64,000 nucleotides of DNA from an uncultured virus (IMG/VR IMGVR_UViG_3300047312_000104) (taxonomy: Duplodnaviria; Heunggongvirae; Uroviricota; Caudoviricetes). The stretch lies in IMG/VR virus record IMGVR_UViG_3300047312_000104; one strand, written 5' to 3'. Of the stretch, positions 1 through 64,000 are shown one piece after another. The notes under the pieces were generated by a model. That model ran no database searches and had not been told where the DNA came from. It saw only the letters and a program-made list of their open reading frames with translations. How positions within the stretch are numbered: the first letter of the stretch is position 1; each line of letters opens with the position of its first letter. The translations under genes and the position numbers were made by a program.

Positions 1-2208
1 AGTCGTGATGTCTGAAGGTGCCCCAGCCGCGGCTGCTGAAACGTCCAACCCGGTCTTCTCCACGATGTCCTGGATACGCCGGTCTTTCTCAGGTATCCCG
101 AGCTTGTTGATACTCGATTCGGCTTCTTCTAGTTTCTTCCTGGCCGACGCTTTCTGTTCATCGGTAGAGTTTCCACTCACGATACCCAGGATGGCGTCCG
201 ACCGAGACTGGGTGGCCTGGATGAATGATTCTTTGTCTTCATCACTGAAGCCGCTCACCATATCAGCGACTTCTTTAGACATCCCAAATCCCATCGACTC
301 GAAAGCATCTTCGATCGAGTGAATTTTACCGGCCGACATCCGGACTAGAGGACCCTGGTTGAGCCCTTCGGTGGACTGTAGGAATTCACGACGTTTCGTA
401 ACTGCGTCCATCCTCGCCACGTCTCGCTCGGTTCGTTCCTTACCACCGTGAGTACGGTCAGCGGTTCCCCGGAGAGCATCCAGTACACCGATCTCGGCCG
501 CGCCTCCACCGGTCTGGGCCGCGAAGTACTGATCAACCGCCGCAACACCAAACTTAGCCACCATCTCGTCTTTGGTGGCGGTACCAGAGTGGAACATCGC
601 ATCTAACTCTTGAAGGCCCTTCTCGCCAATTGTGTTGAACAATTGATTGATTGGGTTGGCGGGACCTAACTCGGCCCGGCGAGCATTAACGACCATACGA
701 GAAGCTGTTGCTGCCTGATCTATACCCGCGCCGGTATCGGCCCTTCTGGCCCGTTCGTTGAATACCTGCTGTTCCGCCTCCGAGGTAAACTGAAACCTGA
801 ACGCCGCTTTGTTTTCTTCGCCACCCTCACCGCGCATGATCTGATTCAGTCTCTCGGAGTACCTCTGGGCCCCTACTCCAGTAGGGTCATCTTGGGCGGC
901 CTTCTTGAGTGCGCGCAATTCCTGTTTCGATGATTCTGAAAATGTTGCCTCGGCCTTAGCTTCCGCTTCCGTGTACCCGGCGGCCCCGTAGGCACTGAGG
1001 ACCTGTTCGGTTCTTGATGTAGCGAGATCGATTGCTCGCTGGTCAACCGATCTGCCGGCCTTTACCCCAAGATCCTTAGCGAACCTGCCACTGGCTGCCG
1101 CCATGGCTGCCGCCTGGGTATTGTATAGAAGCGATCCACCATTCTGGGCCTGGAGGGCGCGACCGGCATTCAGCAGATTCTGGGTAGTGGTTCCGGCCGC
1201 CTGCCCGAGTGATTCCAACTCACGAAGTAGCTTCGTGATCGCACTCGACTCACCTTCGTTACCGGCCCTGAGCCCCATCTGCTGCATCATAGCTAGTGTC
1301 TCGCCTGTCCCGAGGCCAGTCATGCCCTGGAGCTGACGACCAATCTTGGCCTGGAGGGATCCGGCCCGGAGGAGGCCTTCGGCGTCTACGGATTGTTGCG
1401 ACTCGATGTCCAGCTGACGACGTTCCGCCGCGTCCAGGCCGGCCCGGTGACGCCCACCGAACTTTTCCTGAAGGATCCGGTGCTGGGCCTTCATATGAGC
1501 GTCCCGGCGGTCGAACCCCTCGTCCGACAAACCCTCATCGGCGGCGAATTCGGTAAATGACGCGAAGTCGTCGAACGAGAACCCGTGGGTGAACTGTTCG
1601 TTACGGAACTTCCCACCTGGACCACTTGATCCAAGCCGCGTCAGGGTGCCCCGCATGGCATCCATGGCCCCGCTGTTGATCTGTCCACCCTGGGCCCGCA
1701 TGGCAGCCGCGTTGACCATCCGGCGTCCGCCCATGGCCGTGATGGTTGTGGGCGACAAGGCACTCATGAGTTCACTGGCCATCTCTGGGGCCATGATGGA
1801 CATGACCGGGACCGCCATCTGGGTGAACTGGTCGGCCGCTGATCCTCTCTGGAATCCTAATCCGGTCGAGATCTGCTGTCCGGTCAACCCGAACCCAAAC
1901 CTCATCGTCTCCTGCATGATCTGGCGCTGACGAGCCATCAGGAACGGGTTGGCCCCTGCGTTGGACTGAAGACGCGCGGCCAACTGAGGCAGCCCCAGCT
2001 GCATCATCATGTCGCCGCTCATCCCCATGGCACCCATCATGGGGCCCAATTGAGATAAGGTCTGGCCGAGGCTGAACCCCTGGGCCGGATCGTTCATTCC
2101 CCAGACAGACGTCCGAGGTACGTAGTTTTGTGTCCCCGTCCCGATCCCTTGGGAACCGGCTAGCCGCAGGATCATTTGCAGCATCTGCGTCGGGTCAGCC
2201 TCAGCCAC
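1..2208 (-). CDS. Tape-measure-like protein (runs off window start, >736 aa)
   Basis: Not in the ORF track. Frame from GTG at 2208 (MAEADPTQMLQMILRLAGSQG...) shows no stop at either end where I translated it; Ala/Gly/Gln/Met-rich; follows tail chaperone-like genes. Confidence 0.6.
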   Translation of the reverse strand, partial: MAEADPTQMLQMILRLAGSQGIGTGTQNYVPRTSVWGMNDPAQGFSLGQTLSQLGPMMGAMGMSGDMMMQLGLPQLAARLQSNAGANPFLMARQRQIMQETMRFGFGLTGQQISTGLGFQRGSAADQFTQMAVPVMSIMAPEMASELMSALSPTTITAMGGRRMVNAAAMRAQGGQINSGAMDAMRGTLTRLGSSGPGGKFRNEQFTHGFSFDDFASFTEFAADEGLSDEGFDRRDAHMKAQHRILQEKFGGRHRAGLDAAERRQLDIESQQSVDAEGLLRAGSLQAKIGRQLQGMTGLGTGETLAMMQQMGLRAGNEGESSAITKLLRELESLGQAAGTTTQNLLNAGRALQAQNGGSLLYNTQAAAMAAASGRFAKDLGVKAGRSVDQRAIDLATSRTEQVLSAYGAAGYTEAEAKAEATFSESSKQELRALKKAAQDDPTGVGAQRYSERLNQIMRGEGGEENKAAFRFQFTSEAEQQVFNERARRADTGAGIDQAATASRMVVNARRAELGPANPINQLFNTIGEKGLQELDAMFHSGTATKDEMVAKFGVAAVDQYFAAQTGGGAAEIGVLDALRGTADRTHGGKERTERDVARMDAVTKRREFLQSTEGLNQGPLVRMSAGKIHSIEDAFESMGFGMSKEVADMVSGFSDEDKESFIQATQSRSDAILGIVSGNSTDEQKASARKKLEEAESSINKLGIPEKDRRIQDIVEKTGLDVSAAAAGAPSDITT

Positions 2209-2566
2209 TGATTAGATCCTTTCCAAAGACCGCATACCACAGCGCAATGGCATCAAGAGGGTCGCTCGTCATATTCTGCTTTCCGGGCAGTCCGAGCCAA
2301 GGCAAAGCCCTTGCCTGGAAGCGGTTTACGGCCTCGATCGCATAATTTTGACGGTACTCGGCCGATTGGCCCAAATCGCTCATCCCCTGAACCCCTGTGG
2401 CTCTCAGGGCTTGGAGCTCCAGCACCCTTAAGGACAATTGCTGTTCAATCCCCTGAAGCTTCAGGAAAGCTCCCTGCCACCACCTAGATGTCCCATCACA
2501 TGCCTTGAAATCAATGGCGCCGGACGCCGAGGCTTGCAGCATCAGCTGCCGGAGTCGGCTTTCCAA
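2201..2566 (-). CDS. Tail assembly chaperone, second ORF (lambda T-like; probably reached by -1 frameshift)
   Basis: Overlaps the end of 2542..3366 in the -1 frame at GGATTTTTGG; sits directly before the tape-measure-like gene. Confidence 0.5.
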   Translation of the reverse strand: MESRLRQLMLQASASGAIDFKACDGTSRWWQGAFLKLQGIEQQLSLRVLELQALRATGVQGMSDLGQSAEYRQNYAIEAVNRFQARALPWLGLPGKQNMTSDPLDAIALWYAVFGKDLISG

Positions 2567-3366
2567 AAATCCGGCGTATCGGCTGCTATGGTCAACCGAG
2601 CCACCAGCGATTCGAACTTAACCCCCTGCTTCATCACGGTGACCAGCAGGGACTGGGGGAGCTCCATAAGGTTCTGGTACGCTACCCCGATGGAGGTCAG
2701 GTGGGCCTCCGGGACGGCCTTTTCGTCGAACGGCTTAAACCGCTTCGGTACATCTTCTCCGAATCGAATTTCAGTCAAGGCACCAACGATCCTGTAGCTG
2801 CCGTATCGACCAAACCGCTGTTCAACCGCCTCCATGGTCATAGGAGCCCCGCTCCCGATCCGCTTTTCGTCCGCCCATGACTGATCCTGACAGATCGATT
2901 CCTCGGCACCGGTCCTAGTCTGATACGTCACCTTGACCGCACCGCCGAATAGCATGTAGGACTTGGTGAACCTGGCTCCCATGAGGTGGGCCAGGAACTG
3001 CATCTTGTCCGCGTGCTCGATCGGATCCTCTTTCGGCTTCCCCACCCAGTCCGGGTTAGCTTCCAGTTCGGCCTTCTCGGCAGCGGCTTCGGCCGCAGCC
3101 CCACCATCAGCCGAGGCCGTCTTGGTAGTCCCAGTGGTATCGGTGGTGACGAAACTGCTCTGTAGTTTTGCCGCAGCCTCCAACCGCTCCTTCACCCCGG
3201 CCGGCATTTCCGGCACGAGATTCTTCGGGATTGGGGCAGCGGTGGCCGTGTCTGCCTTGGGGGCATCCAGCACCTTGCCGTTTTCAATTCGTCCCAGGGC
3301 TTCCAGGGCGTCGAGTTCATCAGCGGTCAAATCGTCGACCGTTTCTGGTTTAGAGGCTTGGCTCAT
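2542..3366 (-). CDS. Putative tail assembly chaperone (lambda G-like)
   Basis: 274 aa, acidic N-terminus, ends PDFWK..., upstream of tape-measure-like gene. Confidence 0.5.
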   Translation of the reverse strand: MSQASKPETVDDLTADELDALEALGRIENGKVLDAPKADTATAAPIPKNLVPEMPAGVKERLEAAAKLQSSFVTTDTTGTTKTASADGGAAAEAAAEKAELEANPDWVGKPKEDPIEHADKMQFLAHLMGARFTKSYMLFGGAVKVTYQTRTGAEESICQDQSWADEKRIGSGAPMTMEAVEQRFGRYGSYRIVGALTEIRFGEDVPKRFKPFDEKAVPEAHLTSIGVAYQNLMELPQSLLVTVMKQGVKFESLVARLTIAADTPDFWKADSGS

Positions 3367-5699
3367 TCGTTCCCAATCAGGTAATTTTTGTCTAGCGGGG
3401 TTAAGGTTGGTGGCGGGAGGGCGTCGGAGCCATCCTCGTGCGGGATCGGGAGACCGGTCTCTAGATCGAGATAACGATCGTGCTCATTCAGCTGGTACGT
3501 GGCCTGGACCGACCACGCCTCATACCCCGGGGATGGGGCAGTGGAACGGTTATCCCCTGACAGGGATACGACCGGTTTTTCAGCCCAAGGTTTCGTGAGA
3601 CCCTTCCTGGCTCTGCGTGAGATGGCCTGCCAGAGTGTCTCGGGAAGTTTAAATGCCCCGGCGGCGTTGGTCCTGAGCTGCTCCGATGTGGCAAAACTAA
3701 ACCCAACCAGGGACCCTAGGGCACGATTCAACGGTAACTTAGCGGTCAAGGTCGCGCCGATTCCCTTGGCGACACTCTGTAGATTCTTGACCAATCCCTG
3801 GATGGCCCCCTGGATGGCTGCTCTCGTTGCCCTGGCGGCGTTGTCGACCGACTTATCCCCAGGGGATGCCGGTCCCACGGCAGAACCGGAGACTGACCCA
3901 CCAGCGGCGATCGATTCGCTGACAATAAGCGATCCATCAAAGAATCCGCCCCCGAGGGCCACCACTTGGTCCCCGACAACGAGTTGACCAGGGACGATAC
4001 ATTCGGTTTCGGTGAACGCGTATCCCCCGGCCCCTTGGTCGTCCTTGAAGACGAAAAGTCCATCGGTGAGTTCGAGTTCACATTGGGTCGCAAGACCGAT
4101 GATTGCCCCGTTGGAGCGCAACACGATGTCTTGATCGGTCGCATCCAAGGCAACTCTTGAGGCGGTGCAATACAGGCCAGTGGCTGATTTAACCAGCACT
4201 CCACCGACATTCTGATCTGTCCCGGTCCCGACCACTAGTCCTTCGTTGGTAGCCTTTGATTCGATCAGAACTCCGCCTTGGCCGCCATTACCGCCTAAGA
4301 GTCCCAACTGGGTCTCGGCCTTGATCGATACCCGACCTTCGTTGGCCGCAAGATCGACGTGTCGCCCGCTCTTGACCGAGCAGTCATTTCCAGCGATCCC
4401 GACCAGGTTACGTCCAGGAGCCATGATGATATCATGCGGGCAACTGAGCATGATGTTGCCGCCCCCCATGAGGATCTGGGAGTGGTGAGCATCTTGGATT
4501 AGAACTGACCCATCTGGATTTAGACAGACGAGAGATTCCCCAACGTAGAAAGTTTTCGATTTCTCGATTGGATCAATCTGGATCTCAAACGAGCGCGGGA
4601 GCGAGCGCCACATCTGCGGGTCATATGACGAATGGAGGGTATCTTGCGCATCGGCGCCTGGCAACCATTGGACAGGAAGCCGATCAAATCCACCGCGACC
4701 CCTGACTGACAGTTCAGATTCAACGGTATCGAGAACATGCTGGAGCCATGAAATTCCATCTTGAGCCGACGGAATTTCATGGATGGTTGGGGCTGGTTCG
4801 ACGAGAACTTTTTGCCGCGCGTCGTCTGGATCAAGAGGCTGGTCGCCCAACAAAACACCATCGTCCGGCGCGCTCGATTCCTCGGGAACCTGAACGGCAA
4901 CAGAACGACGCAGGATTACTGCACGGGCGCTCGTGAACGCTAGGGTTCCATCGAGGCCACGGAACTCGTGCGACAGGGCCCCCCTGGGGATACCCGGCTG
5001 GCCCGCCGGAGCGACGAAGCGGTGTTCGCCGCCGTGGACCGCTCCACTGACCTGTAACTCTCTGGCTAGAGAGTTCTGGATTGATTCATCCGGGTAGAGA
5101 GTTCTCGATTTAACGTTGACGATCGAATTACCGTGACGACGGTCGTAGTCGGACTGGGCCAGAGTCATGAACTCGTAATCGAGGCCAGTGATACGAGTCA
5201 GGTCGTCGAAGCATGTCACGCCCGTCATGGGGGACCCGCGGATCCAACTCCTGAACAGTTCGACCCCTACCCCTGGACCATGCGGAGAAGCGATCGACCA
5301 CTCCCCGTTGCAGAGGTCCTTCATGGTATCGGTCGGGTGGTTGGTAATTCCCTCCACCCCTAGCTCGTACAGGCGCCCACTCAACCCCACCCCAAGCCTG
5401 AACCCGGATACTTGTGGGTATACGGCGAACTGCTGGGGGTCGTTGGCGGCATCAGCTGGCCATCCCGGTATAACCGGTCCAAGGATCTGACAGTCTTGTT
5501 CCCCTACCCCGAAGAGGACCCAGACGAATGTACCGGGCTGGAGCCCGCCCGACCCCATGACCCCGCCGGGGCTCGAAGGGAAGCCCAAGAAGGTCCCCGA
5601 GTACCTGCCGTAATCCGTTAGAACATCATATGATCCGGTCGCCTGGAAGGCTCCACAGACCTTGCCAATCGTTACCTTAAACGGCTCGTAGGCTTTCAC
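3363..5699 (-). CDS. Baseplate spike, gp5/VgrG-like
   Basis: N-terminal OB-fold-like segment (PGTFVWVLFG...ILG) and beta-helix-like repeats (LVGIAGNDCSVKSGRHVDLAANEGRVSIKA); tail module context. Confidence 0.55.
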   Translation of the reverse strand: MKAYEPFKVTIGKVCGAFQATGSYDVLTDYGRYSGTFLGFPSSPGGVMGSGGLQPGTFVWVLFGVGEQDCQILGPVIPGWPADAANDPQQFAVYPQVSGFRLGVGLSGRLYELGVEGITNHPTDTMKDLCNGEWSIASPHGPGVGVELFRSWIRGSPMTGVTCFDDLTRITGLDYEFMTLAQSDYDRRHGNSIVNVKSRTLYPDESIQNSLARELQVSGAVHGGEHRFVAPAGQPGIPRGALSHEFRGLDGTLAFTSARAVILRRSVAVQVPEESSAPDDGVLLGDQPLDPDDARQKVLVEPAPTIHEIPSAQDGISWLQHVLDTVESELSVRGRGGFDRLPVQWLPGADAQDTLHSSYDPQMWRSLPRSFEIQIDPIEKSKTFYVGESLVCLNPDGSVLIQDAHHSQILMGGGNIMLSCPHDIIMAPGRNLVGIAGNDCSVKSGRHVDLAANEGRVSIKAETQLGLLGGNGGQGGVLIESKATNEGLVVGTGTDQNVGGVLVKSATGLYCTASRVALDATDQDIVLRSNGAIIGLATQCELELTDGLFVFKDDQGAGGYAFTETECIVPGQLVVGDQVVALGGGFFDGSLIVSESIAAGGSVSGSAVGPASPGDKSVDNAARATRAAIQGAIQGLVKNLQSVAKGIGATLTAKLPLNRALGSLVGFSFATSEQLRTNAAGAFKLPETLWQAISRRARKGLTKPWAEKPVVSLSGDNRSTAPSPGYEAWSVQATYQLNEHDRYLDLETGLPIPHEDGSDALPPPTLTPLDKNYLIGNE

Positions 5700-5739
5700 T
5701 CTCTAGACCGTATCAGGCTTGGGAGACTGAACAAGAGGC

Positions 5740-5768
5740 TGGCGTAGCTGAATAGTTTTGCTACGCCA
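5740..5768. terminator. Hairpin after tail tube gene (possible weak terminator or processing stem)
   Basis: TGGCGTAGC-N11-GCTACGCCA inverted repeat; poor U-tract. Confidence 0.35.
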
Positions 5769-5803
5769 ACCCACGGTTGGCCGGTTTACTGGCGGCTAAC
5801 CTA

Positions 5804-6256
5804 TTAGGCCAGTAGTCCAGTGAACGTAACGGCAATCGACGAATCGATCACGAAGTTAGCCACTTGCGAACCCAAGGTGAAGTTCGTCACCACAGGGCTC
5901 TCAAGAGTGATCGTTCCGCCGTCTTTGCTGGTACAGGTATTGTTGACTGCACTCAGGGAGATAACGCGAGAAGTCGCGGTACAGATGTCTGCGAGGTTAC
6001 GCGTGAGCTGGTCAACCAGCCCCTGGGGACCGACGATGCGCTGAAGCTGTGCCTGACCCTCGACGTGTCCTTCGATGAAATACTGGTTCAAGGAACCGAT
6101 TTCGTAGACGCGTGTGATTTGACGCATGTAGGACAGGTTTATGGCCTGCACAAGCGCGCCCCGGAAATCTCCGGTGCCGCCGCCAAGCGAAAGAGCAAAA
6201 GTTGTACCCTTGAAGGTACCAGCCAGTTTGCTGTCGATGCCGTAAATGTCCGCCAC
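5804..6256 (-). CDS. Tail tube protein
   Basis: 150 aa, beta-rich, 'ITRVYEIGS' motif, immediately downstream of sheath. Confidence 0.7.
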   Translation of the reverse strand: MADIYGIDSKLAGTFKGTTFALSLGGGTGDFRGALVQAINLSYMRQITRVYEIGSLNQYFIEGHVEGQAQLQRIVGPQGLVDQLTRNLADICTATSRVISLSAVNNTCTSKDGGTITLESPVVTNFTLGSQVANFVIDSSIAVTFTGLLA

Positions 6257-6275
6257 GGTTTAGTCCTTCTTTGAC

Positions 6276-8948
6276 TTAGACGACGAGATCAAGGATTCCG
6301 TTGTTCAACGGAATGGGGAGTTGCAGCTGCATTCTTGCCACAACGGTATCGAGCAGAGTCGCATGCGGACGCAGGAAGATCAGAGAGCTGTTCGTTCCGA
6401 TCTGACCCCCGAGGGCGGTCGTGGTCAGCGAGGTCTTAAGGAAATTAAGACCAGCGTTGGCGTCAGCGATCAGTCCGTCGATGTTCGAAGGAACCACGTT
6501 CGACTTACCAATCTTCGGGGCGAAGAGAGCCTTGAAGTAGTAAGAGATCGAGTCGAGGTTGGTCGTCGCGGAGTCTTCAGCGTGCTTGGTATCGGACAGG
6601 TCGGTGGTGAGCTGCTTACGAACATACACCTGACCGTCGGGCGACTGGGTCACGATATAGCCGCCGAAGTTGGCGACCGTGTCCAGTAGTTCCGCGTAGG
6701 TTTCCGTACAGTCGCTCATGTCGTCCCAATCCGCCACCGCGGCATTCGTGAGACCCTGGTGAGGAGACGAAGCTCCTCTGAGGGCCGCGAGCGAACACGC
6801 GAGGAAGTATCCGGGGACCTTCTGGCCAACTCGTCCAGGAGTAGCCGGGAACTCGCTGGTAACACGACGGTTACTGCGAGCCTGGGTTCTGGTACCCCAG
6901 TCGGTGATCTGCTCGGCGGGCGTCAGCGCGCGCCAAACTTCATACTTGGATGCCACATTGACGGCCGTACCGGGTCCGGCCAAGAGCAGAAGGCGCTGTT
7001 CGGAAATGATCGAATCAACCACGAACGAGCTATAGGTGTCGCCACCGAACCCGTCAGCCGTGAAGAGCGCACGGAGTTCGTCCCCAGCCCTCACGCCCTT
7101 GGTGATGAACTGACCAGCGGCATCGTACACGAGCGTGTACTGGGTCCCGGTGGTACCCGGGTCGTCCGTGATGGTAGCAGCCTGAGAGCCGCCCCCAACG
7201 ATCTCTGCCTCGGTCGGGATCGCGAGCGACATCATGCACGTGGCCCAACGTCCAACCGTCGTGCCCGAGCGGGATTCCGCGACACTGATGGTGGCGTCGA
7301 TGATGGCCTCGTCATGGGTCAGGGGGACGAAACGATAAACGTCTTCCCGTTCCTTGAGTTTGGCCAGGGCGGTGTTGTAGCCGGCCAGGTCATCCGTCGC
7401 AACCGTGATGACCTTGATGGTCGTCCCGGCGGCGTTCGAGAGAGCCCGGTAGGCGCCGTAGGAAGCCACGGTGTCGGGGTCATCGAGACCGGAGAGATTC
7501 GCGAGGAGATCCGCCGTGGTGGCGATATCCAGAACCTTGTTAGCACTGGCCGTCCGGAGGGCCCGGTAGGTCGTATAGGCAGAACCGGTCAGGATTTCGA
7601 GGTCAGTCGCAGGAACACGGTCGTCAGTGGTCAGGATACCAGCCTTGAGGGTCAGCTGAGTGGCCGACTGGCTCCAGTTGACCAGAGGAGCGTGACCGGT
7701 CCGGTGAGCCGGAACCAGAACGTCCTTCACGAGGGCGATTTCAACGTTCAGGGTCGCGGCGAGAAGGCCGGACTGTAGGTCATTAGCGAGCTGGAGCGTA
7801 TGGATAGCACCAGTGGAAGCTGCCGTTACAACCAGCGTGTACTGGTCGCCAATGACGAGCTTGGTGCCGGTAAAGGTAACCGTTACGCCGAAGTTGCCGA
7901 TCACCACCGGGGTGGCGGTCGTGACCGTGTGGGGTCCGGACGAGTCCGAACCATCAGCAGTCGAAACCATGATCTGGGCAACACCCGAAAGGCCACCCTT
8001 GGTGACACGGATCAGATAGGTGGTGTCGGTCGTACCCGTGTAGGTGCCGGCCTGGCCCAAGGTCGGGCGCGTGAACGTTTCATCAACATCCACCACGAAG
8101 AGGTCGCCAAGGACCCAGTCGTCACCAGAACCGCCATGGTTGAATCGAACCTGAGCGCCGCGCGAACCAATGTCCGCCAGGGTGTTGACCGCAGGGGTCA
8201 CATACATGACCGGGTCAGTCCCGGACAAGCTCGTTACCTTCAACTGGACGGTAGTCCAATCACCGGCGTTACCGGTTCCTTCGGCACCAACCGCCACCAC
8301 CTCAAGGGTGTAGGATTCGGTCAGTTGTCCGTGGGGTCCAACATTCTCACCCTGGTAATCGGCAGGGTTGGCAGCCGTGGTAACGTCTGCCACAGCAGTA
8401 CCGGTGTTACCGCCATCGGGAGTAGCGGAGGAGCTACCGGCATCAGTCGGCAGGTTACCGGCGTCGATCGCCAAGCTGCCGATTGAAGATGCAACGATGT
8501 CAGCGATGAGGGCCGTGACAGAACTCACCTGAGTGGTCGAACCAATCGAGCAACGAACCCAGTCACCAACCTTAACATCAGTCGCGACCGAACCCGATCG
8601 GGCAAAGGACCCGTTGGTGGCCCAGCTGAGGGTCGGGGAGGCGATCCGGTTGTCGTGATCCGTTACCGATTCGGTATCGGAGTTGTCAGTGTGGTAGAGG
8701 CACGCGGCCGAGTCGATCCGGACCTGGGTGAAGGCCTGATCGACAACTTCGCCGGCCAACCGGCCGGGCCACGAGACCGCTAGATCAGCGTCGTCGTATG
8801 TGCCCAACGAGACCAAGCTCTTGCCGTTCTCGTACTTACGGACTGCATAGTCGGGCCCGATCAGGAGTGCCCTGAGGGCATTCGTGGTCGCGTCAGGGGT
8901 CTGCTCGAAGATCTGATTGATCTGAAACTGCGGTACGACCTGGACCAT
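6276..8948 (-). CDS. Tail sheath protein with inserted beta-rich domains
   Basis: 890 aa; sheath-like C-terminus (GYFLACSLAALR...PHQGLTN; VRKQLTTD...EDSATTNLDSISY; LPIPLNNGILDLVV). Confidence 0.75.
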   Translation of the reverse strand: MVQVVPQFQINQIFEQTPDATTNALRALLIGPDYAVRKYENGKSLVSLGTYDDADLAVSWPGRLAGEVVDQAFTQVRIDSAACLYHTDNSDTESVTDHDNRIASPTLSWATNGSFARSGSVATDVKVGDWVRCSIGSTTQVSSVTALIADIVASSIGSLAIDAGNLPTDAGSSSATPDGGNTGTAVADVTTAANPADYQGENVGPHGQLTESYTLEVVAVGAEGTGNAGDWTTVQLKVTSLSGTDPVMYVTPAVNTLADIGSRGAQVRFNHGGSGDDWVLGDLFVVDVDETFTRPTLGQAGTYTGTTDTTYLIRVTKGGLSGVAQIMVSTADGSDSSGPHTVTTATPVVIGNFGVTVTFTGTKLVIGDQYTLVVTAASTGAIHTLQLANDLQSGLLAATLNVEIALVKDVLVPAHRTGHAPLVNWSQSATQLTLKAGILTTDDRVPATDLEILTGSAYTTYRALRTASANKVLDIATTADLLANLSGLDDPDTVASYGAYRALSNAAGTTIKVITVATDDLAGYNTALAKLKEREDVYRFVPLTHDEAIIDATISVAESRSGTTVGRWATCMMSLAIPTEAEIVGGGSQAATITDDPGTTGTQYTLVYDAAGQFITKGVRAGDELRALFTADGFGGDTYSSFVVDSIISEQRLLLLAGPGTAVNVASKYEVWRALTPAEQITDWGTRTQARSNRRVTSEFPATPGRVGQKVPGYFLACSLAALRGASSPHQGLTNAAVADWDDMSDCTETYAELLDTVANFGGYIVTQSPDGQVYVRKQLTTDLSDTKHAEDSATTNLDSISYYFKALFAPKIGKSNVVPSNIDGLIADANAGLNFLKTSLTTTALGGQIGTNSSLIFLRPHATLLDTVVARMQLQLPIPLNNGILDLVV

Positions 8949-9024
8949 GTGCGGGTTCTCTCTACTGTCAGGTTACGATTAAAAGATTAAGGCGCTAGGA
9001 GGAGGGTGCCAGCGACTTCGGGGG

Positions 9025-9741
9025 TTATTCGGTCTGAATGTCAAGCGAACGCAGCCGCGGGGCCAGGGGCTTAACCCCCCACCCGTACTCGTATTTGAAC
9101 TCTGCCACGACTGGGATGCCGATCCGGTTCCCCATCCCCTCTAGGACCCCCTGCTCGCCTAATCCGGTCACTTGGAAGTCGTGGAAGGGCAGCCGTTCAA
9201 CCAGCACCGGGGCCAGGAAGGTCAGGGCGTCGAATACCTCAAGGGCCAGCGCTTCCGCCTCCCCCGAGGTCTCTGAAATGCAAAAGACTTTAATGGACCC
9301 AGTGTGGAACCTTACGTACCCCTGGAGCCCGCTAGTCACATCGGTGAGGTCGGTGGATTCGTTCCTGTCCCCCATGGATCTACGTTCACTGGAGAACTGC
9401 CCACGCTTGACGATCAGGGCCGGGAGTTTTCCAGCCTGGGTGGGGTCGAATAAGGTATTGGGGACAATACGGATTTGGGTATCGGGCCCAGAGGCTGACC
9501 AGACGTATTGCCTAAGGGCCGGATCCATGATCTGACCAGGGTCCCCAAAATGACCCTTGAGGAGCTGCATCACCACCCCGGTCGAAATCGCAGGGCTCAT
9601 GCCGTATTGGCATAATGACCTGATATGTTCCAGGTTAGTCGACTGGGTCAGCGGGTCCGTAGACCCCGGGGTCACGGGGGTATTGAGATCTACCTGGGTT
9701 CCTCCGCCGACTGGATCGGGCGGGCAAGTCTCGTTCGCCAT
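9025..9741 (-). CDS. Putative tail terminator/completion protein
   Basis: 238 aa between neck and sheath genes; 'KLPALIVKRG' segment typical of this position. Confidence 0.45.
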   Translation of the reverse strand: MANETCPPDPVGGGTQVDLNTPVTPGSTDPLTQSTNLEHIRSLCQYGMSPAISTGVVMQLLKGHFGDPGQIMDPALRQYVWSASGPDTQIRIVPNTLFDPTQAGKLPALIVKRGQFSSERRSMGDRNESTDLTDVTSGLQGYVRFHTGSIKVFCISETSGEAEALALEVFDALTFLAPVLVERLPFHDFQVTGLGEQGVLEGMGNRIGIPVVAEFKYEYGWGVKPLAPRLRSLDIQTE

Positions 9742-9742
9742 A

Positions 9743-9946
9743 TCAGGTGAACTTAAACTTAGGGGTGATCTGGTGCGTTGGGAGTACCTTAGAGAGGTCT
9801 AGAGGTGGTTTAGCCTCGTGGGCGTATGTCTGGACCGGGCTTGGGACCACGGGGGCGGCCTCCGGCTTAACCTCGGGGACCGTGGCTGCCTTGGGGGCCT
9901 CTGTTTCCTGCCCCTTCTTCTTACGGAATACTCGTTTTTCCTTCAC
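9743..9946 (-). CDS. Small hypothetical protein
   Basis: 67 aa ORF filling the gap with coupled start/stop. Confidence 0.45.
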   Translation of the reverse strand: MKEKRVFRKKKGQETEAPKAATVPEVKPEAAPVVPSPVQTYAHEAKPPLDLSKVLPTHQITPKFKFT

Positions 9947-10755
9947 GCGGTGGGGACCTCGTACACGATGCTGGAGAGCGGTAACTGTTCGAGGTGCAGA
10001 TTGAGCACCACGTCGACCCCGCGGTGGCGGGCCTGGACCACCACGTCGCCGTCAATCCTGAACCGTTTGTTGGTTGCCGCCTGGACCCAAATGTCGTCCC
10101 CCTCGGGAGCGGGCCACGCGAGACCCCTGACGGTTTCCATCACGACGGTCCTCAACCCCTCGTCCCCCATGATCTTCTTGAGACGCTGGGTTGGGTTTTG
10201 TATAACCCAGTACTCATCGGCCGGATAGTAGCCTCCTACTATCCCGGTTCCGAAACAGACGAGGCAATGAGCATCCTTGATCTCGCCCGTGTTGGGATCA
10301 ACACAGTCTGGACACGGGTCACCCCAGGCCCTGCGCTTTAGCAAAAATCCCTTGGTCCCGCCCCTCTTACGCTGGACTAGCGTTTCCTTACGGATGATCT
10401 CGCGCATGAGACGCCAGTCGTAGTGGGACCACGACATATCCATCGAGACCGGCTGAGACGTGTACTTGACCCCGTTCCCATCCGTGAGGACTACCCGGTA
10501 GAAAGTCGAATGTTCGAATTGACCAAAGATCGGGTGGTGGTCGTACAGCCACGGCTGGTCTGTGGTGGTCGAGATATCGACCCACTGGTCGTCTGTAGAA
10601 GCGTGACCGCGCTGGAGCAAAAACTGATACGGGCCGGGCTGGGTAAACGACGGAGCCAGAGCCCAAGAGACCAGCACAGCCTGCTTAGTAATAACGTTAA
10701 AATGGTTCTCGACCGTCAATCGCTTGAACGGTCTTTCGTTGGAAGCTTCGACCAC
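9943..10755 (-). CDS. Putative head-closure/neck protein with Zn-finger insertion
   Basis: CPDC...CLVCFGTG cysteine pairs; between adaptor and tail terminator. Confidence 0.5.
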   Translation of the reverse strand: MVEASNERPFKRLTVENHFNVITKQAVLVSWALAPSFTQPGPYQFLLQRGHASTDDQWVDISTTTDQPWLYDHHPIFGQFEHSTFYRVVLTDGNGVKYTSQPVSMDMSWSHYDWRLMREIIRKETLVQRKRGGTKGFLLKRRAWGDPCPDCVDPNTGEIKDAHCLVCFGTGIVGGYYPADEYWVIQNPTQRLKKIMGDEGLRTVVMETVRGLAWPAPEGDDIWVQAATNKRFRIDGDVVVQARHRGVDVVLNLHLEQLPLSSIVYEVPTA

Positions 10756-11631
10756 TTATAGCCCCGTCCGCCACGCGAGCTGCATATTGAGTCGGACCTT
10801 CTCGTGCATCATCCATTCTTTGACCTCGGCCATCAGGTCTTTGGCGAAAGCCATGTACTGATCGTACTTCTTCTGGTCATCAATCGTGATACCGCCAGCT
10901 TGATAATTCAGCTGATTTCTCAAGTATTTCCTGGCCGCGATCGAATACAGGTGAGCAATAGTCCCCTTGGTCCAGTGATGCCGGTACGGAAACGTATTGG
11001 TATTAAAGGTAGCTGTGACGAGCCGTGGTGGAGTCTCGTTCCACATATCGACGATCTGGCGCATCGCGTAGAGGATCTCGACGTCTTCGAACTCTAGCGA
11101 GTCCAACAGCGACACTTCTCCGATCTCAATGTCACCCATGGCCAGCCGGATCTCGGGGATCGTCAGGGGGCCGCCCCCGTGGTGGTTCAATTGTGCGAAT
11201 AGGCTGGGTTCGATCGAGAGATAGACGGGCCAACTATTGATCAACACGTTGTCAGGAACGAACTGACCAACCTCGCACAGGTATACACCGGGCCGTTGGG
11301 TATTGACGCCGTCGAGCTCGAATTCCACCAACCCCCGGCAGTCATCACCCGATAGAAGTTTACCCGTTACATCGATTTGAGTCGAAGAAGTATCGAGGTA
11401 TTGATCACGGGCGCGTAGCCGCACCTGGACAGTCAAACTAGTAACTGATTTCTCCACTCCAAACACTGGAGCGTCGGCTGGGGGAGACAGGACTTCAGTG
11501 GTAAGATCCACCGGGACCCCGGTCGGGTCGACGAGACGAAACACTACCTGTTTCCGTGATCCTGCGGGGATCCGGATGACCTTGATGAGGGAAGCCTTGG
11601 AAGTCGGCTTAAGTTCGATCGGGTCGATCAC
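10756..11631 (-). CDS. Putative head-tail adaptor
   Basis: Ig-like N-terminus plus helical C-terminus (IVDMWNETPP...RNQLNYQAGGITIDD); neck position. Confidence 0.55.
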   Translation of the reverse strand: MIDPIELKPTSKASLIKVIRIPAGSRKQVVFRLVDPTGVPVDLTTEVLSPPADAPVFGVEKSVTSLTVQVRLRARDQYLDTSSTQIDVTGKLLSGDDCRGLVEFELDGVNTQRPGVYLCEVGQFVPDNVLINSWPVYLSIEPSLFAQLNHHGGGPLTIPEIRLAMGDIEIGEVSLLDSLEFEDVEILYAMRQIVDMWNETPPRLVTATFNTNTFPYRHHWTKGTIAHLYSIAARKYLRNQLNYQAGGITIDDQKKYDQYMAFAKDLMAEVKEWMMHEKVRLNMQLAWRTGL

Positions 11632-11670
11632 AGGTTATCCCCTGACGACCGATGGCCGTCTTGGCCAGGC

Positions 11671-12465
11671 TCAGTAGCCCTTCTTGTTCGCTTCGTTGTT
11701 CTCGACCTGAGGCTTCACGTCAGGCTGCTTGACCGGTGCCTCAACGGCATCCTTGGTCCCATCGGTCTTACCCTTGGCGTTCGGGGCCTTGGCGGGTGCC
11801 TGGCCTGCAACCAACTCCGACTTCGCAGCCGAAATCGCCGGAGCGTTGTTTGGTACCTGGGCTTCTGTCTCGGACTTGGGCTGTTCTGATGCCTGCTTTG
11901 AACCACCGGCAGCGCCAACCATCGGCTCACCGGTCAGTGAAGTCGAAGCCGCGCCGTGACCAGCCAATCCGCCCGCTACCCCACCAATTCCAGCGCCGGC
12001 CAAACCGCCCAAGGCGGCTCCACCGGCTACATCGCCTAGCATCCCATGACCCTTACGCTTCTTGGCCAAGATGTGGTGCAGTAGTCCGGCCGCGCCGCCG
12101 AGAGCCATCCCAGCTGGAGCGCCCATGGCCGCACCAGCACCAGCGCCCGCAATGGTCGAGGCGCTGGGGGTCAGTTGGGCGCCAATCGATTCGGCCGTCT
12201 TGAGCTTCGTCTCTTGGTTGTTCTCGACCTGAGCCGGAACTTCGGGCTGGGTCGTCTTCGTCTCAGGAGCAGACTTGGTGCGGTCACCAGACGCCTCGTG
12301 GGCATCGTTGGGGGCCTTGGTCGGTTCTGAGCCGGCGAGGATCTCGGACTTCGAGGCCGTGATCTTACTGGCATTGTTATCAACCTGCGCAGCGGTCTCG
12401 GACTTGGGCTGCTCGGAGGCGCGCTTGGCGAGAAGGTGCTTCAGGACTTCTGAGGGCTTTGACAT
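11671..12465 (-). CDS. K-x-A-motif protein with internal duplication and Gly/Ala hydrophobic core
   Basis: SEQPKSET...QVENN unit present twice around two Gly-zipper-like hydrophobic segments. Confidence 0.6.
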   Translation of the reverse strand: MSKPSEVLKHLLAKRASEQPKSETAAQVDNNASKITASKSEILAGSEPTKAPNDAHEASGDRTKSAPETKTTQPEVPAQVENNQETKLKTAESIGAQLTPSASTIAGAGAGAAMGAPAGMALGGAAGLLHHILAKKRKGHGMLGDVAGGAALGGLAGAGIGGVAGGLAGHGAASTSLTGEPMVGAAGGSKQASEQPKSETEAQVPNNAPAISAAKSELVAGQAPAKAPNAKGKTDGTKDAVEAPVKQPDVKPQVENNEANKKGY

Positions 12466-12468
12466 TTG

Positions 12469-13461
12469 TTATACCTGGACGATGGTTTGCTGAGAGAGAA
12501 CGACTGATTGGTCGGTTGTCCGGAGCGCCACGATCGCTGTGGCGATTCTAGACGTTACGGCTGTGAGCCAGAGAGTAGCGGCATCGGAAGCTTGGTCGAC
12601 GTGACCCTGGACAACGAAATTCTGAACCACCTGCATCCCGGTGGAGAGCGGGAGGAGCCGTTGGGCGACGAACACAGCACCGAAGGTTCCACCAAAATCC
12701 ACGACGGCTGGACCGTACTCGGAAAGGAGTTTCTGGTCAACGAGATTGAGGTCTAACCCGATCGTTGCCACCACGGTACTGTTGCGGATTACCGGGAGGT
12801 ACTTTACGACGCTTGAGAGCGGGTAAGTGGAACTAGGGTCACCGGCCTTGGAGGCGTTGATGACCGGGTGGTTCACAATGGGGACGATTGGGAAACCAGA
12901 AGTCCAGTCGCCAGGCGTGTACGAGAATGTGATGGCGGCGTCGAACTGGAAATCAGCGGCGAAGGTGACCCGGAGGATTCGAGGATCGTCGCCTGCCACG
13001 GCAGAGGTAAAGCCCAGCGGGTCGCCGTTGACCAAGAAGGCCAACCCGTTCAGGTATCCGGTGCTGGTGACAGGTTCGTTCCACACCAACGAGACAACGT
13101 TATTTTCGCCTGCCACCAAGTTAGTCGTGACACTCAGGAGGGCAGCGTGGAGCGACGAATTGGTAGCAGTGGTGGGCGCGAAGGTCAGGACAGGCGAGAG
13201 CCCAGTCGCGAGGTCAACCAGGTCACCGGGGGACTCCGTGTAGGAGGCTTGGACCAAATCACCAGTTTGGATCACACCATCAACGGTCAGGAGAACCGTA
13301 GCGGTCGCGATCGAAACTGCGAGGATGTCCCTCGCGACACCGTTGATCTGTACCCCCCACCCCAGGCCTGGCTGGCCAGTCGGGGAGACCGGGGCGGCGC
13401 TGAATAGAGCGCTGACGACCGTTTCGGTGCAGGTCAGACTCGACAGAACAGGAGCTGGCAT
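12469..13461 (-). CDS. Putative virion structural protein with tandem beta-sandwich domains
   Basis: Thr/Val/Ser-rich; two similar domains ending SYT.. and ..TNSS/INAS. Confidence 0.45.
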   Translation of the reverse strand: MPAPVLSSLTCTETVVSALFSAAPVSPTGQPGLGWGVQINGVARDILAVSIATATVLLTVDGVIQTGDLVQASYTESPGDLVDLATGLSPVLTFAPTTATNSSLHAALLSVTTNLVAGENNVVSLVWNEPVTSTGYLNGLAFLVNGDPLGFTSAVAGDDPRILRVTFAADFQFDAAITFSYTPGDWTSGFPIVPIVNHPVINASKAGDPSSTYPLSSVVKYLPVIRNSTVVATIGLDLNLVDQKLLSEYGPAVVDFGGTFGAVFVAQRLLPLSTGMQVVQNFVVQGHVDQASDAATLWLTAVTSRIATAIVALRTTDQSVVLSQQTIVQV

Positions 13462-13491
13462 GCTATGATCCTACGGGGCCCAGAAGGGTCC

Positions 13492-14376
13492 TCAATGGGC
13501 GGGAGGGGCTTTACGGTCGAGGGATTCGATCTCCCCCACGACTCTGTAGCACATTAGCATCGCCTGATCCCTCACCTGAGTGACGCGTTGTTCATGGTCG
13601 ACGTCTTTGGCCATCGAGATTTTGTTCGAAGCCTTGCAGAACCGCTCCGCAGCTTCTTTCGCTACCGCCCCGATGGTAGGGCCCCCCTCGATATCGGCCT
13701 TGGCCAGGGCTTGGGCGCAATCCACCTGGGCCCGTTCGATCGTAGCCTTCAACCTGGCCCACCCGAGGTCAGTGGTACCGCGGAACAGATCCGGGGTAAG
13801 GTCGCGGATAAACCCATACCAGACGGCGCAGTAGATCTTGAGCTGCTGGGCCAACTGTTGGGATTTGAGATTGGCAGCATTCTGGGAGACGATCTGGTAT
13901 ACATCCCTCGTGTAGGGGAGAGACACATCGGCGTCCCCCACATCGGTCTTGAACCCGAAATTGTTAGTCTTGGAGTTCACCAGCGAGAGGACCTTCGAGG
14001 CATACGGGACCGGGAGGCCGAGCCACACCAGGTTCTCAATGATCGAGACTAACTCGGTACAGACCAGCAGCCCTATGGCCCCCATGGTACCAATCTGGGT
14101 CCCGAGGACCGAGTGTTCGGCCATCGCGATAATGGTTATGAAACAGATGTAGATGAAGAGCTTGGTGAGACCTCTCCGCATCCCAGCACTACTGAGGCGG
14201 TGCATCTGGCGGGCCACTAGGACCCCGGTGGCGAAGTCGACACAAAATAGGAATAGGAGGACGTGGAGGGTTAGGGCCTGGGGGGCCAGGGCAGCCAACA
14301 GGAGGACCCCAAGGGCCTTAAGGCCCAGGAGCTGGCACGCCTGGTGCCAGTAGTACAGTATCTGTTCTTTTATCAC
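13492..14376 (-). CDS. Holin (holin family 4-like) with long soluble C-terminal extension
   Basis: Three to four hydrophobic helices; motifs DFATG...LSSAGMRRGLTK and ELVSIIENLVWLGLPVP. Confidence 0.7.
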   Translation of the reverse strand: MIKEQILYYWHQACQLLGLKALGVLLLAALAPQALTLHVLLFLFCVDFATGVLVARQMHRLSSAGMRRGLTKLFIYICFITIIAMAEHSVLGTQIGTMGAIGLLVCTELVSIIENLVWLGLPVPYASKVLSLVNSKTNNFGFKTDVGDADVSLPYTRDVYQIVSQNAANLKSQQLAQQLKIYCAVWYGFIRDLTPDLFRGTTDLGWARLKATIERAQVDCAQALAKADIEGGPTIGAVAKEAAERFCKASNKISMAKDVDHEQRVTQVRDQAMLMCYRVVGEIESLDRKAPPAH

Positions 14377-14397
14377 CAGGCCCCCGCGACCATCAAA

Positions 14398-14784
14398 TTA
14401 GCTGTCAAGATTAGGGGCGGGGATCTCTGGCGCCTCTGCGGACTCACTGGGGGCATCTGGGGCAACAACGGGGACGTCAGGGGTATCTGGGCCCAGTTGG
14501 GGCGTTGCGTCGACCTGAGGGGCTGAGAATGGCGCCTGGGCTGGTTCCTCGGTGGCCACGACGGGGTCGTCTTTATCGCCATCCCACCAGGCAAAGGTAA
14601 CCAGACCGGCCGCCACAGGCTGGCGCCAACGGCCGCGCAGAAGGGGCCGGATATCGACAGCGAGGTGGTACACCCCTGGGCCAAGGCGACGAATCAAAGG
14701 GGGCAACCGGAGCGACCTATGGACCGTCAGGACCAGATGAGGCTCGGAAGGGTCAGCCGGAGGTTGGAGGAGATCTATCGACAT
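14398..14784 (-). CDS. Hypothetical protein
   Basis: 128 aa, Pro/acidic C-terminus, same strand as operon. Confidence 0.45.
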   Translation of the reverse strand: MSIDLLQPPADPSEPHLVLTVHRSLRLPPLIRRLGPGVYHLAVDIRPLLRGRWRQPVAAGLVTFAWWDGDKDDPVVATEEPAQAPFSAPQVDATPQLGPDTPDVPVVAPDAPSESAEAPEIPAPNLDS

Positions 14785-14937
14785 CTTTAGTCTTCTGAGG
14801 GGTGTAGAGACGTGACAGCTTCTTCAGGGAGTCATCGTTAGCAAGCCCCGGGTTACGGCGACGTGCCGCAGCGAGCTTCAATAGGGACCCGAGGATCTGG
14901 GAAGGGGTGGCCATAATAGAAAGTTAACCGCAGTAAC

Positions 14938-14970
14938 GAAGAAACCCAGGGGGTTTCCCTGGGTTTCTTC
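14938..14970 (-). terminator. Intrinsic terminator after major capsid gene
   Basis: GAAGAAACCCAGGG-AAACC-CCCTGGGTTTCTTC inverted repeat ~30 nt past the capsid stop. Confidence 0.7.
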
Positions 14971-15002
14971 TGCCTTCTAAGCCTAGGTTTACCTAGAACT
15001 TA

Positions 15003-15941
15003 TCAGCTCACCGCGATGGTGATCTTGGCCACGGCGGCCGGATTACCGATCGTCGCGCCGCGTTCGCAGTACGCGAAGAACTCGATGTTGTAGGCTTTTT
15101 TGTCTACGTACATCGTGGTGTCTTCGAGGACGAACGACTTGCCGAGGAACTCGGGCGAAGCGAACACCCAGAAGACCGACTCCGCAACCAGCTCCGTCTT
15201 GTTCGTCACAACCCAGTTGCAACCCAGCAGCTTCTTCTGCTGGAAACCCTCGACGAGCATCGACTCGCTGAGGTCACCACCGGTTTCGTCGCGGCCAAAC
15301 TTGGCAACGTCGTGGATGGTGATGTTGTTACACAGGATCGTAACCGCGTCCAAGTGGGCGAAGGTACGGGGGAGGACCTTGCGGATCTCGAACAGCGAGT
15401 TACGGGTGATGCCCGAGCTGTCGATGATCTTCAGGTTCTGGATGATGCCGGTCTCGGTAACGGTCGAGCCCTGGGTACCGACGATCGAGTCGCAGGCCGC
15501 AATCATCTTGCGGTCGAGCTCGAAGTCCATGTCCAGGATCGCGTTGTCCGAGATCACCTGGCGGATGTCCATCCCGTAGCTACGCAGCTCCGAGATATCC
15601 TTGGTGAACTTGCTGGTCACGATACGGTCGAAGAACACCGGGTAGCGGTCGCCCCGGAAGTAGTACTGGACCGGCTGCATGCCGAGCGGGATCGTGATGG
15701 CGGCGGGCGAGTTAGGTTCACGCTCGACCAGCTTCACGTTCTTGTCCGTGTTGAGCTGGGGGGTGAGCTCGTCGTCACCAATCTTCACACCCGGGAGAAT
15801 CTTCTCGAAGAAAGAAGATTCGCGAATGCGAATGCGGGTGAAGTCCGTCACCATGTCGGCGGCTTCCTTGATCTGCCCGGCGTCGAGCATACCAAAGAAC
15901 GCGCGGTTTGACTGCGCGGCACTGAGTTTTTGAGTGGTCAT
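15003..15941 (-). CDS. Major capsid protein (HK97-like fold inferred)
   Basis: 312 aa, strong codon bias, last gene of protease-scaffold-decoration run, followed by terminator; C-terminal 'YCERGATIGNPAAVAKI'. Confidence 0.75.
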   Translation of the reverse strand: MTTQKLSAAQSNRAFFGMLDAGQIKEAADMVTDFTRIRIRESSFFEKILPGVKIGDDELTPQLNTDKNVKLVEREPNSPAAITIPLGMQPVQYYFRGDRYPVFFDRIVTSKFTKDISELRSYGMDIRQVISDNAILDMDFELDRKMIAACDSIVGTQGSTVTETGIIQNLKIIDSSGITRNSLFEIRKVLPRTFAHLDAVTILCNNITIHDVAKFGRDETGGDLSESMLVEGFQQKKLLGCNWVVTNKTELVAESVFWVFASPEFLGKSFVLEDTTMYVDKKAYNIEFFAYCERGATIGNPAAVAKITIAVS

Positions 15942-15968
15942 TTGAGTGATTTTCTTGTTTGTGGTTAA

Positions 15969-16514
15969 TTAGGGGGCGACCGGAACGGTCGAACCGGCCA
16001 CGTATGCCGGGTAGAAGGCCAAAGTCGCATATCCGTCGGGACCCGTGTACTTGCCGCGCGGGCTGACGTAACCCACGACCACGTCGGTCGAGGCATTTAC
16101 GTTGCAGAGCTTACCGGCATCGGCCAGGGCCGTAGCCGCGGTCGACAGGGCAGTCAGAGGCGCACCGATCACATAGGAGTCGGCTGAGTCGAACTCAGTC
16201 GTGCTGAGCTCCACTGCGGCCTTGCTGGCGATCACACCGAAGCGAGCGGCACCAGCGTACGGCATACCGCGCGTGCGGTCGACGTCCGGGCTGTTGTTGA
16301 GATCGAGACCCGACCACGCGTAGAACGGCAGCTTGGCGGTGGCCAGGCCGGGGGTCAAGAGACCACCAGCGGTGTGGGTCATCACGCGACCGGCAACAAC
16401 CGCGAGGTTGTCGTTGGCGTGCGAGTCGAGGATACCGGTCTCATCGACGATCGAATTGCGGTCACCCTTGAGGACTTCAAGTTTGTGAGCGCCCATTGAG
16501 GTAGGGATGGTCAT
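15969..16514 (-). CDS. Putative capsid decoration/cement protein
   Basis: 181 aa, beta-rich, directly upstream of capsid gene. Confidence 0.55.
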   Translation of the reverse strand: MTIPTSMGAHKLEVLKGDRNSIVDETGILDSHANDNLAVVAGRVMTHTAGGLLTPGLATAKLPFYAWSGLDLNNSPDVDRTRGMPYAGAARFGVIASKAAVELSTTEFDSADSYVIGAPLTALSTAATALADAGKLCNVNASTDVVVGYVSPRGKYTGPDGYATLAFYPAYVAGSTVPVAP

Positions 16515-16559
16515 TGGAATATGTCTTTCAGGAAGATTTTATGGTTAGGGTTAGGTGAA

Positions 16560-16967
16560 TTACTTCAGGTACTTATTGATGCGCTCGTCCCAAGTCTCAT
16601 TCGCAGTCTTGGGCTGCTCTGTCGAGACAACCAATTGACCAACCCTGGGAGCACTGGGGAGAAGTTCAGCGAGCTTCGAAAGAGCCTTGAGGGACTGTGC
16701 ATGGGAACCACTCACCAGAGCAGCCCACGTGTCAGCCTTCTCTTGAGTGGACAGTCCGCCATTGTGAAGCAGCTTATCGGCCGCAACCTTGGCTACCGCG
16801 ACGTGTTCCGCATGGACCTTGTCGGCGTCGGCCGCTTCCTTCTCGGAAGCAGTCTTTTCAGACTTGATTGACTCGGCCAGCTGGACACACTCGGTGGACT
16901 TACCCTCTAGAGCCTTTTCGAGCTCTTCGATTCGGTCAGCCGCTTGCTTGAGGAGTTCTTTGGACAT
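16560..16967 (-). CDS. Coiled-coil head assembly (scaffold-like) protein
   Basis: 135 aa helical, K-x-A motifs (LKQAA, EKTAS). Confidence 0.5.
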   Translation of the reverse strand: MSKELLKQAADRIEELEKALEGKSTECVQLAESIKSEKTASEKEAADADKVHAEHVAVAKVAADKLLHNGGLSTQEKADTWAALVSGSHAQSLKALSKLAELLPSAPRVGQLVVSTEQPKTANETWDERINKYLK

Positions 16968-16976
16968 TAGGTGCCT

Positions 16977-18311
16977 TTACTTAGCAGGAGCGGCGGAAGC
17001 TTCTGCTTCCATGGCCGCAGCCATCTTACCCATGATCAGATTACGTACCTTAACCCGATAGTCAGCAACTGCTGCCATCTTAGGATCGGCATGAGCCTGG
17101 GGGGCCGCGGGGGCCTCAGCCAGGAGCTGCTTGAGCTGCTCGGGCGTGATGCCCATCTCGGTCAGGACGTGCAGGAGGGCCGCCTTCTGCTCTTCCGAGA
17201 CCGGCTGGAGGCCGCCCATCGGGTCCTGACCACCATGGGCCGGGGGAGCCGGAGGGGCATCAGGAGAGACCGGGCCACCGCCGGTGATGGCAGCTGCGTC
17301 GGGCTTGGGGGCCTCGTGCTTGGGCTCTTCGGCGGGCTTATCGTCGTGGTCGTTATATTCGCCGGCCATCTCTTCGGCAACTTTGACCCCAACCGCGTAC
17401 CCAGCATTCACTTCGTTGCTGTAGAGGGTCGAGAGCTTCTTGATGTAGTCAGGATGGTCAGGGCCAACGTCAGCGGCAGCCATCTTGGCTTCCAGGGCAG
17501 GGTCCTGCATCTGGCCGGCATCAGCCGGAGGGGCACCAGCGTCAGGGCCAGCAGCCATCGGAGGAGCCGGAGGGGCGCCCGCACCAGCGTCAGGGCCAGC
17601 CGGAGGAGCACCAGCACCCTGGGCCTGATGCAGTTCCTGCATGGCCTGGATGAGGTCTTGTTCAGTGATGGCGCCCGACTGGGCCATCTGGAGGAGCATC
17701 TGTTCGGCCTGCTCTTCACCCTGGGGACCTTGGGCCTGCTGGCCCATCTGGTCGGCACCCGCCTGGGCAGCCGCAGGGTCATCAAGGGCACCGGCACTCT
17801 TGACGTTCTTCCGGGCCCAATCGGCCAGGAAACGATCAAGCGCGCTAGCCTTCTTCTCGAAGGCCTTCTTCAAAAACTTGATAGCCGGGTTCTCTTCTTC
17901 GCCAGGAGCCGCAACCGCAGTGGCACCTTCCGAGGCGGCCTTGCGGAGTTGCTCAACCAACGAGGCCGACTTGATTCCGCCCTCAGGACCATTCGGGGCA
18001 TCTTGCTTCTTTTCCAGCACGCCACCCTTGGCGCCTTCTTGACCAGAGGTCGAGACCGCCGCGGCGCCCTCGGTGGAGTTCTCAACCGAGCCCCCAACCG
18101 GATTCGTCTTGGCTCCGCCGTCGACCTTTGCGGCCGTACCCTTGGCTGCCATCTCTTTATTCTTGGCCATTTGCTCGCCCGTTACGGGCTTCGAAGTACC
18201 GTCATCAACCCCATCACCAGGCGAAGCCTTCTTGGTTAGACGCGCTGACTTCTCGTCAGCAGCCTTTTTCACCAACCCGTTCAGGGCTTCCATGATGTTC
18301 TTAGAGGCCAT
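16977..18311 (-). CDS. Scaffold-like low-complexity protein (start probably MASKN at 18311)
   Basis: Ala/Pro/Gly/Gln-rich with about nine K-x-A motifs; follows protease; the longer track start at 18494 overlaps the protease gene. Confidence 0.55.
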   Translation of the reverse strand: MASKNIMEALNGLVKKAADEKSARLTKKASPGDGVDDGTSKPVTGEQMAKNKEMAAKGTAAKVDGGAKTNPVGGSVENSTEGAAAVSTSGQEGAKGGVLEKKQDAPNGPEGGIKSASLVEQLRKAASEGATAVAAPGEEENPAIKFLKKAFEKKASALDRFLADWARKNVKSAGALDDPAAAQAGADQMGQQAQGPQGEEQAEQMLLQMAQSGAITEQDLIQAMQELHQAQGAGAPPAGPDAGAGAPPAPPMAAGPDAGAPPADAGQMQDPALEAKMAAADVGPDHPDYIKKLSTLYSNEVNAGYAVGVKVAEEMAGEYNDHDDKPAEEPKHEAPKPDAAAITGGGPVSPDAPPAPPAHGGQDPMGGLQPVSEEQKAALLHVLTEMGITPEQLKQLLAEAPAAPQAHADPKMAAVADYRVKVRNLIMGKMAAAMEAEASAAPAK

Positions 18312-18339
18312 TTGAGAGTTCCTTACAGCTGATTTGAAA

Positions 18340-19695
18340 TTAGACGGGCCTCGTAGGCCCGCAAGAAGGATGTTGGGTATTTGAACACACAACAGCCTGG
18401 AGGATGGAAGGGTTGTGGCGATTCGCTTCGTTGGAGGCAAAGGCCAACTTGTAGTGGAGATATAGGTCAGCAAGCCCGCGGGCTTCGACATCATCGATCG
18501 CTAGGGCGAACTTGGGGACCCCACGGGTCGGGTCTAGGGTCTCGATGGAACCCTTGAGCACACGAGCCCTTACGGGACCCTGGTGCATGGACGACTGATT
18601 GTGGAGTTCGTGGTGGGTCCCCTCATCCATCAGGATATGGTCGGGGTCGTCGCACCCGTCCAGGTCCTCGATCTCGGTAGGGTCATCCAGGAGACGGCCG
18701 AATCCACTGTGGAGATTATCCTCAGACACCAGGGCCAACTTCGACTTCCCTACTATCACCTCAGTAAAATCAGGAAAGCTGAGGAGCTGGCCAGAACGGT
18801 GGAGACGGCCCAAAACGTGGTCGACCCCGTGGTGATCGCAGGCGCGCTTGAGCTGCTGGACTGCGTGGTCGGATAGCTTATTGGGACCGACAGGAATCGG
18901 CTTCCCGGTCGCCTTGGTGTGCTTTTCCATCTCAGCCAGCCGCACCAATGTAGCGTGCTTGATAGACCCGCACATCCGCAGACCAAAATGTTCGGCCAGC
19001 TCGTGTCCGCCCACGACCCCGTTCTCACTAGCAACTTTCCGTAGAGCGTATCCGATTCTGTCGGCCGGCTTGAACACCGTCGAGAGATCAAAGTATCCGG
19101 GCTTCGGATTCTGCATGTAGATCTTGGTGCCGTCTTCGGTCACTTCGCCAAGCTTCGTCCGGATATGGTCGCAGTGCTGCTTCGGAGTCTTGGCCTTGTG
19201 CTTGCAGTACGAACATACGTCGTAGTCCTGCATGGAACCCATCGAGACCGGGATATCTTCGCCCTTCTCGAAACCAGCCAATTCTTCCGCGTATTTTGAA
19301 TTATCCAGACCGGCCAGGATCTCGATCCTGTCCATGTCGTCGTTGTGGGTTGTCGCGAGGATCTCACCGGTGGCGAGAGCTGGCGAATGATTCTTATGAT
19401 TCTTAAAGACGTGTCCGGCCGACTTGAACAGCCCGTGCCGCTCTTTGTTGTCCTCGCGATTGAACGCGTCCCCGTTCCTATTATCCCCGTAGCGCTCTTC
19501 GTCCCCGACTGCGATAACGTGCAGGACGGTCCTCTTGGGGTCTGGCTTCAGTTCTGAAATTTCTTTCTCGAACATTCCACCGGACGCACGCTTGTGCATC
19601 CATCCCTGGTCAACTCCGCGTGAATGCAGAGGGACCAGAGCTACTGAAGGCTCGTCGAAGTCGTATGAACCGCTGAGGATGATTTTATGGATCAT
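18340..19695 (-). CDS. Prohead maturation protease with Zn-binding insertion
   Basis: NRNGDAF, HVFKNHKN, VSMGS..YDVCSYC...HCDHI, FDLSTVFKPADRI motifs of phage prohead serine proteases; upstream of scaffold and capsid. Confidence 0.7.
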   Translation of the reverse strand: MIHKIILSGSYDFDEPSVALVPLHSRGVDQGWMHKRASGGMFEKEISELKPDPKRTVLHVIAVGDEERYGDNRNGDAFNREDNKERHGLFKSAGHVFKNHKNHSPALATGEILATTHNDDMDRIEILAGLDNSKYAEELAGFEKGEDIPVSMGSMQDYDVCSYCKHKAKTPKQHCDHIRTKLGEVTEDGTKIYMQNPKPGYFDLSTVFKPADRIGYALRKVASENGVVGGHELAEHFGLRMCGSIKHATLVRLAEMEKHTKATGKPIPVGPNKLSDHAVQQLKRACDHHGVDHVLGRLHRSGQLLSFPDFTEVIVGKSKLALVSEDNLHSGFGRLLDDPTEIEDLDGCDDPDHILMDEGTHHELHNQSSMHQGPVRARVLKGSIETLDPTRGVPKFALAIDDVEARGLADLYLHYKLAFASNEANRHNPSILQAVVCSNTQHPSCGPTRPV

Positions 19696-20762
19696 TAGAG
19701 ACCAAACCCGCGGTTAGCCAGATAACCGGCGGCGCCGCCTAAGAGCGCGTTACGTCCAACCCGCTTTCCGGCTGAGAGGGTTGACCCGGATAGTCCCTTC
19801 ATGGACTCCAACCGGTTAGCGAAATCCGACGGTCTCATCTTCATACGTTCTGGCATTCCTTGGCGAATCTTTTGAGCCAGTTCGACCTTAGGGTCGACAG
19901 AAGGTCCCTTGTATCCCTCAAGGATTTTCTGCGGTCCGCCGAGGCTAAGCTGGCCCTTGGTGCGCGAAGCTCTCGGTTCAGCCGGGGCAGACGGAAGAGT
20001 GGCGGGAGGCTGACCTTCCATCTGGTCTGCCTGTCTAAGGCCAGCCTGAATTTGGGCGAGGTCGTGCGGACCTCTGAAATGATTTGATAGTGTACGCCAC
20101 ATACCGTTACCAGCCGGCATTTCCTTGCCGGTGGCAAGATTGTAAGCTTGGCGAAGCGGATGGGCGAAATCCTCCGGAGTAGTGGGATCCATCACGTTTC
20201 CGGCATGCCTAGCCATGTTCGGCTCACCTCGGGCCGCCTTGGCTGGATCGCCCCCTACGGTATCCTTGGCTCCGACGGTTTTACCGCCAAGACTTTTGTC
20301 CAATGTTTGAGACGCAGCACTCGCCTCTGTCCCGGGAGCCGCGCCGCTCGATAGACGACCTAGGCCGCCGAGACTGCCCGTGAGTCCTTTATGATTCCAA
20401 GGTAAGCGATACTTACCCAAACCAAGTTCCCCACCGGCACCGCCGGCTAAGGCTCCCAGGACGGTCGATGATGCCCCAGTATTCTTTTCCAGCAATCCAG
20501 GGGCTTCTGGACGATTCAGAAACTTATTAGCCTTCTCGGCAATACTGTCATTTGGGCCAGCCACCTGAGGGGGCGATACGAAATCGTTAACCCCCTTGGA
20601 AATCTGGGGCCAATACTTGTGGCCATAGTAGGCACCAGCACCAAGTCCAGCCAATCCGAGACCGGTCGCCAGGTAATCCCGCCAGTGGGACTTCTGCTTA
20701 CCGCGATCCTCTTCGGCTTCGTTTGATGCCAAGAGATCTGCTGCCTGTTTGGCGAACGTCAC
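19695..20762 (-). CDS. Putative internal virion protein (K-x-A, Gly-rich hydrophobic helices)
   Basis: MTFAKQAA start; GLGLAGLGAGAYYG and ALLGGAAGYL segments. Confidence 0.5.
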   Translation of the reverse strand: MTFAKQAADLLASNEAEEDRGKQKSHWRDYLATGLGLAGLGAGAYYGHKYWPQISKGVNDFVSPPQVAGPNDSIAEKANKFLNRPEAPGLLEKNTGASSTVLGALAGGAGGELGLGKYRLPWNHKGLTGSLGGLGRLSSGAAPGTEASAASQTLDKSLGGKTVGAKDTVGGDPAKAARGEPNMARHAGNVMDPTTPEDFAHPLRQAYNLATGKEMPAGNGMWRTLSNHFRGPHDLAQIQAGLRQADQMEGQPPATLPSAPAEPRASRTKGQLSLGGPQKILEGYKGPSVDPKVELAQKIRQGMPERMKMRPSDFANRLESMKGLSGSTLSAGKRVGRNALLGGAAGYLANRGFGL

Positions 20763-22117
20763 TCTTCCGTACCCTTGGCCTGCCTGGCCCTCAAGAGGGT
20801 ATCGATCGGGACTCCGCCTTCTGACGCTAGATCTTGCCTAACCAGTGACTGGAGTTCGGCATCACCGAGGTTCGGGTTCGTTGAGCGAGCGCGGTTAAAC
20901 GCCTGGACCACATTCTGGATCGGGTGCTTGCCAATATACTCGTCACCGAGGAGCGATTCGATCTGGCCACGTCCAGCCGTGTTGGCTATCTCTTGCCGGG
21001 TGTGAAGCGAGATCGGGGTCTGGTTCGGCTGCTTGTACTCAGGAGCTTTCTCCCCGGGAGTATTGCCGGCTACTGAACCGTAAAAATCCACTGCCCCTTG
21101 GCCAGCTGCCCCACCGGAGCCGCTCGTTCCCGTCACCGCCCCGGGGATGGCCACGAGGTCGTCTGCCAACTGGGCTGCCATCGAAGGAGTGGCCAGTTTT
21201 GATAGCTGGGTTTCGATCTCGCCATAACGCTCATCGTAATAGCGGGCCTGGACCAGGTGGTCGGCCGCGCTCTTGAGCAAGCTCTCCACGTGGAGAGTCT
21301 CACGCACCAACTGGGCTTCACGCCGGTTGATCTCAAGGACTCCAGCGAGCTTCTCGCCTTCGGCCCGCTTGTGACCATATTTGGCCAGGTCAGCCTGGTC
21401 GAAGATCACTTCTAGGGTCGAATCAGCGCAGCCCTCATGGGCGCAGAGCTGTTCGATACGGGCGAACTTAGGAGCATCGGTACGGCGGAATTCGCCAGCC
21501 AGCTTCTCGATCGATTGGACTGCAAGATCACGAGCGCGGATGAACTCGGTTCTGGCATCATCCGCCATATGCCGGATCCGGCCGATCTTCTGATGGGCAT
21601 CGCGGCCAGGTGTGAACTCCACCGAACCGTCTGAGGCAACTTTTACCGACGCAGCCTTGATCGCGCAGAACGGCTCAGCGATCCCGCAGGCCTGACTGAA
21701 CACAGAAGCGTTGTCGACCACTGGAGCATCCAAGTAAACATTCAGGTCCTGGTTGGACCAGGCCGCCGCCTCTTTCTTCTTCTCCAGATCCGACTTCCGT
21801 TCCTTCTCCACGTCCTTTTCCTTACCCGGCACCACCTGGTCGGAATCATTCAGTTGCTGATTCACCACTTCGGCGTTGGTGAGCAGGAAAGGTCCGCCCT
21901 TCTCGTCAGCCTTTGAGTTGGTCAGGTGCGATAGGGTCTTGGAGTTATTAACAGCGTGGGAGACGAGGGTGACTTCCTTGGGGTTCAACCCGCCATCGTG
22001 AGCCACCTTCGACAAGGCGGCATCCGGCTTAGCCCCTGCGTTCATAAGACCGATGACTTGTTCGGCACACTTGTAAAGGTGGTCATGACGGTCGTCAGGC
22101 ATGAGCTTTAGAGTCAT
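20759..22117 (-). CDS. Putative internal head protein (K-x-A rich)
   Basis: 452 aa; YKCA, KEAA, IKAAS, VKVAS, EKLA, LKSAA, SKLA motifs. Confidence 0.5.
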   Translation of the reverse strand: MTLKLMPDDRHDHLYKCAEQVIGLMNAGAKPDAALSKVAHDGGLNPKEVTLVSHAVNNSKTLSHLTNSKADEKGGPFLLTNAEVVNQQLNDSDQVVPGKEKDVEKERKSDLEKKKEAAAWSNQDLNVYLDAPVVDNASVFSQACGIAEPFCAIKAASVKVASDGSVEFTPGRDAHQKIGRIRHMADDARTEFIRARDLAVQSIEKLAGEFRRTDAPKFARIEQLCAHEGCADSTLEVIFDQADLAKYGHKRAEGEKLAGVLEINRREAQLVRETLHVESLLKSAADHLVQARYYDERYGEIETQLSKLATPSMAAQLADDLVAIPGAVTGTSGSGGAAGQGAVDFYGSVAGNTPGEKAPEYKQPNQTPISLHTRQEIANTAGRGQIESLLGDEYIGKHPIQNVVQAFNRARSTNPNLGDAELQSLVRQDLASEGGVPIDTLLRARQAKGTEE

Positions 22118-22919
22118 CAGTAACCCCTGTCTGGACAGTATATTCGGCCACCCGAGGCTCTCGGGCAGGTAAGGTCAAATTAGCCGGATCCCGAGGGTCT
22201 ACAACCCGCATGGGGATGTTGGAGAGGAAGCTTATGACGGCTTGCCCGTATTCCTTCTCGGCTCCCGCGCCCCCCATCACCTCACTGATCTTCTTACTGG
22301 TATCGTCCATGAAGATCCGGATGAGCTCCATCTTGGTCTCATCCCCACCCTCGGTACAGCCGACCAGCAACAGGGACTTCTTGGCCATGATGTCCCGGAT
22401 ACTGTGGGCGACCTTCTTGACGATTTCGTCGTCGTACCGTCCAGTATAGTAGGCTTCGAACACCGGAGTGCCGCCCAGCCATGCCAATCGATGCATCTGG
22501 GCAATACGGTCCCGGGTGTTCATGGTCTGGTACAGGGCCCCCTGGAAGAGGTTTGCGACCACCCAGGCCGGGCTCCCCAGACGCGGCTTCACATCAAAAA
22601 ACAGGTCATGGTAAGACCTAACATCGTCTACCTCGCATCCCACCAGGGAGGCCGTGTAGGCGTAATCGGCGTCTGAGATCAACATTCCCTCGATGAAGAG
22701 ACGCTCGGCAGGCCTGTTGGTCTTTAGTTCGTATGCGGATTCAATGGAGGGCCATTGATCGGTAGGGCGACCTTGATCGGCAGCGCGCTTGAAATGGTAT
22801 CCGGCTAACGCGATGGGGTCGGCCGTAGCCAACCGGGCCAACGCTTGCGTCTGAGTATATTCAGTCGCATCGCTGGCCAGCGCCCACCGCCAGTCAACCC
22901 GGGCGGGGGCTAGGGCCAC
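22095..22919 (-). CDS. Hypothetical protein
   Basis: 274 aa helical ORF in head operon. Confidence 0.55.
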   Translation of the reverse strand: MALAPARVDWRWALASDATEYTQTQALARLATADPIALAGYHFKRAADQGRPTDQWPSIESAYELKTNRPAERLFIEGMLISDADYAYTASLVGCEVDDVRSYHDLFFDVKPRLGSPAWVVANLFQGALYQTMNTRDRIAQMHRLAWLGGTPVFEAYYTGRYDDEIVKKVAHSIRDIMAKKSLLLVGCTEGGDETKMELIRIFMDDTSKKISEVMGGAGAEKEYGQAVISFLSNIPMRVVDPRDPANLTLPAREPRVAEYTVQTGVTDDSKAHA

Positions 22920-22920
22920 G

Positions 22921-23109
22921 TTACGCCTTAGCCGAAGCCTTGACCCGGGCTTCCACTTCGGCGCGGAACAGCTGATACTCAGCTTCGGTCAGGCCGAGGT
23001 CCTGGGCGCACTTCATCAGACCGGCTTCGAACGCACACGCGGCATCGCGCTCGTCAACCGCTGCGATCTTCTGGAGGGCTTCGTCGTGGGCTTGCTTGGT
23101 AAAGGGCAT
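22921..23109 (-). CDS. Small K-x-A-motif protein
   Basis: 62 aa; FTKQA, QKIA, GLMKCA. Confidence 0.55.
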   Translation of the reverse strand: MPFTKQAHDEALQKIAAVDERDAACAFEAGLMKCAQDLGLTEAEYQLFRAEVEARVKASAKA

Positions 23110-23185
23110 CTGGGGATCCTAAAGGGGACAGTGGGGTCTAAGGGTTAAATTAGGGGTCAAGTGGGTGGCCGGCAAGGCGATAGGT

Positions 23186-23220
23186 AAGAAAAAGACCATC
23201 CCGGGCCGAAGCCCGGGTTG
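23186..23220 (-). terminator. Intrinsic terminator
   Basis: CCCGGGC-TTCG-GCCCGGG hairpin followed by ATGGTCTTTTTCTT, immediately after the stop at 23221. Confidence 0.7.
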
Positions 23221-25440
23221 TTAGCCATCCATGTTCGCGTTAAGGCCGAGACCGTAGTGGGATGGGTCGCCCGCGAGGGTCCGACGCTTCATGAACACAA
23301 CCAGCTGGCCGAGCGATTCGAAGGTCGACTTCAGGTTGTCCTGGAACTCCATCAAGTCATCCTTGCCGTACCGTTCCTCAAAGTCCTCGTAGTGCCAGTT
23401 GAGCACGAACAAGAGACGACCCAACCGGTCCATCCCTGAGACGATCGTGGGGAGGAAACGTTCCACCAGGTCGGTGGGGTTGTGGGACTTAACCAGCGAA
23501 CCAAGAACGGATGCGTCGAACACATCCTTCTGGCCCGTCTGGGCAGCGGTCTGGACTGCCTTGGCGGTATCTTGCCCCTTGGACTTCTCTGGCCCACCCT
23601 GACCGCCCTGGTCCTCATCCGACCCGCCCCCGAAAGGAGACTGGTAGGTGTAGTACTGGCGATTGCCTTCCGGGGTAGCCTTTTCGGTCAGCGAGAGTGG
23701 GATCTGACCCTGGTGGAACTGACCCATCTCTGACCCGTTGGTGGTATCCGGCATGTCCGGGAAACCCAACAGGTGGGCAGCCTGCTTAGCCAGTGACGGG
23801 TATTGGACGTAATAAACCGTCGCATCCCTGACCGCGTCGTCTACCACCATCCGGGCATCTTCGACCGAACAAGCGTGCTTACGGATCAAGTGCGCGATGG
23901 CATTCGGGGCCGTGATCTGGTGGGTCCCATCCTGGTCCCGGATGGTGATCTCGTGGCCGTCTGACCATACCTTGATCTGGCTAGCAGTCTTATCGAGCGC
24001 CACCCGAACAGTCTGGTGGTCACCGAAGTCTGACAGGTTGAACTTCTTGTCGGGGTCATACGACCCTTCGCTGTACCCATCAGAATTCTGCTTGGTACGA
24101 TTCAGGATCAGGGCCCGGAACCTGCGGTTATTCACCACAAGTTTATTAGCCAGATACCGGATAGCCCCGGAACCAGCGTCGGTCACGACCACTTCCTTGA
24201 CGCGCTCGCTTGGCTTCTTGTAACGCCACGGAGCTGGGCCGGTCAGATAATCCATCTTGGAGTATCCGCAGTGCTGGAGCGCTGACGACCCCAAGGCATC
24301 CAACCAGTACGAACAGTGGACCCCGAGGGTCTTCAGCTCGCCTTCGCTAGTCTCGGCCGAATCAATCTCGAACCCGAGGGTGCAATCGCCCGACTGGTTA
24401 CAGAACACCACACAGTCGTTAGGGCGCACCGCGCTAGGTTCGACCGACTCGCTCTTGAGTTTGTCATGGAACTCGGCCTTCTCGTGCTGCTGGATCGTCC
24501 AAATGTGATGGCTCGGCACAATCCCGTGTTTGCCCGATTCAGGGTCATAACACAGGAAAGAATCACCAGATAGGACATTGAAGCAGAAGAGAGTCTTGAT
24601 GTCGCCGTTCGACATCAGCACTTCGTACATTCCGCCGTGACCAGGATTCTGCATCGTCTCCTTGGTGCGGGTGGTGTAGACGATTGCCTTGTCGACATCG
24701 GGCCGGTTGTCAATCACGCCAACGCCGCCACGGACCAACTGTTCCTTCTCGGAATCAGACAAGGTCTCGGCGCCCGTCTGGGCGATATTGGAAATGATCG
24801 TCACCTTGTCGGCCTTAGCGGCCAACTTCGGAAGGGTGGTCTCGAACTCGGTCACGTCGTAGAAGCGCTGGACCGCCTCAGCTAGTTTGGGATGACGCTT
24901 GAGGTCGTCGAGGAAACCGCGGGCTACCTTGGGACCAAAGAGCGGCAGGAGATCGCTGAGGGACTCAGTTGGGTCCGAATCACGAGGGGCCGCCATGGTG
25001 CCGCAAAGATCGCTAGCATCCTTGGTAAACCCGAAGTTGCTTGAACCACCGGACGGGATGGTCCGAAGTCTGGTGTAGTTGGGTACTTGAGTACCCCTGT
25101 CCTGCTTCGACCGTGTATCCGTCTCACCAATTTGGTTTGGCCGGCGGTTGATCAACAGGTCGATCCACTCATCATCCAAAGGTGTAAAGAGGTCGGACTC
25201 TTCCGAGTAGATCGAATCGAGGCCTTTGATCTGACCATTGAGGAAGAAGCAGGGGACGTAGTAGAAGGACTCACCAATCTCACAACCGAAAATACCTACG
25301 CAGCGGGACCCGTCCTCGTCATTATCGATGATCTGGAAGCCTACCAAGTACTCCAGCAAAGCCGGGGCAGCGTCTCTCAGCCTGGAGTTGGCCAAATCCG
25401 AAAACGTCTTTTCCAGCGAAGTCTCGTCAGCGTCGGCCAC
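23221..25440 (-). CDS. Large multidomain head-associated protein (K-x-A motifs between domains)
   Basis: 739 aa; TKDAS, PKLAA, DKTAS, AKQAA motifs. Confidence 0.55.
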   Translation of the reverse strand: MADADETSLEKTFSDLANSRLRDAAPALLEYLVGFQIIDNDEDGSRCVGIFGCEIGESFYYVPCFFLNGQIKGLDSIYSEESDLFTPLDDEWIDLLINRRPNQIGETDTRSKQDRGTQVPNYTRLRTIPSGGSSNFGFTKDASDLCGTMAAPRDSDPTESLSDLLPLFGPKVARGFLDDLKRHPKLAEAVQRFYDVTEFETTLPKLAAKADKVTIISNIAQTGAETLSDSEKEQLVRGGVGVIDNRPDVDKAIVYTTRTKETMQNPGHGGMYEVLMSNGDIKTLFCFNVLSGDSFLCYDPESGKHGIVPSHHIWTIQQHEKAEFHDKLKSESVEPSAVRPNDCVVFCNQSGDCTLGFEIDSAETSEGELKTLGVHCSYWLDALGSSALQHCGYSKMDYLTGPAPWRYKKPSERVKEVVVTDAGSGAIRYLANKLVVNNRRFRALILNRTKQNSDGYSEGSYDPDKKFNLSDFGDHQTVRVALDKTASQIKVWSDGHEITIRDQDGTHQITAPNAIAHLIRKHACSVEDARMVVDDAVRDATVYYVQYPSLAKQAAHLLGFPDMPDTTNGSEMGQFHQGQIPLSLTEKATPEGNRQYYTYQSPFGGGSDEDQGGQGGPEKSKGQDTAKAVQTAAQTGQKDVFDASVLGSLVKSHNPTDLVERFLPTIVSGMDRLGRLLFVLNWHYEDFEERYGKDDLMEFQDNLKSTFESLGQLVVFMKRRTLAGDPSHYGLGLNANMDG

Positions 25441-25510
25441 TGGGCTACATCCTTAAGGGGGTCACGGTCAAATTTAGAGCCTCGGGGCCCCTTGTACAGC
25501 CAGGTAGGGC

Positions 25511-27397
25511 TTAGTCGGGATCCTGTGAACCATATGTTCCAGTGGTCCCCAGGCCCTTCCCGAACCCCTTCCCGCGGGCGAGCGCTGGGACGAAGCTGGT
25601 ACTGTTGGGATCACTGGTGGCACCCCTGGAGAGCGAATGCTGGAATGCCGAGCTCGAATAGAAGCCGGCCAAGGGTACTTGCCAGTCAGGATCCTGGTGG
25701 GTGGCCAGCAGCCCACGCTGGTGTACTGGCTCGAACCCGGGAGGTTCGGCGTGCGAGTACACATCAGCGATTCCGTGCTTATCGAGATGCTTTGCCACTT
25801 TCTTGGTTATCTTCGTCCCGACCCCGTAGTGGAGCCCTGGCTCTTCCATATACCGCCCAATCGAGTGTCTGACCGGCTGGAGGGTAGCGTCCTCGCGAGG
25901 CTTATACCCGTGGGTCAGCTGTCCATACCCAACGATATCGTCAGGAACGTGCTCCCCGATCCCGTTCGGGTCCTTCACCTGGGTCCAATTGAGGAGTCCT
26001 GCCACCACCGCTTCGAGGTTACGCCGGTGATGCGCTATTCCTGAGTTGTTTAGAGCTTCCCCGAGGAGTCCAAGGTAGACACGTCGCGCTTCCCCGATCC
26101 CGCGATGTTGAACGAGATCAGACGGGTGCGGGATCCCGTTGGTGAGGTCATCCCCTTGGTCAACTTGGTCACCAGGCTTCACGATGGGATCTAACCCGGC
26201 GTGAACGTAGTGCTTCTTTGACCCGATCGTGATATGGTGACCACCCTGGGGGGCTCTCTCGACACTCTTCACAACCCCCTGTTCGTCTGCGAGCGGTCCA
26301 GCCTCGGGGAAACTCTCTGGGGCTTCGATCAGCCGATTGATGTAATCGAATCCACTCCGGTCCGGCCCTTTGGCCTTAGCCATCAGGCTGTTGTGTTTCG
26401 ACGACAGCGATCCCTGGGAGAGCTTTTCACTAAGGGCCTGAGCGGCCGGGATCCCGATATTGTCGCCAATTCTCGAAAGATCGAAGCGATCTCTTCGGCC
26501 AGCCGCGAGTCTTGAAATCCCGCCGTCAGGAGTGGGCTCTGTGAGGGGCGAATGGATGACGATCTCATCGGTACCTTTCTCCCTAATTTGGCGCAGCATA
26601 TCCGGAGTGATGGTCTGGCCCGCTTTGAACGGGCCGGCGTCGGCTGCCAGCACCGCCCCGACATTGTCCTGATCCTTAGGGTCCACAGGGAGCCCCACGG
26701 GGAGCCGCGTAGGGTCCGGGGTATCCTTCGTGACAACAATCCGATGAGTGGCGTTGGCGAGCTTTTTCCCCATGAAACCAGCTTCACCGGTACTCAACTT
26801 CGTGTTGATGTCACCCTTGCGCTGTCCATATAACCCGGCCCAATACTCAACAGGATCCATCCCTTCGGCATAGCTATGGAAGAGTGGTACCGGCAGGACC
26901 TTACCGGTGTGGTCGGCTGTCAGGAGATCAGCACCCCGGAGAGAATTGTAATCGGACTTCTTACCGCGCGACCCGCTGATCAGCTGAAGGTAATAGGGGT
27001 TATTTTCCTTCTTGGCTTCCTCATACATCGCGTCTTGTAGTTTCGGACCAAGCGGCAATAGAGTATCGATGATCTGCTGATCCTTCTGATCCTGCGGGAT
27101 CTTGTCGTCCTCTATGATTTGTTGAACTCTCTTCCGCGCCTCACCAATCACTTGTTCCTTGGCTGGTGATTTAGCGAGCGCCGAAAGAGATACGGATGAA
27201 CCGGACGAATAGGCGGTTGAGCGCCCGATGTCGTTTAGCTTCTGGAGCGTTTCTTTGTATTGGTCCGGATGCTTCTCAGCCAACTGCTGGAGCAGACTGT
27301 GCATCCCCTGCTTATCGAAACGAAACCCCTCGTCGCGCCGGAGATCTTCCGGGAGAGCTTGGTTGATCAGCATGGTCCCGACGGTCGTGGTCCCCAC
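25511..27397 (-). CDS. rpoC: DNA-directed RNA polymerase beta' C-terminal part
   Basis: TTVG, SGSRG, SYAEG...YWAGLYGQRKGDINTKLSTGEAGFMGKKL (bridge helix), IGIPAAQALSEKLSQGSLSSKH (trigger loop), IAHHRRNLE, matching RpoC regions. Confidence 0.9.
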   Translation of the reverse strand: MGTTTVGTMLINQALPEDLRRDEGFRFDKQGMHSLLQQLAEKHPDQYKETLQKLNDIGRSTAYSSGSSVSLSALAKSPAKEQVIGEARKRVQQIIEDDKIPQDQKDQQIIDTLLPLGPKLQDAMYEEAKKENNPYYLQLISGSRGKKSDYNSLRGADLLTADHTGKVLPVPLFHSYAEGMDPVEYWAGLYGQRKGDINTKLSTGEAGFMGKKLANATHRIVVTKDTPDPTRLPVGLPVDPKDQDNVGAVLAADAGPFKAGQTITPDMLRQIREKGTDEIVIHSPLTEPTPDGGISRLAAGRRDRFDLSRIGDNIGIPAAQALSEKLSQGSLSSKHNSLMAKAKGPDRSGFDYINRLIEAPESFPEAGPLADEQGVVKSVERAPQGGHHITIGSKKHYVHAGLDPIVKPGDQVDQGDDLTNGIPHPSDLVQHRGIGEARRVYLGLLGEALNNSGIAHHRRNLEAVVAGLLNWTQVKDPNGIGEHVPDDIVGYGQLTHGYKPREDATLQPVRHSIGRYMEEPGLHYGVGTKITKKVAKHLDKHGIADVYSHAEPPGFEPVHQRGLLATHQDPDWQVPLAGFYSSSAFQHSLSRGATSDPNSTSFVPALARGKGFGKGLGTTGTYGSQDPD

Positions 27398-27400
27398 AGA

Positions 27401-27622
27401 TCACCTATGGTCCGCTATTTCGACCTTTTGAGCCGTAAGCCCGAGATGCAAATCTTGAACGACTTGTCCAAAATCATCGTGGGTAGCATCACTGTGGACC
27501 ACTATCCCGCCGTCCTGGTAAGTAACGGCCAACGGTACCCCGAGGTCATCACAGACCACCACCTGGGTACAGGGGAGAGTAAGGACCTTGCCAGTCGTCT
27601 TGTGGACGAACCGGATAAGCAT
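27401..27622 (-). CDS. Small hypothetical protein between RNAP genes
   Basis: 73 aa, coupled start/stop with neighbours. Confidence 0.5.
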   Translation of the reverse strand: MLIRFVHKTTGKVLTLPCTQVVVCDDLGVPLAVTYQDGGIVVHSDATHDDFGQVVQDLHLGLTAQKVEIADHR

Positions 27623-28230
27623 CAGGTTCCCAACAGGTCAGCCGCGTCCGACCCCATCTTGATCGGGCCGCCGGCCTGGACGGCAGACATGTCGCCAGGC
27701 AAACCAGTAACGGGGCCTGGAGCCTGGGAAGGGTCAGGGGCGCCAGCCCCTGCTCCCCCGGGTGCGCCTGCGCCACCCTTGGGCTTCTTTGACTTACCGT
27801 AGCTGTCCAGGGCCTTGTCGACGATCGCCATCACGGTACTGGCCTGGCCAGGGTTGACGGCTTCGGGCGGGGTACCGTCGAGCGCGTTAGGGGCAGGGGG
27901 AGGCTGGGTCGGATCCATTGGTGCCCCAGGAGGAGCTCCAGGAGGGGCCCCCATGGCACTTGGGTCGGGTGGCATTCCGCCCTGGGACGGGTCGGCCCCA
28001 GGGGGCATCTGGGAAGGATCCCCAGGAGGGGCTCCGGCAGCCGAAGGATCAACCGGCGGGGCGCCTGCGGTAGGATCGCTAGGCGGTCCACCAGGGACCC
28101 CAGCGGCTCCAGGCGGCATACCTGGCGGGAGTCCTTGACCACCAGTCGGGTCAGCGGGCGGTTGAGCGTCCTGCCCCTGGGGCTCCGGTGGGACGAAGGC
28201 GCGCTTGAGCAAACGTTCGAAATAGGTCAT
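27622..28230 (-). CDS. Pro/Gly-rich low-complexity protein
   Basis: LLKRAF N-terminus then PPxDP/GAPPG repeats. Confidence 0.55.
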   Translation of the reverse strand: MTYFERLLKRAFVPPEPQGQDAQPPADPTGGQGLPPGMPPGAAGVPGGPPSDPTAGAPPVDPSAAGAPPGDPSQMPPGADPSQGGMPPDPSAMGAPPGAPPGAPMDPTQPPPAPNALDGTPPEAVNPGQASTVMAIVDKALDSYGKSKKPKGGAGAPGGAGAGAPDPSQAPGPVTGLPGDMSAVQAGGPIKMGSDAADLLGT

Positions 28231-28265
28231 AAGGGTACCCTAACTTGGCCGGTAAAGCCAACAAC

Positions 28266-31200
28266 TCACTTGTCGGAGATGATTTGGACGGGATCGGACA
28301 CGCCAATTTCACCGCGGGTGTAGGCTGCCATGGCATCGCTAGCCGTAGCAAACACTCGGGTTGGCTTCTTGTGGTCCTTCTGGGATGCCGTGTACAAGCC
28401 GCCCAGGAACTCATTCGAAGGGGCGAGATGCACATCGAACGAATTAGCCGCCAGCAGATTCTTAGACGGGAACAGCTTGGCTTTTACCTCGTTCACGGCT
28501 TCCTTTGAAACCGGAACGTGTACCCCGATGGCGTCTCCATCGAAGTCAGCCCCGAGCCCCTTGGTAACGGCCTGTGATATCGAGATATCGGATTGCCCAC
28601 GGTTGATGTGGGCAATTCCACCCACGTAGTTGTATCGGTGGAGTTCCGGGGCTCGGTTGTACACAACCGGACGCTCGGACATCTCCGTCTCAAGAGCATG
28701 TTCGGCTTGCTTCGACTTATTCTTAACAGCCTTAACGGCATCAGCCGCGTGCATCCCACTACGGACAAGGCGAGCTATCACGAAAGGTCTGAACTGTTTC
28801 CACGCCATCTCTTCCGGGATCCCGATCGAATCCATATCCATGGCCGGGTCAACGGTGATCACAGAGCGGCCGATGGTGTCGACGGTGTTGCCGAGAACCT
28901 TGCGCTGGAAACGGCTGAACTTAGGCGAGTCCTTCACCCCAATGGCAAACCTAAGCATGCCACGAATTCCCTGTTCAGCGTGCTTGGGATCTACTGGGTC
29001 AGCCACGCCAGCCACTGCCTTGGCTGAGTTGTAGAGATTCAGGTACGCGTCCCCCGCGTTACCGAATTCCTTCTGATGTTCAGACCAGTTTTTAGAAGCT
29101 TCAAGGACATCGTGGTACAGGTAATTCGCATCATGGACCATGTCGACCCCACGGGCGCGCAGGACTGGTCTATACTTGGGAGGCAACAGAGGAAGTTTAG
29201 AAATCATCAACTCGTCTGGTTTAAGACCCTGGGTCTGGAGTCCGGTCAAATACCCAAGCTTCTTTATCGCAATATCGCGCCCAGCCCCGCTTAACCCCTT
29301 CACTTCCTGCTTGGTCTGCTCAATTGCCTTCCCGACGTCTATCCCTTTGAGGGCATGCTCGATCGCTTCAGGGCCAGTCTTGTCGCCAATCTTCTCTTGG
29401 CCAGCCAAGATAGATTCAAACTTCTTATTCGTAAGACCAAGTATCCGCACGATAGGGTCTTGCGCCAACGGGTTAGGGATCTTCACCGGAAGCTTTATTT
29501 TGCTCCAACGGGTTCCGTCTGCCCCGCCCGTCTTTCCAAGATCGAACAATCCATCCGGGACAGGCTTCATCGAATTGAAGTCAAACGTACCAGAATTGCC
29601 AATCTCGTGCTGGGCCATGGCGTCCACGTCACGATCGGTCATGAACGACAACTGGGTCTTGCCCTGCCCCTTATTTCGTATGTTTACTCCGGCTGCTCTG
29701 AGGAGATTCAAGAAATGCTTATTGGCGAAAGACTCATTTGGCGCCACCGGAGTCCCGCCGGTCTTGAGCGACCGCCAGTAATCGTCATTCCGCTGACCCC
29801 GGACCATCTTTGCGTCCTTGAGGAACTCGGTGGCTCCGCTGGAAAGCAACGATGTCAAACCAAGCATCCCAATCCGCTTCGATCCCTCTTTGCCACCCCT
29901 GGCCGGAGACTCGTCGACCGAATAGCCTCCGGTATCGCGGGCGCTCAACTTACCTTCTGCGGTATGGTGCAGCTTGGCCAGGTACTGGTGACCCGTAAAG
30001 ACTCCCGGGATCTTGCGCCCGTCCCTAGGATCCGTGAGGGTCTCGGTTTCCTTAACCCCGTGCTTACGAGCTTCAGCTAAAGCAAAGTCGGCTAACCCGC
30101 CCTTGTCTTCGAATGATTTCATCAAATACGGCTTGCCTGTTTTGGCCGCCACTTTGCCGAGCAGAGTCGAGGCCAATAGTCCCGGGTTAGACCGGGTGAT
30201 GACACCTGTGGGCCCTAACAGGACCTCAAGTGGCTTCCCTTCCTCGTCATGCGGCATCTGATCGTCCGGGACAATCGAGCTCACTACGCCCTTGTTCCCG
30301 TACGCTGAGGACATCTTGCTTCCGACCGTCATGGGCTCATAAGATTTAACCGCTACCTTGATGCCGGACCTGGTCCTGGCCACATCAGTCACGACCCCTG
30401 GCTGGGGGTGCTCCCAGACTTGGGTGGCGTCTGTGTGGGCTGACTTGTCCGACTTCATTAGAGCGCCAACGGCACGACCCTGCCGCTTCCCTATCGCGAC
30501 AATCAGTGGGTCCCCTGGGTTGATGGTCTGTCCAACCCTTACTACCCCATCGTCATCGAGCTTCTTAAATTGCTCAGGGGTATACTTATCCCCATAGATG
30601 GCCCTGTAGTCGGCCGTCTTTGTCGAGTGAATTTCCGGCCCTAATTCGAGCTTCTGTTTGTACTGATGCTCTGACGTCAACCGGTTAGCCGCGGATGAGC
30701 TGATGACAATCGCGTCCTCATAGGTGGCCCCGTGTCCACTCAAGTACCCAACCCGCATGTTGAGACCCGGGGCTGCCCGGCCGTGCTCGTCAGTAAAGTT
30801 AGACCTGGCCAACAATTGCCCAGGCTGGACCGGATCACCGATCTTAACCGCCGGAGTATTGTGGAGTGTGGTCTTACGAGCCAACGGGAAATTGTTGTAG
30901 AGCTGGTACTCTTTTTTCTCTCCGCCAGGATGCAAGACCGTGATGGAGTCAGGCGATACCCCGATCACTTGACCGGGCTTATCGGCATGGACTGCCCCGG
31001 CATGCTTCCCCATCTCATTGTAGAACGACTTACCTTCGCGGTCGACCGACTGGACCAGCGGGGCCTCGGGATTCTTGAGCGGCATCGACTGGGTGATCAT
31101 CCGACTACCCATGGCCAGCCGCTTGCTCTTCATCCCCTCTGGCATCGGAATCATGTTCGAGACGCGGGAGAACATGTGGGTCGAATCGGGGAGTTCGTAG

Positions 31201-32681
31201 TCAACTAGTCCGCGGTTCACATACCTGATCTGGTCCCCCACCATCGCCCGAATCTTCTTCTTCGTCTTGTCGGCCATCTCACCGGGGAACGCCACCACCT
31301 TGCCAGCAATCTGATGACCACTCATCGGCGCGTGTTGGCCGGTCCGGGTATTCCGGAGAGTGGTGTACAGCTGGTTGTCTGACCCTTTAAGGGCCGCGTC
31401 CGTGACCCTCATGTCTAACCCGATGGCCGCGCTTTCAGGCGATCTTGACGGGTCAATCAAACCGAAGTGACTCGGCTGCACCCCACGGGCCTCCTTGGAG
31501 ACCGATTGGGCCGAGCTTATTCCGCCTTCACCCATTCTCGTGATACCCTGACGAAGATCGTGGGTTTCATAAGGGTTTACTTCTTCAGATGCATGAGCTA
31601 GTCCAGAACCGCGGAATATCGCGTGAATATTGGGGGTTAGGAGGCCCGACTGGAGTGACCCTAGGTTGCCCTCTCGTGTGGCTTTCCAGAGAAGCTTCTG
31701 AGCAGCTCCTGTTTGGTCACGCTTGAGGCGTTCACGAAAATGGTCTTCAGCCGAATGGAGTGACTGGAACGCTTGGGCGTCACGGTTATCCCCTGGCTCT
31801 TCGTCTTTCGCCACCCTGAGGAGCTTCTGGGTCACTCTGGTCAGCACATCCGGGGATAGGGTCTCGTGACGCTTGCCGAGTGTCAGCTCAGTGGTGTCTG
31901 GATCAACCTTGGTCCGAGCCAGGATTCCCTGGAGGGTTTGCGGTAGATGCTCATCAGGGGCTTCGCGTTCGTGTTTACGCCCCAACTTCTCCACCACCTT
32001 TTTTAGGTCCTGGTTGTCATGACCGGTTACACCGCGCCAATTCGCCTTGAAGAGTTCATCCCCCCAGGCCTGCTTCAGCGCGTCATCCCCAACCCCGAGG
32101 GCTTTGAGGAGCGGGTATAGGCGGGTGGTCGATTGACCGATCTGAACCTTAAACAAACCACTCTCTGGTTCGAGGTTTACCCTGAATCCGCGGCCTGATC
32201 CCGGCTGGGCATTGACGTGGGCCTCGACCCCGCCATTTTGTTGTTTTCTGACGTACACGCCCGGACGCAGCCGAGCCTGGTTACGGACTACCCAAGAAGT
32301 CCCATTATGGATGAATACCCCGCGGGACGTCAGGTGAGGAACGTGGGCTAGGGTTGTGTGGCGTTCATCCAACACTTGATTGGTCGCATTATCGACCAGT
32401 CGGACCTTGCCCTGGATCGGACGCTGGAGCCGTCCTCCATTGAGGATCGCCTCTTTCTCATCCTTCTTGGTCGGCTCTTTATGATTCGGCGCGTATTGGA
32501 CGTCCGAGACTTCTAGCCGGTGGGTAGCGTTCTTGAGTGGAAAACGCTCCTGGACGCCCTTGAGGGCGTGGTCATAGATATCTTTACGGTGTTGATCGAT
32601 GTCGTCGAAACGACGAAACGTTACCGCTGGTTTTGGTGCAGGGACATCCGGTCCCTGCATGTCATCGAGCAGATCCGCCAT
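28266..32681 (-). CDS. rpoB: RNA polymerase beta subunit fused to beta' N-terminal/catalytic half
   Basis: RpoB motifs (ARGVQPSHFGLIDPSRSPE, GATYEDAIVIS, GSKMSSAYGNKGVVS, KLHHTAEGKLSAR) followed in-frame by RpoC motifs (LPLLPPKYRP, RFQRKVLG..VD..GRSVI, NRAPELHR, GADFDGD). Confidence 0.93.
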   Translation of the reverse strand: MADLLDDMQGPDVPAPKPAVTFRRFDDIDQHRKDIYDHALKGVQERFPLKNATHRLEVSDVQYAPNHKEPTKKDEKEAILNGGRLQRPIQGKVRLVDNATNQVLDERHTTLAHVPHLTSRGVFIHNGTSWVVRNQARLRPGVYVRKQQNGGVEAHVNAQPGSGRGFRVNLEPESGLFKVQIGQSTTRLYPLLKALGVGDDALKQAWGDELFKANWRGVTGHDNQDLKKVVEKLGRKHEREAPDEHLPQTLQGILARTKVDPDTTELTLGKRHETLSPDVLTRVTQKLLRVAKDEEPGDNRDAQAFQSLHSAEDHFRERLKRDQTGAAQKLLWKATREGNLGSLQSGLLTPNIHAIFRGSGLAHASEEVNPYETHDLRQGITRMGEGGISSAQSVSKEARGVQPSHFGLIDPSRSPESAAIGLDMRVTDAALKGSDNQLYTTLRNTRTGQHAPMSGHQIAGKVVAFPGEMADKTKKKIRAMVGDQIRYVNRGLVDYELPDSTHMFSRVSNMIPMPEGMKSKRLAMGSRMITQSMPLKNPEAPLVQSVDREGKSFYNEMGKHAGAVHADKPGQVIGVSPDSITVLHPGGEKKEYQLYNNFPLARKTTLHNTPAVKIGDPVQPGQLLARSNFTDEHGRAAPGLNMRVGYLSGHGATYEDAIVISSSAANRLTSEHQYKQKLELGPEIHSTKTADYRAIYGDKYTPEQFKKLDDDGVVRVGQTINPGDPLIVAIGKRQGRAVGALMKSDKSAHTDATQVWEHPQPGVVTDVARTRSGIKVAVKSYEPMTVGSKMSSAYGNKGVVSSIVPDDQMPHDEEGKPLEVLLGPTGVITRSNPGLLASTLLGKVAAKTGKPYLMKSFEDKGGLADFALAEARKHGVKETETLTDPRDGRKIPGVFTGHQYLAKLHHTAEGKLSARDTGGYSVDESPARGGKEGSKRIGMLGLTSLLSSGATEFLKDAKMVRGQRNDDYWRSLKTGGTPVAPNESFANKHFLNLLRAAGVNIRNKGQGKTQLSFMTDRDVDAMAQHEIGNSGTFDFNSMKPVPDGLFDLGKTGGADGTRWSKIKLPVKIPNPLAQDPIVRILGLTNKKFESILAGQEKIGDKTGPEAIEHALKGIDVGKAIEQTKQEVKGLSGAGRDIAIKKLGYLTGLQTQGLKPDELMISKLPLLPPKYRPVLRARGVDMVHDANYLYHDVLEASKNWSEHQKEFGNAGDAYLNLYNSAKAVAGVADPVDPKHAEQGIRGMLRFAIGVKDSPKFSRFQRKVLGNTVDTIGRSVITVDPAMDMDSIGIPEEMAWKQFRPFVIARLVRSGMHAADAVKAVKNKSKQAEHALETEMSERPVVYNRAPELHRYNYVGGIAHINRGQSDISISQAVTKGLGADFDGDAIGVHVPVSKEAVNEVKAKLFPSKNLLAANSFDVHLAPSNEFLGGLYTASQKDHKKPTRVFATASDAMAAYTRGEIGVSDPVQIISDK

Positions 32682-33513
32682 TGAGCCGTCCCTTGAGACG
32701 CGCCCCTAGGGCGGCGAGTTTCGGTTCACCCGGGTGAGGCTGCGGGTGTTTGTGCTCGGTCACGACCGGTTCCAACTCGGCTTGGGGGAACTGTTCTTTC
32801 TGGTGCTCATAGAATCCGTGGATTGCATTCGAAGCCTGATCGTACTTATTCTTGCGAGATTCGTTGTAGGCAGACATGGCCGCCAATGATCCAAAGATCC
32901 CCAAAGGAATACCGAGGCCAGTTGCGCCCAGGACCGAGTCAGCGCCGCGGAGGGCAGCCCCGCCTGCGGCTGAGGCGAAATTAGGAACAGTCCAATCGAA
33001 CGCGGCGGACTTATCGAACCACAAATCCTCTGCGGCCTTCATGGTAGCGTGCAAGGGGGCGTCCGGACCCATCGGGTTATCTTCGAGGAGCCGCTGGACC
33101 CGATTACGGGTCTGTTCCAGCTCGCCCTTGACCCGATCACGACGACGATTCTCAAGGTATGAGTCGAGTAGCTTCCAGCCACCGTATGCCCCTGCGGTGC
33201 CGACGGCCCCTGTGGCGACGTCTCCTACGAATCCGGCCAGCTTCTTACGGATCTGTATCCCGTTGGCCTTCATCTGTTCGGCCTCTTCTGGAGACACTTC
33301 GACCGGAACCTTGATGGCCGCCGTAGGGGTCGTACCGAAATCGGTGTCGTCCTCTTTACCACGGTACAGATCGATCAAATGCCGGATCCCGCGGGCCCCT
33401 ACCCCTGCCCCTAACCCTAGGGCCCCGGCCCCCACAACATCCGACGGGGTTATCCAGTTGTAAGCTTGTTTGGCCTGCATGGGGTCCACTTTAGAGCCCC
33501 GGGGGCTCCACAC
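32662..33513 (-). CDS. Putative internal/ejection protein with Gly-rich hydrophobic segments
   Basis: Several K-x-A motifs, each followed by a GxxxG-type hydrophobic helix. Confidence 0.5.
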   Translation of the reverse strand: MWSPRGSKVDPMQAKQAYNWITPSDVVGAGALGLGAGVGARGIRHLIDLYRGKEDDTDFGTTPTAAIKVPVEVSPEEAEQMKANGIQIRKKLAGFVGDVATGAVGTAGAYGGWKLLDSYLENRRRDRVKGELEQTRNRVQRLLEDNPMGPDAPLHATMKAAEDLWFDKSAAFDWTVPNFASAAGGAALRGADSVLGATGLGIPLGIFGSLAAMSAYNESRKNKYDQASNAIHGFYEHQKEQFPQAELEPVVTEHKHPQPHPGEPKLAALGARLKGRLNGGSAR

Positions 33514-33520
33514 AACGGCG

Positions 33521-33838
33521 TCAGGTCGTTGGGGCTATGAATTCCCAGGCGCCCCAGCGTAGAAATGCCAACATCTTGCCATCTTGAATGGTTGGCTCGG
33601 ACTTCTCGCAGAACACCGCCGACTTGTCAGCTATGGCCTGCCATACGTCCTGATAGGCCTTTAGGTCTACCCCGTCCAACAGGTTGAATACCTGACACTT
33701 AGCCACCAATCGCTTCCGTACCTGCTTGTTTGCCGGCAGGCTTGGGTCAATCAGCGGGATCTCCCCTGTGATGTCAATAAACCGGTCAGCTTGGAACCGA
33801 GGGGTATTCATCGCCTCGGGGATTTTAACAGCAGCCAT
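33521..33838 (-). CDS. Hypothetical protein
   Basis: 105 aa ORF in operon. Confidence 0.5.
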   Translation of the reverse strand: MAAVKIPEAMNTPRFQADRFIDITGEIPLIDPSLPANKQVRKRLVAKCQVFNLLDGVDLKAYQDVWQAIADKSAVFCEKSEPTIQDGKMLAFLRWGAWEFIAPTT

Positions 33839-33843
33839 GCCTG

Positions 33844-34527
33844 TTATCGTGCCACACGATTCCGGTTGTTCAATACCTTACGGATCATGGCTTGGCGCCG
33901 CTGGCGGATCAGCTGCTGCTCCGAGTCTTCGAGCTGGCGACGCTCCAGCCGCATCCTGGCTACATCCACGTCGGCCGGACCCTCGTTGAGCATCTGCCCA
34001 CCAATCGCCCCCGCGTTGGTGGCGGCCTGGTGACCAAGCTCGCTCAACCCCTTGATGGGGGCCGTGAGGTACTCGGGGGTCACCGGGATAACCACGTCAC
34101 CGAACCCGCCATGCTTGGCAAAGCGATCCAGGAGTCCGAGATCAACCGCGGCCTTTATGAAGCCTAGCCGCCAAGCTTCGCGACGTTCTTGTTCGGTCTG
34201 TTGTGCAGAATTCATCTTCAGTATCCCTGTATTGAAAAGTGTCCCTAGCCCCATCCCCATGTTCTGAAACGTCCCAAGGGTCCCCTGGGATACCCCGAGG
34301 AGTTTTCCCATGATAGTCGCGGCCCCGTACCCAAGCCCAGCCCCCACGGCCCCCCTGGTGATATCCCCCGGGGTGATCCACGGGGCGGTCTCGGGAGCCG
34401 CCGCGGCAGCGTTCTGGATACTCGTCAGGGCCCTGGCCTTATCCCACATGTTCAACGTGGGGTCCTTCAGGACGTCTTGTTCGGCCCTGGAGATGTTGAT
34501 CAGGTTGGAGGCATCCTGAAGGGTCAT
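33844..34527 (-). CDS. Putative virion protein with hydrophobic Gly-rich segment
   Basis: GAVGAGLGYGAATIMG; GFIKAA motif. Confidence 0.5.
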   Translation of the reverse strand: MTLQDASNLINISRAEQDVLKDPTLNMWDKARALTSIQNAAAAAPETAPWITPGDITRGAVGAGLGYGAATIMGKLLGVSQGTLGTFQNMGMGLGTLFNTGILKMNSAQQTEQERREAWRLGFIKAAVDLGLLDRFAKHGGFGDVVIPVTPEYLTAPIKGLSELGHQAATNAGAIGGQMLNEGPADVDVARMRLERRQLEDSEQQLIRQRRQAMIRKVLNNRNRVAR

Positions 34528-35417
34528 GGGGCACCCACGGGTGGCGTCGCCGGCTGGGCCGGCATCTGCTGGGCACCCTGGAGGGCTGCCTGGTCCGGCA
34601 CAATGTTCCTGACCGCGTCAACCCCGGCCCTACGACCCATCTGGGGAAGATTCACGAGTCCGCTCGCCTGAACTGCCTGAAGATCTTTCCACTGTGATCC
34701 GTACTGCTGGAGGAACTGCTGATCGGGCAATTTGCCGCCAAGGTGGTCCCTGACTGCCGAAAGAAACTTAGGGTCCTTGATGGCGTTGTAGCGACCCCAC
34801 AGGTTTGCGGCACCACCGGCGGCGGCCAGGACACCGGCGATCCGCCCCATGTTGCCACGACTCATCAGCGCCACCATGATCCCCATTGGGAGCATCATCA
34901 GGGACGGGTTGGACTTCATGTAGTTCCACCACCCGCCCTCTTTACCGCCCCAATCTTTCTTGGCAGCTGCCGCGGCATCGGTGCCGAACTGCTGGCCCGC
35001 ATTTCCAGCCCGCCCAGCTATCTCTTTGGACAATTCCTCGGGAGACTTGCTGTTATTGAACCAGCCCTTAACCGACTGAGGGATCCAACCAGGACCACTT
35101 GCGTTGGCGAGATTACGAGACGCTTCGAAACGCTGCGCCGGTGTGACGTCTTTGCCTCCGAGGGTCTCGTTGATCTGCCCAACGGCCCCCACGTCACCAC
35201 TGGCAGCCTGGTTGTACACCTGCGGGGAGATAGCATGAGCCGCGTTAGGATCCGGGACTGCTGGCTTAGGAGGCACTGGTGCCGCTTGGGCAACCGGAAC
35301 CGGAGCTGGGGTGACGGGTTTGACCGGCGGAGTCGCCACCGGGACCGGTGCTACCTTGTCCCCGAACTCAACCCCGGCTGATTTGCTCAGCCGCTTAATC
35401 TTTGGATTAAATTTCAT
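34524..35417 (-). CDS. Putative virion protein with membrane hairpin
   Basis: SKSAG N-terminal motif; LMMLPMGIMVALM...IAGVLAAAGG. Confidence 0.5.
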   Translation of the reverse strand: MKFNPKIKRLSKSAGVEFGDKVAPVPVATPPVKPVTPAPVPVAQAAPVPPKPAVPDPNAAHAISPQVYNQAASGDVGAVGQINETLGGKDVTPAQRFEASRNLANASGPGWIPQSVKGWFNNSKSPEELSKEIAGRAGNAGQQFGTDAAAAAKKDWGGKEGGWWNYMKSNPSLMMLPMGIMVALMSRGNMGRIAGVLAAAGGAANLWGRYNAIKDPKFLSAVRDHLGGKLPDQQFLQQYGSQWKDLQAVQASGLVNLPQMGRRAGVDAVRNIVPDQAALQGAQQMPAQPATPPVGAP

Positions 35418-37753
35418 GGGTGGGGGACTATCGGCTTAGGGACCTGGGCGATCGGCTGGGATGACGGCGGGGTTGGTTTAACCGCCTGTTGGGCTGGCGG
35501 GGTTGCGGTGGCACCGGGACCTGGCGGGATGACCCCTTGGGCGTACTGGATTGTGTTGACCGCCGGGGCATTCCGTTGAGCCGTCCCACCGGATCCAGTC
35601 ATCTCACCGGGCTGATTACCCCTGAGGATCTGCTGGGCGTTGTTACGTCCTACCCGATGATACAGGGCCGCATTACGGGCTGCCAGCTGGTACTGTTCTG
35701 GGGTGAGGGATAGTTGGCCTGATTCTGGGTTCCTCTTGGCTCCAGATACCTCTTCCATAAGGGCTACTTGAGGGGGCGACAAAGCCCTACGTTCCATGAG
35801 GGCCTGGCGGGCCTGAGAGTAGCGTCCCAGCCAATCGGTTCCAACCTGCTCGTTGGTGCCACGGTTAAAGTCCAACTTCCCGGCCGATTCCGCATGCTCT
35901 GCACCGAGGCGAGCCAAGGTACCAGCCGTCGAAGGATCCAAATGGTCAAGCCGAGGATCTGCCCCGATGGTATTCAGGGTTTGATCATACCCCTGTTGGC
36001 CCTGGTTGGTCGCATACATCTCGCGCTTGGCCGATTGGACAGCACGTCCGGCAGGGGTATTGGGCAGGACACGCCCGTACGAAGCACCAAACTGGCGGCG
36101 TGCGTCGTCGATATTGCCATTCAGGAGCGCACCAGTCCCGGCCTTGGTGGCATCCCATAGTTTGCCTCCGGCCCCGCTTGTCTCGTTAGCCAGGCTTTGA
36201 TTCCCAACCTCTTGTTCGTTGGCAACCGCGTTAGGATCCTCTGAGTCACCCCAGTTGTAAGCCTGACGTCCGAGGTCAGCCATCCCTTTGGCTCCGCTGA
36301 TCAGCGTTGCCCCCATGGCCGCATTACCGCCGAAGTTACGGGCCTTGCTGAGCGCGCTAGTGGCACCTGTGACTCCAGGGGTCAGACCACGACGGGTAGC
36401 GTCCCACAAAGCAGCGGCTGGGCGCGATGCCCCAACGGCTTGACCGGTTAATGACGGAACCGCCAACCTGACCGCCCCTGTGCCACCCAACCCTTGTGCG
36501 GTTGCCGATAGAGCCGGGACAACTGCTTCCTTGGCGGCTTCCAACGACTGACCCCTGGGGGCAATCGCTGCGGCTAGCGCAGGACCCATGAGCGGTGCCA
36601 CTGGAGCGTACTTGATCGGGAGTGGGAGTTTTACCCCGCTCTTGCCCAACTGGGACATCTGATCCCAAAGCCTGGATCCGGCCAGCTGACTCCACGTATT
36701 GCCAGCGCCCCCAAGGGTATTGGTGCGCGAAGTCCCGCCAACATTCTCACGAGCCAACTGATTCTGGTCTTGCCACTTGCCAGTCATCCCGGCCAGCTGA
36801 CCTTTTATCGCCTCAGCATCTGCTGGACGATTTTCGGCCACCGCTTGATTGTATTGAGCCTGGAGGCGTCCGCGCTCGTCTAACCCGGTGGCCATCGACT
36901 CTAGGCCGGGGCTCGACGCTGCCGACGGCAGCCGCACTAGCCTTCCATTCTTATCAACTGGCTGTCTACGCATGGCCGCTTGGACAAGCTGCCCCACTGG
37001 AGACAACACATCGGCAAGACCACCCGAGTGTACCTGGGCCACCGGCTCCAGCATTCCAGTGGCACCTTGGATCGAGTTACGCTCGTTCTCACCCTTGTTG
37101 GCTAGAAATCGACGCTGGGCCGCATCAGCTGCGTAGGTTCCGGCATTAACCAGATCCGGATTAGTAACGTCCTGCGGGACCCCTTGGTCATCCGTTACGG
37201 TCTGGAGTCCAGACTGACGTAACCGCGGAGCCTCGATCCCTTGGGCAGCCAGCTGAGCCTTCTGGTCGTCGGGCAACTGCGCGAATGCCTGAGCTTTGCG
37301 GTCATAGTCGGCCGCCTGGGCATCTTGAATCTTAGTAGGGTCAACCAGTTGGGAATTAGTGGCGGCAGACCGACGAAAGCTCGACTTATCAGTACTCAGA
37401 TTCCTGTACCCGAACTTGTGGGCTTCAAATTCAGCCGCTACTTCTTGTTCGGTCGGGGCTCTCCCGAGGGTGCCAGCTAGATGCTGACGAGCAGCTTCTT
37501 TTGCTTCCTCGTCTCTAGCCTGCATCAACCAATAATCGTTCTCTGCCCCAGTAGGATCAGCAGCCAACTTTTCCGAAGCCCCGCAATAGCTGGACATCCA
37601 CGCCAACTTCTTCTTACGTTCGTCCCCGAACGGAATCTTGGCCCCGGCCTTAGTCTCAGTTTCACCGGCCAGGTTAATGGTTGGATGATGAGACTTTGAG
37701 CCCCGCAGATGGAACTGCCGCGGGCCGGTCATCTTGATCGGCTTGTGGGGCAC
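35414..37753 (-). CDS. Large Ala/Gly/Gln-rich putative ejection protein
   Basis: 779 aa; KKLAW and EKLAA near N-terminus; hydrophobic central segments. Confidence 0.45.
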   Translation of the reverse strand: MPHKPIKMTGPRQFHLRGSKSHHPTINLAGETETKAGAKIPFGDERKKKLAWMSSYCGASEKLAADPTGAENDYWLMQARDEEAKEAARQHLAGTLGRAPTEQEVAAEFEAHKFGYRNLSTDKSSFRRSAATNSQLVDPTKIQDAQAADYDRKAQAFAQLPDDQKAQLAAQGIEAPRLRQSGLQTVTDDQGVPQDVTNPDLVNAGTYAADAAQRRFLANKGENERNSIQGATGMLEPVAQVHSGGLADVLSPVGQLVQAAMRRQPVDKNGRLVRLPSAASSPGLESMATGLDERGRLQAQYNQAVAENRPADAEAIKGQLAGMTGKWQDQNQLARENVGGTSRTNTLGGAGNTWSQLAGSRLWDQMSQLGKSGVKLPLPIKYAPVAPLMGPALAAAIAPRGQSLEAAKEAVVPALSATAQGLGGTGAVRLAVPSLTGQAVGASRPAAALWDATRRGLTPGVTGATSALSKARNFGGNAAMGATLISGAKGMADLGRQAYNWGDSEDPNAVANEQEVGNQSLANETSGAGGKLWDATKAGTGALLNGNIDDARRQFGASYGRVLPNTPAGRAVQSAKREMYATNQGQQGYDQTLNTIGADPRLDHLDPSTAGTLARLGAEHAESAGKLDFNRGTNEQVGTDWLGRYSQARQALMERRALSPPQVALMEEVSGAKRNPESGQLSLTPEQYQLAARNAALYHRVGRNNAQQILRGNQPGEMTGSGGTAQRNAPAVNTIQYAQGVIPPGPGATATPPAQQAVKPTPPSSQPIAQVPKPIVPHP

Positions 37754-37754
37754 G

Positions 37755-38213
37755 TTATTCCTGGTCGTCTTTTTCTTTATCGTTTTTACGCGATAACAGA
37801 TATGCCAAGACCGCCCCAGCTCCTAGACCACCCCACTGACCCGCACCCCACTTCATAGGTGACTGAGCAAAACCACTGAGATAATTCTTGAGACCTCCGA
37901 CTGCTTGGGTGGCCTGCGGAGAACCCGCTAACTCTTTCGCCTTGGCGATCCCCTGGTCAACCAAACCGGGTGGCTGCGCCGGGGCAGCAGACGGCGTCGG
38001 CGCGGGGTGGCCCGGATTAGTGAGCATTGTGGCCCCTAGCCCGGCCACGCCTGTTCCGATCGCGGTATTGGCCAACGCTTTACCTGGAACCGGAGTAGCG
38101 CCCAGCGCTTTCGTTTGATTCCAAGTCCGGTGTGCGAACGTCTTAAGGCCAGGAACAGCTTCTCTAGCAGTATTGGCGGCCTGACCGACTATATTTCCCC
38201 AGATACCGGGCAT
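37755..38213 (-). CDS. Small membrane-associated virion protein candidate
   Basis: Two Gly-rich hydrophobic helices, charged tail. Confidence 0.45.
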   Translation of the reverse strand: MPGIWGNIVGQAANTAREAVPGLKTFAHRTWNQTKALGATPVPGKALANTAIGTGVAGLGATMLTNPGHPAPTPSAAPAQPPGLVDQGIAKAKELAGSPQATQAVGGLKNYLSGFAQSPMKWGAGQWGGLGAGAVLAYLLSRKNDKEKDDQE

Positions 38214-38234
38214 AGGGTCCCCTAGGGGGCCAGA

Positions 38235-40097
38235 TTACCTCGCGCCGGGGGTTCCGCCACCCGGCTGTGGGGCCAGCATCTGCTGTTGGCCCTGTGAGGC
38301 CGCCTGGGTCCTGACCTTCTTGAGGGCAGAAGTGACGAGCGAATGGAGGTCCTGGTTGTTCTCTCGGAGCGACTTGAGCTGCTGCTTCCGGTCGTAGTCA
38401 GGCATGGTGGCGAGCTGGCCGGCGATCTGTTCCGCCTGATCCGACATCCCCTTGATGGTCGTAGGCTGCTGACCACCCCCGCCCCCTCCGCCCCCCTGAC
38501 CTCCAGCGGGTGCCCCGCCCATCCCACTGGCCTGCTGGGCAGCGGTTGCGGCTCCCTGTTGGGCCAACGAAGTAGCTGTCGGGGCTCCGGCCAACTGGGT
38601 GACCGAGGCCATCTCCTGTTCCTGCTGGGCCTTCTCGTCGGCCTCCTGCTGCTTCTTCGCCACAAATTCCTGGTGCTTGAACGTCTTCTCGACTTCCCGT
38701 TTGACGTCGATCCCGAACGGTTCTAGGGCCGTCTGGGGCGAGATCTGGTTGGCGCTCATCAGCTGGGTCAGGATCTGCTTACGTTCCGCATCATCCGCAA
38801 CCGTCGTACGCTGCATCACCACCGCGGTCTCGTCGAGACCGAAGTTGCGAGCCGTAACCTTGACGATCCATTTGAGGATCGAGTTGTAGAGAGCTGGGAT
38901 CGACTGCCACGACTGTTCAAATAACCGAAGGGCCATCGGGGCCGCTTGGACCGACAGGTTCATCTGGTGGTATTCGAGAGGGATTCCGAGCTGGTTCAGG
39001 AATTCCTGATGACGGAACTTGAGCTTGTCGGCAGGGAGAAGGTTCTCGCCCTCGCCGCCAGCGAACTGGTATTGCATCGGGTACGGGGCGGTATGGTAGG
39101 TGGCCGGGTTCTTCCGGTGTGTCTGGACCATCTTGGTGGTCCTGGTCACGAATTCGTCCATCCCCTCCATCACCATTGGATCCTGGCCCCCTGGGGTTAT
39201 CCCTGGGGAAAAGATTCGCATCCCAAGTGTGTAGTCGTTGGCAATCGCCTGATCGAGTCGGTTCGTGGTCTGCATCAACCACGCGGTACGGAAATTCGAG
39301 ATCGCCCTCGGGATACCCCACCCGTTGGTATCCATACCTGAAATTGCAGCCTCGTCAAAGTGCATCACGATCTCATCATCGAGATGCACGTCTGCGTTTA
39401 GCGCCACCGCTTCCAAGAACACCAGAGGGGTATCCTCGATGTGGATCGGGGCCTTGGACTGGATCTTGTGCCGCTCAGTGGCCGGCATCCGCCAGTAAAT
39501 TTCTTTACGCTTGCTGTACCGGTTCTGGGCGAGATGAATATCGAACGGACTATAGATATCGAGTTTGATCTTCGAGATATCCGGGTCCTTGCGGTCGTTA
39601 CACCGGTAAGGAGACGAGTCCCCGCAGGCCGGACAATTTCGCTTCCTCAACCATTTGACTCCACGGGGAGACAGTTCGAGATTGTAATGGTTGCGCAGTT
39701 TTTTGATCGGTTGTTCGAACTGACAGTTCTGGCACACTAGAGTGCGGATGAACGGTAAGTACATGGAAAGAATGAGGTTACCGTACGCAAGGTATTCGTC
39801 AGCGCACAGTTTAAGTTCGCGGCGATAGTTGAGAGACTCTTCGAACAGATCCTTGTACTCGGTCTCTTCGTCCATTTCCAGGTCAGGGAACTGGAGGACG
39901 GTTATGAAGTGATCCGCCACACGCTGGAAAGCTTGACGGTAGTTACCGTCAGAGAGCCACAAGTACTGGGCCCACCAGAGGATCAGCTCATGGTTGTCCG
40001 GGACCATGACAGTGGCGTAGTCGAGCCACGGCAGGGGCGAACGGTTAAGCGCCTGGGTCCCAGTGGGGGTCTGGCCGGACGAGGGGGGCATTTCCAC
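38235..40097 (-). CDS. Portal protein (with CxxC insertions and Gln/Gly-rich C-terminal extension)
   Basis: 620 aa; 'EYLAYGN', 'GWGIP', 'FLNQLGIP', 'ISPQTALEPFGID' portal-like elements; heads the head-gene run. Confidence 0.65.
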   Translation of the reverse strand: MEMPPSSGQTPTGTQALNRSPLPWLDYATVMVPDNHELILWWAQYLWLSDGNYRQAFQRVADHFITVLQFPDLEMDEETEYKDLFEESLNYRRELKLCADEYLAYGNLILSMYLPFIRTLVCQNCQFEQPIKKLRNHYNLELSPRGVKWLRKRNCPACGDSSPYRCNDRKDPDISKIKLDIYSPFDIHLAQNRYSKRKEIYWRMPATERHKIQSKAPIHIEDTPLVFLEAVALNADVHLDDEIVMHFDEAAISGMDTNGWGIPRAISNFRTAWLMQTTNRLDQAIANDYTLGMRIFSPGITPGGQDPMVMEGMDEFVTRTTKMVQTHRKNPATYHTAPYPMQYQFAGGEGENLLPADKLKFRHQEFLNQLGIPLEYHQMNLSVQAAPMALRLFEQSWQSIPALYNSILKWIVKVTARNFGLDETAVVMQRTTVADDAERKQILTQLMSANQISPQTALEPFGIDVKREVEKTFKHQEFVAKKQQEADEKAQQEQEMASVTQLAGAPTATSLAQQGAATAAQQASGMGGAPAGGQGGGGGGGGQQPTTIKGMSDQAEQIAGQLATMPDYDRKQQLKSLRENNQDLHSLVTSALKKVRTQAASQGQQQMLAPQPGGGTPGAR

Positions 40098-40140
40098 GAA
40101 AATCAGCTTACCTTGGGTTTAGGGGCCAGGTAGCCCACAA

Positions 40141-40797
40141 TCACTCGCTGGGCGAGTCCAGGACCAATACCACGTAGAGCTTCCCGGCGTTCTCGAACGT
40201 CCATTCCCCCGATAGACACTTGTACTGGTCCTTACCGATGATGACTGTCAGGGGTCCTCCTGGTGGGATGGCGATCGAGGTAGACCCGTCCTGGGAGAAC
40301 GGGAGGACGACAAGGCTGTCTGAGATGACCGGAGCATCGCAGAACACGATGAGACGCCCCAGCCCAGGGCTCTTAAGTTGAACCTGTGTCTTCTTGTTGG
40401 ACTGAGCTTGAATCTGTGAAGCCGGAGCCCCCATGGGGGTGAAGGCTACCGACTGGATAGAAGGCTGGGCCGGCAACGGGGTGGCCTGAGGCCCGGACGA
40501 AATTGAAGGCTCGGCCATGGTTGACACTGCCGAAGGGTTACCAACGGTTGCCGGTAGGTCGTCCCCCATGTGGACCTGGTTCCCTTGAGAATCAATCTGG
40601 TAGGTTTCGGCAGCCGAGAATCCTGTGGCGGAACTATCGTCCAGCTGAACGTCCTTCTGGATCACCACCGGGGTATTGTTGACGTTGCGCCCCACCAAAA
40701 CCCTACGGTCTTTCACGTGGCCCCTGTCTTCATCAGGGGTGAACTTAAACTTACCACGCGGATCCGGCCTGTTAGCTACTTGGTAGGGCTGCGACAC
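40141..40797 (-). CDS. Hypothetical protein
   Basis: 218 aa ORF. Confidence 0.5.
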   Translation of the reverse strand: MSQPYQVANRPDPRGKFKFTPDEDRGHVKDRRVLVGRNVNNTPVVIQKDVQLDDSSATGFSAAETYQIDSQGNQVHMGDDLPATVGNPSAVSTMAEPSISSGPQATPLPAQPSIQSVAFTPMGAPASQIQAQSNKKTQVQLKSPGLGRLIVFCDAPVISDSLVVLPFSQDGSTSIAIPPGGPLTVIIGKDQYKCLSGEWTFENAGKLYVVLVLDSPSE

Positions 40798-40837
40798 ACC
40801 GGTCTCCGATATCCACCGTATCTTGATTCACAGGCAG

Positions 40838-41623
40838 TCAAGACGCCTGGTCGGCAATAAATCGATAATGAGCTCTGGCTGCCCCCACCCCCGGACCACC
40901 GAGTCCCTTGTACGGGGTGAACCCATCTAACTCTTTAGGGCTAGGTAGTTTGGTACCGAGCAGCCGGTTGGTGATGCCGAGAAACGCCGGCTGGTTAGCC
41001 GCCCCAGAGAACTTCACCGGTTTCTCCATGGTTTCGAGAGTTTCACGGATATGCCGCACCACCGGGCCGTTGGCGTGATCGATGGCGTTTATCCAAAGTT
41101 CCCCGCATACTTCGCTCGACATTGTGAGGAGTTCGGTTGGGGCGTGGGGCTCGTTATCGCCCGTATAGGCATCCAAGAGACCGAAGTCCCAATGGTCTTC
41201 CTCGGTGATGGCCTGGATCAAATACCTGGTGATGTCTTGGGTCACGATAGTGAGTCGACCCTGGTCCTGGTAATGACTGAGGAGCGGAAACCATCGGTTG
41301 GCCAACTCGACCACCATCGGGTCAATCTCGACACAGGTCAGGTCCATCGATGGAAAGTTGTGTAGGAGCGTAACTATCCCGACTCCTGCGCCCAACCCAA
41401 CCATCAATCCAGATCCATCTGGGTTGGTCACGCCACTCATGAGCCATCCCGCCACGTACGGGGAATAGAACACCGGGCCAGGTCCGTCCTCGACAGGAGC
41501 TACCTTGGGATCGAGCCAGACTTCTCCTTGGATCTGCGAACCGATCAGGAGGCTACGGGTTGTGGCCTTGTCCACGACCGTGATGGGGCCAAACATCCCA
41601 CGGGCGGTCTCAAGGGTCCCCAC
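40838..41623 (-). CDS. Class I SAM-dependent methyltransferase (spermidine-synthase-like fold)
   Basis: VGLGAG, VEIDPMVVELA..WF, LLDAY motifs. Confidence 0.8.
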   Translation of the reverse strand: MGTLETARGMFGPITVVDKATTRSLLIGSQIQGEVWLDPKVAPVEDGPGPVFYSPYVAGWLMSGVTNPDGSGLMVGLGAGVGIVTLLHNFPSMDLTCVEIDPMVVELANRWFPLLSHYQDQGRLTIVTQDITRYLIQAITEEDHWDFGLLDAYTGDNEPHAPTELLTMSSEVCGELWINAIDHANGPVVRHIRETLETMEKPVKFSGAANQPAFLGITNRLLGTKLPSPKELDGFTPYKGLGGPGVGAARAHYRFIADQAS

Positions 41624-41624
41624 G

Positions 41625-44594
41625 TTAGGCCATCGGGGTAGGGGGAGCTGCGAATGACGGCGATGCAGTCATGCCTGGCTGAGGGGCAGGATCCTGGTGG
41701 ACCGGTGGCTGGACCGCCGGGGCTTTCTTGTGGGCCTTCAATGCCCTGAGGAGAACCGATGCTCTAGCACGGTCGAGATCGCGATACTGGGCGTTCTCTT
41801 TGCGTCCCATAGAGGCATAGAGGTTCTTGAGGAGCGCGTGCGGGTCCTGCCATTCGCCACCAGGGAGACCGCTGAACGCTTGTTCGGCCTGGGCGTTGGC
41901 GTCGTCTAGGGCGCCGGTATGAAACGTATACTGGTACCCGTGGGCTCCAGGTTCGGTCACACCCGACTGGGGAACGTACTGGAGTGAACCCTGGTATGGA
42001 GCCCGCTTGGTCTTGAATGGAAGTTTCTCTTCGTCGCCATGAACAGGGAATCGGTAACGCCGACCCGGGTCAGGGGCCGCCAAGACCTTGCCTTCATGGT
42101 TCAACAAAATGTATTCAGACCTGGGTAGAAGATTGATCGCATCAGCGGTCTTCTCTACCGGGGGCGCTTCGGCATGGCCCATCAGGCGTTTAATCTGTTC
42201 CACCGTGATCTCGGGGTCGCGGAAAAAGTCGTCGGCGTGCATGAACGGAATCCCGGCCGCTTTGGCTGCACCGCCATCGTGGTCATGATTATCCCCGACC
42301 ATCATGACCTTGGTTGGGTCCACCCCGTGACGCTTGATCGCGAAATGGATCATCGTCGGGGCCGGCTTCAAGGTGTCAGGATCCGGCTTTTCGGTATAGA
42401 CGATGTCATCCAACATCCCGTCCATGTGCCCGATGGTCTCATGCTGGATCTGTTCCAAGATCTCAGGAGTCATTCCCGCGTGCCGTGAGTCAGGGTGCAT
42501 CGAATGGTTCGTTACTCCGATGATCTTGAACCCCATCCCCTTGAGAGGACCGAGGGTTTCCTTACGACCAGGCATGATCTGGTGGTTATTTAACTTGGAG
42601 TAGGAAGTACAGTTGTTACCACCTGGCCACTCTCTGATGGTCCCGTCAAGATCTACCAAGACCGCTGGGGAGTTATCGGCCCGATCAGGCTCCTCATGGG
42701 GCATGATGGCACAACGCGGGCCTGCGACCTCTTGCGAAGGACTACCGGCCAGTTCAGTGGCCAACTTCTTAGCGGTCATATCTTCGCAAGCTTTTTCGCC
42801 CTCCCTGATAGCGGCGAGCTCGGCGTCGATCATGGACCGACGCCACTGAAGATCCTTGCGATCCTTCAGTGATTCCAAGAACTCGATAGCTTCCTTGAAC
42901 GGAATTAACCCGAAGTCTTCGTTGTCTTCATGGGTGGTCCCGCACTTCCCGCCGTCCATCGCCAGATACAGGTGGTTCCGGAACCCGTCGTATCCCTTAA
43001 CGATATCGGATCCTTCGGGCCACACAGTCTCTTGGATCCCGATAGGTCTCAGGTGCAGGAGCTTCCGATCCGCCTCTTCGATGGATTCCCGGTAAGCCGC
43101 AAAGGCTGGCTCTTCCCCTGGGTCGATTCCACCGCCAGGAAATTGCAGGAAGTCTTCCTTCTTGATCGCCACTACCCCGCCCTGGCTGTACACAACCGTC
43201 TCGGAGCGAGACCGAAGTTTGGGGCTCTTACTCGCCTGTTTTTCGTTCTGGTTTGGTTCGGTGCTGGTGACGATGGCGCGAGTCAGGTTGACGAATGCTT
43301 TTTTTGCAATCTGAGCGCCGTTCCTTCCGGTCGAGAATCTTTCGAGGGTCGAAGTTAGCCCGGCCATCAGATATCGGTTTGACGACTTTGCCGGGCGTCC
43401 GCCCGTTGGGGTTCTCTGGGGGGCGTTTGTGGCGAGCCACCGATCCTCCGGGATGTTGGGATCCTGATTCCTATTAGCCGCTACCTTGGGGTCACGCTTC
43501 ATACTTCTAAACTTTGTTTCGATCTCATTAGCCTGATCGTGAGCAGTGCTATACTCAACCCCGCGTCTGATGAGCTCTCGCTCGTAGACCTCGTGGGCGA
43601 GAATAAATGAACGGTCTTCTTCAGCGACTTCATTATCGAGCCATATCTCATCACTAGGGATGAAATCGTAGACAAGAGAATGACCGCCGCCAATGAATTC
43701 TGCCAGGAGCAAATTTCTAACCGCAACTCCGTCCACCAACTTGACTTTCATCCCACTAGGGAGTACCGAGTAGTCCTCCGGGGGATGCTTGCGGAAGAAC
43801 ATCTGCTTTAACTTTTCACCGTAAGTGGCCTGTTGGGCCGCAGTTTTATGGTGAGCGAGAGCATTGACAAGATTCTTCCGTTGATGATGTTTCCACCACA
43901 GACCGCCCAGGCCAGCCAACCCGGCAGCGGCTAAGGTTCCACCCAGCCCATATTTGGAAGCGTTGGAAAGTTGCCCCTTCGTCGGTCCCTCAACCCCGAA
44001 GAGACTCACCCGTGGATCACCTTCAACCACAGGGGCACTGTGGGCCCCATAGGCAGAACCGGCTAACCCTCCCACAAGGGCGCCGAGCTCCGTCATGCGC
44101 GCAGGGTATTCACGGGCGGCCTGATACTGCTGGGCATGGGCTGCCACCTCAGGATCGGCCAGCCGATGTTTGACTGCCTCTGAGACACCCGCGAGCGTCT
44201 TGTTTGCCTTCCTAAGACGTGACCCTTCAGTGGCCCGATCGAACAGTTCGGTGGCGATTCCGGCCCCTCCCCCGAGAGCCGCCCCGGCACCGGCCCCAGC
44301 AGTCATGGCTGGCCCGACCGATCTATCACCGGCCATCAGTACTCCGGCCTTGGCTCCCAACCCCAACCCGCCCGCTATCGCGCCAGGGACAGCCGAAGAA
44401 AGAAGTCGATACCAAAGCGGATGTCTGCGCGCCTGAGAGATCGCATGTTGGGTATCTTGGGCGTCGACAATGTCGGCAGCTCTGTCAGGAGTTAGCCCGA
44501 CCTCAGGAGCTTTGGATGGAAGAAGCCCTACGGCCTTATCGATTGTCGACGTGACCGGAGTAGCGGCTGAGAGGACGGAATCGAGACCCGCCAC
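41625..44594 (-). CDS. Multidomain protein: hydrophobic N-terminus, HExxE zincin-like domain, Nudix hydrolase, HAD phosphatase
   Basis: AHEVYER; Nudix box GGIDPGEEPAFAAYRESIEEAD; HAD motifs DLDGT, VTN, KP, MVGD...D. Confidence 0.75.
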   Translation of the reverse strand: MAGLDSVLSAATPVTSTIDKAVGLLPSKAPEVGLTPDRAADIVDAQDTQHAISQARRHPLWYRLLSSAVPGAIAGGLGLGAKAGVLMAGDRSVGPAMTAGAGAGAALGGGAGIATELFDRATEGSRLRKANKTLAGVSEAVKHRLADPEVAAHAQQYQAAREYPARMTELGALVGGLAGSAYGAHSAPVVEGDPRVSLFGVEGPTKGQLSNASKYGLGGTLAAAGLAGLGGLWWKHHQRKNLVNALAHHKTAAQQATYGEKLKQMFFRKHPPEDYSVLPSGMKVKLVDGVAVRNLLLAEFIGGGHSLVYDFIPSDEIWLDNEVAEEDRSFILAHEVYERELIRRGVEYSTAHDQANEIETKFRSMKRDPKVAANRNQDPNIPEDRWLATNAPQRTPTGGRPAKSSNRYLMAGLTSTLERFSTGRNGAQIAKKAFVNLTRAIVTSTEPNQNEKQASKSPKLRSRSETVVYSQGGVVAIKKEDFLQFPGGGIDPGEEPAFAAYRESIEEADRKLLHLRPIGIQETVWPEGSDIVKGYDGFRNHLYLAMDGGKCGTTHEDNEDFGLIPFKEAIEFLESLKDRKDLQWRRSMIDAELAAIREGEKACEDMTAKKLATELAGSPSQEVAGPRCAIMPHEEPDRADNSPAVLVDLDGTIREWPGGNNCTSYSKLNNHQIMPGRKETLGPLKGMGFKIIGVTNHSMHPDSRHAGMTPEILEQIQHETIGHMDGMLDDIVYTEKPDPDTLKPAPTMIHFAIKRHGVDPTKVMMVGDNHDHDGGAAKAAGIPFMHADDFFRDPEITVEQIKRLMGHAEAPPVEKTADAINLLPRSEYILLNHEGKVLAAPDPGRRYRFPVHGDEEKLPFKTKRAPYQGSLQYVPQSGVTEPGAHGYQYTFHTGALDDANAQAEQAFSGLPGGEWQDPHALLKNLYASMGRKENAQYRDLDRARASVLLRALKAHKKAPAVQPPVHQDPAPQPGMTASPSFAAPPTPMA

Positions 44595-44596
44595 GG

Positions 44597-45088
44597 TTAC
44601 TTGCCTAACCGATTCCTAAGATCGCGACCCAACAGCTTCGCGTATGTCATCGCCGCCATCTTGTTGATCTTCTCAGCCACGATGGCTTCTGAATTTGTGA
44701 CTGCCCCGGGGTGCTGCTGCATCGGCCGTTGAGCCTTCTGCTGGGTCAGCACGTCAGACGCCTGCGGGGCCTGGGGGATCGGAGCAACGGCCTGTTGGGG
44801 GATGCCGGTTGGGCCGGGGGCCCCTTGAGGATTCGGCTGCTGGGCGCCCTGGAGAGGCTGACCTGGACCGCCCACAAGCTTCTTAACCGGAGGAGCCCCA
44901 GGGATGAGCTGTTGAGACTGGAGGGCCACGGCGAGCTTTTGTGCCAGGGCCTTCTTCTCGCTCTTCTTGTCTTCAGAGACGTGCTCGGGCAGTTTGGCCC
45001 CTTTGGGGGTATGGGCAGCCCAACGTTTAGCCATAGCAGGGTGCTGGCTGAACATCCACTTGCGCTGGGCCTGTGATTTGAAGGGAAT
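44597..45088 (-). CDS. Phage protein starting PFKSQAQR (probable ATT start)
   Basis: Frame extends 11 codons upstream of the track ATG to ATT-CCC-TTC-AAA-TCA, with GGAGGT 5 nt upstream. Confidence 0.55.
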   Translation of the reverse strand: MPFKSQAQRKWMFSQHPAMAKRWAAHTPKGAKLPEHVSEDKKSEKKALAQKLAVALQSQQLIPGAPPVKKLVGGPGQPLQGAQQPNPQGAPGPTGIPQQAVAPIPQAPQASDVLTQQKAQRPMQQHPGAVTNSEAIVAEKINKMAAMTYAKLLGRDLRNRLGK

Positions 45089-45151
45089 GGGACACCTCCG
45101 TTGACCCCTATACCCTACTGGGGCTTGGCCAAGGGTCCACCGAGGGCCCCC

Positions 45152-45664
45152 TTAGAGCTTTCTCCCTAACCCCAGAGCCCCGATGATCTGATTGGTGGCC
45201 AGATTGGTATCGGTCCCGTCCACAATCAGGCATGGTAGCTGGGTCGTTTCGAACGGTCCGTCCACCCCCGTTAGGTTCAGGACAGTCCCCTGCCGGGCAC
45301 CCTCGTAGAGCCCCTTAGGGTCGCGCGTCTCACAGGTAGCCAGCGGGGTTGCGACGTGGACCAGTAGGAACCGGTCTGGGCCGATGATCTGCTGGGCCAT
45401 TACCCGAGCGGCCTCGTAGGGGGTCACGAAGGCCGCAACGACCGGTAACCCGTTGTCGTTCATGAGGCGGGCCACCGAGGCGGCCCTCTTAATGTTCTCA
45501 AGTCTCCCGGCCTCGTCGTACCCCAGCCCCTGCCCGAGTGCCGAAGCCCTGAAGAGATCTCCATCCAGAACGGCTATCTTCTCGTAGCACCAGTTTGAGA
45601 TCTTCTGAGCGATTGTGGTCTTACCTGAAGCAGGGAGACCCATGAGCCAGATCGTGGACGACAT
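45152..45664 (-). CDS. cysC: Adenylyl-sulfate (APS) kinase
   Basis: IWLMGLPASGKTT P-loop, LDGD, CETRDPKGLY, NLTGVDGPFE. Confidence 0.92.
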   Translation of the reverse strand: MSSTIWLMGLPASGKTTIAQKISNWCYEKIAVLDGDLFRASALGQGLGYDEAGRLENIKRAASVARLMNDNGLPVVAAFVTPYEAARVMAQQIIGPDRFLLVHVATPLATCETRDPKGLYEGARQGTVLNLTGVDGPFETTQLPCLIVDGTDTNLATNQIIGALGLGRKL

Positions 45665-46479
45665 TATTTACTCCAAAGTTGGTTATACGAAGCAATCTGA
45701 TCCCCTAGGGCCTTGCCCAGCACTTCTGGCCAATGTGGTTTCATAGGAGCGATAGTGGGGCGGATCTTGTGCAGGGAATCGGCCGGAAACCCGTAATCGA
45801 CATCGTCCTCAACCGTCACCTGTTGGACGTTGTTGAAGTCATGAACGTAGTGCGGTATTTCTAGGAAGTCGTAGATACCAGCCATGGTCGTAGCAGGATC
45901 ACGGGTGAGTTCTTCGAATCTCACAAAGTGCAGCCGGTCCCGATACCCTCGTTGGATAGCGTCTTTCAGGCGATTAAAGGCACTTCCGACTGGACTACCG
46001 GCATCGGCCCACATCTGAACCCGTCCCTCAAGGGTACCCCACCCGGCTGGGTTGGCTTTCTCCTGCGGCAATGCCTCGGTGGAGGCGTATTTCCTCGCTA
46101 TCAACTCAAACGAGCTGATCACATCCCGGATATCCCTGACTGGTACTAACACTTTAGCTTTTCGTCCAATAATCATCTCGGCCAATGGAAGGTATGCCAG
46201 CCATCCTCTGGATTTATCAAACACGTGCTGCTGGGTTGCCCCGCTGTAGTAACTATTCAGGATCCCCTTGAGGACCAGCTCTTTACCAGCTGGGTTAGGG
46301 CTGGCAGCGAAACTGGCGATCTTTCCCCAGTCATTCCGTACAGCTACCAATACTTCGAGGATGCCGGAAGTGGCGGTTGCCAAGAAACTTGGGTTCTGGG
46401 CAAGGACGTTACACAGAAGAGTAGAACCAGCTCTCGGCAATCCCGCGATGAAATGGATGTTGGGCATTGGCCCAAGCAT
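45664..46479 (-). CDS. Sulfotransferase
   Basis: GLPRAGSTLL 5'-PSB motif, VRDIRDVISS 3'-PB motif, VRFEEL. Confidence 0.88.
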   Translation of the reverse strand: MLGPMPNIHFIAGLPRAGSTLLCNVLAQNPSFLATATSGILEVLVAVRNDWGKIASFAASPNPAGKELVLKGILNSYYSGATQQHVFDKSRGWLAYLPLAEMIIGRKAKVLVPVRDIRDVISSFELIARKYASTEALPQEKANPAGWGTLEGRVQMWADAGSPVGSAFNRLKDAIQRGYRDRLHFVRFEELTRDPATTMAGIYDFLEIPHYVHDFNNVQQVTVEDDVDYGFPADSLHKIRPTIAPMKPHWPEVLGKALGDQIASYNQLWSK

Positions 46480-46509
46480 CTCCAGGCGACAAAAGAGTCA
46501 AGGGCTAGT

Positions 46510-46920
46510 TCAGTCTGGGATGAGATCCTGCATATGACGAAGATGCTCGTCCCAATCTGGGTACTCGTCTGGTTGTTTAACCTTCTGGACCTCAAGGGGG
46601 ACACACCGATAAGGGGCCTGGGGCGAACCCGTTAAATCAATCCACATAGCGGCTTTTCGCGCTTCGGCTGCGGAGGGCTGAAGAGCGTCATCAAACTTAT
46701 CCCAGACTGTGTCGGCTACCCTCTTGACCCCAAGATCAAAGTACTGATCCGCCGGGGGCGGCGCCCATATCAGTTGAGGAAATCTGTGGGGATTTCCGTC
46801 ACCGTCCGGGGTCCACGGGTGGTTGTCGATGACGACTGGCGTCGGTGGATCGTACACATACAGAGGAACCGGATGCGGGTCCCAGTCGATCGAAACCAAC
46901 AGAACTAGGATTGGTAGCAT
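46510..46920 (-). CDS. Hypothetical protein with hydrophobic N-terminus
   Basis: 136 aa, MLPILVLLVS. Confidence 0.4.
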   Translation of the reverse strand: MLPILVLLVSIDWDPHPVPLYVYDPPTPVVIDNHPWTPDGDGNPHRFPQLIWAPPPADQYFDLGVKRVADTVWDKFDDALQPSAAEARKAAMWIDLTGSPQAPYRCVPLEVQKVKQPDEYPDWDEHLRHMQDLIPD

Positions 46921-46963
46921 GCACCAGGGAGCGTACCCGGATGACTACCGAGTCAACTATCTA

Positions 46964-49345
46964 TTAGGTGTAGTCGAACCGGCCGGTTGGGTTGATGTCC
47001 ATCAACGACCCACTTAGGATAACACGCCCTACAAGGGTCGTGGCAGTAGCGGCGGTTGATAGGTCCATCACAAACACCTCATACCCGTTGCCGTCCGGCG
47101 ATGCTAAGTTCGAACGCTTGCCTGCCGCGGTCAGGCCAGAGGTAGCGGTAGCGGCCAAGACGTTATCGGTGGTGGCCGTGAGCTTGGTCACGTAAACACC
47201 ACTAGCTACATTGACGGTTAGCTTGTCTATTTCGATGTGTGTCCCGTCTGGAACGTTGGACAACTTTCCAGCCGCTACCGCGATGGCCGTTCTGGTCCGC
47301 TGCCCGTCTTTGTCAAAAACCACCCAATCGCCAGTCGAAAATCCTGTGCTGTCTATAACTGGTACACTCACAGTGGTACCGGCCGAGACTGATCCGGTCA
47401 GAATCGAGAAGGGAGTGCCTCTGACCCCACCAGTAATTCTGACCTGCGGCTGAACCGTGACGGTGTTGGCTTCTGTTGCGATAACCGATACACGGTCTAA
47501 GAACATGGCGCAGTACTGCGGAAACCCAATTGTCCGGCGAGTATTGACAGTAGTAAGTGTCATAGGGCCGGTGCTTACGGACGACTGAGCCGCACTATAG
47601 TTCCACCCATAGGCAATTGTGTCGCCATTATTATGGAATGGCGCAGCCAGGAGATGAAAAGCCCCAACATTGATCGTGTTCGGTCGATAGTTAGACGCGT
47701 AAAAGCCATTCATCACAATAGATCCAACCCCACCAGCGTACAACGCGTTGCCGATAGCCACCCCGTGGGTCGCATACCTCCCGGTGGTCACCCCGCGGCC
47801 AAGCAAAATCGAAAATTTAGCGTTAGAGCTCGAATATGACCCAACATTTACGGTGTACTGGGAAGCTCCATAGGTCCCTAGCGATTTAACCTGGACTCCG
47901 ACACATACTGACTGGTGCTGTGTCACTTGGCAGTTATCGCCAATGGCAACCGACTTATGACCGGTCGAGGTCACGGTATCGCCAATCGCGATACCTTTGT
48001 TGGTTGCAGATGAAGTGCGGCCGATAACGACACATGGCCCATACCCGGTGCCGTTGGCTGTGGAACCGCCACCAATCGCGATGTCGTTCGCGACGGTTGA
48101 AGTAGCCATGTAACCGATTGAAATCGAGTCACCCCCGGCGGCAGAGCTAGACATTCCGATCGCTATCGCGCGATAATTGGCCGCCGTGGCGGAGTCACCA
48201 ATAGCGATACTAGAAGGTGCCGGGTAAGACGTGGCGGTCGCGTTGTCGCCAATCGCGATAGCCTTGGGCTGACCAGCCGCCGCATATCGTCCCAACGCAA
48301 TACAATATAGAGCAGAAGCTGCCGAATGAGCTCCAATGGCTGTCCCATATGCGGCCGATGCGGATGCAGAAACCCCAACGGCCATCCCATCGTTACCGGC
48401 CGCAGACGAAGTTTTGCCGATCGCGATTCCCTGACCACCGGCTGCTGTGTTAGTATCGCCTATCGCAATCGCAGACGGGCCTGAAGCGGTATTGTCTGAT
48501 CCGATTGCGATAGCACGAGCACCACTTGCTATCTCAGAAGTAGTTGTGTGAACTTTCTGGATGTCAAACGCGTCAGTGCCGCGGGTTAGACCGCTATGGT
48601 CTCCACCCACAAGAGCTGAACCACTCGGGGTAGCGGTTTCGAACGTAATACTATACGGGTTGGACCCGCCAAGAGCCTGCCAAGTTCCATCACCCCTGAG
48701 GAATTTAACGTTGTCGGTCGAGGCTTGGTCTGGAACCAAACCCTTGGCGCCAGCCACGGTACCGGTAGCCCCTTGCATGGTCGCGACTTCAAGATCGATC
48801 GAATTATTGCTGATGTTGTTGGTTACGGACAGGGCCGACGACATCGACGCATTTATGTTCTTGAACTGTAGGTCTACCCCTACCTTCGTTTTGAACACAC
48901 CAACACCGGAACCACCCTGATTAGACGCCGTGTTGGTTTCACCAGCGGGCGGTACGACCCAAGTAGCGTCTTCACGCAGGAACTTGGTCGTACCGGCGGA
49001 CGAACCGGGGTCTGGGACTGCCCCGGCGGCGTGTGAGCCTCCGGAGGCTATAAACGCCGGTATATCTGTCCCAATCAATGTAACGGCGCCGGTCCTGGTA
49101 TTGACCGACGTCACACCGCCAGGAGCAAGGGTCTGCCAAGTACCATCGCCACGAAGGAACTTAACGTTGTCAGCCGCCAGAGGGATCGGAACCAGACCTG
49201 TATCGCCTGCGATTGATCCGTTGGAGCCGACCATCGCTTGAACCCAACCGGTCGAGATCTTACCGGTCGACAACGCAAGCGGGACACGCTTTGGCGTGGG
49301 GACGGGGGTCGATGTCTCTGGGCCGAAGTTAGACGATATGGACAT
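46964..49345 (-). CDS. Tail fibre/adhesin with YadA-like head repeats
   Basis: Many ~14-aa A(I/V)AIG repeats; KFLRGDGTW fibre repeats at the N-terminus. Confidence 0.75.
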   Translation of the reverse strand: MSISSNFGPETSTPVPTPKRVPLALSTGKISTGWVQAMVGSNGSIAGDTGLVPIPLAADNVKFLRGDGTWQTLAPGGVTSVNTRTGAVTLIGTDIPAFIASGGSHAAGAVPDPGSSAGTTKFLREDATWVVPPAGETNTASNQGGSGVGVFKTKVGVDLQFKNINASMSSALSVTNNISNNSIDLEVATMQGATGTVAGAKGLVPDQASTDNVKFLRGDGTWQALGGSNPYSITFETATPSGSALVGGDHSGLTRGTDAFDIQKVHTTTSEIASGARAIAIGSDNTASGPSAIAIGDTNTAAGGQGIAIGKTSSAAGNDGMAVGVSASASAAYGTAIGAHSAASALYCIALGRYAAAGQPKAIAIGDNATATSYPAPSSIAIGDSATAANYRAIAIGMSSSAAGGDSISIGYMATSTVANDIAIGGGSTANGTGYGPCVVIGRTSSATNKGIAIGDTVTSTGHKSVAIGDNCQVTQHQSVCVGVQVKSLGTYGASQYTVNVGSYSSSNAKFSILLGRGVTTGRYATHGVAIGNALYAGGVGSIVMNGFYASNYRPNTINVGAFHLLAAPFHNNGDTIAYGWNYSAAQSSVSTGPMTLTTVNTRRTIGFPQYCAMFLDRVSVIATEANTVTVQPQVRITGGVRGTPFSILTGSVSAGTTVSVPVIDSTGFSTGDWVVFDKDGQRTRTAIAVAAGKLSNVPDGTHIEIDKLTVNVASGVYVTKLTATTDNVLAATATSGLTAAGKRSNLASPDGNGYEVFVMDLSTAATATTLVGRVILSGSLMDINPTGRFDYT

Positions 49346-49369
49346 ATTAAGCCAATCCAGTTACGTTGA

Positions 49370-50773
49370 TCATGGCGTTAATTCCGTCGCAATCATCGTC
49401 ATGGTCGGTGTAAAAGACGAACCAGATCCGTTGAGGCTGGCCGTCGCCGGAGGACCCGGGATAGTTATCTTCCACCAAAGATTATATGACTGGGGCGTGG
49501 TGGTCGCTGGTAAGTCATCTATCGTGATCGAAACAGATTGCGAATAGTTTGCATTCGCGGTCGTGATCGTAGCCAACGACGTGCCGCCAGACGGGGTAAG
49601 GTCGGTTGTATTCGCTCTCTTAATGATGAACGAAATGTTAGAGCCAACAGCACCAGGTCCAGTCGAGGTGGTACAGAATGTAAAGCTAACTCTTACTACA
49701 TTAGACGAACTACCAAGCGTATTAGCCAGCGTGATAGAAAACCCGGTGTCGGCGTATGAGCTTGAAGTCGTTGTCGCACCACTTGTGACTGAAGACGATT
49801 TGGTCTGAACAACAACGCTGCTTCCACCGCCGCCCGATGGAACAACCCAAGTGGCATCTTCGCGTAAGAACTTAGTGGTGCCAGCGCTGGATCCTGGATC
49901 CGGCACAGCGCCTACCGCGTGTGATCCGCCTGAAGCTACAAATACAGGAATGTCGGTCCCGACCAGCACAACCGCGCCAGTCCTGGTATTGACCGAACTT
50001 ACCGCCCCGCCCGTTGGGGCTGTCCAGGTAGCATCTTCACATAGGAACCTAGTCGATCCGGCAGATGAGCCAGGGTCTGGGACTGCCCCGGCGGCGTGAG
50101 AACCGCCTGAAGCGACGAATGTGGGGATATCAGTTCCAATGAGTACGACAGCACCAGTCCTGGTATTGACCGACGTGACCGGAACGACCCAAGTAGCGTC
50201 TTCACGCAGGAACTTGGTCGTACCGGCGGACGAACCTGGATCAGGAACCGCTCCAGGGGCATGTGAACCGCCCGATGCCACGAACGCCGGGATGTCGGTA
50301 CCGAGAAGGGTGACGGACCCAGTCCTAGTATTGACAGCTGTGACCGGAACGACCCAAGTAGCGTCTTCACGCAGGAACTTGGTCGTGCCTGACGATGAAC
50401 CTGGATCAGGAACCGCTCCAGGGGCATGTGAACCGCCAGAGGCTATAAATGCCGGTATATCCGTACCCAGTAGGGTGACGGCGCCTGTACGGGTATTGAC
50501 GGAACTAACACCACTAGTGACTGTCGCCCAAGTACCGTCGCCACGAAGGAACTTAACGTTATCGACAGCTAGTGGCTGCGGGACCAGGCCATCAGTACCA
50601 TCAACGAACCCGTCGGCCCCGATCATATCCGGGACCCATCCAACCGCGATCTTGCCTGATCCGTCAGCCTGTGGAATCCTATTCGCCGTCGGGGTAGCCG
50701 TAGAGGCGTCGAATCCGAACCCTAGATTAGAAGACAGAGTCATTAGGTGAGCTCGGCCGTGCTGCCACGACAT
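49370..50773 (-). CDS. Tail fibre protein with tandem ~53-aa repeats
   Basis: Four copies of SVNTRTGAV.L.GTDIP.F.ASGGSHA.GAVPDPGSS.G.T.FL.EDATW. Confidence 0.7.
   Translation of the reverse strand: MSWQHGRAHLMTLSSNLGFGFDASTATPTANRIPQADGSGKIAVGWVPDMIGADGFVDGTDGLVPQPLAVDNVKFLRGDGTWATVTSGVSSVNTRTGAVTLLGTDIPAFIASGGSHAPGAVPDPGSSSGTTKFLREDATWVVPVTAVNTRTGSVTLLGTDIPAFVASGGSHAPGAVPDPGSSAGTTKFLREDATWVVPVTSVNTRTGAVVLIGTDIPTFVASGGSHAAGAVPDPGSSAGSTRFLCEDATWTAPTGGAVSSVNTRTGAVVLVGTDIPVFVASGGSHAVGAVPDPGSSAGTTKFLREDATWVVPSGGGGSSVVVQTKSSSVTSGATTTSSSYADTGFSITLANTLGSSSNVVRVSFTFCTTSTGPGAVGSNISFIIKRANTTDLTPSGGTSLATITTANANYSQSVSITIDDLPATTTPQSYNLWWKITIPGPPATASLNGSGSSFTPTMTMIATELTP
49845..50505. repeat. Coding tandem repeat, ~159-bp unit x4 (fifth copy near 48955-49110)
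   Basis: ACCCAAGTAGCGTCTTCACGCAGGAACTTGGTCGT recurs at ~48957, ~50187 and ~50352. Confidence 0.85.
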
Positions 50774-51075
50774 ACTACGCCGGCCAAGTCAGCGACCAGC
50801 TGAAGCGTATCGCCGGTGTTCATGAATACTTTGTCGTCAACCGACTGACGTTCCTTCGGGAGAAGGGTCTGGTCGATAACGAACTTATTATTGGTCGAAG
50901 GGGAACCGGCCGATGGGACCACGTGGAGCGAATAGGTGGCGGTTGTGGATACACTCGGGTTGAAGACAACAATGCTGACCACAGCCGTGTTGTTGGACGG
51001 GGCCGTGTAGACCACCACTGCTACCGCCGGGGTAACGGTCGGGACGCCTGGGATTGGTTTCAAAGCAGTAGTCAT
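50743..51075 (-). CDS. Small beta-sandwich fibre-associated protein
   Basis: 110 aa; VYTAPS...MNTGDTL pattern. Confidence 0.55.
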   Translation of the reverse strand: MTTALKPIPGVPTVTPAVAVVVYTAPSNNTAVVSIVVFNPSVSTTATYSLHVVPSAGSPSTNNKFVIDQTLLPKERQSVDDKVFMNTGDTLQLVADLAGVVCRGSTAELT

Positions 51076-51078
51076 ACA

Positions 51079-52302
51079 TCAGCCTCCGAAGATCAGTGCA
51101 GCGGCGATCGGGTCGATTCCTGTCGATCCAGGAATGGTAATGTCGACACGGTTCAACCCTGGGTTGTCCACTGCTGTCACACCAGCCCCGATTAGATTCA
51201 AGATCTGCCTATCTCCGACGTGGGTACCGGCGAGATCGATAGTGACCACCGGGGTGAACGTCTGCCATACGTTTGCGGTGTCGCCCGAGTTGCGCTGAAG
51301 TACCTGGTTAGGTCCAGTGCTACCAGAGATATCGTCGGGGACCAGTAGCCTGTAGTCGACTGCCCCGGTTGACCCCGTGGGGGCAGCCAGAACCTTGTGG
51401 GCCACCACGGACGAGCCATCGTGTCCGGTTCCACCATTGGCACTAGCAAGGATCCCAGTGGTGATCTGCGCGGCATCGAGCGCTACCTCGTCGGACCCGC
51501 CTGACCCGTGGGTTGAGGCGTGGAGGGCGGGGGTGAAGGACGAGGGGGTTGAAGAGATGTCAGACCATGGGATGGTGGAACTGAACGCGGGGGTCCCGAC
51601 GGTCCACTTGGCGTACCCGGAGGCGGCCGAGGCGTCTACCCCGAGTCCCCCGTGGACCCCGGGAAGTATCCCAACGGTAATGTCGGCGGCTTCCAGGGCA
51701 CGAGAAGTGGGGGTCCCCGGAGCCCCAGTTGGGCTGGCCAAAACTTGTCGGGCCGAGTGTGATCCGGTCAGGATCGTGTGCTCAGCCGCGGTGACGTGGT
51801 AATGGTCTGAAGACGCTCCGCCCAGGAGCCCTACAAGGTTCTCGTGGGTGATCGACCCGGAGGCATCGCCCCACAGGGTTCCCTGGTAACGCCAGAACCT
51901 GTCTGTGTCGACCACATAGGCAATCCAGCCAGCCGCTGGGGTCTGGAAGGTCCAGCTGGACCCGCCCCAGGTCGCGACTGCCTTGTCGTTGCCAGACCAG
52001 GCCGCCCCAGTAGCCCCTACAGGCAAGATATACCGGTCGCCCGTCGTGGGAGATCCGGGTTGGGCCGAGGTGGTGGCCGACTTAACGGTACCCTGCCAAG
52101 ACAACGCGGCCAGCTGGGTCTTGACGGAACCCTGGGTGGCCAGCTGAGCATCGGTAGACGGCGCAACGCCTGTCTGGGCGGCCACAAACGGCGTCGAGCC
52201 GTCTGTCCGGACTATCGTCGAAGGCAGGACCGAAGTATCTAGGTCCCCAGCGGCAATGTTCTTAAGTTCGTCTGATTGAAACGAAACGGGCTTAACGGGC
52301 AT
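51079..52302 (-). CDS. Tail fibre/structural protein with DUF2793-like domain
   Basis: PGSPTTGDRYILPVGATGAAWSG...W.F.TPAAGW.AYV motif; HASTHGSGGSD fibre repeat. Confidence 0.65.
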   Translation of the reverse strand: MPVKPVSFQSDELKNIAAGDLDTSVLPSTIVRTDGSTPFVAAQTGVAPSTDAQLATQGSVKTQLAALSWQGTVKSATTSAQPGSPTTGDRYILPVGATGAAWSGNDKAVATWGGSSWTFQTPAAGWIAYVVDTDRFWRYQGTLWGDASGSITHENLVGLLGGASSDHYHVTAAEHTILTGSHSARQVLASPTGAPGTPTSRALEAADITVGILPGVHGGLGVDASAASGYAKWTVGTPAFSSTIPWSDISSTPSSFTPALHASTHGSGGSDEVALDAAQITTGILASANGGTGHDGSSVVAHKVLAAPTGSTGAVDYRLLVPDDISGSTGPNQVLQRNSGDTANVWQTFTPVVTIDLAGTHVGDRQILNLIGAGVTAVDNPGLNRVDITIPGSTGIDPIAAALIFGG

Positions 52303-52343
52303 ACCAATCGAGATTAGGCCCGGACCCCACTGTTACCAGCGGC

Positions 52344-52853
52344 CTAGGGGGTCGTAAACATCCTACGGTCCCATGTCTGAAACGCCAAATGACCGGAAAC
52401 CCGCTCCTCGGTGAGCTCAAAGTCGAACTCATCTAGGAGCGGGAAACAGACGTCTCCTTCGGTCTGTCGGTCAATAACTGTCCTATAGATACGTGTCGTC
52501 CACGGTAATGCCGCCCAGTACACCCGGGCTCCGCCGATCACGAATGGTTCCTTATCTGTCCTCCGGGCTAGCTCAATGGCATCGCCCACCGACCCCGATG
52601 TTTCGATCCCTACCCCTACAATGCGGTGCGGCTGTTTAGTCACCACAATGTTCCGACGATTCGGCAAAGGGCGCCCGATCGACTCATAGGTGAGTCGGCC
52701 CATTACGACCGAGTGACCGGTGGTCAGCCGGCGGAAATGCTGGAGATCCTCTGGTTCATGCCAAGGGATCTTACCGGCGCATCCGATTATACCATTTCTG
52801 GCCATACAGGTGATGATCTGAAGTGGAAGCATTTTGGCGATCATCAGCTGCAC
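52344..52853 (-). CDS. folA: Dihydrofolate reductase
   Basis: IPWHEPEDLQHFRRLTTGHSVVMGRLTYESIGRPLPNRRNIVVT, IGGA, EGDVCFP. Confidence 0.95.
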   Translation of the reverse strand: MQLMIAKMLPLQIITCMARNGIIGCAGKIPWHEPEDLQHFRRLTTGHSVVMGRLTYESIGRPLPNRRNIVVTKQPHRIVGVGIETSGSVGDAIELARRTDKEPFVIGGARVYWAALPWTTRIYRTVIDRQTEGDVCFPLLDEFDFELTEERVSGHLAFQTWDRRMFTTP

Positions 52854-52871
52854 AGCATAGATTCAATGGAC

Positions 52872-54134
52872 TCATTTCAGAGCCCTCTTCAAGAATTCCT
52901 CGGCTGCTTTCGTAGCCGCGGGACTTGCCCCAATATTATGAACCTTTTCCAACAATGCAGCCTTGTCTATTACTGGCTCGTCTGCGTACTTGTGGTCCTC
53001 TATGATATCGTTAGGGCCAGGTGCGTATGGGTACACACTAGGCGCACCATTGACACCTAACCAAGTCTGGGCAGTAGAACCCATACGGTCAACTAACCCG
53101 ACTTGAACTTGCGCACGGGCTACGGCGAGCCAGCTTATATTTTTCGGCAACCCGCGATAGTTCTGCACCCCAACACCCTCGAAGCGTTTAACCCAATTCT
53201 TTAGAACGACTAAATCTTTGGCAGTATCACCAGTAAACTGCGGCCCATACCGTCGTAAATAACTGACAAATAAATCACCAGTTAAGCGCGGAACAACATT
53301 GTTTGGCGTTCCGGTGTGGTATGGGGTTTCCCCGTAGAGGCCACAATACTGATCGTCAAGATGTGCAGATTTGGCTAACCGATCGAAGTCAGCTCCGGTC
53401 CATCCTTGCCTTACCTTCTCCGCCGACTCTACGATCATGGCCGCCAACTCTGCACATTCGAGGTCGCTATCAGGGCCGCCAAATGACGATGAATATTTCA
53501 TCTGCCCTTCGGGAGGGTAGACGCCTTGGCAATAGTGAGTCATCTCATGCAGCAGCACTGATCTATCACAGTAGCCGCTTATCGATAGCGGACTCATGGG
53601 GAGTACTATCTTGTACACCATGTGACCAAGTTCAAAACTGTCTGGAAGGATGGGAGCCACGTAAGCAAACCCAGGGTTGGGGTCTTGCCATTTTGTTAAA
53701 ATTAGTTTGTCTCCTTTACGAATAAAATTTCTAAGATCCTGTACGTCCTTTTCAGTGAATCCCTGTTCGGGCCATTTTTCCTGATAGTCACGTTTGATGT
53801 CAGCCATCGCCTTACGGATGGTCTCATTGACCTGAATGGTAACTAGATCGCCAGCCAAGAACGCGTCCAAGGTAGCGGTATCGGTCGATCGAGCGAACAA
53901 GCGCTGGAATGGTAAAACCGACTCTATTTCCAGATCGGCTGGTCTCTGGAACAGCCGAGTAAATGTCTTGTCCAGCGCATGCATCCTCTGGATGCAATAC
54001 CAGGTCGATTCAGGATCAACTACTACAATGGCAGAAGGCGGTGTGGCACCAGGAGTTATATATTCGTCTGACGCCAGCCCGAAGGTAGCTGACAGGATCA
54101 GCCCGGCGGCTGCTATCCATGGTCTCACCCCCAT
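52872..54134 (-). CDS. Putative exported zincin-like metalloprotease
   Basis: Signal-peptide-like N-terminus; HEMTH with downstream Glu. Confidence 0.5.
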   Translation of the reverse strand: MGVRPWIAAAGLILSATFGLASDEYITPGATPPSAIVVVDPESTWYCIQRMHALDKTFTRLFQRPADLEIESVLPFQRLFARSTDTATLDAFLAGDLVTIQVNETIRKAMADIKRDYQEKWPEQGFTEKDVQDLRNFIRKGDKLILTKWQDPNPGFAYVAPILPDSFELGHMVYKIVLPMSPLSISGYCDRSVLLHEMTHYCQGVYPPEGQMKYSSSFGGPDSDLECAELAAMIVESAEKVRQGWTGADFDRLAKSAHLDDQYCGLYGETPYHTGTPNNVVPRLTGDLFVSYLRRYGPQFTGDTAKDLVVLKNWVKRFEGVGVQNYRGLPKNISWLAVARAQVQVGLVDRMGSTAQTWLGVNGAPSVYPYAPGPNDIIEDHKYADEPVIDKAALLEKVHNIGASPAATKAAEEFLKRALK

Positions 54135-54220
54135 ACCTTACCCATCCGCTTCCCGCTCCATAGCGGCTTCGTGGCCGTCCTTGGCCCATGCGGTCCAGCT
54201 CTCTGGCTGGAGAGTTCTGA

Positions 54221-56020
54221 TCAATCAACCAAGTGCCAAGACCCTTCGATGGAGTTAACCAGCTGGGATGTCCCGTTCGGATACTGGAGGGATGAACAGT
54301 GGAGCCAATTGGACGGCCCTTCGTTGTAGGATTCCTGAAGTTGCCCGCATGTACCAACCTGCTTAACCCGCCGTCTAATGGCTGGCGTGTGGGCGTGCCC
54401 GCTGGTGGATTGCCCGTAACTGTTCTCCATCGCGACCAACCCGCCCTTAGAACCGTTGGCCCCTACGTGCCCGTGGGCCCCGCATTCGACCCCGCCAATC
54501 TTATAATCCTCGTCGATCTTCAACCACCTGACTTGCTCAGGATGGGTGAGATGACGTTCGACGGCATGCCGAAGTGGGTCGAGGCCGCGAATCACAGCTC
54601 CGGCCAACTCAAGCCCGATAAGGGTGTTCTGCGGATCACGGTGGAAGCCAAGTTCAGCCAGGTATCGGTCTAGGAACTTATCGTGATTCGATTTAACGAT
54701 AATCACCTGTTCGTAATACTCGCACAGCAAGTTAACAACATCCGCCAAGCCCTTAACCTCTTGGCCGAGGTCAAGCTTGTTCATGGCGGACAGTTGGGCC
54801 CGCATGGTGAGGTTCTTAGCTTCATGGTGGTTGATCGACTTACCGTCGAAGGCGTCGTGGAGGATGATGGTCCTGGGACGAGCAACCTCGGTAAGGCTCC
54901 CCGGTCCATCCACGAAGGCCGCGAACGCCCCCTGGTCGGTTGCCCCGGCGTGGAGGTCACCCAACACGAGTGCCTCTGGGGCGTACGGACGAACCTTGCC
55001 GTCAGGCATATACAGCTGACCAAGATCCGCAAATGCCCCGCGAGCATCCGCTTCCAGCTGACGATAGTGGAACCTGTGCTCGTCAGCGAGTTCCACCACG
55101 ATTGCCGCCAAGGCGTGATCATGGTTGGCGATGTAAGCGGTCCGCATGCTCGCGAACGCGTGCGCCATCTCCGGGTCTGGATCGTAGCTGGGGACCGTCA
55201 CCGCCCCGGTGGTCATCAGGGCCACGGGAAGTTGGGTGTTGGAGTTAGGGACCAGCTTCAGGAATTGCTTGGGGGACCCGTAGATGAAGCTTCCGTCCCG
55301 TTGGCCAATTCGGGCCAGTCCGGTCAGAGGATCGATCTGCTTGGCAGAGCACCGGATTGCCGACACGAACAAGTTCCGGTTTAGCCGAATGTCCTCGGTC
55401 AGGATCAGCTTATCGGCAAAGGCTGCGTGCAACCCAGCCTTGGGGTGGGAGGCGGTATCGGTCGACGGTATGATCAGGAGGGCGGCATCGTGGATCTTGC
55501 AGTACGACTCCAATGAGGCCAAGAACCCAAAGTGCGGCTCACACCCCGTTACCGCGGTGGTGATGACGAACCTACGGTGCTTCGCCACCTGGTCCTTGAG
55601 GGCCTTGAATCGCTTGGGGGTAAAGAGATCGTCGATGATCTCGACGAAATACTCAGGGTGGGCCCCCTTGGAAGCCTCCATAAGGGATCCGAAACTATGG
55701 AAGTGCTCTTTAACCTGGTTGCGGGTGTACCCCGTTGTGGTGGTCAGCTCGGACCACGTGAGGTGGCGTCCAACCTTCTTGCACGCCTTCGCGTAACTCT
55801 CCAACACGTCTGACTTTTGTTTATCGTGCGCTTCGTAGATACGCGCCTTACCGGTGGTGATCTTCGGGATCTTAACCCCGGATCTGGCCGCTAATTTCAA
55901 TCGATCCCTAAAGGTGGTGCGGGCTAAGCCTAGCTCGGCGGCGGCGTCGGTAGCGTTCCCTTTGTGGCGCTTGAGGGCCTTGACGGCGGTGTCGAGGTCC
56001 TTCTGGCTGACTAGAGACAT
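54221..56020 (-). CDS. HTH + calcineurin-like metallophosphoesterase
   Basis: N-terminal HTH (AAAELGLARTTFRDR); GDLH, HDAFD, SNHD, HGH, GHAH motifs. Confidence 0.75.
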   Translation of the reverse strand: MSLVSQKDLDTAVKALKRHKGNATDAAAELGLARTTFRDRLKLAARSGVKIPKITTGKARIYEAHDKQKSDVLESYAKACKKVGRHLTWSELTTTTGYTRNQVKEHFHSFGSLMEASKGAHPEYFVEIIDDLFTPKRFKALKDQVAKHRRFVITTAVTGCEPHFGFLASLESYCKIHDAALLIIPSTDTASHPKAGLHAAFADKLILTEDIRLNRNLFVSAIRCSAKQIDPLTGLARIGQRDGSFIYGSPKQFLKLVPNSNTQLPVALMTTGAVTVPSYDPDPEMAHAFASMRTAYIANHDHALAAIVVELADEHRFHYRQLEADARGAFADLGQLYMPDGKVRPYAPEALVLGDLHAGATDQGAFAAFVDGPGSLTEVARPRTIILHDAFDGKSINHHEAKNLTMRAQLSAMNKLDLGQEVKGLADVVNLLCEYYEQVIIVKSNHDKFLDRYLAELGFHRDPQNTLIGLELAGAVIRGLDPLRHAVERHLTHPEQVRWLKIDEDYKIGGVECGAHGHVGANGSKGGLVAMENSYGQSTSGHAHTPAIRRRVKQVGTCGQLQESYNEGPSNWLHCSSLQYPNGTSQLVNSIEGSWHLVD

Positions 56021-56164
56021 CCGGCAGCTCCTGTGTGGAGATTAGGCAGTTACTGGCCTGAATCCTGTCAAAAGAAGCCTCGGTGTCTAGTGGAAACTTA
56101 ATAGTCAATCTTTACAAGTAGTTAATCCCCACCGCCGCCAGTAGTCATAACCCAATACTATAAA

Positions 56165-56240
56165 TGGTCCTACCCCTGGGAATTGAACCCAGATTGCTCG
56201 CTCTTCAGACGAGTGCCTTGACCACGTCGGCCAGAGTAGG
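56165..56240 (-). tRNA. tRNA-Phe(GAA)
   Basis: Cloverleaf; anticodon arm CTCGT-CTGAAGA-GCGAG; TTCAATT T-loop; encoded CCA. Confidence 0.92.
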
Positions 56241-56438
56241 TTACGGAAACATGCGCCTTACGGCTTCCATCTCGGCTTCTTCGATCGCCTTAACGGTTGT
56301 GCCTATAATGTCGGCGGCGGACTGTCTTGACGCATCCATGAGGTCCCCCATGTGGACCCCCTTGAGCCAAAGCATCCCCATCGACGGTGAGTCGAAGAGA
56401 TCGCTGATGTCATGGTCGTGGGGCCAAATGTGTCTCAC
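56241..56438 (-). CDS. Small hypothetical protein inside tRNA cluster
   Basis: GTG start with AGGA upstream; stop codon abuts tRNA-Phe position 1. Confidence 0.45.
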   Translation of the reverse strand: MRHIWPHDHDISDLFDSPSMGMLWLKGVHMGDLMDASRQSAADIIGTTVKAIEEAEMEAVRRMFP

Positions 56439-56453
56439 GTGAAGTCCTTTGAA

Positions 56454-56546
56454 TGGTGGGAACCGGTGGAGTCGGACCACATGCCTCGTAGAGGATCGGA
56501 GCTACAATCCGATGGCAGGCCAACCCCGCCCTTATTTGCGTTTCCC
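56454..56546 (-). tRNA. tRNA-Tyr(GTA), atypical 8/4 fold
   Basis: TCGGA-TTGTAGC-TCCGA anticodon arm, variable arm, A73, CCA. Confidence 0.75.
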
Positions 56547-56550
56547 ATGA

Positions 56551-56636
56551 TGGCGGAAGCCGGTGATCCTGCCTCACAGACCCGAAGGTCCCAACCGCTT
56601 AGCAAGCGGCGTCGAGCCTTGCTCGATTCGACTTCC
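56551..56636 (-). tRNA. tRNA-Ser(GCT), 8/4 fold
   Basis: GCCGC-TTGCTAA-GCGGT anticodon arm, long variable arm, G73, CCA. Confidence 0.82.
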
Positions 56637-56640
56637 AAAA

Positions 56641-56730
56641 TGGCGGCGCGCTGAGCGGTCGAAGCCCCAACCCTCTCGGGTCTCATCCGGGTTCAAACCG
56701 GAGCCCACCCCATTGGTGAGTTAACGCGCC
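56641..56730 (-). tRNA. tRNA-Ser(TGA), 8/4 fold
   Basis: TCCGG-TTTGAAC-CCGGA anticodon arm, long variable arm, G73, CCA. Confidence 0.85.
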
Positions 56731-56739
56731 ATAGGTTAT

Positions 56740-56772
56740 AAAAGAACAAACCCCCGGGTTTTCCCGGGGGTT
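56740..56772 (-). terminator. Intrinsic terminator (attenuator) in front of Ser/Ser/Tyr/Phe tRNAs
   Basis: AACCCCCGGG-AAAA-CCCGGGGGTT then TGTTCTTTT, ~10 nt before tRNA-Ser. Confidence 0.85.
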
Positions 56773-56800
56773 CTTGAGTCGCAGTCTCGTGGAGACGTTG

Positions 56801-56869
56801 TTACTCTCGACCTCCGGCATATGCCGAGGAACTTGAATAACTAAACGAAAAGGACGACTGGGCGATCAT
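56801..56869 (-). CDS. Ser/Phe/Tyr-rich leader peptide MIAQSSFSFSYSSSSAYAGGRE
   Basis: 22-codon ORF with 8 Ser, 2 Phe, 2 Tyr codons just upstream of the terminator. Confidence 0.8.
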   Translation of the reverse strand: MIAQSSFSFSYSSSSAYAGGRE

Positions 56870-56899
56870 GTGATTAATTATTGGGATCGGGATAGAAAC

Positions 56900-57205
56900 T
56901 CAAGTGTCTTCTTCCGGCATGTCCCGTTCTAGGTCGAACGACGGATCGTACACGATGTCCTCTACGATGTCGCACAGGTCCTTAGGGTCCCACCCGGCAT
57001 CCTCGCAATGGGTCCACACGCACTCAACCATGTTGGCCGCTGCCCACAAAGCCGACTCGATCTGACCGCTGTGGTGGAGAGCCATCCGAAGTTTGTTCAG
57101 ACCAGTATCTTCATCTTGGGTCACAATCCCAATCACGACCGCGATCCCGCGCTTCTTCAGCGCTTGGATCAACTCACCATCGGTCGCCATATCGATTGGG
57201 GTCAC
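56900..57205 (-). CDS. Hypothetical acidic protein
   Basis: 101 aa ORF. Confidence 0.5.
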   Translation of the reverse strand: MTPIDMATDGELIQALKKRGIAVVIGIVTQDEDTGLNKLRMALHHSGQIESALWAAANMVECVWTHCEDAGWDPKDLCDIVEDIVYDPSFDLERDMPEEDT

Positions 57206-57882
57206 GAGACAACTACCAGGTCAGGTTTGACCAACAAGGTAGTGGTCGTGACCGCGCGTCCAACTCTCGCCGCCACAGTAGTGTCGGGAGTAACGTCGTA
57301 ACGGCCGGGCGTGGAGGTCAGCCAGTAGTCCGATCCAACCGTAAGGGTCGCGGCCCCGACGATAAGAGACCAGTCAGGAAGATCCAAATGATCGCCCGCT
57401 ACCAAGACAGTCCCGGGAGTACTGATGAGAGCGTCGGCGGCCATGATGCCGATTAGTTTGTAAACCTTGGACCCGTCCACGAATGCTTGCGCGTAAGCGA
57501 GCCCAGCCCCTGAGGCCCTCACGGCCATCCCCTGGAGGAGCGCCGCCGAGGTGGTGATCTGAAGAGCCTGGGAGGTTGAGGTGACGGTTACGGTCGAGGA
57601 CCCATCGTAGAATCGAAGGTATGTCGTCCCTGAATCGAGCTCCAACCAGGTGTCGCCCGCGACGGGGCTACTGGGGGCCCCGGTGAGGACCCTAAACCAG
57701 ACCCGACCGTCGCCACGAATTCTGTGCTGGGCTACCCCGTGGTTTTGCCATTCCTTAACCACATCGGCGTCATTAACCGTGATGAGGGTCGATTCGGTTG
57801 CGGCGGTAGAGGCCGGGTTGGCCTGATCCAAGGTGGTCCTGGAAGTATTCCCAGGGGTCCCAACATTACGGATCACGGGCAT
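57202..57882 (-). CDS. Putative virion structural (fibre/decoration-like) protein
   Basis: APSSPVAGDTW and LTVGSDYWLTSTPG...VGRAVTTTTLLV patterns. Confidence 0.5.
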   Translation of the reverse strand: MPVIRNVGTPGNTSRTTLDQANPASTAATESTLITVNDADVVKEWQNHGVAQHRIRGDGRVWFRVLTGAPSSPVAGDTWLELDSGTTYLRFYDGSSTVTVTSTSQALQITTSAALLQGMAVRASGAGLAYAQAFVDGSKVYKLIGIMAADALISTPGTVLVAGDHLDLPDWSLIVGAATLTVGSDYWLTSTPGRYDVTPDTTVAARVGRAVTTTTLLVKPDLVVVS

Positions 57883-57956
57883 TCCGTCACGTTAGACCAA
57901 GGGTCACGATTGACAATCCGGACCCATCATCATGATGGGGCCCCAAGGAGACTCCT

Positions 57957-58673
57957 ATGTCGGTAAAGATGTCCATCGGGGTGTGCGGGCGGGCCAGACA
58001 TGGGAAAGATACCTCGGCGCTACTCATGAAGCGCATCTTCGAGGACCGTAAGATCCCCTGCCAGGTCATCAGCTTTGCCGACCCCCTGAAGGACTTCCTG
58101 ACCGCCATGGTGGGTAGGGCAGAGCCGTTCCGGGGTACCAACGAACAGAGGTCAGCCCCCATCCCCGAGCTCCTATGGGCTGACCTTGCCCCCAGATTCC
58201 TCCGTGGAGCCCTAAAGTCCTGGGGACCTGGGTGGTGTCGCCCTATCGTTTATCTTCTGCCTGAGAGGTTCCTGGTGGGCCTGGTGGGGGAGCATCTAGG
58301 GTACCACCCCAACGGACGGCAGATGATGCAGCTCTTCGGGACCGAGACCATCCGGGAGAACCTTTGTGAGTCGACCTGGCTCAAGATAGCAGACAACCGG
58401 GCCCGTGGGTTCAACGGGGTGACGATCGTGGCCGACGTCCGATTCCCCAATGAGGCCCGCCCCAAGTGGGCCGGGGGAATGTTCGATCTAGTCATAAAGG
58501 TAGTCAGGGCAGGCCAGCCGGTCATCAACCACCCCTCGGAGTGGAGCGTCGACCTGGTCCCCCCTGGGTACTTCCGTGCCGTGATAGAGAACAACGGGAC
58601 CGAGGACGACTTATTTTTGAAATTGTTAGAGATCATTGACGATGAGTTTAAGATTTATAACCACAATCATTGA
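57957..58673 (+). CDS. Deoxynucleoside monophosphate kinase
   Basis: GRARHGKDT P-loop, SFADPLK, RQMMQLFGTE..R, DVRFPNE, HPSE. Confidence 0.85.
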   Translation: MSVKMSIGVCGRARHGKDTSALLMKRIFEDRKIPCQVISFADPLKDFLTAMVGRAEPFRGTNEQRSAPIPELLWADLAPRFLRGALKSWGPGWCRPIVYLLPERFLVGLVGEHLGYHPNGRQMMQLFGTETIRENLCESTWLKIADNRARGFNGVTIVADVRFPNEARPKWAGGMFDLVIKVVRAGQPVINHPSEWSVDLVPPGYFRAVIENNGTEDDLFLKLLEIIDDEFKIYNHNH

Positions 58674-58903
58674 AAGCACTTATGAAACAATTTATGGCCT
58701 TCACAGACCCAGAGACCAGTAAGGGGATCCTAATAGACATCCAGCACATCATAGCGATCAAACCAGCGAAGGTTGTGTCGGGGCCCCTCCAGACTACGAT
58801 CGAGATGGAGTATGGGGACATGGTCGTCTTGGAGCACCCAGATGTAGTGTTTGGGCGCTTTAAGGACATGGCCGCCCATGGGGTCACGATCTTTCTAAAG
58901 TAG
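58670..58903 (+). CDS. Small hypothetical protein
   Basis: ~74-77 aa ORF following dNMP kinase. Confidence 0.45.
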   Translation: MKALMKQFMAFTDPETSKGILIDIQHIIAIKPAKVVSGPLQTTIEMEYGDMVVLEHPDVVFGRFKDMAAHGVTIFLK

Positions 58904-58926
58904 CAGTCAAGGACAGGAGGCAGCGC

Positions 58927-59334
58927 TTGAAGCCGATTTTTCAACCGAACGATGTAGATTGCTTCCGCGCCTGTTTCGCAACACTGTTGGAAATACCCAT
59001 TGGGCTCGTCCCGAGGACCCCTAAGCGGGCCGGGCTCCGTGGGCAGCTTAAGTTTTACCAAAAATGGCTAAAACGTATGGACCTGACATACGTCGAAATC
59101 CCGCTGCTACCGGGTGGCAGAACTCCGTGGACTACTCTGGATACCCCAACGCATGGGATCCTGACCATCCAGGAGCGATTAAGTAAAAATAACCACGCGG
59201 TTGTTGCTTACGTGATAGATGATTCGATCCATATCGCGTTTGATCCCAGCACCACTGGGGTCGTGTACGAATCAGATAGGTTCGTCTCAATCGGGTTTGT
59301 GGTCAAGGCAGCTAAGGCGCCGCCCCCAGCTTAG
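58927..59334 (+). CDS. Putative papain-like (C39-type) cysteine peptidase-fold protein
   Basis: Q....DCFRAC, HAVV, FDPS (Cys-His-Asp order). Confidence 0.5.
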   Translation: MKPIFQPNDVDCFRACFATLLEIPIGLVPRTPKRAGLRGQLKFYQKWLKRMDLTYVEIPLLPGGRTPWTTLDTPTHGILTIQERLSKNNHAVVAYVIDDSIHIAFDPSTTGVVYESDRFVSIGFVVKAAKAPPPA

Positions 59335-59585
59335 TAGCCGGCTATCATGACGAGGTCCAGTCTCGTCCCCGGTAAGGCTCCGGCTTCCCACAGGGTCTTT
59401 CGTCGATCCAAGGTAAGCCCCACATCGGCAGTGACCAGACAGGGGACCCCATGGTTGTGCCCGAAGGTAAACGCCGCCTCTTTGGCGGCGTCACCCACGA
59501 GCGTCATTGAGTTCCACACGAACCGCCGCGGGTGCGGGGTAACCCACGACCACACGTAGCATGATAGGTCGAATCCCTGCCCCAC
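59331..59585 (-). CDS. Ubiquitin-like-fold small protein (tentative)
   Basis: 84 aa; 'LDRRKTLWEAGALPGTRLDLV' resembles a beta-grasp C-terminus. Confidence 0.35.
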   Translation of the reverse strand: MGQGFDLSCYVWSWVTPHPRRFVWNSMTLVGDAAKEAAFTFGHNHGVPCLVTADVGLTLDRRKTLWEAGALPGTRLDLVMIAGY

Positions 59586-59588
59586 TTG

Positions 59589-60104
59589 TTACTTCCGCGG
59601 GCGCAACTTATTGATGGCCCGCTGGGCCTTCTGTCGTTCGTAAGGCTCAAGCTTATCGATGAACAGTATCGAGTTGAGGTGATCCAACTCGTGCTGCGCG
59701 ACCGTAGCGAACAACCCCACCGAATCCCATATCTGGTGGTTACCCATTTCGTCTTGGTACTTCAGGGTAAACCGTGCGTGTCTCTTGACCTGACCGTGGA
59801 CACCGGGGAGTGACAGGCACGACTCCCGATACACTGAAACACCCGAGGGGTCCGCGATCTCGGGATTGCACACCACAGTAGGGGTCCCTTCGGCGTAGTC
59901 CCGGTGGGGAACCAGAACGAAGAACCGCTCGGGGATCCCACACTGGGGGGCCGCGATAGCGAGCCCATTAGCCTGGCGGCATGTCCGGCGCATCAGGTCG
60001 ATGATACCGAGGAACCCAACGGTCCCGAAGTCTTGCTCGGGGACCGGAACAGTGGGGGCCCGGAGTTCCTGGGACGGGTATCGGTAGATCGGGAGAGGCT
60101 TCAT
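59589..60104 (-). CDS. def: Peptide deformylase
   Basis: GLAIAAPQCG, ESCLSLPG, QHELDHL motifs. Confidence 0.93.
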   Translation of the reverse strand: MKPLPIYRYPSQELRAPTVPVPEQDFGTVGFLGIIDLMRRTCRQANGLAIAAPQCGIPERFFVLVPHRDYAEGTPTVVCNPEIADPSGVSVYRESCLSLPGVHGQVKRHARFTLKYQDEMGNHQIWDSVGLFATVAQHELDHLNSILFIDKLEPYERQKAQRAINKLRPRK

Positions 60105-60289
60105 TCGTCGGTCTCCGGCAGTGTGGTTCCGGTGGCCCCGTAGAGCCCCATGAATACCAACCCCAATTCCTTGCAGCGTTCCTTGGCTTCCGCTTCGTCC
60201 ACCCCTTCAACTATTTCGATGAAGTGGGAAGTCTTACGGGTCATGGGGTCGTGGATCGGCATGGCCGCCGACCAGAGCAGCTTCTCCAT
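60101..60289 (-). CDS. Small hypothetical protein
   Basis: 62 aa, coupled to neighbours. Confidence 0.45.
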   Translation of the reverse strand: MEKLLWSAAMPIHDPMTRKTSHFIEIVEGVDEAEAKERCKELGLVFMGLYGATGTTLPETDE

Positions 60290-60504
60290 TAGATCTCTCC
60301 AGAGAGTTGCGACACGGTCAGGCCGGTGAGCTTGGCCATGCGGCGCATCAGCCGCAGAGACGGGGTGGGGCGTTGTCCGGATTCGATGAGGGAAAGGTAC
60401 GCGGGGGATATCTCAAGCTTGGTGGCCATCTCGAACTGGCGCAACTTCAGCTGCTTCTCTCGGGCGTCCTTCCAGATGTCGCCCAGCTTACGGCGCTTTG
60501 CCAT
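60289..60504 (-). CDS. XRE-family HTH regulator
   Basis: MATKLEISPAYLSLIESGQR.TPS. Confidence 0.88.
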   Translation of the reverse strand: MAKRRKLGDIWKDAREKQLKLRQFEMATKLEISPAYLSLIESGQRPTPSLRLMRRMAKLTGLTVSQLSGEI

Positions 60505-61102
60505 TTTGAACCTTCCGCAATACCTCGATCGAGTTCTTGATACAAGCTAGCTTGTCCGACAGCGAAACGATCTGGCGCATAAGACTAGACGGTTTGCCCA
60601 GATCAGCAGCCACCGCCACCGAGATGGCCAAGAGGGATCCTAGGATCGGTTCCAGCAGATCAGCCATGTCCTTCAAGACGCTCAACTGATCAATCCCGAT
60701 CCCACCGGCCGGCTGGGCGACCGTCCAGGTTCCGTCATTAACGTTCGTGGTAGTGAGGACAGATTCGATCTTGTCGCGCGTCTCCCCCACGACTTGCATG
60801 AAGTTCACGTCAGTCTTAGCTGGCGTCACCGGTGTCGGGGCCAACGGGGCAACCTCAATGGGGCGTTCAGTCGCGATGTCGTACCCGGGACGAATCTGGA
60901 GGGTCGAGTAAGCCTTCTCGCGCGGCGGTTCCTGGATGAGCGAACCGTCCTGTCGTTTACCGACTGAACTAGGGAGTCCCCACCGGAAAGCCTTCTCCAT
61001 GTAGATAGGCTTATGGGTGTACACGGCAGTCATGCCGTGGAAGTCACAGGCGAGCCAGATGTACTCAGGGGGAATGTTCTTCCAGAAGGGATCTTCGGTC
61101 AT
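60488..61102 (-). CDS. Hypothetical protein
   Basis: 204 aa ORF. Confidence 0.5.
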   Translation of the reverse strand: MTEDPFWKNIPPEYIWLACDFHGMTAVYTHKPIYMEKAFRWGLPSSVGKRQDGSLIQEPPREKAYSTLQIRPGYDIATERPIEVAPLAPTPVTPAKTDVNFMQVVGETRDKIESVLTTTNVNDGTWTVAQPAGGIGIDQLSVLKDMADLLEPILGSLLAISVAVAADLGKPSSLMRQIVSLSDKLACIKNSIEVLRKVQNGKAP

Positions 61103-61108
61103 CGGGGC

Positions 61109-61303
61109 CTATTCGGAGTTGCGGGTGTAGTGGAAGATGATGGTGGCGACTGAGGCCGCGAGGAGGCAGCCATACACGGGATAGCCGTATCTGGCCATGA
61201 CGATCGACAAGATGACCACGATGGCCCAGAAGAACACGATGGCGCACAGACTATGCCCGACCCTGGCACAGAGGGCCTTGATGCACAATAGGAGGAAGTT
61301 CAC
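61109..61303 (-). CDS. Small membrane protein
   Basis: Two hydrophobic helices. Confidence 0.5.
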   Translation of the reverse strand: MNFLLLCIKALCARVGHSLCAIVFFWAIVVILSIVMARYGYPVYGCLLAASVATIIFHYTRNSE

Positions 61304-61662
61304 GCGGGGGTCTCCTCGGAAGATCCGCTCGTTACCGATTCCATGACGACTATCCGGATCAGGTCGTTGGAGTCTAGCTGTAAAGTAAACTTGCCGTCAA
61401 AGATATCGGTCAACTGCTGGTCCGAGATGTCGAGAGTTTCACTAGAAGGGAACTGGTAGGAGGTTTCGAACCTGAAGAACACTTGGGGGTCGTGAGGGTA
61501 AGCCCCGGCCTGGATGTCCTTGGACGTCATCCCGAAAGGACAACAGGTCAGGGTCCCACGGTACTTCCGATCTCCTACGACCAGGTCAGCCTCGGGGACA
61601 CTATGGAGAGGCTTCTGGACCGCAAAATCCCCATACCCGTTACACGATAGGAGGTGTGGCAT
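61300..61662 (-). CDS. Hypothetical protein
   Basis: 120 aa ORF. Confidence 0.45.
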   Translation of the reverse strand: MPHLLSCNGYGDFAVQKPLHSVPEADLVVGDRKYRGTLTCCPFGMTSKDIQAGAYPHDPQVFFRFETSYQFPSSETLDISDQQLTDIFDGKFTLQLDSNDLIRIVVMESVTSGSSEETPA

Positions 61663-62104
61663 CGGGGGTCTCCTTTACGGCCAGATCGGCAATGAGGAGT
61701 TCCTTGGGGAACACGACCGTCATCTCGGGCTGGGCCTCCAGGACCTTCTCGGACGATTCCCCGACCGCCTCGACCTCGCGGTCCTGGAGATCCTGGTCGT
61801 ATGAGTTGACCCGTTCCTTCTTCCCAAACGATTCAGGGTCGTACGGGGCTCTCTGGCTGGAGAGCTTGGCTCGCGACTCGTCCGTCAAAGGGTTACCTTG
61901 ATCGTCCAAGGGGACCCCCGGGGAGACCAGGCGGTCTCGGTCCGCCACGTACATACCACGGAGCAATATATTGTGCCGGTAGGCGTCTATGCCCCTTAGG
62001 AGCTTCGACTGTTGGATCATCCGGATGTGCTGGATTGGGTCAAACCCGAGAGGATCCTTAGACATCCCGGGGGTCTTTGTGGTTGGCGGCGTAGCGGATG
62101 ACAT
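61640..62104 (-). CDS. Hypothetical protein
   Basis: 154 aa ORF (start may be MSKD at 62065). Confidence 0.45.
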   Translation of the reverse strand: MSSATPPTTKTPGMSKDPLGFDPIQHIRMIQQSKLLRGIDAYRHNILLRGMYVADRDRLVSPGVPLDDQGNPLTDESRAKLSSQRAPYDPESFGKKERVNSYDQDLQDREVEAVGESSEKVLEAQPEMTVVFPKELLIADLAVKETPDATPPIV

Positions 62105-62666
62105 CTTTCTCTGATGTCAGGATATGTGATACATCGACTTGACCGTTTGGAGCCTGGGCCGGAGTCGTGATGGACTCGTCGTTACGTACCATGGTTATAT
62201 CACCATTCGCCCCAACCCGAAGCTTCTGGACCGGTATCGTGACGCCTACGCTCGCGTTAATCGAGTCGGCCAACGGGACAGGATACATGATGCAAGGCGA
62301 CACGTTACGGTCGTGCAGGTTAACGGTGTCGCCCGGGTAACCGATGATCTCGGTAGGGATTCGACGGGCTTTGGACTTGGATCCAGAATCGTTGAAGTGA
62401 CTCGGGGTTCCGCCGGTTTCTAGGGCCTTGGCCCGCATAACCTTGTGGTAGTCATAGCCTGGACGCCAGGCCGAGAAGGCCTCTTGGAACTCTCTCTTGG
62501 CATCGAAAGCTTTCTGAGCGTCGTCGACCGCCGTTTTAGCTTTAGCCGCGGCCTTCTCGTCTGCCGCCTGTTTTAAGTAAATGACGATAATCGGCCAGCC
62601 GAGGATCGCGGCCGAGAAGACTATGGTGGGGACGACGACCCACATGAACCAAGAGAGGGTAAACAT
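62058..62666 (-). CDS. Membrane-anchored hypothetical protein
   Basis: N-terminal transmembrane helix. Confidence 0.5.
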   Translation of the reverse strand: MFTLSWFMWVVVPTIVFSAAILGWPIIVIYLKQAADEKAAAKAKTAVDDAQKAFDAKREFQEAFSAWRPGYDYHKVMRAKALETGGTPSHFNDSGSKSKARRIPTEIIGYPGDTVNLHDRNVSPCIMYPVPLADSINASVGVTIPVQKLRVGANGDITMVRNDESITTPAQAPNGQVDVSHILTSEKDVIRYAANHKDPRDV

Positions 62667-62667
62667 A

Positions 62668-62919
62668 TTAGGCCTTCACTGTGAGGAGTTCTTTGAAGAT
62701 ACGCTTGAGCCGGCCAGGCCCATCATACGGGCCATGGTACGAAACTGTCCAGGAGGCAACGTCGTCACGACCAGCAACGGTTGACCGGTACTGGGACCCA
62801 AGGGGAGTCGGGTGAGCGCGAAACAGGGCGCCGCAGATGTGGCGTGTAAGCCACCAGAGGACCTGACCGAGCAGGAGCCCTAGACCCAAGTTAAGGATAA
62901 AGGTTAGGTGGAAGTCCAA
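62668..62919 (-). CDS. Small membrane-anchored protein
   Basis: N-terminal hydrophobic helix; TTG start. Confidence 0.4.
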   Translation of the reverse strand: MDFHLTFILNLGLGLLLGQVLWWLTRHICGALFRAHPTPLGSQYRSTVAGRDDVASWTVSYHGPYDGPGRLKRIFKELLTVKA

Positions 62920-62970
62920 GGGGTCCCCTTATGGGCTACAGGATAAGGGGATTAACTGTGAGTCAAGAGA

Positions 62971-63045
62971 TGGTTCACGAGCAGGGATTCAAACCCCGGT
63001 TCATCGCTTCAAAGGCGACAGTCTTATCAATTAGACGACTCGTGA
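62971..63045 (-). tRNA. tRNA-Gln(TTG)
   Basis: GTCGC-CTTTGAA-GCGAT; U1-A72; CCA. Confidence 0.9.
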
Positions 63046-63049
63046 GTGA

Positions 63050-63126
63050 TGGTTGCCCCAGGAGGTCTCGAACCTCCATCACCGGCTTCAGAGACCGGGG
63101 TTATTACCTGGTTAAACTACAGGGCA
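63050..63126 (-). tRNA. tRNA-Gln(CTG)
   Basis: CCGGT-CTCTGAA-GCCGG; U1-A72; CCA. Confidence 0.9.
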
Positions 63127-63131
63127 TCGAA

Positions 63132-63208
63132 TGGTGGGGGCGGTGGGATTTGCACCCACAGGGAAGATGCGTTTAAGGCATCCACGTCTGCTGTTCCGTC
63201 ACACCCCT
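63132..63208 (-). tRNA. tRNA-Leu(TAA), short variable loop
   Basis: GATGC-CTTAAAC-GCATC; A73; CCA. Confidence 0.85.
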
Positions 63209-63211
63209 AGA

Positions 63212-63287
63212 TGGTCCCCCTCCCCGGATTTGAACCGGGATCAGACTGTTTTTGAAACAGCCGCCTCTGCCGTTGGGCTAGAAGGGG
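63212..63287 (-). tRNA. tRNA-Leu(CAA), short variable loop
   Basis: GCTGT-TTCAAAA-ACAGT; A73; CCA. Confidence 0.88.
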
Positions 63288-63288
63288 A

Positions 63289-63364
63289 TGGTACCGATCC
63301 TGGGGGTTGCACCCAGACTTTGTAGTCTCTCAAACTACTGCCTCTGCTATTGGGCTAGACCGGT
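63289..63364 (-). tRNA. tRNA-Leu(GAG), short variable loop
   Basis: GTAGT-TTGAGAG-ACTAC; A73; CCA. Confidence 0.88.
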
Positions 63365-63367
63365 AAG

Positions 63368-63443
63368 TGGTACCGAGAGAGGGATTTGCACCCACACTGA
63401 ACTGGTTCTAAGCCAGCTGCCTCTGCTGTTGGGCTATCTCGGC
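63368..63443 (-). tRNA. tRNA-Leu(TAG), short variable loop
   Basis: GCTGG-CTTAGAA-CCAGT; A73; CCA. Confidence 0.88.
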
Positions 63444-63473
63444 GTGATTACTGTATTGATGTCAAAGATCTAT

Positions 63474-63508
63474 AAAACACAAAAACCCGACCTTTCGGCC
63501 GGGTTTTT
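63474..63508 (-). terminator. Intrinsic terminator (attenuator) in front of Leu x4/Gln x2 tRNAs
   Basis: AAAAACCCGGCC-GAAA-GGTCGGGTTTTT then GTGTTTT. Confidence 0.85.
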
Positions 63509-63549
63509 GGGTTCACCTTTACGGTGTTTTCGGTCTAGGCGACCATCCC

Positions 63550-63615
63550 TTAACCACGGCCATGAGGCTGAGGTAACTGTTGGAGCAACAGGAGGAGGGA
63601 CAGGGTGGTACGCAT
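63550..63615 (-). CDS. Leu/Gln-rich leader peptide MRTTLSLLLLLQQLPQPHGRG
   Basis: 21-codon ORF with 7 Leu (CTG, CTC, TTG, TTA) and 3 Gln (CAA, CAG) codons upstream of the terminator. Confidence 0.8.
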   Translation of the reverse strand: MRTTLSLLLLLQQLPQPHGRG

Positions 63616-63625
63616 GACGACTCTA

Positions 63626-63653
63626 AGGATAAACCATAGGGGATCTGATGCAA
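63626..63653 (-). promoter_or_regulatory. Candidate sigma70-like promoter for the Leu/Gln leader
   Basis: TTGCAT-N16-TATCCT ending 10 nt before the leader ATG. Confidence 0.4.
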
Positions 63654-63679
63654 GCCCCTATGTGGTAGATATCTCAAGA

Positions 63680-63758
63680 TGGTCCAAGTGGGAGGGCTGT
63701 TCACCTCCTAGCTCCGCGTTAAAAGCACGGCCCCTCGCCTCATTCGGGTTTCACTTGG
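63680..63758 (-). tRNA. tRNA-Lys(TTT), atypical T-loop
   Basis: Acceptor CCAAGTG/CACTTGG, CCGTG-CTTTTAA-CGCGG, T-stem GGAGG/CCTCC with 8-nt loop, CCA. Confidence 0.75.
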
Positions 63759-64000
63759 TTAAGTTTTTTCTTACGTCTTAGATCTCGTTGATATGCATTA
63801 TTAGCCTCGCGGCATACGTCGCAGCGGCAATAGTGTCGGTAACTGGATTTGGTGCCGTGTAGTCCTTTCGTAGGCGACTGCCCGAGATCAACGATGGTTT
63901 TAGCAGTATGACAAGTTTGACAGAGAATTTGACACTTAATGAGCTCAGCCTCAAACCTGGCCTTGGAAACGCTCCACTTATTGCCCAATCCAAAAAGTTT
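63740..64000 (-). CDS. HNH endonuclease, C-terminal part (start outside window)
   Basis: KCQILCQTCHTAKT followed by HG...Y..YCRCDVC Zn motif. Confidence 0.7.
   Translation of the reverse strand, partial: KLFGLGNKWSVSKARFEAELIKCQILCQTCHTAKTIVDLGQSPTKGLHGTKSSYRHYCRCDVCREANNAYQRDLRRKKKLNQVKPE

Follow-up and report, generated by a model that had tools for sequence, protein, structure and literature searches.

The window analysed here, a stretch of 64 kb out of a 159-kb contig from an uncultured virus of the Caudoviricetes (IMG/VR record IMGVR_UViG_3300047312_000104), encodes a bacterial-type multisubunit RNA polymerase (RNAP) in which beta and the N-terminal half of beta-prime form one chain and the C-terminal half of beta-prime a second. 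Judged by its sequence and those of its relatives, this re-partition is real and conserved, and it is the standard arrangement in a very large family of uncultured phages. The polymerase belongs, as an ordinary representative, to a variant of phage multisubunit RNAPs that is large but so far undescribed; it is one more family member and not a singular object, and its two chains very probably form a functional enzyme.

A predicted two-chain RNA polymerase

Four ORFs, all on the minus strand and at the positions first reported for them, make up the locus. The fused gene (28266-32681, ATG start), identified from the ORF list, Pfam and the family profile, encodes 1471 aa and is followed by an ORF of 202 aa (27622-28230), an ORF of 73 aa (27401-27622) and the gene for the C-terminal half of beta-prime (25511-27397, GTG start, 628 aa). 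The preliminary description had traced RpoB and then RpoC motifs in frame through the fused protein, up to and past GADFDGD, had placed both double-psi barrels in this one chain and had assigned the bridge helix and trigger loop to the separate 628-aa gene; Pfam and a profile map to RpoB and RpoC confirm these domains and their order. In the 1471-aa protein (chain 1), matches to Rpb2_3 (residues 365-422, 5.7e-5) and Rpb2_6 (605-922, 2.6e-44) are followed by matches to Rpb1_1 (1144-1204, 3e-6, under Pfam's cut-off) and Rpb1_2 (1264-1400, 9.4e-20). The beta-prime metal-binding motif GADFDGD occupies residues 1377-1383 (28533-28553, minus strand), and the two barrels are represented by Rpb2_6 and by the beta-prime N-half that bears this motif. 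Chain 1 thus consists of a complete beta (about residues 1-1006) running directly into the beta-prime N-half (about 1007-1471), and it ends about 85 residues past GADFDGD.

The family profile, aligned to Salmonella RpoB and RpoC, places the junction at residues 1003-1025 (29607-29675, minus strand), within the interval of about 29.6-29.7 kb originally proposed. Residue 1003 corresponds to RpoB L1339 (of 1342) and residue 1025 to RpoC G36, the two subunits being joined without a linker and with some 15-35 beta-prime N-terminal residues gone. The AF2 model of chain 1 residues 272-1471 (pLDDT 80.6) has bacterial beta chains as its best PDB matches (E about 1e-42). Alignment of chain 1 to solved bacterial structures is continuous and ends at beta-prime 537-561; chain 2 starts at beta-prime 554-579 of the same solved chains (about residue 573 of RpoC) and aligns continuously to beta-prime 661-1164 of a solved chain.

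All catalytic residues that were mapped are retained in the two chains. In chain 1 these are R521, E655/D656 (aligned to the E813/D814 pair of RpoB in the profile map), K789, K797, R830, H906, R1343 and D1379/D1381/D1383; the lysines K789 and K797 (30291-30317, minus strand) align to RpoB K1065 and K1073, whose active-site role they presumably share. Across 51 aligned rows, D1379, D1381, G1382 and D1383 are invariant, and the first G of GADFDGD, instead of the cellular N, is the family-wide consensus. Chain 2 matches Rpb1_5 (179-343, 3.9e-9) and contains the bridge helix (182-218), the trigger loop and the C-terminal conserved region; trigger-loop H335 is the retained counterpart of H936, and R933 is replaced by S332. 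The departures from normally conserved positions (N458 to G, R933 to S and the loss of both zinc sites) are family-wide or clade-wide. Together the two chains amount to 2099 aa, against 2749 aa for Salmonella RpoB plus RpoC, in line with the compact enzyme initially described.

Evidence for a genuine and widespread fusion

An assembly frameshift or a lost stop codon could have joined two separate genes, but we found no point in favour of such an artefact; the read depth in the runs is low, at about 4-5. A stop or frameshift at the junction was looked for at the contig level in four runs, and none was seen; the whole interval 25400-32800 contains no indel, joint or stop in these runs. A contig from run X1, which may be the source sample, spans the junction (29302-31430) with 0 differences. 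The junction also lies within one profile domain in 150/150 of the best representatives of 50%-identity clusters, and it is predicted to be folded, as strands and a helix (pLDDT 80-93). As far as sequence data can show, the artefact is refuted; we give it practically no chance, and the fusion stands.

The two-chain layout is found in 5/5 relatives (Pfam) and in 120/120 best matches (precomputed Pfam), and Salmonella phage Arash and Vibrio phages D69, D148 and D181 share the junction too. Characteristic of the family is a beta-prime cut some 85 residues past DFDGD, the second half being encoded by a gene of its own for about 600-650 aa. Short matches that might have been unfused forms of the beta-prime N-half led to two loci (L027 and L028) in which the cut comes some 90 residues into beta-prime; beta and beta-prime remain covalently joined there, so that these loci represent extra splits and not an unfused ancestor.

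Motif-level similarity to bacterial enzymes could also be expected of host rpoB/rpoC genes that were recently captured, or are decaying, and lack a function of their own. The identity to bacterial chains is, however, only about 27-29%, the catalytic residues are invariant in 51 aligned members, and the members fall into 150 or more clusters at 50% identity. Moreover, a quick 20-row tree of the beta-prime N-half, built with four bacterial sequences and without phiKZ-type rows, sets the family beta-primes off as a separate clade (SH-aLRT 99) from the four bacterial ones and from two beta-primes of other phages; the reach of this tree stops short of placement among cellular enzymes. We therefore consider a recent capture or decay very improbable.

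Absence of cysteines, zinc sites and accessory subunits

The 2099 residues of the enzyme include 0 cysteines, compared with 0.82% in the other ORFs of the window (P about 3e-8). Both beta-prime zinc sites are absent: about 33 residues stand in place of the N-terminal zinc region (RpoC 61-159), and the four cysteines of zinc site II are replaced in chain 2 by P227, E287, S295 and A298. In agreement with the first reading, no Pfam family for alpha, omega or sigma matched any of the 79 window ORFs scanned (50 larger, 25 small and 4 from the RNAP locus), and alpha (PF01000) was found in 0/5 related records at E<=1. Searches by phmmer with the sigma-like proteins of Arash, D69 and two relatives (G002 and G001) against all six-frame window ORFs of at least 40 aa returned nothing at E<=10. 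Sigma-70 domains above the Pfam cut-offs are encoded by Arash, D69 and the 66%-identity relative G002, and G001 has a weaker sigma orthologue. Each of 5 related records, two of which are complete genomes, contains a single Rpb2_6 match, which points to one polymerase set per relative.

Gene context and possible packaging in the virion

The RNAP genes are embedded in head genes, with the portal gene upstream (38235-40097, minus strand; E 1.9e-52 against Arash gp204 and 7.9e-5 against phrog_64) and the major capsid gene downstream (15003-15941, minus strand; E 1.8e-28 against Arash gp226). This agrees with the preliminary description, which had further located the polymerase between the portal and a prohead protease; the portal is well identified, whereas the protease call (18340-19695) comes from weak PHROG matches only (phrog_18299, 2.9e-5). 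The portal, fusion, beta-prime-C, gp218-like and capsid genes are syntenic with those of Arash, and Arash, D69 and the soil phage of the window all have their RNAP genes between portal and capsid. A head-module site after the portal, with a gp218-like gene 3' of the chain 2 gene, is common to the window, four relatives (L003, L004, L005 and L025), D69 and Arash.

In the window, this conserved neighbour (23221-25440, minus strand) encodes a 739-aa protein with no recognised fold, homologous to Arash gp218, which is annotated as 'structural protein'. Its AF2 model (pLDDT 67.5, pTM 0.41) gave no PDB match at E<=0.001, its sole match in BFVD is an uncharacterised phage protein, and Atlas yielded no usable match. 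Just past this gene, a strong terminator-like candidate hairpin found by consensus scan (23200-23217, minus strand; 7 G-C pairs and a T run) is likely to be the end of the transcription unit. A scan for sigma-70-type promoters over 21500-41000 gave 5 sites against 6.1 expected, i.e., no enrichment, and no shared promoter motif was obvious by eye in the intergenic sequences.

The two ORFs between the RNAP genes have no assigned role. The 202-aa product is Pro/Gly/Ala-rich and of low complexity, with no Pfam or PHROG match, and among the five relatives compared it has a homologue in the 66%-identity relative L004 only, as does the 73-aa product (43% identity). Both are evidently lineage-specific proteins and not core RNAP subunits.

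According to the portions of the Arash report available to us, gp206 (the fused chain) has the most spectra of all proteins in particle preparations (3516), gp216 (the second chain) has 1210 and the sigma-like gp10 has 467 (PMC10585845); per residue, our arithmetic on these published counts puts gp206 above the portal. The same portions list 116 particle proteins, including ribonucleotide reductases, RNA ligases and a primase, and their authors allow for carry-over of abundant cytoplasmic proteins (PMC10585845). As the Arash preparation is also rich in enzymes, packaging is likely rather than established. By analogy, we lean slightly towards packaging and delivery of the enzyme encoded in the window.

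A functional two-chain RNAP could also remain outside the particle: the host polymerase would transcribe its genes after infection, the enzyme would then take over middle and late transcription with phage sigmas, and its site among head genes would be historical. The many cytoplasmic enzymes in the Arash preparation fit this scenario, sigma-dependent late polymerases need no injection, and no propeptide or targeting signal was identified. On the other hand, the conserved gene position between portal and capsid and the rank of gp206 in the published spectra argue for packaging, and an unpackaged enzyme leaves the complete loss of cysteines and zinc sites in the clade without explanation. We regard an unpackaged polymerase as rather unlikely.

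Proposed mode of action

We propose that two catalytic chains only constitute this phage-encoded RNAP. Chain 1 would be a whole beta to which the beta-prime half with the clamp and the double-psi barrel is covalently attached, and chain 2 would supply what remains of beta-prime, including the bridge helix and trigger loop. The covalent beta/beta-prime joint may stand in for the alpha-dimer assembly platform, which is absent in related phages, and the enzyme would have shed both zinc sites, all cysteines and lineage-specific insertions to reach its 2099-aa core. Segments aligning to the clamp helices of beta-prime and to the flap of beta are retained, which, together with the sigma-70-type proteins of the relatives, suggests that promoters could be recognised via a phage sigma encoded outside the window; we rate the chances of sigma dependence as even. 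The enzyme would be synthesised late, be loaded into the capsid and enter the next cell together with the DNA, and would then start early transcription without the host polymerase. The single polymerase set of the relatives suggests that the same enzyme probably serves later phases too. Taken as a whole, a two-chain, sigma-using, packaged and delivered RNAP is the explanation that we consider probable. More tentatively, a core free of cysteine, zinc and alpha, belonging to a very large undescribed lineage, may be loaded in many copies per capsid, pass through the tail with the DNA and, with a phage sigma-70-type factor, run the entire transcription programme without the host enzyme.

If this is correct, the family would represent a third class of polymerase carried in the particle, an independent solution to virion-borne transcription beside those of N4 and phiKZ. 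It would also offer transcription biochemistry a naturally minimal bacterial-type RNAP, with two chains of about 2100 residues in all and without alpha, omega, zinc or cysteine, which may still be sigma-dependent, and a system in which to test directly if a covalent link between beta and beta-prime is able to substitute for the assembly platform. Metagenomes of soil, water and gut contain the group in abundance, and Arash and Vibrio phage D69 are cultured members of it.

Comparison with known RNA polymerases

The closest described systems are Arash gp206 and gp216 (OQ632216.1; PMC10585845) and their counterparts in D69, D148 and D181, which have the same two-chain layout (fused chain of 1525/1527 aa, second chain of 606/609 aa) and 31% identity to the fused chain of the window over 97-99%. 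As in the window, their RNAP genes begin just after the portal and have a gp218-like neighbour; these phages have a single polymerase set and no alpha. In contrast to the window, the four zinc-site-II cysteines are still present in chain 2 of Arash and D69, and their chain 1 has 1-2 cysteines. The small ORFs between the two RNAP genes differ as well, and in Arash these genes are 10 genes apart. In the available portions of the Arash report, the proteins are named 'beta' and 'beta-prime' and the fusion is not described (PMC10585845).

Polymerases of the phiKZ/AR9 type (Chimalliviridae and relatives) likewise comprise phage beta and beta-prime homologues without alpha and omega, one of their sets is virion-borne and, according to the accessible part of one source, their beta-prime is cut just past the double-psi barrel (PMC7598289); the distance between the ends of phiKZ-type beta-prime-N PHROG profiles and the chain 1 C-terminus is at most about 30-35 residues. 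However, the phages of the phiKZ type encode two paralogous sets of 4-5 polypeptides in which beta comes in 2-3 pieces, and they have no sigma, whereas in the window beta is whole and fused to beta-prime-N and the relatives have one set. The enzyme had been described as closer to cellular RpoB/RpoC than to the phiKZ type, and matches to bacterial models (Pfam, PDB) indeed reach 1e-44 to 1e-58, versus 1e-13 to 1e-26 for phiKZ-type PHROGs.

Compact, cellular-like RNAPs are also encoded by the cultured phages RHph_TM30 (Rhizobium) and Va2 (Vibrio) and, as far as the mReC report is available, by mReC phages (Weinheimer & Aylward 2020, PMC7481178). The PHROG profiles that match the fused protein best (phrog_24349 and phrog_25354, about 1200 positions each) are in the size class of these phages with unsplit beta-prime. 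In this group, however, beta and beta-prime are separate full-length genes (beta-prime of 1127 and 1192 aa) and both zinc sites are retained, whereas the enzyme of the window lacks both sites. The unsplit phage beta-primes score lower against the family profile (177-182 bits) than bacterial beta-primes (219-238 bits), and they fall outside the fused family in the 20-row tree. The available text defines mReC phages by beta and beta-prime as separate proteins of 800 aa or more, the motif NADxDGD and a gp23-type capsid matching PF07068 (PMC7481178); the window has a fused and re-split layout, the GADFDGD of its family and a capsid protein without Pfam match. The mReC supplementary datasets might nevertheless include fused members.

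Beta-prime is also divided past the catalytic barrel in cyanobacteria and plastids (rpoC1, or gamma, and rpoC2). The end of chain 1 corresponds to gamma residue 552-562 or so (of 625), and chain 2 residue 52 to cyanobacterial beta-prime residue 34, which places the phage cut about 45-65 residues earlier than the rpoC1/rpoC2 cut. Natural RpoB-RpoC fusions, with the beta C-terminus joined covalently to the beta-prime N-terminus, occur in Helicobacter and Wolbachia; these are full-length cellular proteins of about 2900 aa that are not re-split and still use alpha, omega and sigma. For phages, no description of a beta and beta-prime-N fusion was found in the accessible main texts of the literature, including PMC7824862, PMC7598289, PMC7481178, PMC13282480 and PMC12619734.

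Inteins sited at catalytic motifs are also very common in the family and could be useful for intein biology.

Two chains together cover beta and beta-prime

The window belongs to a phage (nearly all genes on the minus strand, G+C of about 58%, matches to phage hallmark proteins), and the four ORFs of the preliminary description are present as it described: on the minus strand a 1471-aa ORF (28266-32681) and a 628-aa ORF (25511-27397), with small ORFs of 202 aa (27622-28230) and 73 aa (27401-27622) between them. The 1471-aa protein carries the Pfam domains Rpb2_3, Rpb2_6 (2.6e-44), Rpb1_1 and Rpb1_2 (9.4e-20), in this order, and the 628-aa protein matches Rpb1_5. Compared with solved structures, residues ~84-1022 of the longer protein align with bacterial beta chains (best E 7e-58) and residues ~1075-1468 with beta-prime, ending at position 537-561 depending on the species. 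The alignment of the 628-aa protein begins at 554-579 of the same beta-prime chains and extends to ~1164, so that the two ORFs tile beta and beta-prime with a clean cut and without overlap. The re-partition previously read from the sequence, with beta and the N-terminal half of beta-prime in one chain, is confirmed as an observation, and its interpretation as a re-split bacterial-type RNA polymerase is supported. An AlphaFold2 model of residues 272-1471 (51-row alignment, mean pLDDT 80.6, pTM 0.69) has bacterial beta chains as its top PDB matches (E ~1e-42) and shows the junction as ordered strands and a helix (pLDDT 80-93).

We aligned a profile of 83 family members (1435-1535 aa) to Salmonella RpoB and RpoC, using reference sequences that come from a mislabelled record within the phage collection. 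In the fused chain, beta is complete to its final residues (L1339 corresponds to residue 1003) and beta-prime starts immediately afterwards (G36 corresponds to residue 1025), leaving no linker at the joint. RpoB 222-419 and 941-1049, which we take to be lineage-specific insertions of enterobacterial beta, are absent from this chain, as is RpoC 61-159 with the N-terminal zinc site, in place of which ~33 residues are found; the large trigger-loop insertion of Salmonella RpoC is also absent. All the residues that we assume to be catalytic are retained (Salmonella numbering): R678, E813/D814, K1065, K1073, R1106 and H1237 in beta, R425, D460/D462/D464 and the trigger-loop H936 in beta-prime. Changes include N458 to glycine, GADFDGD being the family consensus, the trigger-loop R933 to serine, and an altered rifampicin pocket (Q513H, D516E, H526L, R529G), which predicts an enzyme insensitive to the drug. 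RpoC 160-550 has a counterpart without large gaps (385 versus 391 residues), as does RpoB 420-940; thus the clamp helices and the flap, the two sigma-docking elements, appear from the alignment to be retained.

The fusion is conserved in a large family

The preliminary description had named read-level evidence of a stop or frameshift at the junction as grounds against the fusion. Logan contigs from four soil or rhizosphere runs cover 25400-32800 at 99%+ identity, with one substitution in all and no indel or joint in this interval, and a contig of run X1 crosses the junction (29302-31430) with 0 differences, these contigs being of low depth and X1 possibly being the source sample. Conservation across the family is stronger evidence than the contigs that the fusion is real. 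The domain order is identical in the five relatives examined, and PF00562 and PF00623 both occur in all 120 matches listed from a word-indexed search (574 matches at E<=1e-10 among 7999 scored). An exhaustive search with residues 600-1471 found a single profile domain spanning the junction in all of the best 150 representatives of 50%-identity clusters, each above 690 bits. The window polymerase is a typical representative of this family, which is both large and conserved.

Near-identical contigs are present in runs X1 and X2, a soil and a rhizosphere metagenome from different studies, suggesting that the phage host is soil-borne.

A tblastn search of 50,697 phage records gave four, Salmonella phage Arash and Vibrio phages D69, D148 and D181, in which 80% or more of the fused chain is covered, with ~31% identity. 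A small tree built from the N-terminal half of beta-prime (20 rows, none of phiKZ type) recovers the whole family as a single clade (SH-aLRT 99) that excludes both the four bacterial sequences and two phage beta-primes that are unsplit, those of Rhizobium phage RHph_TM30 and Vibrio phage Va2. The family profile scores bacterial beta-prime at 219-238 bits versus 177-182 bits for the RHph_TM30 and Va2 proteins.

Two metagenomic loci, L027 (1976-11119) and L028 (1-6464), encode a further-split polymerase, with a GNAT acetyltransferase-domain protein just upstream. Their first protein corresponds to profile positions 471/481-1093, that is, to the C-terminal half of beta and the first ~90 residues of beta-prime, and the next one to positions 1094-1461, so the covalent joint is kept even there. 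The family profile gave no match for a beta N-half at either locus. Both nest inside the fused forms (SH-aLRT 87-89, same tree).

Large insertions are common in the fused gene, at least one of more than 100 aa being present in 125 of the best 150 cluster representatives. They lie around profile positions 410 (38 cases), 790 (18, at the catalytic lysine), 830 (13), 930 (10), 1250 (15) and 1380 (40, inside DFDGD). Many fused-gene relatives are annotated with LAGLIDADG/intein Pfam families; the window copy carries none. In the relative at locus L025 (10756-14079), the second chain reaches 1107 aa, with a beta-prime-C match at residues 10-605 followed by ~500 extra C-terminal residues.

The subunit layout of this family is a distinct variant of phage multisubunit RNA polymerases, apparently undescribed. 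In the accessible text of jumbo-phage reviews, phiKZ-type enzymes have beta and beta-prime each split and work without sigma (PMC7598289, PMC7824862, PMC13282480), and mReC phages encode beta and beta-prime as two distinct proteins, each 800 aa or longer, with an NADxDGD motif and gp23-type capsids (PMC7481178). Neither these texts, as far as accessible, nor full-text searching yielded a description of a fusion of beta with the beta-prime N-half, and the Arash paper, in its accessible portions, labels the proteins 'beta' and 'beta-prime' with no mention of a fusion (PMC10585845).

Accessory subunits and cysteine content

No alpha subunit (PF01000) was detected at E<=1 in five related records, two of which are complete genomes (Arash and D69); in 14 of 14 control genomes this search detected it. 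Each of these records has one Rpb2_6 match, in contrast to the two polymerase sets of phiKZ-type phages. Pfam and sequence searches of the ORFs in the 64-kb window found no sigma factor. Sigma-70 region 2 is detected in Arash (at two places) and D69, and a 66%-identity relative (G002) encodes a 288-aa protein whose matches to sigma regions 3 and 4 exceed the Pfam cut-offs; a second related record (G001) has an orthologue of it. The G002 gene lies ~50 kb beyond the polymerase, a place whose equivalent in this phage would fall outside the window.

The two polymerase chains of the window contain no cysteine, whereas 133 cysteines occur in the 16,234 residues of the remaining minus-strand ORFs (100 aa or longer; P ~3e-8 for none in 2099 residues). 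Among the 83 members of the family that lack large insertions, 76 are likewise free of cysteine. No fused member that was mapped has the N-terminal zinc site. The second zinc site (C814, C888, C895, C898) is kept in Arash, D69 and L025 and substituted in the window (P227, E287, S295, A298) and in the relatives L003-L005, and the cysteine-free state is thus derived within the clade of the window.

Gene neighbourhood and possible packaging in the virion

The window is syntenic with Arash: its portal and capsid genes, both polymerase genes (fused gene and second chain), the gp218-like gene and a number of tail or baseplate genes all have counterparts there. In Arash, the portal gp204 is followed by gp205, the fused chain gp206 (1525 aa) and, ten genes past gp206, the second chain gp216 (606 aa), then by the helicase gp217, gp218 and onward to the capsid gp226. 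Downstream of the second chain, a gp218-like gene is present in the window, L003, L004, L005, L025, D69 and Arash; fold modelling and structure searches with its product gave no lead. The 202-aa and 73-aa ORFs have homologues in the closest relative, L004, only, of five relatives compared, and are therefore not core subunits.

The genes between the portal and the gp218-like gene, both included, form a block that a strong terminator-like hairpin (23200-23217) closes, a pattern that fits joint transcription of polymerase and head genes. The particle proteome of Arash, in the accessible part of the paper, has gp206 at the top of the spectra (3516), with 1210 for gp216, 1148 for gp217, 1149 for gp218 and 467 for the sigma-like gp10 (PMC10585845); computed per residue from these published spectra, gp206 exceeds the portal. 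The same accessible part, however, lists 116 of 272 proteins in the particle proteome, including ribonucleotide reductases, RNA ligases and a primase, and its authors mention possible carry-over (PMC10585845). Together, the particle spectra and the block shared with head genes make putative packaging of the polymerase in the virion the best-supported reading.

The interval between portal and polymerase (32662-38213, minus strand) contains six ORFs of 283, 105, 227, 297, 779 and 152 aa, without family matches. Their products are poor in cysteine (3 in 1843 residues) and may be co-packaged internal proteins.

Other genes of the window

A possible sulfation module (41625-46479, minus strand) encodes an adenylylsulfate kinase (PF01583, 1.5e-40), a sulfotransferase (PF13469, 1.8e-15; phrog_27463) and a 989-aa protein with NUDIX and HAD hydrolase domains. 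Tail-fibre-like proteins (46964-52302, minus strand) carry YadA-head repeats (793 aa) or a DUF2793 domain (407 aa). A 599-aa protein (54221-56020, minus strand) strongly matches phrog_1745 ('DNA transfer protein', 1.5e-93) and has an N-terminal Fis-type HTH. Further genes encode a dihydrofolate reductase (52344-52853), a deoxynucleoside monophosphate kinase (57957-58673, plus strand) and a peptide deformylase (59589-60104). Immediately past the capsid gene, a G+C-rich hairpin with a T run (14915-15002) looks like the terminator of a highly expressed gene.

Follow-up and report, generated by a model that had tools for sequence, protein, structure and literature searches.

The attenuators closest to the elements described here are those of enterobacteria (thrL, leuL, trpL, hisL, pheL and ilvL), in which a short open reading frame (ORF) with a run of regulatory codons precedes a strong intrinsic terminator, the antiterminator is built from the 5′ arm of that terminator and is blocked once a ribosome occupies the stop codon, and transcription terminates when the leader is not translated. 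A single leader can sense several amino acids, as in thrL and ilvL. A leader rich in cognate codons can also control a gene of the translation apparatus, as in the E. coli pheST attenuator with its pheM leader peptide, which responds to tRNA charging and whose product is a protein, the synthetase; attenuators have been predicted before other aminoacyl-tRNA synthetase genes as well. Upstream of the E. coli tRNA-Phe genes pheV and pheU, we found plain promoters, with neither leader ORF nor terminator. In T-box riboswitches, the state of a specific tRNA likewise decides between terminator and antiterminator upstream of translation-related genes; unlike leader peptides, they bind the tRNA directly and need no ORF. 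In mycobacteria, polycysteine leaderless short ORFs reportedly act as Cys-responsive attenuators (bioRxiv 10.1101/834739); these ORFs are short, lack a Shine-Dalgarno sequence, are rich in one amino acid whose supply they sense, and control downstream genes, which are protein-coding Cys genes.

Here, we describe two candidate leader-peptide attenuators in DNA from an uncultured soil phage (the window, the whole 64-kb stretch analysed), each of which would gate transcription into one phage tRNA operon through a translating ribosome, a reading that we regard as fairly probable. Like thrL and ilvL, each phage leader would sense several amino acids; unlike the enterobacterial systems, the units reside in a phage, lack a Shine-Dalgarno sequence and regulate tRNA genes instead of biosynthetic enzymes, so that the loop would feed back on the sensed molecule itself. 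Their products are tRNAs, whereas that of pheST is a protein. The leaders have no sequence or covariance-model similarity to Rfam leader families, including the T-box model, and no relatives were found in any collection searched. The initial annotation knew of no such description for phage tRNA arrays, and in the literature searched no tRNA genes were described as being under leader-peptide attenuation.

The same annotation had claimed a layout of short ORF, strong intrinsic terminator and tRNA genes, occurring twice, which we confirmed for two clusters on the minus strand with ORFs of 21 and 22 codons. The ORFs, their codon content, the terminators and predicted alternative pairings can be read directly from the DNA of both units. 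Unit 2, in transcription order, comprises:

63550–63615, minus strand: leader ORF 2, 21 codons plus stop, MRTTLSLLLLLQQLPQPHGRG (ATG at 63615, stop at 63550)
63552–63561, minus strand: predicted 5′ strand of antiterminator 2 (GGCCG-U-GGUU), from folding
63470–63509, minus strand: intrinsic terminator 2, 13-bp stem from 63509 to 63480, CAAAAACCCGGCC GAAA GGUCGGGUUUUUG, then a U tract
62971–63443, minus strand: tRNA cluster 2 (ARAGORN; Rfam, 41.5–55.9 bits), with the following six genes, each found by ARAGORN and Rfam
63368–63443, minus strand: Leu(UAG)
63289–63364, minus strand: Leu(GAG)
63212–63287, minus strand: Leu(CAA)
63132–63208, minus strand: Leu(UAA)
63050–63126, minus strand: Gln(CUG)
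62971–63045, minus strand: Gln(UUG)

Unit 1 comprises, in the same order:

56801–56869, minus strand: leader ORF 1, 22 codons plus stop, MIAQSSFSFSYSSSSAYAGGRE (ATG at 56869, stop at 56801)
56800–56841, minus strand: predicted regions 1 and 2 of attenuator 1 (helix prediction; palindrome I6)
56738–56779, minus strand: region 3 and intrinsic terminator 1, 11-bp stem from 56773 to 56748, GAACCCCCGGG AAAA CCCGGGGGUUU, then a U tract
56641–56730, minus strand: non-canonical class II tRNA-like gene, Ser(UGA) (ARAGORN ps90, custom scan, folding)
56551–56636, minus strand: non-canonical class II tRNA-like gene, Ser(GCU) (folding, custom scan)
56454–56546, minus strand: tRNA-like element, Tyr(GUA) (custom scan)
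56241–56438, minus strand: small ORF of about 65 codons between the Tyr element and tRNA-Phe, from an inner GTG start read by eye
56165–56240, minus strand: tRNA-Phe(GAA), final gene of unit 1, downstream of terminator 1 (ARAGORN, Rfam)

ARAGORN and Rfam agree on seven tRNAs in the window, all on the minus strand: the six of cluster 2, which are 75–77 nt long with an encoded CCA, and tRNA-Phe, which lies 214 nt downstream of the Tyr element, beyond the small ORF. The Leu ×4, Gln ×2 and Phe genes claimed earlier stand, whereas the claimed Ser ×2 and Tyr genes are non-canonical and are missed at default settings. At the relaxed ps90 setting, ARAGORN found Ser(UGA) alone of the three, along with two matches inside ORFs; Ser(GCU) went undetected by ARAGORN at either setting, the Tyr element was missed by standard tools, and Rfam gave no hit to any of them, even with the threshold relaxed to E ≤ 10. 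We scanned both strands of the window for a minimal cloverleaf, defined by a 7-bp acceptor helix with NCCA, a T arm, and a 5-bp anticodon stem closing a 7-nt loop that has U33 and R37. This custom scan matched six of the seven ARAGORN tRNAs and exactly three further elements, those with TGA, GCT and GTA anticodons, and nothing more in the window. Unaided folding gave five-arm cloverleaves for both Ser elements and none for the Tyr element, which is the weakest of the three: six of its seven acceptor positions are paired, a linker of 9 nt precedes the D arm, and it has discriminator A73 and CCA. Both Ser elements carry discriminator G73 and an encoded CCA; in Ser(GCU), the D stem is 6 bp long and closes a loop of 3 nt, and the T loop lacks UUC. 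The small ORF has no family match; the ORF listing has it as 79 aa with a GTG start at 56480, a version that would overlap the Tyr element.

The codons of each leader correspond to the tRNAs that follow it, as had been claimed. Leader 2 contains seven Leu codons (CTG ×2, CTC ×3, TTG, TTA) and three Gln codons (CAA, CAG ×2), and leader 1 contains eight Ser codons (TCG ×3, TCC ×2, TCA, AGT ×2), two Phe (TTT) and two Tyr (TAT). For its own amino-acid set (Leu and Gln, or Ser, Phe and Tyr), each leader ranks first among the 693 short ORFs of the window, and the observed counts were reached by only 16 of 127,876 and 65 of 127,882 sliding codon windows for the two leaders. Ser/Phe/Tyr and Leu/Gln residues number 12 versus 1 in leader 1 and 1 versus 10 in leader 2 (Fisher P = 8.9e-5), indicating that each leader is specific to the cluster it precedes; with two such leaders in one phage, the case provides an internal control. 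At the synonymous level, leader 2 holds a codon for all six cluster 2 tRNAs (P = 0.08, conditional on the peptide and on phage codon usage), and the Phe, Tyr and AGY codons of leader 1 all have the U-ending, wobble-read form (6/6, P = 0.0014). This case was chosen by eye and post hoc from a very large scan, so that some look-elsewhere discount applies.

No terminator-like site elsewhere in the 64 kb has a stem as long as those of terminators 1 and 2 (11 and 13 bp); the next longest has 8 pairs. Their folding energies are −21.6 kcal/mol for terminator 1 and −20.9 kcal/mol for terminator 2 (−24.2 for its extended hairpin). Only about 17 and 36 nt separate the terminator from the first tRNA in the two clusters, and a standard promoter would not fit into either gap.

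We then folded the leader RNAs with the ribosome represented as a mask, taking as stabilisation the energy gained by pairing the 5′ arm of the terminator upstream. In both leaders, the predicted antiterminator uses this arm and forms only with the ribosome positioned over the control codons. The 5′ strand of antiterminator 2 comprises the final three codons of the leader plus the first stop-codon base, and its partner (63497–63505) lies within the 5′ arm of terminator 2; stabilisation was −1.4 kcal/mol without a ribosome, −8.2 to −14.9 with the ribosome at codons 5–14, and 0 at the stop. In free attenuator 1 RNA, region 1 (56841–56823, control codons 10–16) is predicted to pair with region 2 (56818–56800), which, when freed, pairs with 56779–56764; stabilisation was 0.0 without a ribosome, −5.6 to −12.4 kcal/mol with the A site at codons 10–14, peaking at codons 12–13, and again 0 at the stop. 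With the same script, the positive controls from E. coli K-12 gave −2.4/−13.7/0 (thrL) and 0/−8.4/0 (leuL), so that the modelled peaks of −12.4 (leader 1) and −14.9 (leader 2) compare with −13.7 and −8.4, and the predicted folding follows textbook attenuator logic, matching thrL and leuL in size and profile. The difference between control and stop positions was reached by none of 200 dinucleotide shuffles for leader 2 and by 9 of 200 for leader 1, which is thus only marginally better than shuffled sequence; by a cruder count of paired arm bases, 116 of 300 shuffles attained the leader 1 difference and leader 1 was not better.

These ribosome-dependent antiterminators, rarely equalled by shuffles, lend support to the attenuator reading of the initial annotation, against which stands the absence of a Shine-Dalgarno sequence from both leaders. 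Duplex energies with the anti-Shine-Dalgarno were +0.3 and −2.4 kcal/mol at the two leaders; the median is −6.0 in 45 long ORFs taken at their best start, and −2.6 at random ATGs. Leader translation would need a leaderless start or re-initiation. The mycobacterial polycysteine ORFs provide a precedent for such regulatory leaders, albeit in a different host group. The leader 1 ATG lies 30 nt past the stop codon of the upstream gene and in frame with it. A scan found no clear promoter of the sigma-70 type before either leader. By eye, −10-like hexamers can be seen just 5′ of each leader ATG, and others (TATAAC, TACAGT) lie 6–7 nt before the first tRNA of each cluster, where no −35 element was seen. 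We also count against the attenuator reading that the phage has genes for a multisubunit RNA polymerase of its own.

Under that reading, we infer for both units that the leader is translated, that transcription starts upstream of it and that polymerase and ribosome are coupled, so that a ribosome would translate the leader while RNA polymerase transcribes it. With an ample supply of charged tRNAs, for Leu and Gln at leader 2 and for Ser, Phe and Tyr at leader 1, the ribosome would reach the stop codon and mask the upstream antiterminator strand, the strong terminator would form, and the tRNA genes would stay silent. If the control codons are read slowly, the ribosome would stall on them, leaving the antiterminator strand free to pair with the 5′ arm of the terminator, and polymerase would continue into the tRNA genes and those that follow. 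As each unit yields the very tRNAs by which its control codons are read, it would form a negative-feedback loop matching the supply of a tRNA set to demand. With a cognate-codon mini-ORF and a switchable transcription stop before each cluster, the phage probably expresses these tRNAs only when they are scarce at the ribosome. That the units sense tRNA destruction by host defence nucleases, linking them to host defence, is pure speculation: what follows from the DNA is no more than that read-through would be favoured where Leu/Gln or Ser/Phe/Tyr codons are decoded slowly.

Alternatively, these could be ordinary terminators ending upstream units, with the tRNAs fed by leaky read-through or an overlapping weak promoter and the mini-ORFs being untranslated chance frames in a pyrimidine-rich or T-rich spacer. 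The missing Shine-Dalgarno sequences and mapped promoters, the hexamers before the first tRNAs and the post hoc selection of the finding all fit this explanation, as do plain gene-end terminators directly before phage tRNAs, with no mini-ORF, for example at L034, L051 and L017. We nevertheless consider it unlikely, as chance would have to yield, twice in one genome, the top-ranked codon match (first of 693 short ORFs, and ranks 1 and 2 of 235 blocks in the survey below), together with the reciprocal specificity of the leaders and a ribosome-position-dependent antiterminator sized like those of thrL and leuL; the placement of ATG and stop, with the stop on the antiterminator strand, also goes beyond composition alone.

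It is still less likely that translated mini-ORFs modulate termination as general sensors of translation capacity or ribosome-polymerase coupling, irrespective of specific tRNAs. A stall of any cause in the first two thirds of either leader would give the antiterminator, and in leader 2 an overlapping 61-codon frame (63704–63519) could likewise occlude the hairpin, ending inside a small hairpin just 5′ of terminator 2, 10 nt before the terminator. Such a sensor leaves the cluster-specific, reciprocal codon content unaccounted for; moreover, the GTG start of the 61-aa frame is overlapped, not preceded, by GGAGG, and the frame looks like a chance frame with no counterpart at leader 1. Direct, ribosome-free sensing of tRNA by T-box-like pairing with the anticodon and NCCA end would explain the codons complementary to the downstream anticodons, and by eye UGGU, the complement of ACCA, occurs in the antiterminator strand of leader 2. 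This UGGU, however, is paired within a helix instead of being displayed in a bulge, leader 1 lacks the UGGC expected for G73 Ser tRNAs, specifier-loop architecture is absent, and neither the T-box family nor any other Rfam family of leaders or riboswitches was matched, whether at gathering score or at E ≤ 10, making this explanation highly improbable.

Returning to the attenuator reading, we surveyed 259 tRNA blocks from 80 IMG/VR loci plus the window for codon enrichment upstream of tRNA clusters. Among the 235 blocks with an upstream short ORF to test, the lowest and second-lowest corrected P values, 9.1e-5 and 4.6e-4, belonged to the two leaders. A further 45 blocks from T5, Arash, D69 and vB_OspM_OC gave a best value of 9.7e-4, for an ORF inside an annotated gene and without a terminator. 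The leader-terminator-tRNA design was absent from the 256 other IMG/VR blocks and from the 45 blocks of these four cultured phages, indicating that it is not a general feature of phage tRNA arrays. Among the 22 hairpin-plus-T-tract sites that precede the 259 blocks, none is as stable as terminators 1 and 2.

Both tRNA clusters of the window lie on the minus strand and show the arrangement that the initial annotation had described, in which a short open reading frame (ORF) is followed by a strong intrinsic terminator and then by tRNA genes. The elements were placed as follows.

63615 (ATG) to 63550 (TAA), minus strand: leader 2, MRTTLSLLLLLQQLPQPHGRG, upstream of cluster 2
63509-63480, minus strand: terminator 2, 13-bp stem with U tract, -20.9 kcal/mol
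63443-62971, minus strand: cluster 2, tRNA genes Leu(UAG), Leu(GAG), Leu(CAA), Leu(UAA), Gln(CUG) and Gln(UUG), called by ARAGORN and Rfam
56869 (ATG) to 56801 (TAA), minus strand: leader 1, MIAQSSFSFSYSSSSAYAGGRE, upstream of cluster 1
56773-56748, minus strand: terminator 1, 11-bp stem with U tract, -21.6 kcal/mol
56240-56165, minus strand: tRNA-Phe(GAA) of cluster 1, called by ARAGORN and Rfam

No other terminator stem in the 64-kb window is as long as these two, the next having 8 pairs. They end about 17 nt (cluster 1) and about 36 nt (cluster 2) before the first tRNA, and therefore transcription that starts upstream must cross them to reach the tRNAs.

The codons of each leader match the tRNAs behind it, as had been proposed from the sequence. 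After the start codon, 12 of 21 codons in leader 1 specify Ser, Phe or Tyr and 10 of 20 in leader 2 specify Leu or Gln, and among the 693 short ORFs of the window (12-40 codons, all six frames) the top rank belongs to leader 1 for Ser+Phe+Tyr and to leader 2 for Leu+Gln. When the ORF requirement was dropped, the observed cognate counts were reached by 16 of 127,876 and 65 of 127,882 sliding windows, respectively, totals that include the leaders' own overlapping windows. The specificity is reciprocal, with 12 Ser/Phe/Tyr versus 1 Leu/Gln residue in leader 1 and 1 versus 10 in leader 2 (Fisher P = 8.9e-5). As an outside reference, we took 80 IMG/VR loci sharing a tRNA-Leu D-arm motif with the window. 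Together with the window, which contributed three, they provided 259 tRNA blocks whose upstream space is free, and each block was compared with the highest-scoring short ORF ahead of it. Such an ORF was present for 235 blocks, and of these the window's leaders had the lowest and second-lowest corrected P values (9.1e-5 and 4.6e-4), the scores of the remaining blocks resembling a null distribution. The ranks, the reciprocity and these P values show that the codon match is real and unusual, and it is no general property of phage tRNA arrays. The suggested scan for codon enrichment upstream of tRNA clusters hence singled out the window's leaders but revealed no recurrence elsewhere: the block pipeline found no comparable combination of leader and terminator in the other IMG/VR blocks, and none of 45 further blocks from phages T5, Arash, D69 and vB_OspM_OC carries such a leader (best corrected P, 9.7e-4).

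The block with this best score lies near position 13503 of locus L130 (Salmonella phage Arash), where tRNA-Phe and tRNA-Gln are preceded, at a distance of 2 nt, by a Phe-rich frame of 17 codons, VFFFVLLAIEKFTQEFTI; the frame falls within a gene annotated as a restriction endonuclease and lacks a terminator. Two IMG/VR loci, L030 and L075, were considered as weak attenuator candidates and rejected, as they lack a terminator and look like coding sequence. The only small ORF of phage T5 that echoes the tRNA behind it is T5.070 (positions 14628-14756 of locus L127, from NC_005859.1), a 42-aa frame with six Cys residues (CxC, CxxC, CxxC) that ends 6 nt before tRNA-Cys. It probably encodes a zinc-ribbon protein, and its correspondence to the tRNA is likely a coincidence.

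We accepted the seven tRNAs called by both ARAGORN and Rfam, which are all encoded on the minus strand. For cluster 1, two tRNA-Ser genes and one tRNA-Tyr gene had additionally been named, and this part of the assignment stands only in modified form. The elements concerned, Ser(UGA), Ser(GCU) and Tyr(GUA), lie in tandem at 56454-56730, with 6-bp D stems and small D loops, and the T loop of one of them lacks UUC. We rejected them as canonical tRNAs, given that none of the three is called by ARAGORN at default settings or matched by the Rfam tRNA model, even at E<=10; at the relaxed ps90 setting ARAGORN reports Ser(UGA) alone of the three, together with two matches within long ORFs. We then scanned both strands of the window for a minimal cloverleaf, defined by an acceptor helix with NCCA, a T arm adjoining the acceptor strand, a 5-bp anticodon stem and a 7-nt loop with U33 and a purine at position 37. 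Besides six of the seven accepted tRNAs, this custom scan recovered just these three elements (anticodons TGA, GCT and GTA); nothing else in the 128 kb matched. Unaided folding gave a five-arm class II cloverleaf for both Ser elements and no cloverleaf for the Tyr element. The discriminator bases of Ser(UGA), Ser(GCU) and Tyr(GUA) are G, G and A, and all three elements have a long variable arm (class II), features that we take to agree with the identity rules for Ser and Tyr. We treat the three as putative non-canonical tRNA-like genes, the Tyr element being the weakest. The phage T5 record has several 'tRNA-like stable RNAs with unknown functions' annotated within its tRNA region.

The four tRNA-Leu genes of cluster 2 (63132-63443, minus strand) are also unusual, being 76-77 nt long with a short variable loop in place of the usual bacterial long arm. 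Their D loop lacks GG and their T loop reads UGCAAAU, and the A73 discriminator is retained. The D-arm motif of these genes, TAGCCCAAYRGCAGAGGC, is present in at least 121 IMG/VR contigs, mostly in ARAGORN-called tRNA-Leu genes, and this short tRNA-Leu type seems to be widespread in phages.

To follow the choice between terminator and antiterminator, each leader RNA was folded only as far as the terminator loop, so that the 3' arm was absent, with all bases masked to 13 nt past the first base of the A-site codon. The switch was measured as the energy gained when the 5' arm of the terminator is allowed to pair upstream.

Predicted energy gain of the terminator 5' arm at different ribosome positions
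No ribosome: leader 1, 0.0 kcal/mol; leader 2, -1.4 kcal/mol
A site on control codons: leader 1, -5.6 to -12.4 kcal/mol (codons 10-14, AGU UAU UCA AGU UCC); leader 2, -8.2 to -14.9 kcal/mol (codons 5-14, Leu run, CAA, CAG, UUA)
A site late: leader 1, near 0 (codon 16 to stop); leader 2, 0 to -0.9 kcal/mol (codon 19 to stop)

In silico, both leaders hence have an antiterminator that uses the 5' arm of the terminator and depends on the position of the ribosome, and both are predicted to terminate when untranslated (0.0 and -1.4 kcal/mol). In free leader 1 RNA, region 1 (56841-56823), which contains control codons, sequesters region 2 (56818-56800) in a protective pairing; when freed, region 2 (56817-56803) pairs with 56779-56764 to form antiterminator 1. 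Antiterminator 2 is formed by GGCCG-U-GGUU (63561-63552), which spans the last three codons of leader 2 and the first base of its stop, pairing with AACCCGGCC (63505-63497) in the terminator arm. The difference between control and stop positions was matched by 9 of 200 dinucleotide shuffles for leader 1 and by 0 of 200 for leader 2. A cruder measure, the count of paired arm bases, left leader 1 indistinct from shuffles, and the energy measure was used instead. As a positive control, the identical script gave -2.4/-13.7/0 kcal/mol for Escherichia coli thrL and 0/-8.4/0 kcal/mol for leuL (no ribosome/control/stop), with terminators of -20.9 and -16.9 kcal/mol, respectively. Because these profiles are alike, the folding model gives no distinction in shape or size between the phage elements and textbook attenuators.

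The choice among synonymous codons was compared with phage codon usage. Leader 2 contains a codon for every tRNA of cluster 2, six of six (P = 0.08 given the peptide), among them the rare codons TTA (4% of the phage's Leu codons) and CAA (24% of its Gln codons). The six Phe, Tyr and AGY codons of leader 1 all end in U (TTT x2, TAT x2, AGT x2; P = 0.0014), forms that are read by G-U wobble, while phage genes favour the C-ending ones. This choice fits a design for maximal sensitivity; an AT-richer composition of the spacer could also be the source of the pattern.

How the units are expressed bears on an alternative, namely that the tRNAs have a transcription start of their own behind the terminators. 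By eye, a weak -10-like hexamer with no -35 element is visible 6-7 nt ahead of each cluster's first tRNA, and weak hexamers of this kind also stand ahead of the leaders. A consensus scan for sigma-70-type promoters found none between the terminators and the tRNAs and none before either leader, although the promoter type of the phage polymerase may differ, and k-mer comparison of 19 intergenic regions brought up no promoter motif common to the phage. Because of the hexamers before the tRNAs, we keep a separate tRNA start under consideration. The phage encodes a multisubunit-type RNA polymerase (25511-32681, minus strand). One protein, of 1471 aa, has Rpb2 domains and then Rpb1 domains 1-2, so that beta is fused with the N-terminal part of beta'; the other, of 628 aa, carries Rpb1 domain 5 and corresponds to the C-terminal part of beta'. 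This polymerase may transcribe the leader-tRNA units. Both leaders start with ATG and neither has a Shine-Dalgarno sequence (duplex energies, +0.3 and -2.4 kcal/mol). Inspection by eye shows that leader 1 is in frame with the upstream gene and begins 30 nt past the stop codon of that gene, and that a -10-like AATAAT ends 7 nt ahead of the leader's ATG, so that translation of leader 1 by re-initiation or by a leaderless start, respectively, is conceivable. A 61-codon GTG frame (63519-63704, minus strand) overlaps leader 2 out of frame and stops 10 nt short of the terminator stem; this frame is probably fortuitous and, if translated, would occlude terminator 2.

With a separate tRNA start set beside it, the reading that we favour, with moderate confidence, is that two functional, amino-acid-specific attenuators sensed by the ribosome gate these phage tRNA operons, so that tRNA supply would be under feedback control. 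Attenuation by leader peptides is textbook knowledge, and the phage elements would operate in the same way as the classical attenuators. To our knowledge, such attenuation has been described only for genes of amino-acid biosynthesis, transport and synthetases, and the gating of tRNA genes would be a novel version of this known control. The window is a clean case, since two independent units with different, reciprocal amino-acid specificities occur in one genome. A leader reading the codons served by its own tRNAs would be a self-measuring feedback loop, and the finding bears on how phages regulate tRNA genes and why they carry them. The further proposal of the initial annotation, that the device would sense destruction of tRNAs by host defences, is compatible with the data. 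We regard as rather unlikely the further-reaching scheme of a modular 'tRNA on demand', in which the codon-matched leader of each operon would gauge limiting host tRNAs in real time and only the matching replacements would be transcribed; limitation could then arise because phage and host codon usage differ, because the host is shut off or because anticodon-nuclease defences cleave the tRNAs, the attenuators would act as counter-defence sensors, and the grouping of the tRNA genes by amino acid would serve them. A leader-terminator reporter would give a handle on the timing of the phage's need for tRNAs, and on tRNA-cleaving defences as a trigger.

Known leader families do not account for the elements. 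The leaders have no match at gathering score to the Rfam families Leu_leader, His_leader, Thr_leader and Trp_leader, and at E<=10 only sub-threshold matches that rest on the terminator hairpin; the T-box riboswitch (model, specifier loop, UGGN bulge) is likewise unmatched at gathering score or E<=10. Attenuation of tRNA genes, phage or cellular, is undescribed in the full-text literature searched (including PMC3082878), which lies mostly outside subscription journals and the early T5 tRNA papers. The E. coli genes pheV and pheU were considered as precedents for a Phe-rich leader and rejected, both having plain promoters.

Gating by terminator 2 may extend to genes beyond the tRNAs, since ten protein genes on the same strand, among them those for an XRE-type HTH regulator and a peptide deformylase, follow cluster 2 (59589-62919, minus strand) with no strong terminator in between. 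The window, which derives from an uncultured phage and has a GC content of about 58%, further encodes a dihydrofolate reductase, a dNMP kinase, an HNH endonuclease and, near cluster 1, a T5 A1-like DNA transfer protein (54221-56020, minus strand; phrog_1745, E = 1.5e-93). A 989-aa protein (41625-44594, minus strand) combines a NUDIX domain with a HAD-type hydrolase domain.

Searches of phage records, IMG/VR, JGI metagenomes and GTDB genomes yielded no relatives in which conservation of the leaders could be followed. With blastn, the two regions matched nothing in phage records, or only a 76-nt stretch of tRNA-Leu at 78% identity, and exact patterns from leader 2, tRNA-Gln and tRNA-Phe had no IMG/VR matches. 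The A1-like protein has no relatives in IMG/VR or GTDB genomes; in JGI metagenomes it matched a 30-residue fragment and a single locus (38% identity) that has no tRNA within 9.9 kb. The closest cultured phages are distant. By the A1-like protein the closest is Ochrobactrum phage vB_OspM_OC (35% identity), and the nearest full-length polymerase matches are from Vibrio phage D69 and Salmonella phage Arash (about 31% identity); the tRNA regions of these three phages are not syntenic with the window and have no such leaders. Near-identical parts of the window are carried by six DNA runs from soil or rhizosphere, and no RNA runs are listed among the matching runs. Four of the six contain low-depth near-identical contigs with 0 differences in leaders or terminators. 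One low-depth contig of run X1 joins position 56481 to 62857, omitting the 6375 bases between the tRNA clusters; its shorter side consists of only 21 letters and no long repeat accounts for the join, which may represent either an artefact of assembly or a variant with a deletion.

What the first reader, a model, noticed from the sequence alone, without database searches (positions are those of the whole stretch)
56740..56869. Ser/Phe/Tyr attenuator with matching antiterminator
Leader MIAQSSFSFSYSSSSAYAGGRE has 12 of 13 consecutive codons being Ser (TCG, TCC, TCA, AGT), Phe (TTT) or Tyr (TAT). Both Ser codon boxes are sampled, matching tRNA-Ser(TGA) and tRNA-Ser(GCT), plus Tyr(GTA) and Phe(GAA). 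CCGGAGGT (56810-56817) at the leader end is complementary at 7/8 positions to the terminator 5' arm ACCCCCGG (56764-56771). GAGT/ACTC and a GTCTC-CAC-GAGAC hairpin lie in between, giving a plausible exclusive antiterminator.
Basis: partly seen in the sequence, partly recalled or inferred. Interest (0 to 1): 0.88.

Follow-up and report, generated by a model that had tools for sequence, protein, structure and literature searches.

The report
Codon-matched attenuators gating phage tRNA genes
A soil phage puts a tiny reading frame, written in the codons its own tRNAs read, and a switchable transcription stop in front of each of its two tRNA gene clusters, so it probably makes these tRNAs only when ribosomes run short of them.

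Summary

- **Unit 1 (minus strand).** A 22-codon ORF (56869-56801) has 12 of 13 consecutive Ser/Phe/Tyr codons. It ends 28 nt before an 11-pair terminator. Ten nt after the T-tract begins an array of tRNA-Ser(UGA), tRNA-Ser(GCU), tRNA-Tyr(GUA), a small ORF and tRNA-Phe(GAA).
- **Unit 2, not in the finding.** ORF 63615-63550 has 10 Leu/Gln codons in 13. A 13-pair terminator follows, then four tRNA-Leu and two tRNA-Gln genes. So 2 of 2 tRNA arrays in the window carry a leader matched to their own anticodons, with almost no cross-match.
- **Statistics.** Each codon run is the unique window-wide maximum for its amino-acid set. The two terminators are the strongest in the 64 kb.
- **Folding.** With ribosome masks both units give the three classical states. 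The antiterminators beat all shuffles (z -3.2 to -4.0).

**Limits.** No close relative's DNA could be reached, so there is no covariation test. There is no RNA evidence, and neither leader has a clear Shine-Dalgarno.

**Prior work.** Six literature searches found no attenuator described for tRNA genes. This scan has noted the same idea before on other phage DNA; those notes were not tested here.

The parts
56876..56904 (-). Unit 1 candidate promoter (CTTGAG, 16 nt, AATAAT). It would start the transcript at or next to the leader ATG and overlaps the stop codon of the upstream 101-aa gene.
   Evidence: Read from the sequence. The pattern was made post hoc and is not enriched in the window: 3 seen against 5.2 +/- 2.3 expected. 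Inference only.
56801..56869 (-). Unit 1 leader ORF, 22 codons plus TAA: MIAQSSFSFSYSSSSAYAGGRE
   Evidence: It has the highest Ser/Phe/Tyr fraction (12 of 21 non-start codons) of 764 small ORFs in six frames.
56819..56857 (-). Unit 1 regulatory codons 5-17: TCG TCC TTT TCG TTT AGT TAT TCA AGT TCC TCG GCA TAT
   Evidence: 12 of 13 are Ser/Phe/Tyr, the unique window-wide maximum. All six two-fold codons are the minor U-ending ones, joint p about 0.001.
56823..56829 (-). Unit 1 region 1 (CCTCGGC). It pairs with region 2. In free RNA the helix extends back over codons 8-17.
   Evidence: Folds (the 1:2 hairpin is -9.7 kcal/mol).
56810..56818 (-). Unit 1 region 2 (GCCGGAGGT, leader codons 18-20). 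It pairs either with region 1 or with the terminator 5' arm.
56776..56806 (-). Unit 1 inner helices of the antiterminator (GAGT/ACTC and GTCTC-CAC-GAGAC)
56740..56773 (-). Unit 1 intrinsic terminator: 5' arm 56773-56763 (region 3), loop 56762-56759, 3' arm 56758-56748 (region 4), T-rich tail 56747-56740
   Evidence: 11 pairs, 8 G-C; -22.1 kcal/mol, z -2.98.
56641..56730 (-). tRNA-Ser(UGA), non-canonical 8/4 acceptor/T branch, 6-bp D stem, long variable arm, G73, CCA encoded. It starts 10 nt after the terminator tail.
   Evidence: Found only with ARAGORN -ps; the MFE is the cloverleaf. Missed by ARAGORN default and Rfam.
56551..56636 (-). tRNA-Ser(GCU), 8/4 structure, long variable arm, G73, CCA encoded
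   Evidence: The MFE is an 8/4 cloverleaf, z -2.70. No tRNA finder called it.
56454..56546 (-). tRNA-Tyr(GUA)-like gene: 8-bp acceptor with one A/G mismatch, 4-bp T stem, 6-bp D and anticodon stems, A73, CCA encoded. The least certain of the three.
   Evidence: The constrained cloverleaf is -33.0 against an MFE of -35.5 kcal/mol. No tRNA finder called it.
56241..56381 (-). Small ORF (46 aa from the ATG at 56381) between tRNA-Tyr and tRNA-Phe
   Evidence: no Pfam family.
56165..56240 (-). tRNA-Phe(GAA), canonical
   Evidence: 52.9 bits.
63626..63654 (-). Unit 2 candidate promoter (CTTGCA, 17 nt, TATCCT)
   Evidence: Not statistically supported; inference only.
63550..63615 (-). Unit 2 leader ORF, 21 codons plus TAA: MRTTLSLLLLLQQLPQPHGRG
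   Evidence: Read. It has the highest Leu/Gln fraction (10 of 20) of 764 small ORFs.
63568..63603 (-). Unit 2 regulatory codons 5-16: CTG TCC CTC CTC CTG TTG CTC CAA CAG TTA CCT CAG
   Evidence: 10 Leu/Gln in 13 codons is the window-wide maximum. Each of the six downstream anticodons has a codon it can read; the chance of such full coverage is about 0.11.
63567..63576 (-). Unit 2 region 1, pairing weakly with region 2. In free RNA codons 2-5 also pair with the stretch just after the stop codon.
   Evidence: 1:2 is -8.3 kcal/mol.
63552..63561 (-). Unit 2 region 2 (GGCCGTGGTT, the last leader codons and the first base of the stop). It pairs with the terminator 5' arm AACCCGGCC.
   Evidence: -28.9 kcal/mol, z -3.93, 0 of 200 shuffles.
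63470..63509 (-). Unit 2 intrinsic terminator: stem 63509-63480 (13 pairs) plus T-rich tail 63479-63470
   Evidence: (-22.1 kcal/mol, z -5.51).
62971..63443 (-). tRNA array Leu(UAG), Leu(GAG), Leu(CAA), Leu(UAA), Gln(CUG), Gln(UUG). The first tRNA starts 36 nt after the terminator stem.

Best explanation
These are two ribosome-mediated (leader-peptide) transcription attenuators, one in front of each tRNA array of a large soil phage.

How it would work. A transcript coming from the upstream genes, or from a weak candidate promoter just upstream, first carries a 21-22-codon ORF. The middle of that ORF is written in codons read by the tRNAs encoded behind the terminator.
- If those codons are decoded quickly, the ribosome runs on to the stop codon and covers region 2. 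The terminator hairpin forms and transcription stops before the tRNA genes.
- If the matching charged tRNAs are scarce, the ribosome stalls in the codon run and covers region 1. Region 2 (the last leader codons) is then free to pair with the terminator's 5' arm, and RNA polymerase reads through into the tRNA genes.
- With no translation at all, 1:2 pairing leaves the terminator free to form.

Because the products are the very tRNAs being sensed, each unit would be a negative-feedback loop on tRNA supply, tuned separately for Ser/Tyr/Phe and for Leu/Gln.

Shown here: the ORFs, the codon match, the terminators, the alternative pairings and their statistics. Inferred: translation of the leaders, coupling to transcription, the promoter, and the response to tRNA supply.
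For: 1. Replication inside one genome. 2 of 2 tRNA arrays in the window are preceded by a short ORF and a terminator.
2. Specific codon match. Leader 1 has 12 Ser/Phe/Tyr and 1 Leu/Gln codon among 21. Leader 2 has 10 Leu/Gln and 1 Ser/Phe/Tyr codon among 20. Each run is the unique window-wide maximum over all 13-codon windows in six frames, and each ORF ranks first of 764 small ORFs by fraction. Binomial P is 9e-7 and 7e-5.
3. Codon choice. In leader 1 all six Phe, Tyr and AGY codons are the minor U-ending, wobble-read codons (joint p about 0.001). Leader 2 samples a codon for each of the six anticodons (p about 0.11).
4. Terminators. These two are the strongest terminator-like sites in the 64 kb (11 and 13 pairs). 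Elsewhere such sites are no more frequent than in shuffles.
5. No room for another promoter. tRNA-Ser(UGA) starts 10 nt after the T-tract, and the first tRNA-Leu starts 36 nt after the stem. The arrays must therefore be reached through the terminators.
6. Three-state logic in both units under ribosome masks.
7. Antiterminator stability. The energies are -22.6 and -28.9 kcal/mol against shuffle means of -13.7 and -17.9: 0 of 200 shuffles each and 0 of 1000 each. They match or exceed the terminators at -22.1.
8. The 8/4 tRNA-Ser type is documented in alpha-proteobacterial phages (PMC5389517, passages seen), so the odd genes behind unit 1 are credible tRNAs.
Against: - No conservation or covariation test was possible. 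The closest proteins (P0003 at 71%, P0004-6 at 58%) lie on contigs I could not fetch.
- The relatives I could reach are distant, at 47% identity or less. They lack the unit: of 22 distinct tRNA arrays held, 2 have only weak terminator-like sites upstream.
- Neither leader has a clear Shine-Dalgarno, though many genes of this window lack one too.
- The candidate promoters are not statistically supported.
- The folds are thermodynamic only; kinetics and pausing are unknown.
- Ser(GCU) and Tyr(GUA) were called by no tRNA finder, and the Tyr cloverleaf is 2.5 kcal/mol above its MFE.
- The two TCC codons need four-way wobble by anticodon UGA.
- Stalling also reports amino-acid starvation, which extra tRNA would not cure.
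- In unit 1, read-through may run on into the A1-like gene, so tRNAs may not be the only cargo.
Confidence: 0.75

Rival explanations
1. These are plain operon-end terminators. The hairpins merely end the upstream gene strings, the short ORFs are chance frames in low-complexity spacers, and the tRNAs are made by leaky read-through or from unrecognised phage promoters.
For: Both terminators follow co-directional genes. Neither leader has a clear Shine-Dalgarno. There are no relatives to show conservation. The promoter motif is not enriched.
Against: It needs two independent coincidences of codon set with downstream anticodons, each the window-wide maximum. It also needs two antiterminators that beat every shuffle. 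The terminators lie 128 and about 230 nt past the upstream stop codons, not directly after them.
Confidence: 0.08
2. These are real attenuators, but general sensors of translation or amino-acid status. On this view they gate the early genes downstream (the T5 A1-like gene and beyond), the tRNAs are passengers, and the codon match reflects phage codon needs rather than feedback.
For: No strong terminator separates tRNA-Phe from the A1-like gene. Stalling reports charged tRNA, and so also amino-acid supply (established attenuation knowledge).
Against: The two leaders use disjoint codon sets that track their own arrays. The tRNAs are the first genes after each terminator, 10 and 36 nt away. A promoter-like site lies right after the unit 2 array: at 62967, and also at 62751-62722.
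Confidence: 0.1
3. The short ORFs encode functional micro-peptides (for example a Leu-rich membrane peptide) and the terminators are unrelated to their translation.
For: Leader 2 has a hydrophobic Leu run.
Against: The last codons of both ORFs form the strand that pairs with the terminator arm. The compositions match the tRNA sets. Leader 1 is Ser-rich and not membrane-like.
Confidence: 0.03

Closest known systems
Class I leader-peptide attenuators of amino-acid operons (trpL, hisL, leuL, pheL, thrL, ilvL) and of pheST (pheM). Named from my own knowledge. An alpha-proteobacterial trpL example is PMC6614838, of which I saw only the search listing.
   Same: A short ORF with a run of regulatory codons. 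Regions 1:2, 2:3 and 3:4 pair in mutually exclusive ways. An intrinsic terminator stands before the regulated genes. Ribosome position decides the outcome.
   Different: The regulated genes are tRNAs, not enzymes or synthetases. The codon run is multi-amino-acid and samples the isoacceptors encoded downstream. The sensed molecule is the product itself. The element is in a phage and present twice with different codon sets. Neither unit reaches the gathering score of any Rfam leader family.
Multivalent attenuators (thr, ilvGMEDA leaders); recalled
   Same: One leader senses several amino acids at once.
   Different: There the mix reflects a shared biosynthetic pathway. Here it reflects the anticodon content of an array.
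T-box riboswitches
   Same: A terminator/antiterminator decision that depends on tRNA status.
   Different: A T-box binds uncharged tRNA directly and needs no translation. No T-box match was found at E up to 10, and an ORF is present here.
Inducible tRNA L-array (trn operon) of Anabaena PCC 7120, PMC8421152
   Same: A supernumerary tRNA operon that is silent by default and induced when translation is impaired (abstract).
   Different: It is a cellular array of 23 tRNAs. The words attenuat-, leader, terminator, uORF and small ORF do not occur in that text, so no such mechanism is proposed there.
(8/4) tRNA-Ser of alpha-proteobacterial phages, Mukai et al., PMC5389517
   Same: An 8-bp acceptor, a 4-bp T stem, a long D stem and a long variable arm, in phage tRNA clusters (passages seen).
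   Different: That paper reports Ser and His species. Here a Tyr(GUA) gene also folds as 8/4. In a word search of its text 'terminator' occurs once, in a plasmid description; I did not search that text for 'attenuator' or 'leader'.
Earlier notes of this scan on other phages
   Same: A leader ORF plus terminator in front of phage tRNA arrays, read as a tRNA-supply sensor.
   Different: They concern other genomes and are AI notes that I did not test. This window adds two units with disjoint, array-matched codon sets in one genome.

Membership tests
Ribosome-mediated (leader-peptide) transcription attenuator | A short ORF with start and stop lying upstream of, and close to, a terminator | tested here: met
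   ORFs 56869-56801 and 63615-63550. Their stops lie 28 and 41 nt before the terminator stems.
Ribosome-mediated (leader-peptide) transcription attenuator | A cluster of regulatory codons cognate to what the operon supplies | tested here: met
   12 of 13 Ser/Phe/Tyr and 10 of 13 Leu/Gln, each the window-wide maximum; binomial P.
Ribosome-mediated (leader-peptide) transcription attenuator | An intrinsic terminator between the leader and the regulated genes | tested here: met
   11- and 13-pair stems with T-rich tails; both -22.1 kcal/mol.
Ribosome-mediated (leader-peptide) transcription attenuator | An antiterminator that uses the terminator 5' arm and excludes the terminator | tested here: met
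   Predicted in both units. 0 of 1000 and 0 of 200 shuffles do as well. In silico only.
Ribosome-mediated (leader-peptide) transcription attenuator | An anti-antiterminator (1:2) overlapping the regulatory codons, so that a stalled ribosome frees region 2 | tested here: met
   Free-RNA folds pair region 2 with the codon run. Masks at codons 5-13 (unit 1) and 5-14 (unit 2) release it. The 1:2 helix of unit 2 is weak at -8.3 kcal/mol.
Ribosome-mediated (leader-peptide) transcription attenuator | The leader is translated, and read-through responds to the supply of charged tRNA | not testable with these tools
   No experimental or expression data could be brought to bear. Neither leader has a clear Shine-Dalgarno.
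Ribosome-mediated (leader-peptide) transcription attenuator | Conservation or covariation of the alternative helices among relatives | not testable with these tools
   No close relative in viral contigs, genome contigs, metagenome contigs or the phage records.
T-box riboswitch | Stem I with a specifier loop, and the conserved T-box sequence | tested here: not met
   No T-box match at E up to 10 in either unit.
Rfam amino-acid leader families (His, Leu, Thr, Trp, Phe leaders) | A score at or above the family's gathering threshold | tested here: not met
   Only weak wrong-strand hits: His_leader 19.5 bits against 49, Leu_leader 11.4 bits against 50.
(8/4) tRNA (allo-tRNA-like), PMC5389517 | A 12-bp acceptor branch split 8/4, a long D stem with a small loop, and a long variable arm | tested here: met
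   The MFE shows it for both Ser genes. For the Tyr gene it appears only under constraint and with one acceptor mismatch.
(8/4) tRNA (allo-tRNA-like), PMC5389517 | Aminoacylation and use in translation | not testable with these tools
   G73 (both Ser) and A73 (Tyr) are read from the sequence. The identity rules are recalled.

The most novel reading that the evidence does not exclude
The phage runs a set of closed-loop tRNA homeostats. Each tRNA operon is switched on by ribosome stalling at a test ORF written in that operon's own codons, and switched off again by its own products. The cargo is structurally non-canonical throughout: 8/4 Ser and Tyr tRNAs, and Leu tRNAs without the long arm. The loops may therefore exist to replace host Leu, Ser and Tyr tRNAs (the species that normally carry a long variable arm), plus Phe and Gln tRNAs, when these are lost during infection, for example to tRNA-targeting host defences, with versions such nucleases might not recognise.
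Probability: 0.3. Interest if true: 0.92.

Novelty: new variant of a known kind. Interest (0 to 1): 0.86.

Why it matters
Leader-peptide attenuation is a textbook mechanism, but it is known for genes that make or charge amino acids. Here the same switch appears to govern tRNA genes, and the leader senses the very molecules the operon produces.

- **Regulated phage tRNAs.** It would mean phage tRNA genes are made on demand rather than constitutively. That bears on why phages carry tRNAs at all: codon bias, or replacement of depleted host tRNAs.
- **A built-in specificity control.** One genome holds two units with disjoint codon sets. Unit 1 should answer only to Ser/Tyr/Phe tRNAs and unit 2 only to Leu/Gln tRNAs, so the idea can be tested directly.
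- **A practical use.** Such units would be natural compact sensors of the availability of specific tRNAs.

Tried and rejected
**Search for relatives of the window**
- Megablast and blastn of the region against phage records gave no match.
- blastn of unit 2 hit only single tRNA-Leu genes of unrelated phages: 20 records, none covering 80% of the query.
- tblastn with the A1-like protein gave a best hit of 35%, Ochrobactrum phage vB_OspM_OC. Its A1 neighbourhood and its 18.5-kb tRNA region (38% G+C) show no such unit.

**Search of the contig collections**
- With the single protein, viral contigs gave none.
- With alignment A1 it gave 80 loci, best 47%.
- Genome contigs gave 3 loci, best 44%.
- Metagenome contigs with alignment A2 gave 23 loci, best full-length match 31%.
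- Two typed tRNA patterns in viral contigs gave 0 stretches and 4 stretches. The 4 were T-arm matches in unrelated DNA: in three of the four loci inside unrelated canonical tRNA genes, and ARAGORN found no tRNA in L004.

**tRNA arrays of the distant relatives**
- ARAGORN found tRNAs in 12 of 83 loci, none with the unit next to the A1 homologue.
- tRNA arrays in whole related contigs were inspected: 4 of 5 contigs had tRNAs.
- A scripted count found 22 distinct arrays, of which 2 had weak terminator-like sites upstream. Arrays with under 350 nt held upstream, and duplicates, were dropped before the count.

**Sequencing runs**
- No RNA holder was listed.
- Laying four DNA runs gave no variant rows inside either unit. 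Unit 2 was barely covered.

**Other**
- The promoter motif is not enriched: 3 seen against 5.2 expected.
- No Rfam family reaches threshold in either unit.
- Two further relaxed ARAGORN calls (19943-20037 and 21910-22004) and the Ser/Phe/Tyr-rich frame at +21753 are antisense to long ORFs, so I rejected them.
- The window's own genome is not held.
- Earlier-findings look-ups by place, by relatives and by sequence were empty.

Full report
**Context.** The window is phage DNA.
- It encodes a dihydrofolate reductase, a peptide deformylase, tail-fibre-like proteins and a T5 A1-like protein.
- The nearest phage record is Ochrobactrum phage vB_OspM_OC, at only 35% identity on the A1-like protein.
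- The contig is 159,059 bases long, and no whole genome is held for it.
- Around the finding all genes run on the minus strand.

**The observation.**
- On the minus strand, ORF 56869-56801 reads MIAQSSFSFSYSSSSAYAGGRE. Codons 5-17 are 12 Ser/Phe/Tyr of 13.
- Its stop lies 28 nt before an 11-pair (8 G-C) hairpin, 56773-56748, which is followed by a T-rich tail.

**What lies behind the terminator.**
- Ten nt after the T-tract starts a gene that ARAGORN calls tRNA-Ser(UGA) only at its relaxed threshold.
- Two further tRNA-like genes follow, both with encoded CCA: Ser(GCU) at 56636-56551 and Tyr(GUA) at 56546-56454. I found these by reading and folding. ARAGORN at its default setting and Rfam miss all three.
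- Both Ser genes fold, without constraint, into cloverleaves with an 8-bp acceptor, a 4-bp T stem, a 6-bp D stem and a long variable arm.
- The Tyr gene does so only under constraint. It then has one acceptor mismatch and sits 2.5 kcal/mol above its MFE.
- tRNAs with this 8/4 structure, including tRNA-Ser in clusters of alpha-proteobacterial phages, are described in PMC5389517 (passages seen).
- A 46-aa ORF and a canonical tRNA-Phe(GAA) follow, and then the A1-like gene.

**A second unit.** The window's other tRNA array (62971-63443) holds Leu UAG, GAG, CAA and UAA, and Gln CUG and UUG. Upstream of it I found the same design.
- ORF 63615-63550 reads MRTTLSLLLLLQQLPQPHGRG.
- A 13-pair terminator follows at 63509-63480 with a T-rich tail.
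- The first tRNA starts 36 nt later.
- The leader uses CTG, CTC, TTG, TTA, CAA and CAG, so every one of the six anticodons has a codon it can read. Given this window's codon usage, such full coverage has a chance of about 0.11.
- So 2 of 2 arrays carry a leader matched to their own anticodons. The cross-match is 1 codon each way.

**Is it chance?**
- Over all 13-codon windows in six frames, the maximum for Ser/Phe/Tyr (12) occurs once, at leader 1. The maximum for Leu/Gln (10) occurs only at leader 2.
- Among 764 ORFs of 12-45 codons, each leader ranks first by fraction for its own set.
- Binomial P against the window's codon usage is 9e-7 for 12 of 21 and 7e-5 for 10 of 20.
- By count, one other small ORF has more Ser/Phe/Tyr codons (17 of 34, at +21753). 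It is antisense to a 452-aa gene.
- In leader 1, all six Phe, Tyr and AGY codons are the minor U-ending ones (usage 0.26, 0.32 and 0.39; joint p about 0.001). These are read by wobble, which would sharpen sensitivity; that last step is inference.
- The two terminators are the strongest terminator-like sites in the 64 kb. Elsewhere the counts of such sites equal those in shuffles.

**Mechanism in silico.** I folded the nascent RNA up to the terminator loop with a 30-nt ribosome mask. Both units behave alike.

| State | Result in both units |
|---|---|
| Free RNA | Region 2 pairs back onto the codon run, the terminator 5' arm stays single-stranded, and the terminator can form |
| Ribosome stalled (unit 1 codons 5-13, unit 2 codons 5-14) | The last leader codons pair with the terminator 5' arm |
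| Ribosome at the stop codon | Region 2 is covered and the terminator forms |

| Helix | Unit 1 (kcal/mol) | Unit 2 (kcal/mol) |
|---|---|---|
| 1:2 | -9.7 | -8.3 |
| 2:3 (antiterminator) | -22.3 | -28.9 |
| 3:4 (terminator) | -22.1 | -21.9 |

The antiterminators beat every shuffle: 0 of 1000 each in my test, which kept the terminator arm fixed (z -3.8 and -4.0), and 0 of 200 each in the fold tool (z -3.20 and -3.93).

**Weak points.**
- Neither leader has a clear Shine-Dalgarno, though many genes of this window lack one too.
- A CTTGNN, 16-17 nt, -10-like motif sits just upstream of both leaders. I derived the pattern from those two sites, and it is not enriched: 3 seen against 5.2 +/- 2.3 expected.
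- Transcription may equally come from the upstream genes.
- In unit 1 no strong terminator separates the tRNAs from the A1-like gene, so read-through may serve more than tRNAs.
- The folds are thermodynamic only.

**Comparative evidence could not be obtained.**
- Closer relatives exist as proteins: P0003 at 71%, P0004-P0006 at 58% and P0007 at 55%. Their DNA is in none of the collections I could scan.
- The reachable relatives are at 47% identity or less. They do not have the unit next to their A1 gene, nor in front of 22 distinct tRNA arrays I examined, where 2 had only weak terminator-like sites.
- The Ochrobactrum phage does not have it either.
- The feature is therefore not general in this broad phage group.

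**Known or new?**
- Six full-text searches returned no paper that describes a leader-peptide attenuator in front of tRNA genes. I judged these from listings and abstract starts.
- The nearest functional parallel is the translational-stress-inducible tRNA array of Anabaena, PMC8421152 (abstract). Its text holds none of the words attenuat-, leader, terminator or uORF.
- Neither unit reaches threshold for any Rfam leader family or for the T-box.
- This scan has noted the same idea on other phage genomes. Those are AI notes that I did not test. I had already found unit 2 before I looked them up.

**Verdict.** These are most likely two ribosome-mediated attenuators, each sensing the supply of the tRNAs its own operon encodes (confidence 0.75). 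The mechanism is of a known kind, applied to a new class of genes and with feedback logic. The two units with disjoint codon sets in one genome make a ready-made specificity test.

Noticed in passing
window 56454-56730 (-): Three tRNA genes with an 8-bp acceptor, a 4-bp T stem, a 6-bp D stem and encoded CCA: Ser(UGA), Ser(GCU) and Tyr(GUA). ARAGORN at its default setting and Rfam miss all three. In the passages I read, PMC5389517 reports 8/4 Ser and His in phages, so an 8/4 tRNA-Tyr may be unreported. The Tyr gene also has an 8-nt connector before its D stem.
   Followed up: partly
window 63132-63443 (-): The four tRNA-Leu genes are only 76-77 nt long, with no long variable arm and an A73 discriminator. 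blastn links single members to tRNA-Leu genes annotated in Bacillus, Mycobacterium, Microbacterium and Pseudomonas phages; in the rows whose match spans a whole tRNA-Leu gene, that gene is also only about 73-77 nt long. Together with the 8/4 Ser and Tyr genes, all the Leu, Ser and Tyr tRNA genes seen in this window are non-canonical.
   Followed up: partly
window 56241-56381 (-): A small ORF (46 aa from the ATG) lies between tRNA-Tyr and tRNA-Phe and ends at the first base before tRNA-Phe. It has no Pfam family.
   Followed up: partly
window 62938-62967 (-) and 62722-62751 (-): Promoter-like sites lie directly after the Gln tRNAs: CTTGAC, 16 nt, TATCCT, and also TGGACA, 18 nt, TATGAT. If real, the protein genes behind unit 2 have their own promoter and that attenuator would gate only the tRNA array.
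   Followed up: no
L115 910-1209 (+), contig of L018 (G002): A distantly related 176-kb viral contig carries a bacterial class A RNase P RNA gene (179.6 bits against a threshold of 100) inside its tRNA array.
   Followed up: partly
L105 1498-1575 (-), same contig (G002): ARAGORN calls a tRNA with anticodon CUA (an amber reader) in that related contig, and Rfam confirms it as a tRNA. This may mean TAG suppression or recoding in that phage.
   Followed up: no
window 54221-56020 (-): The T5 A1-like protein (PHROG 1745, E 1.5e-93) carries an N-terminal Fis-type HTH_8 domain. Its closest relatives keep that domain.
   Followed up: no
window 56100-64000: Pieces identical to the window occur at low depth in contigs of runs recorded as soil and rhizosphere metagenomes: X1 (possibly the source sample) and X2. 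X3 holds a diverged strain, with up to 18 differences in a 151-base piece.
   Followed up: partly
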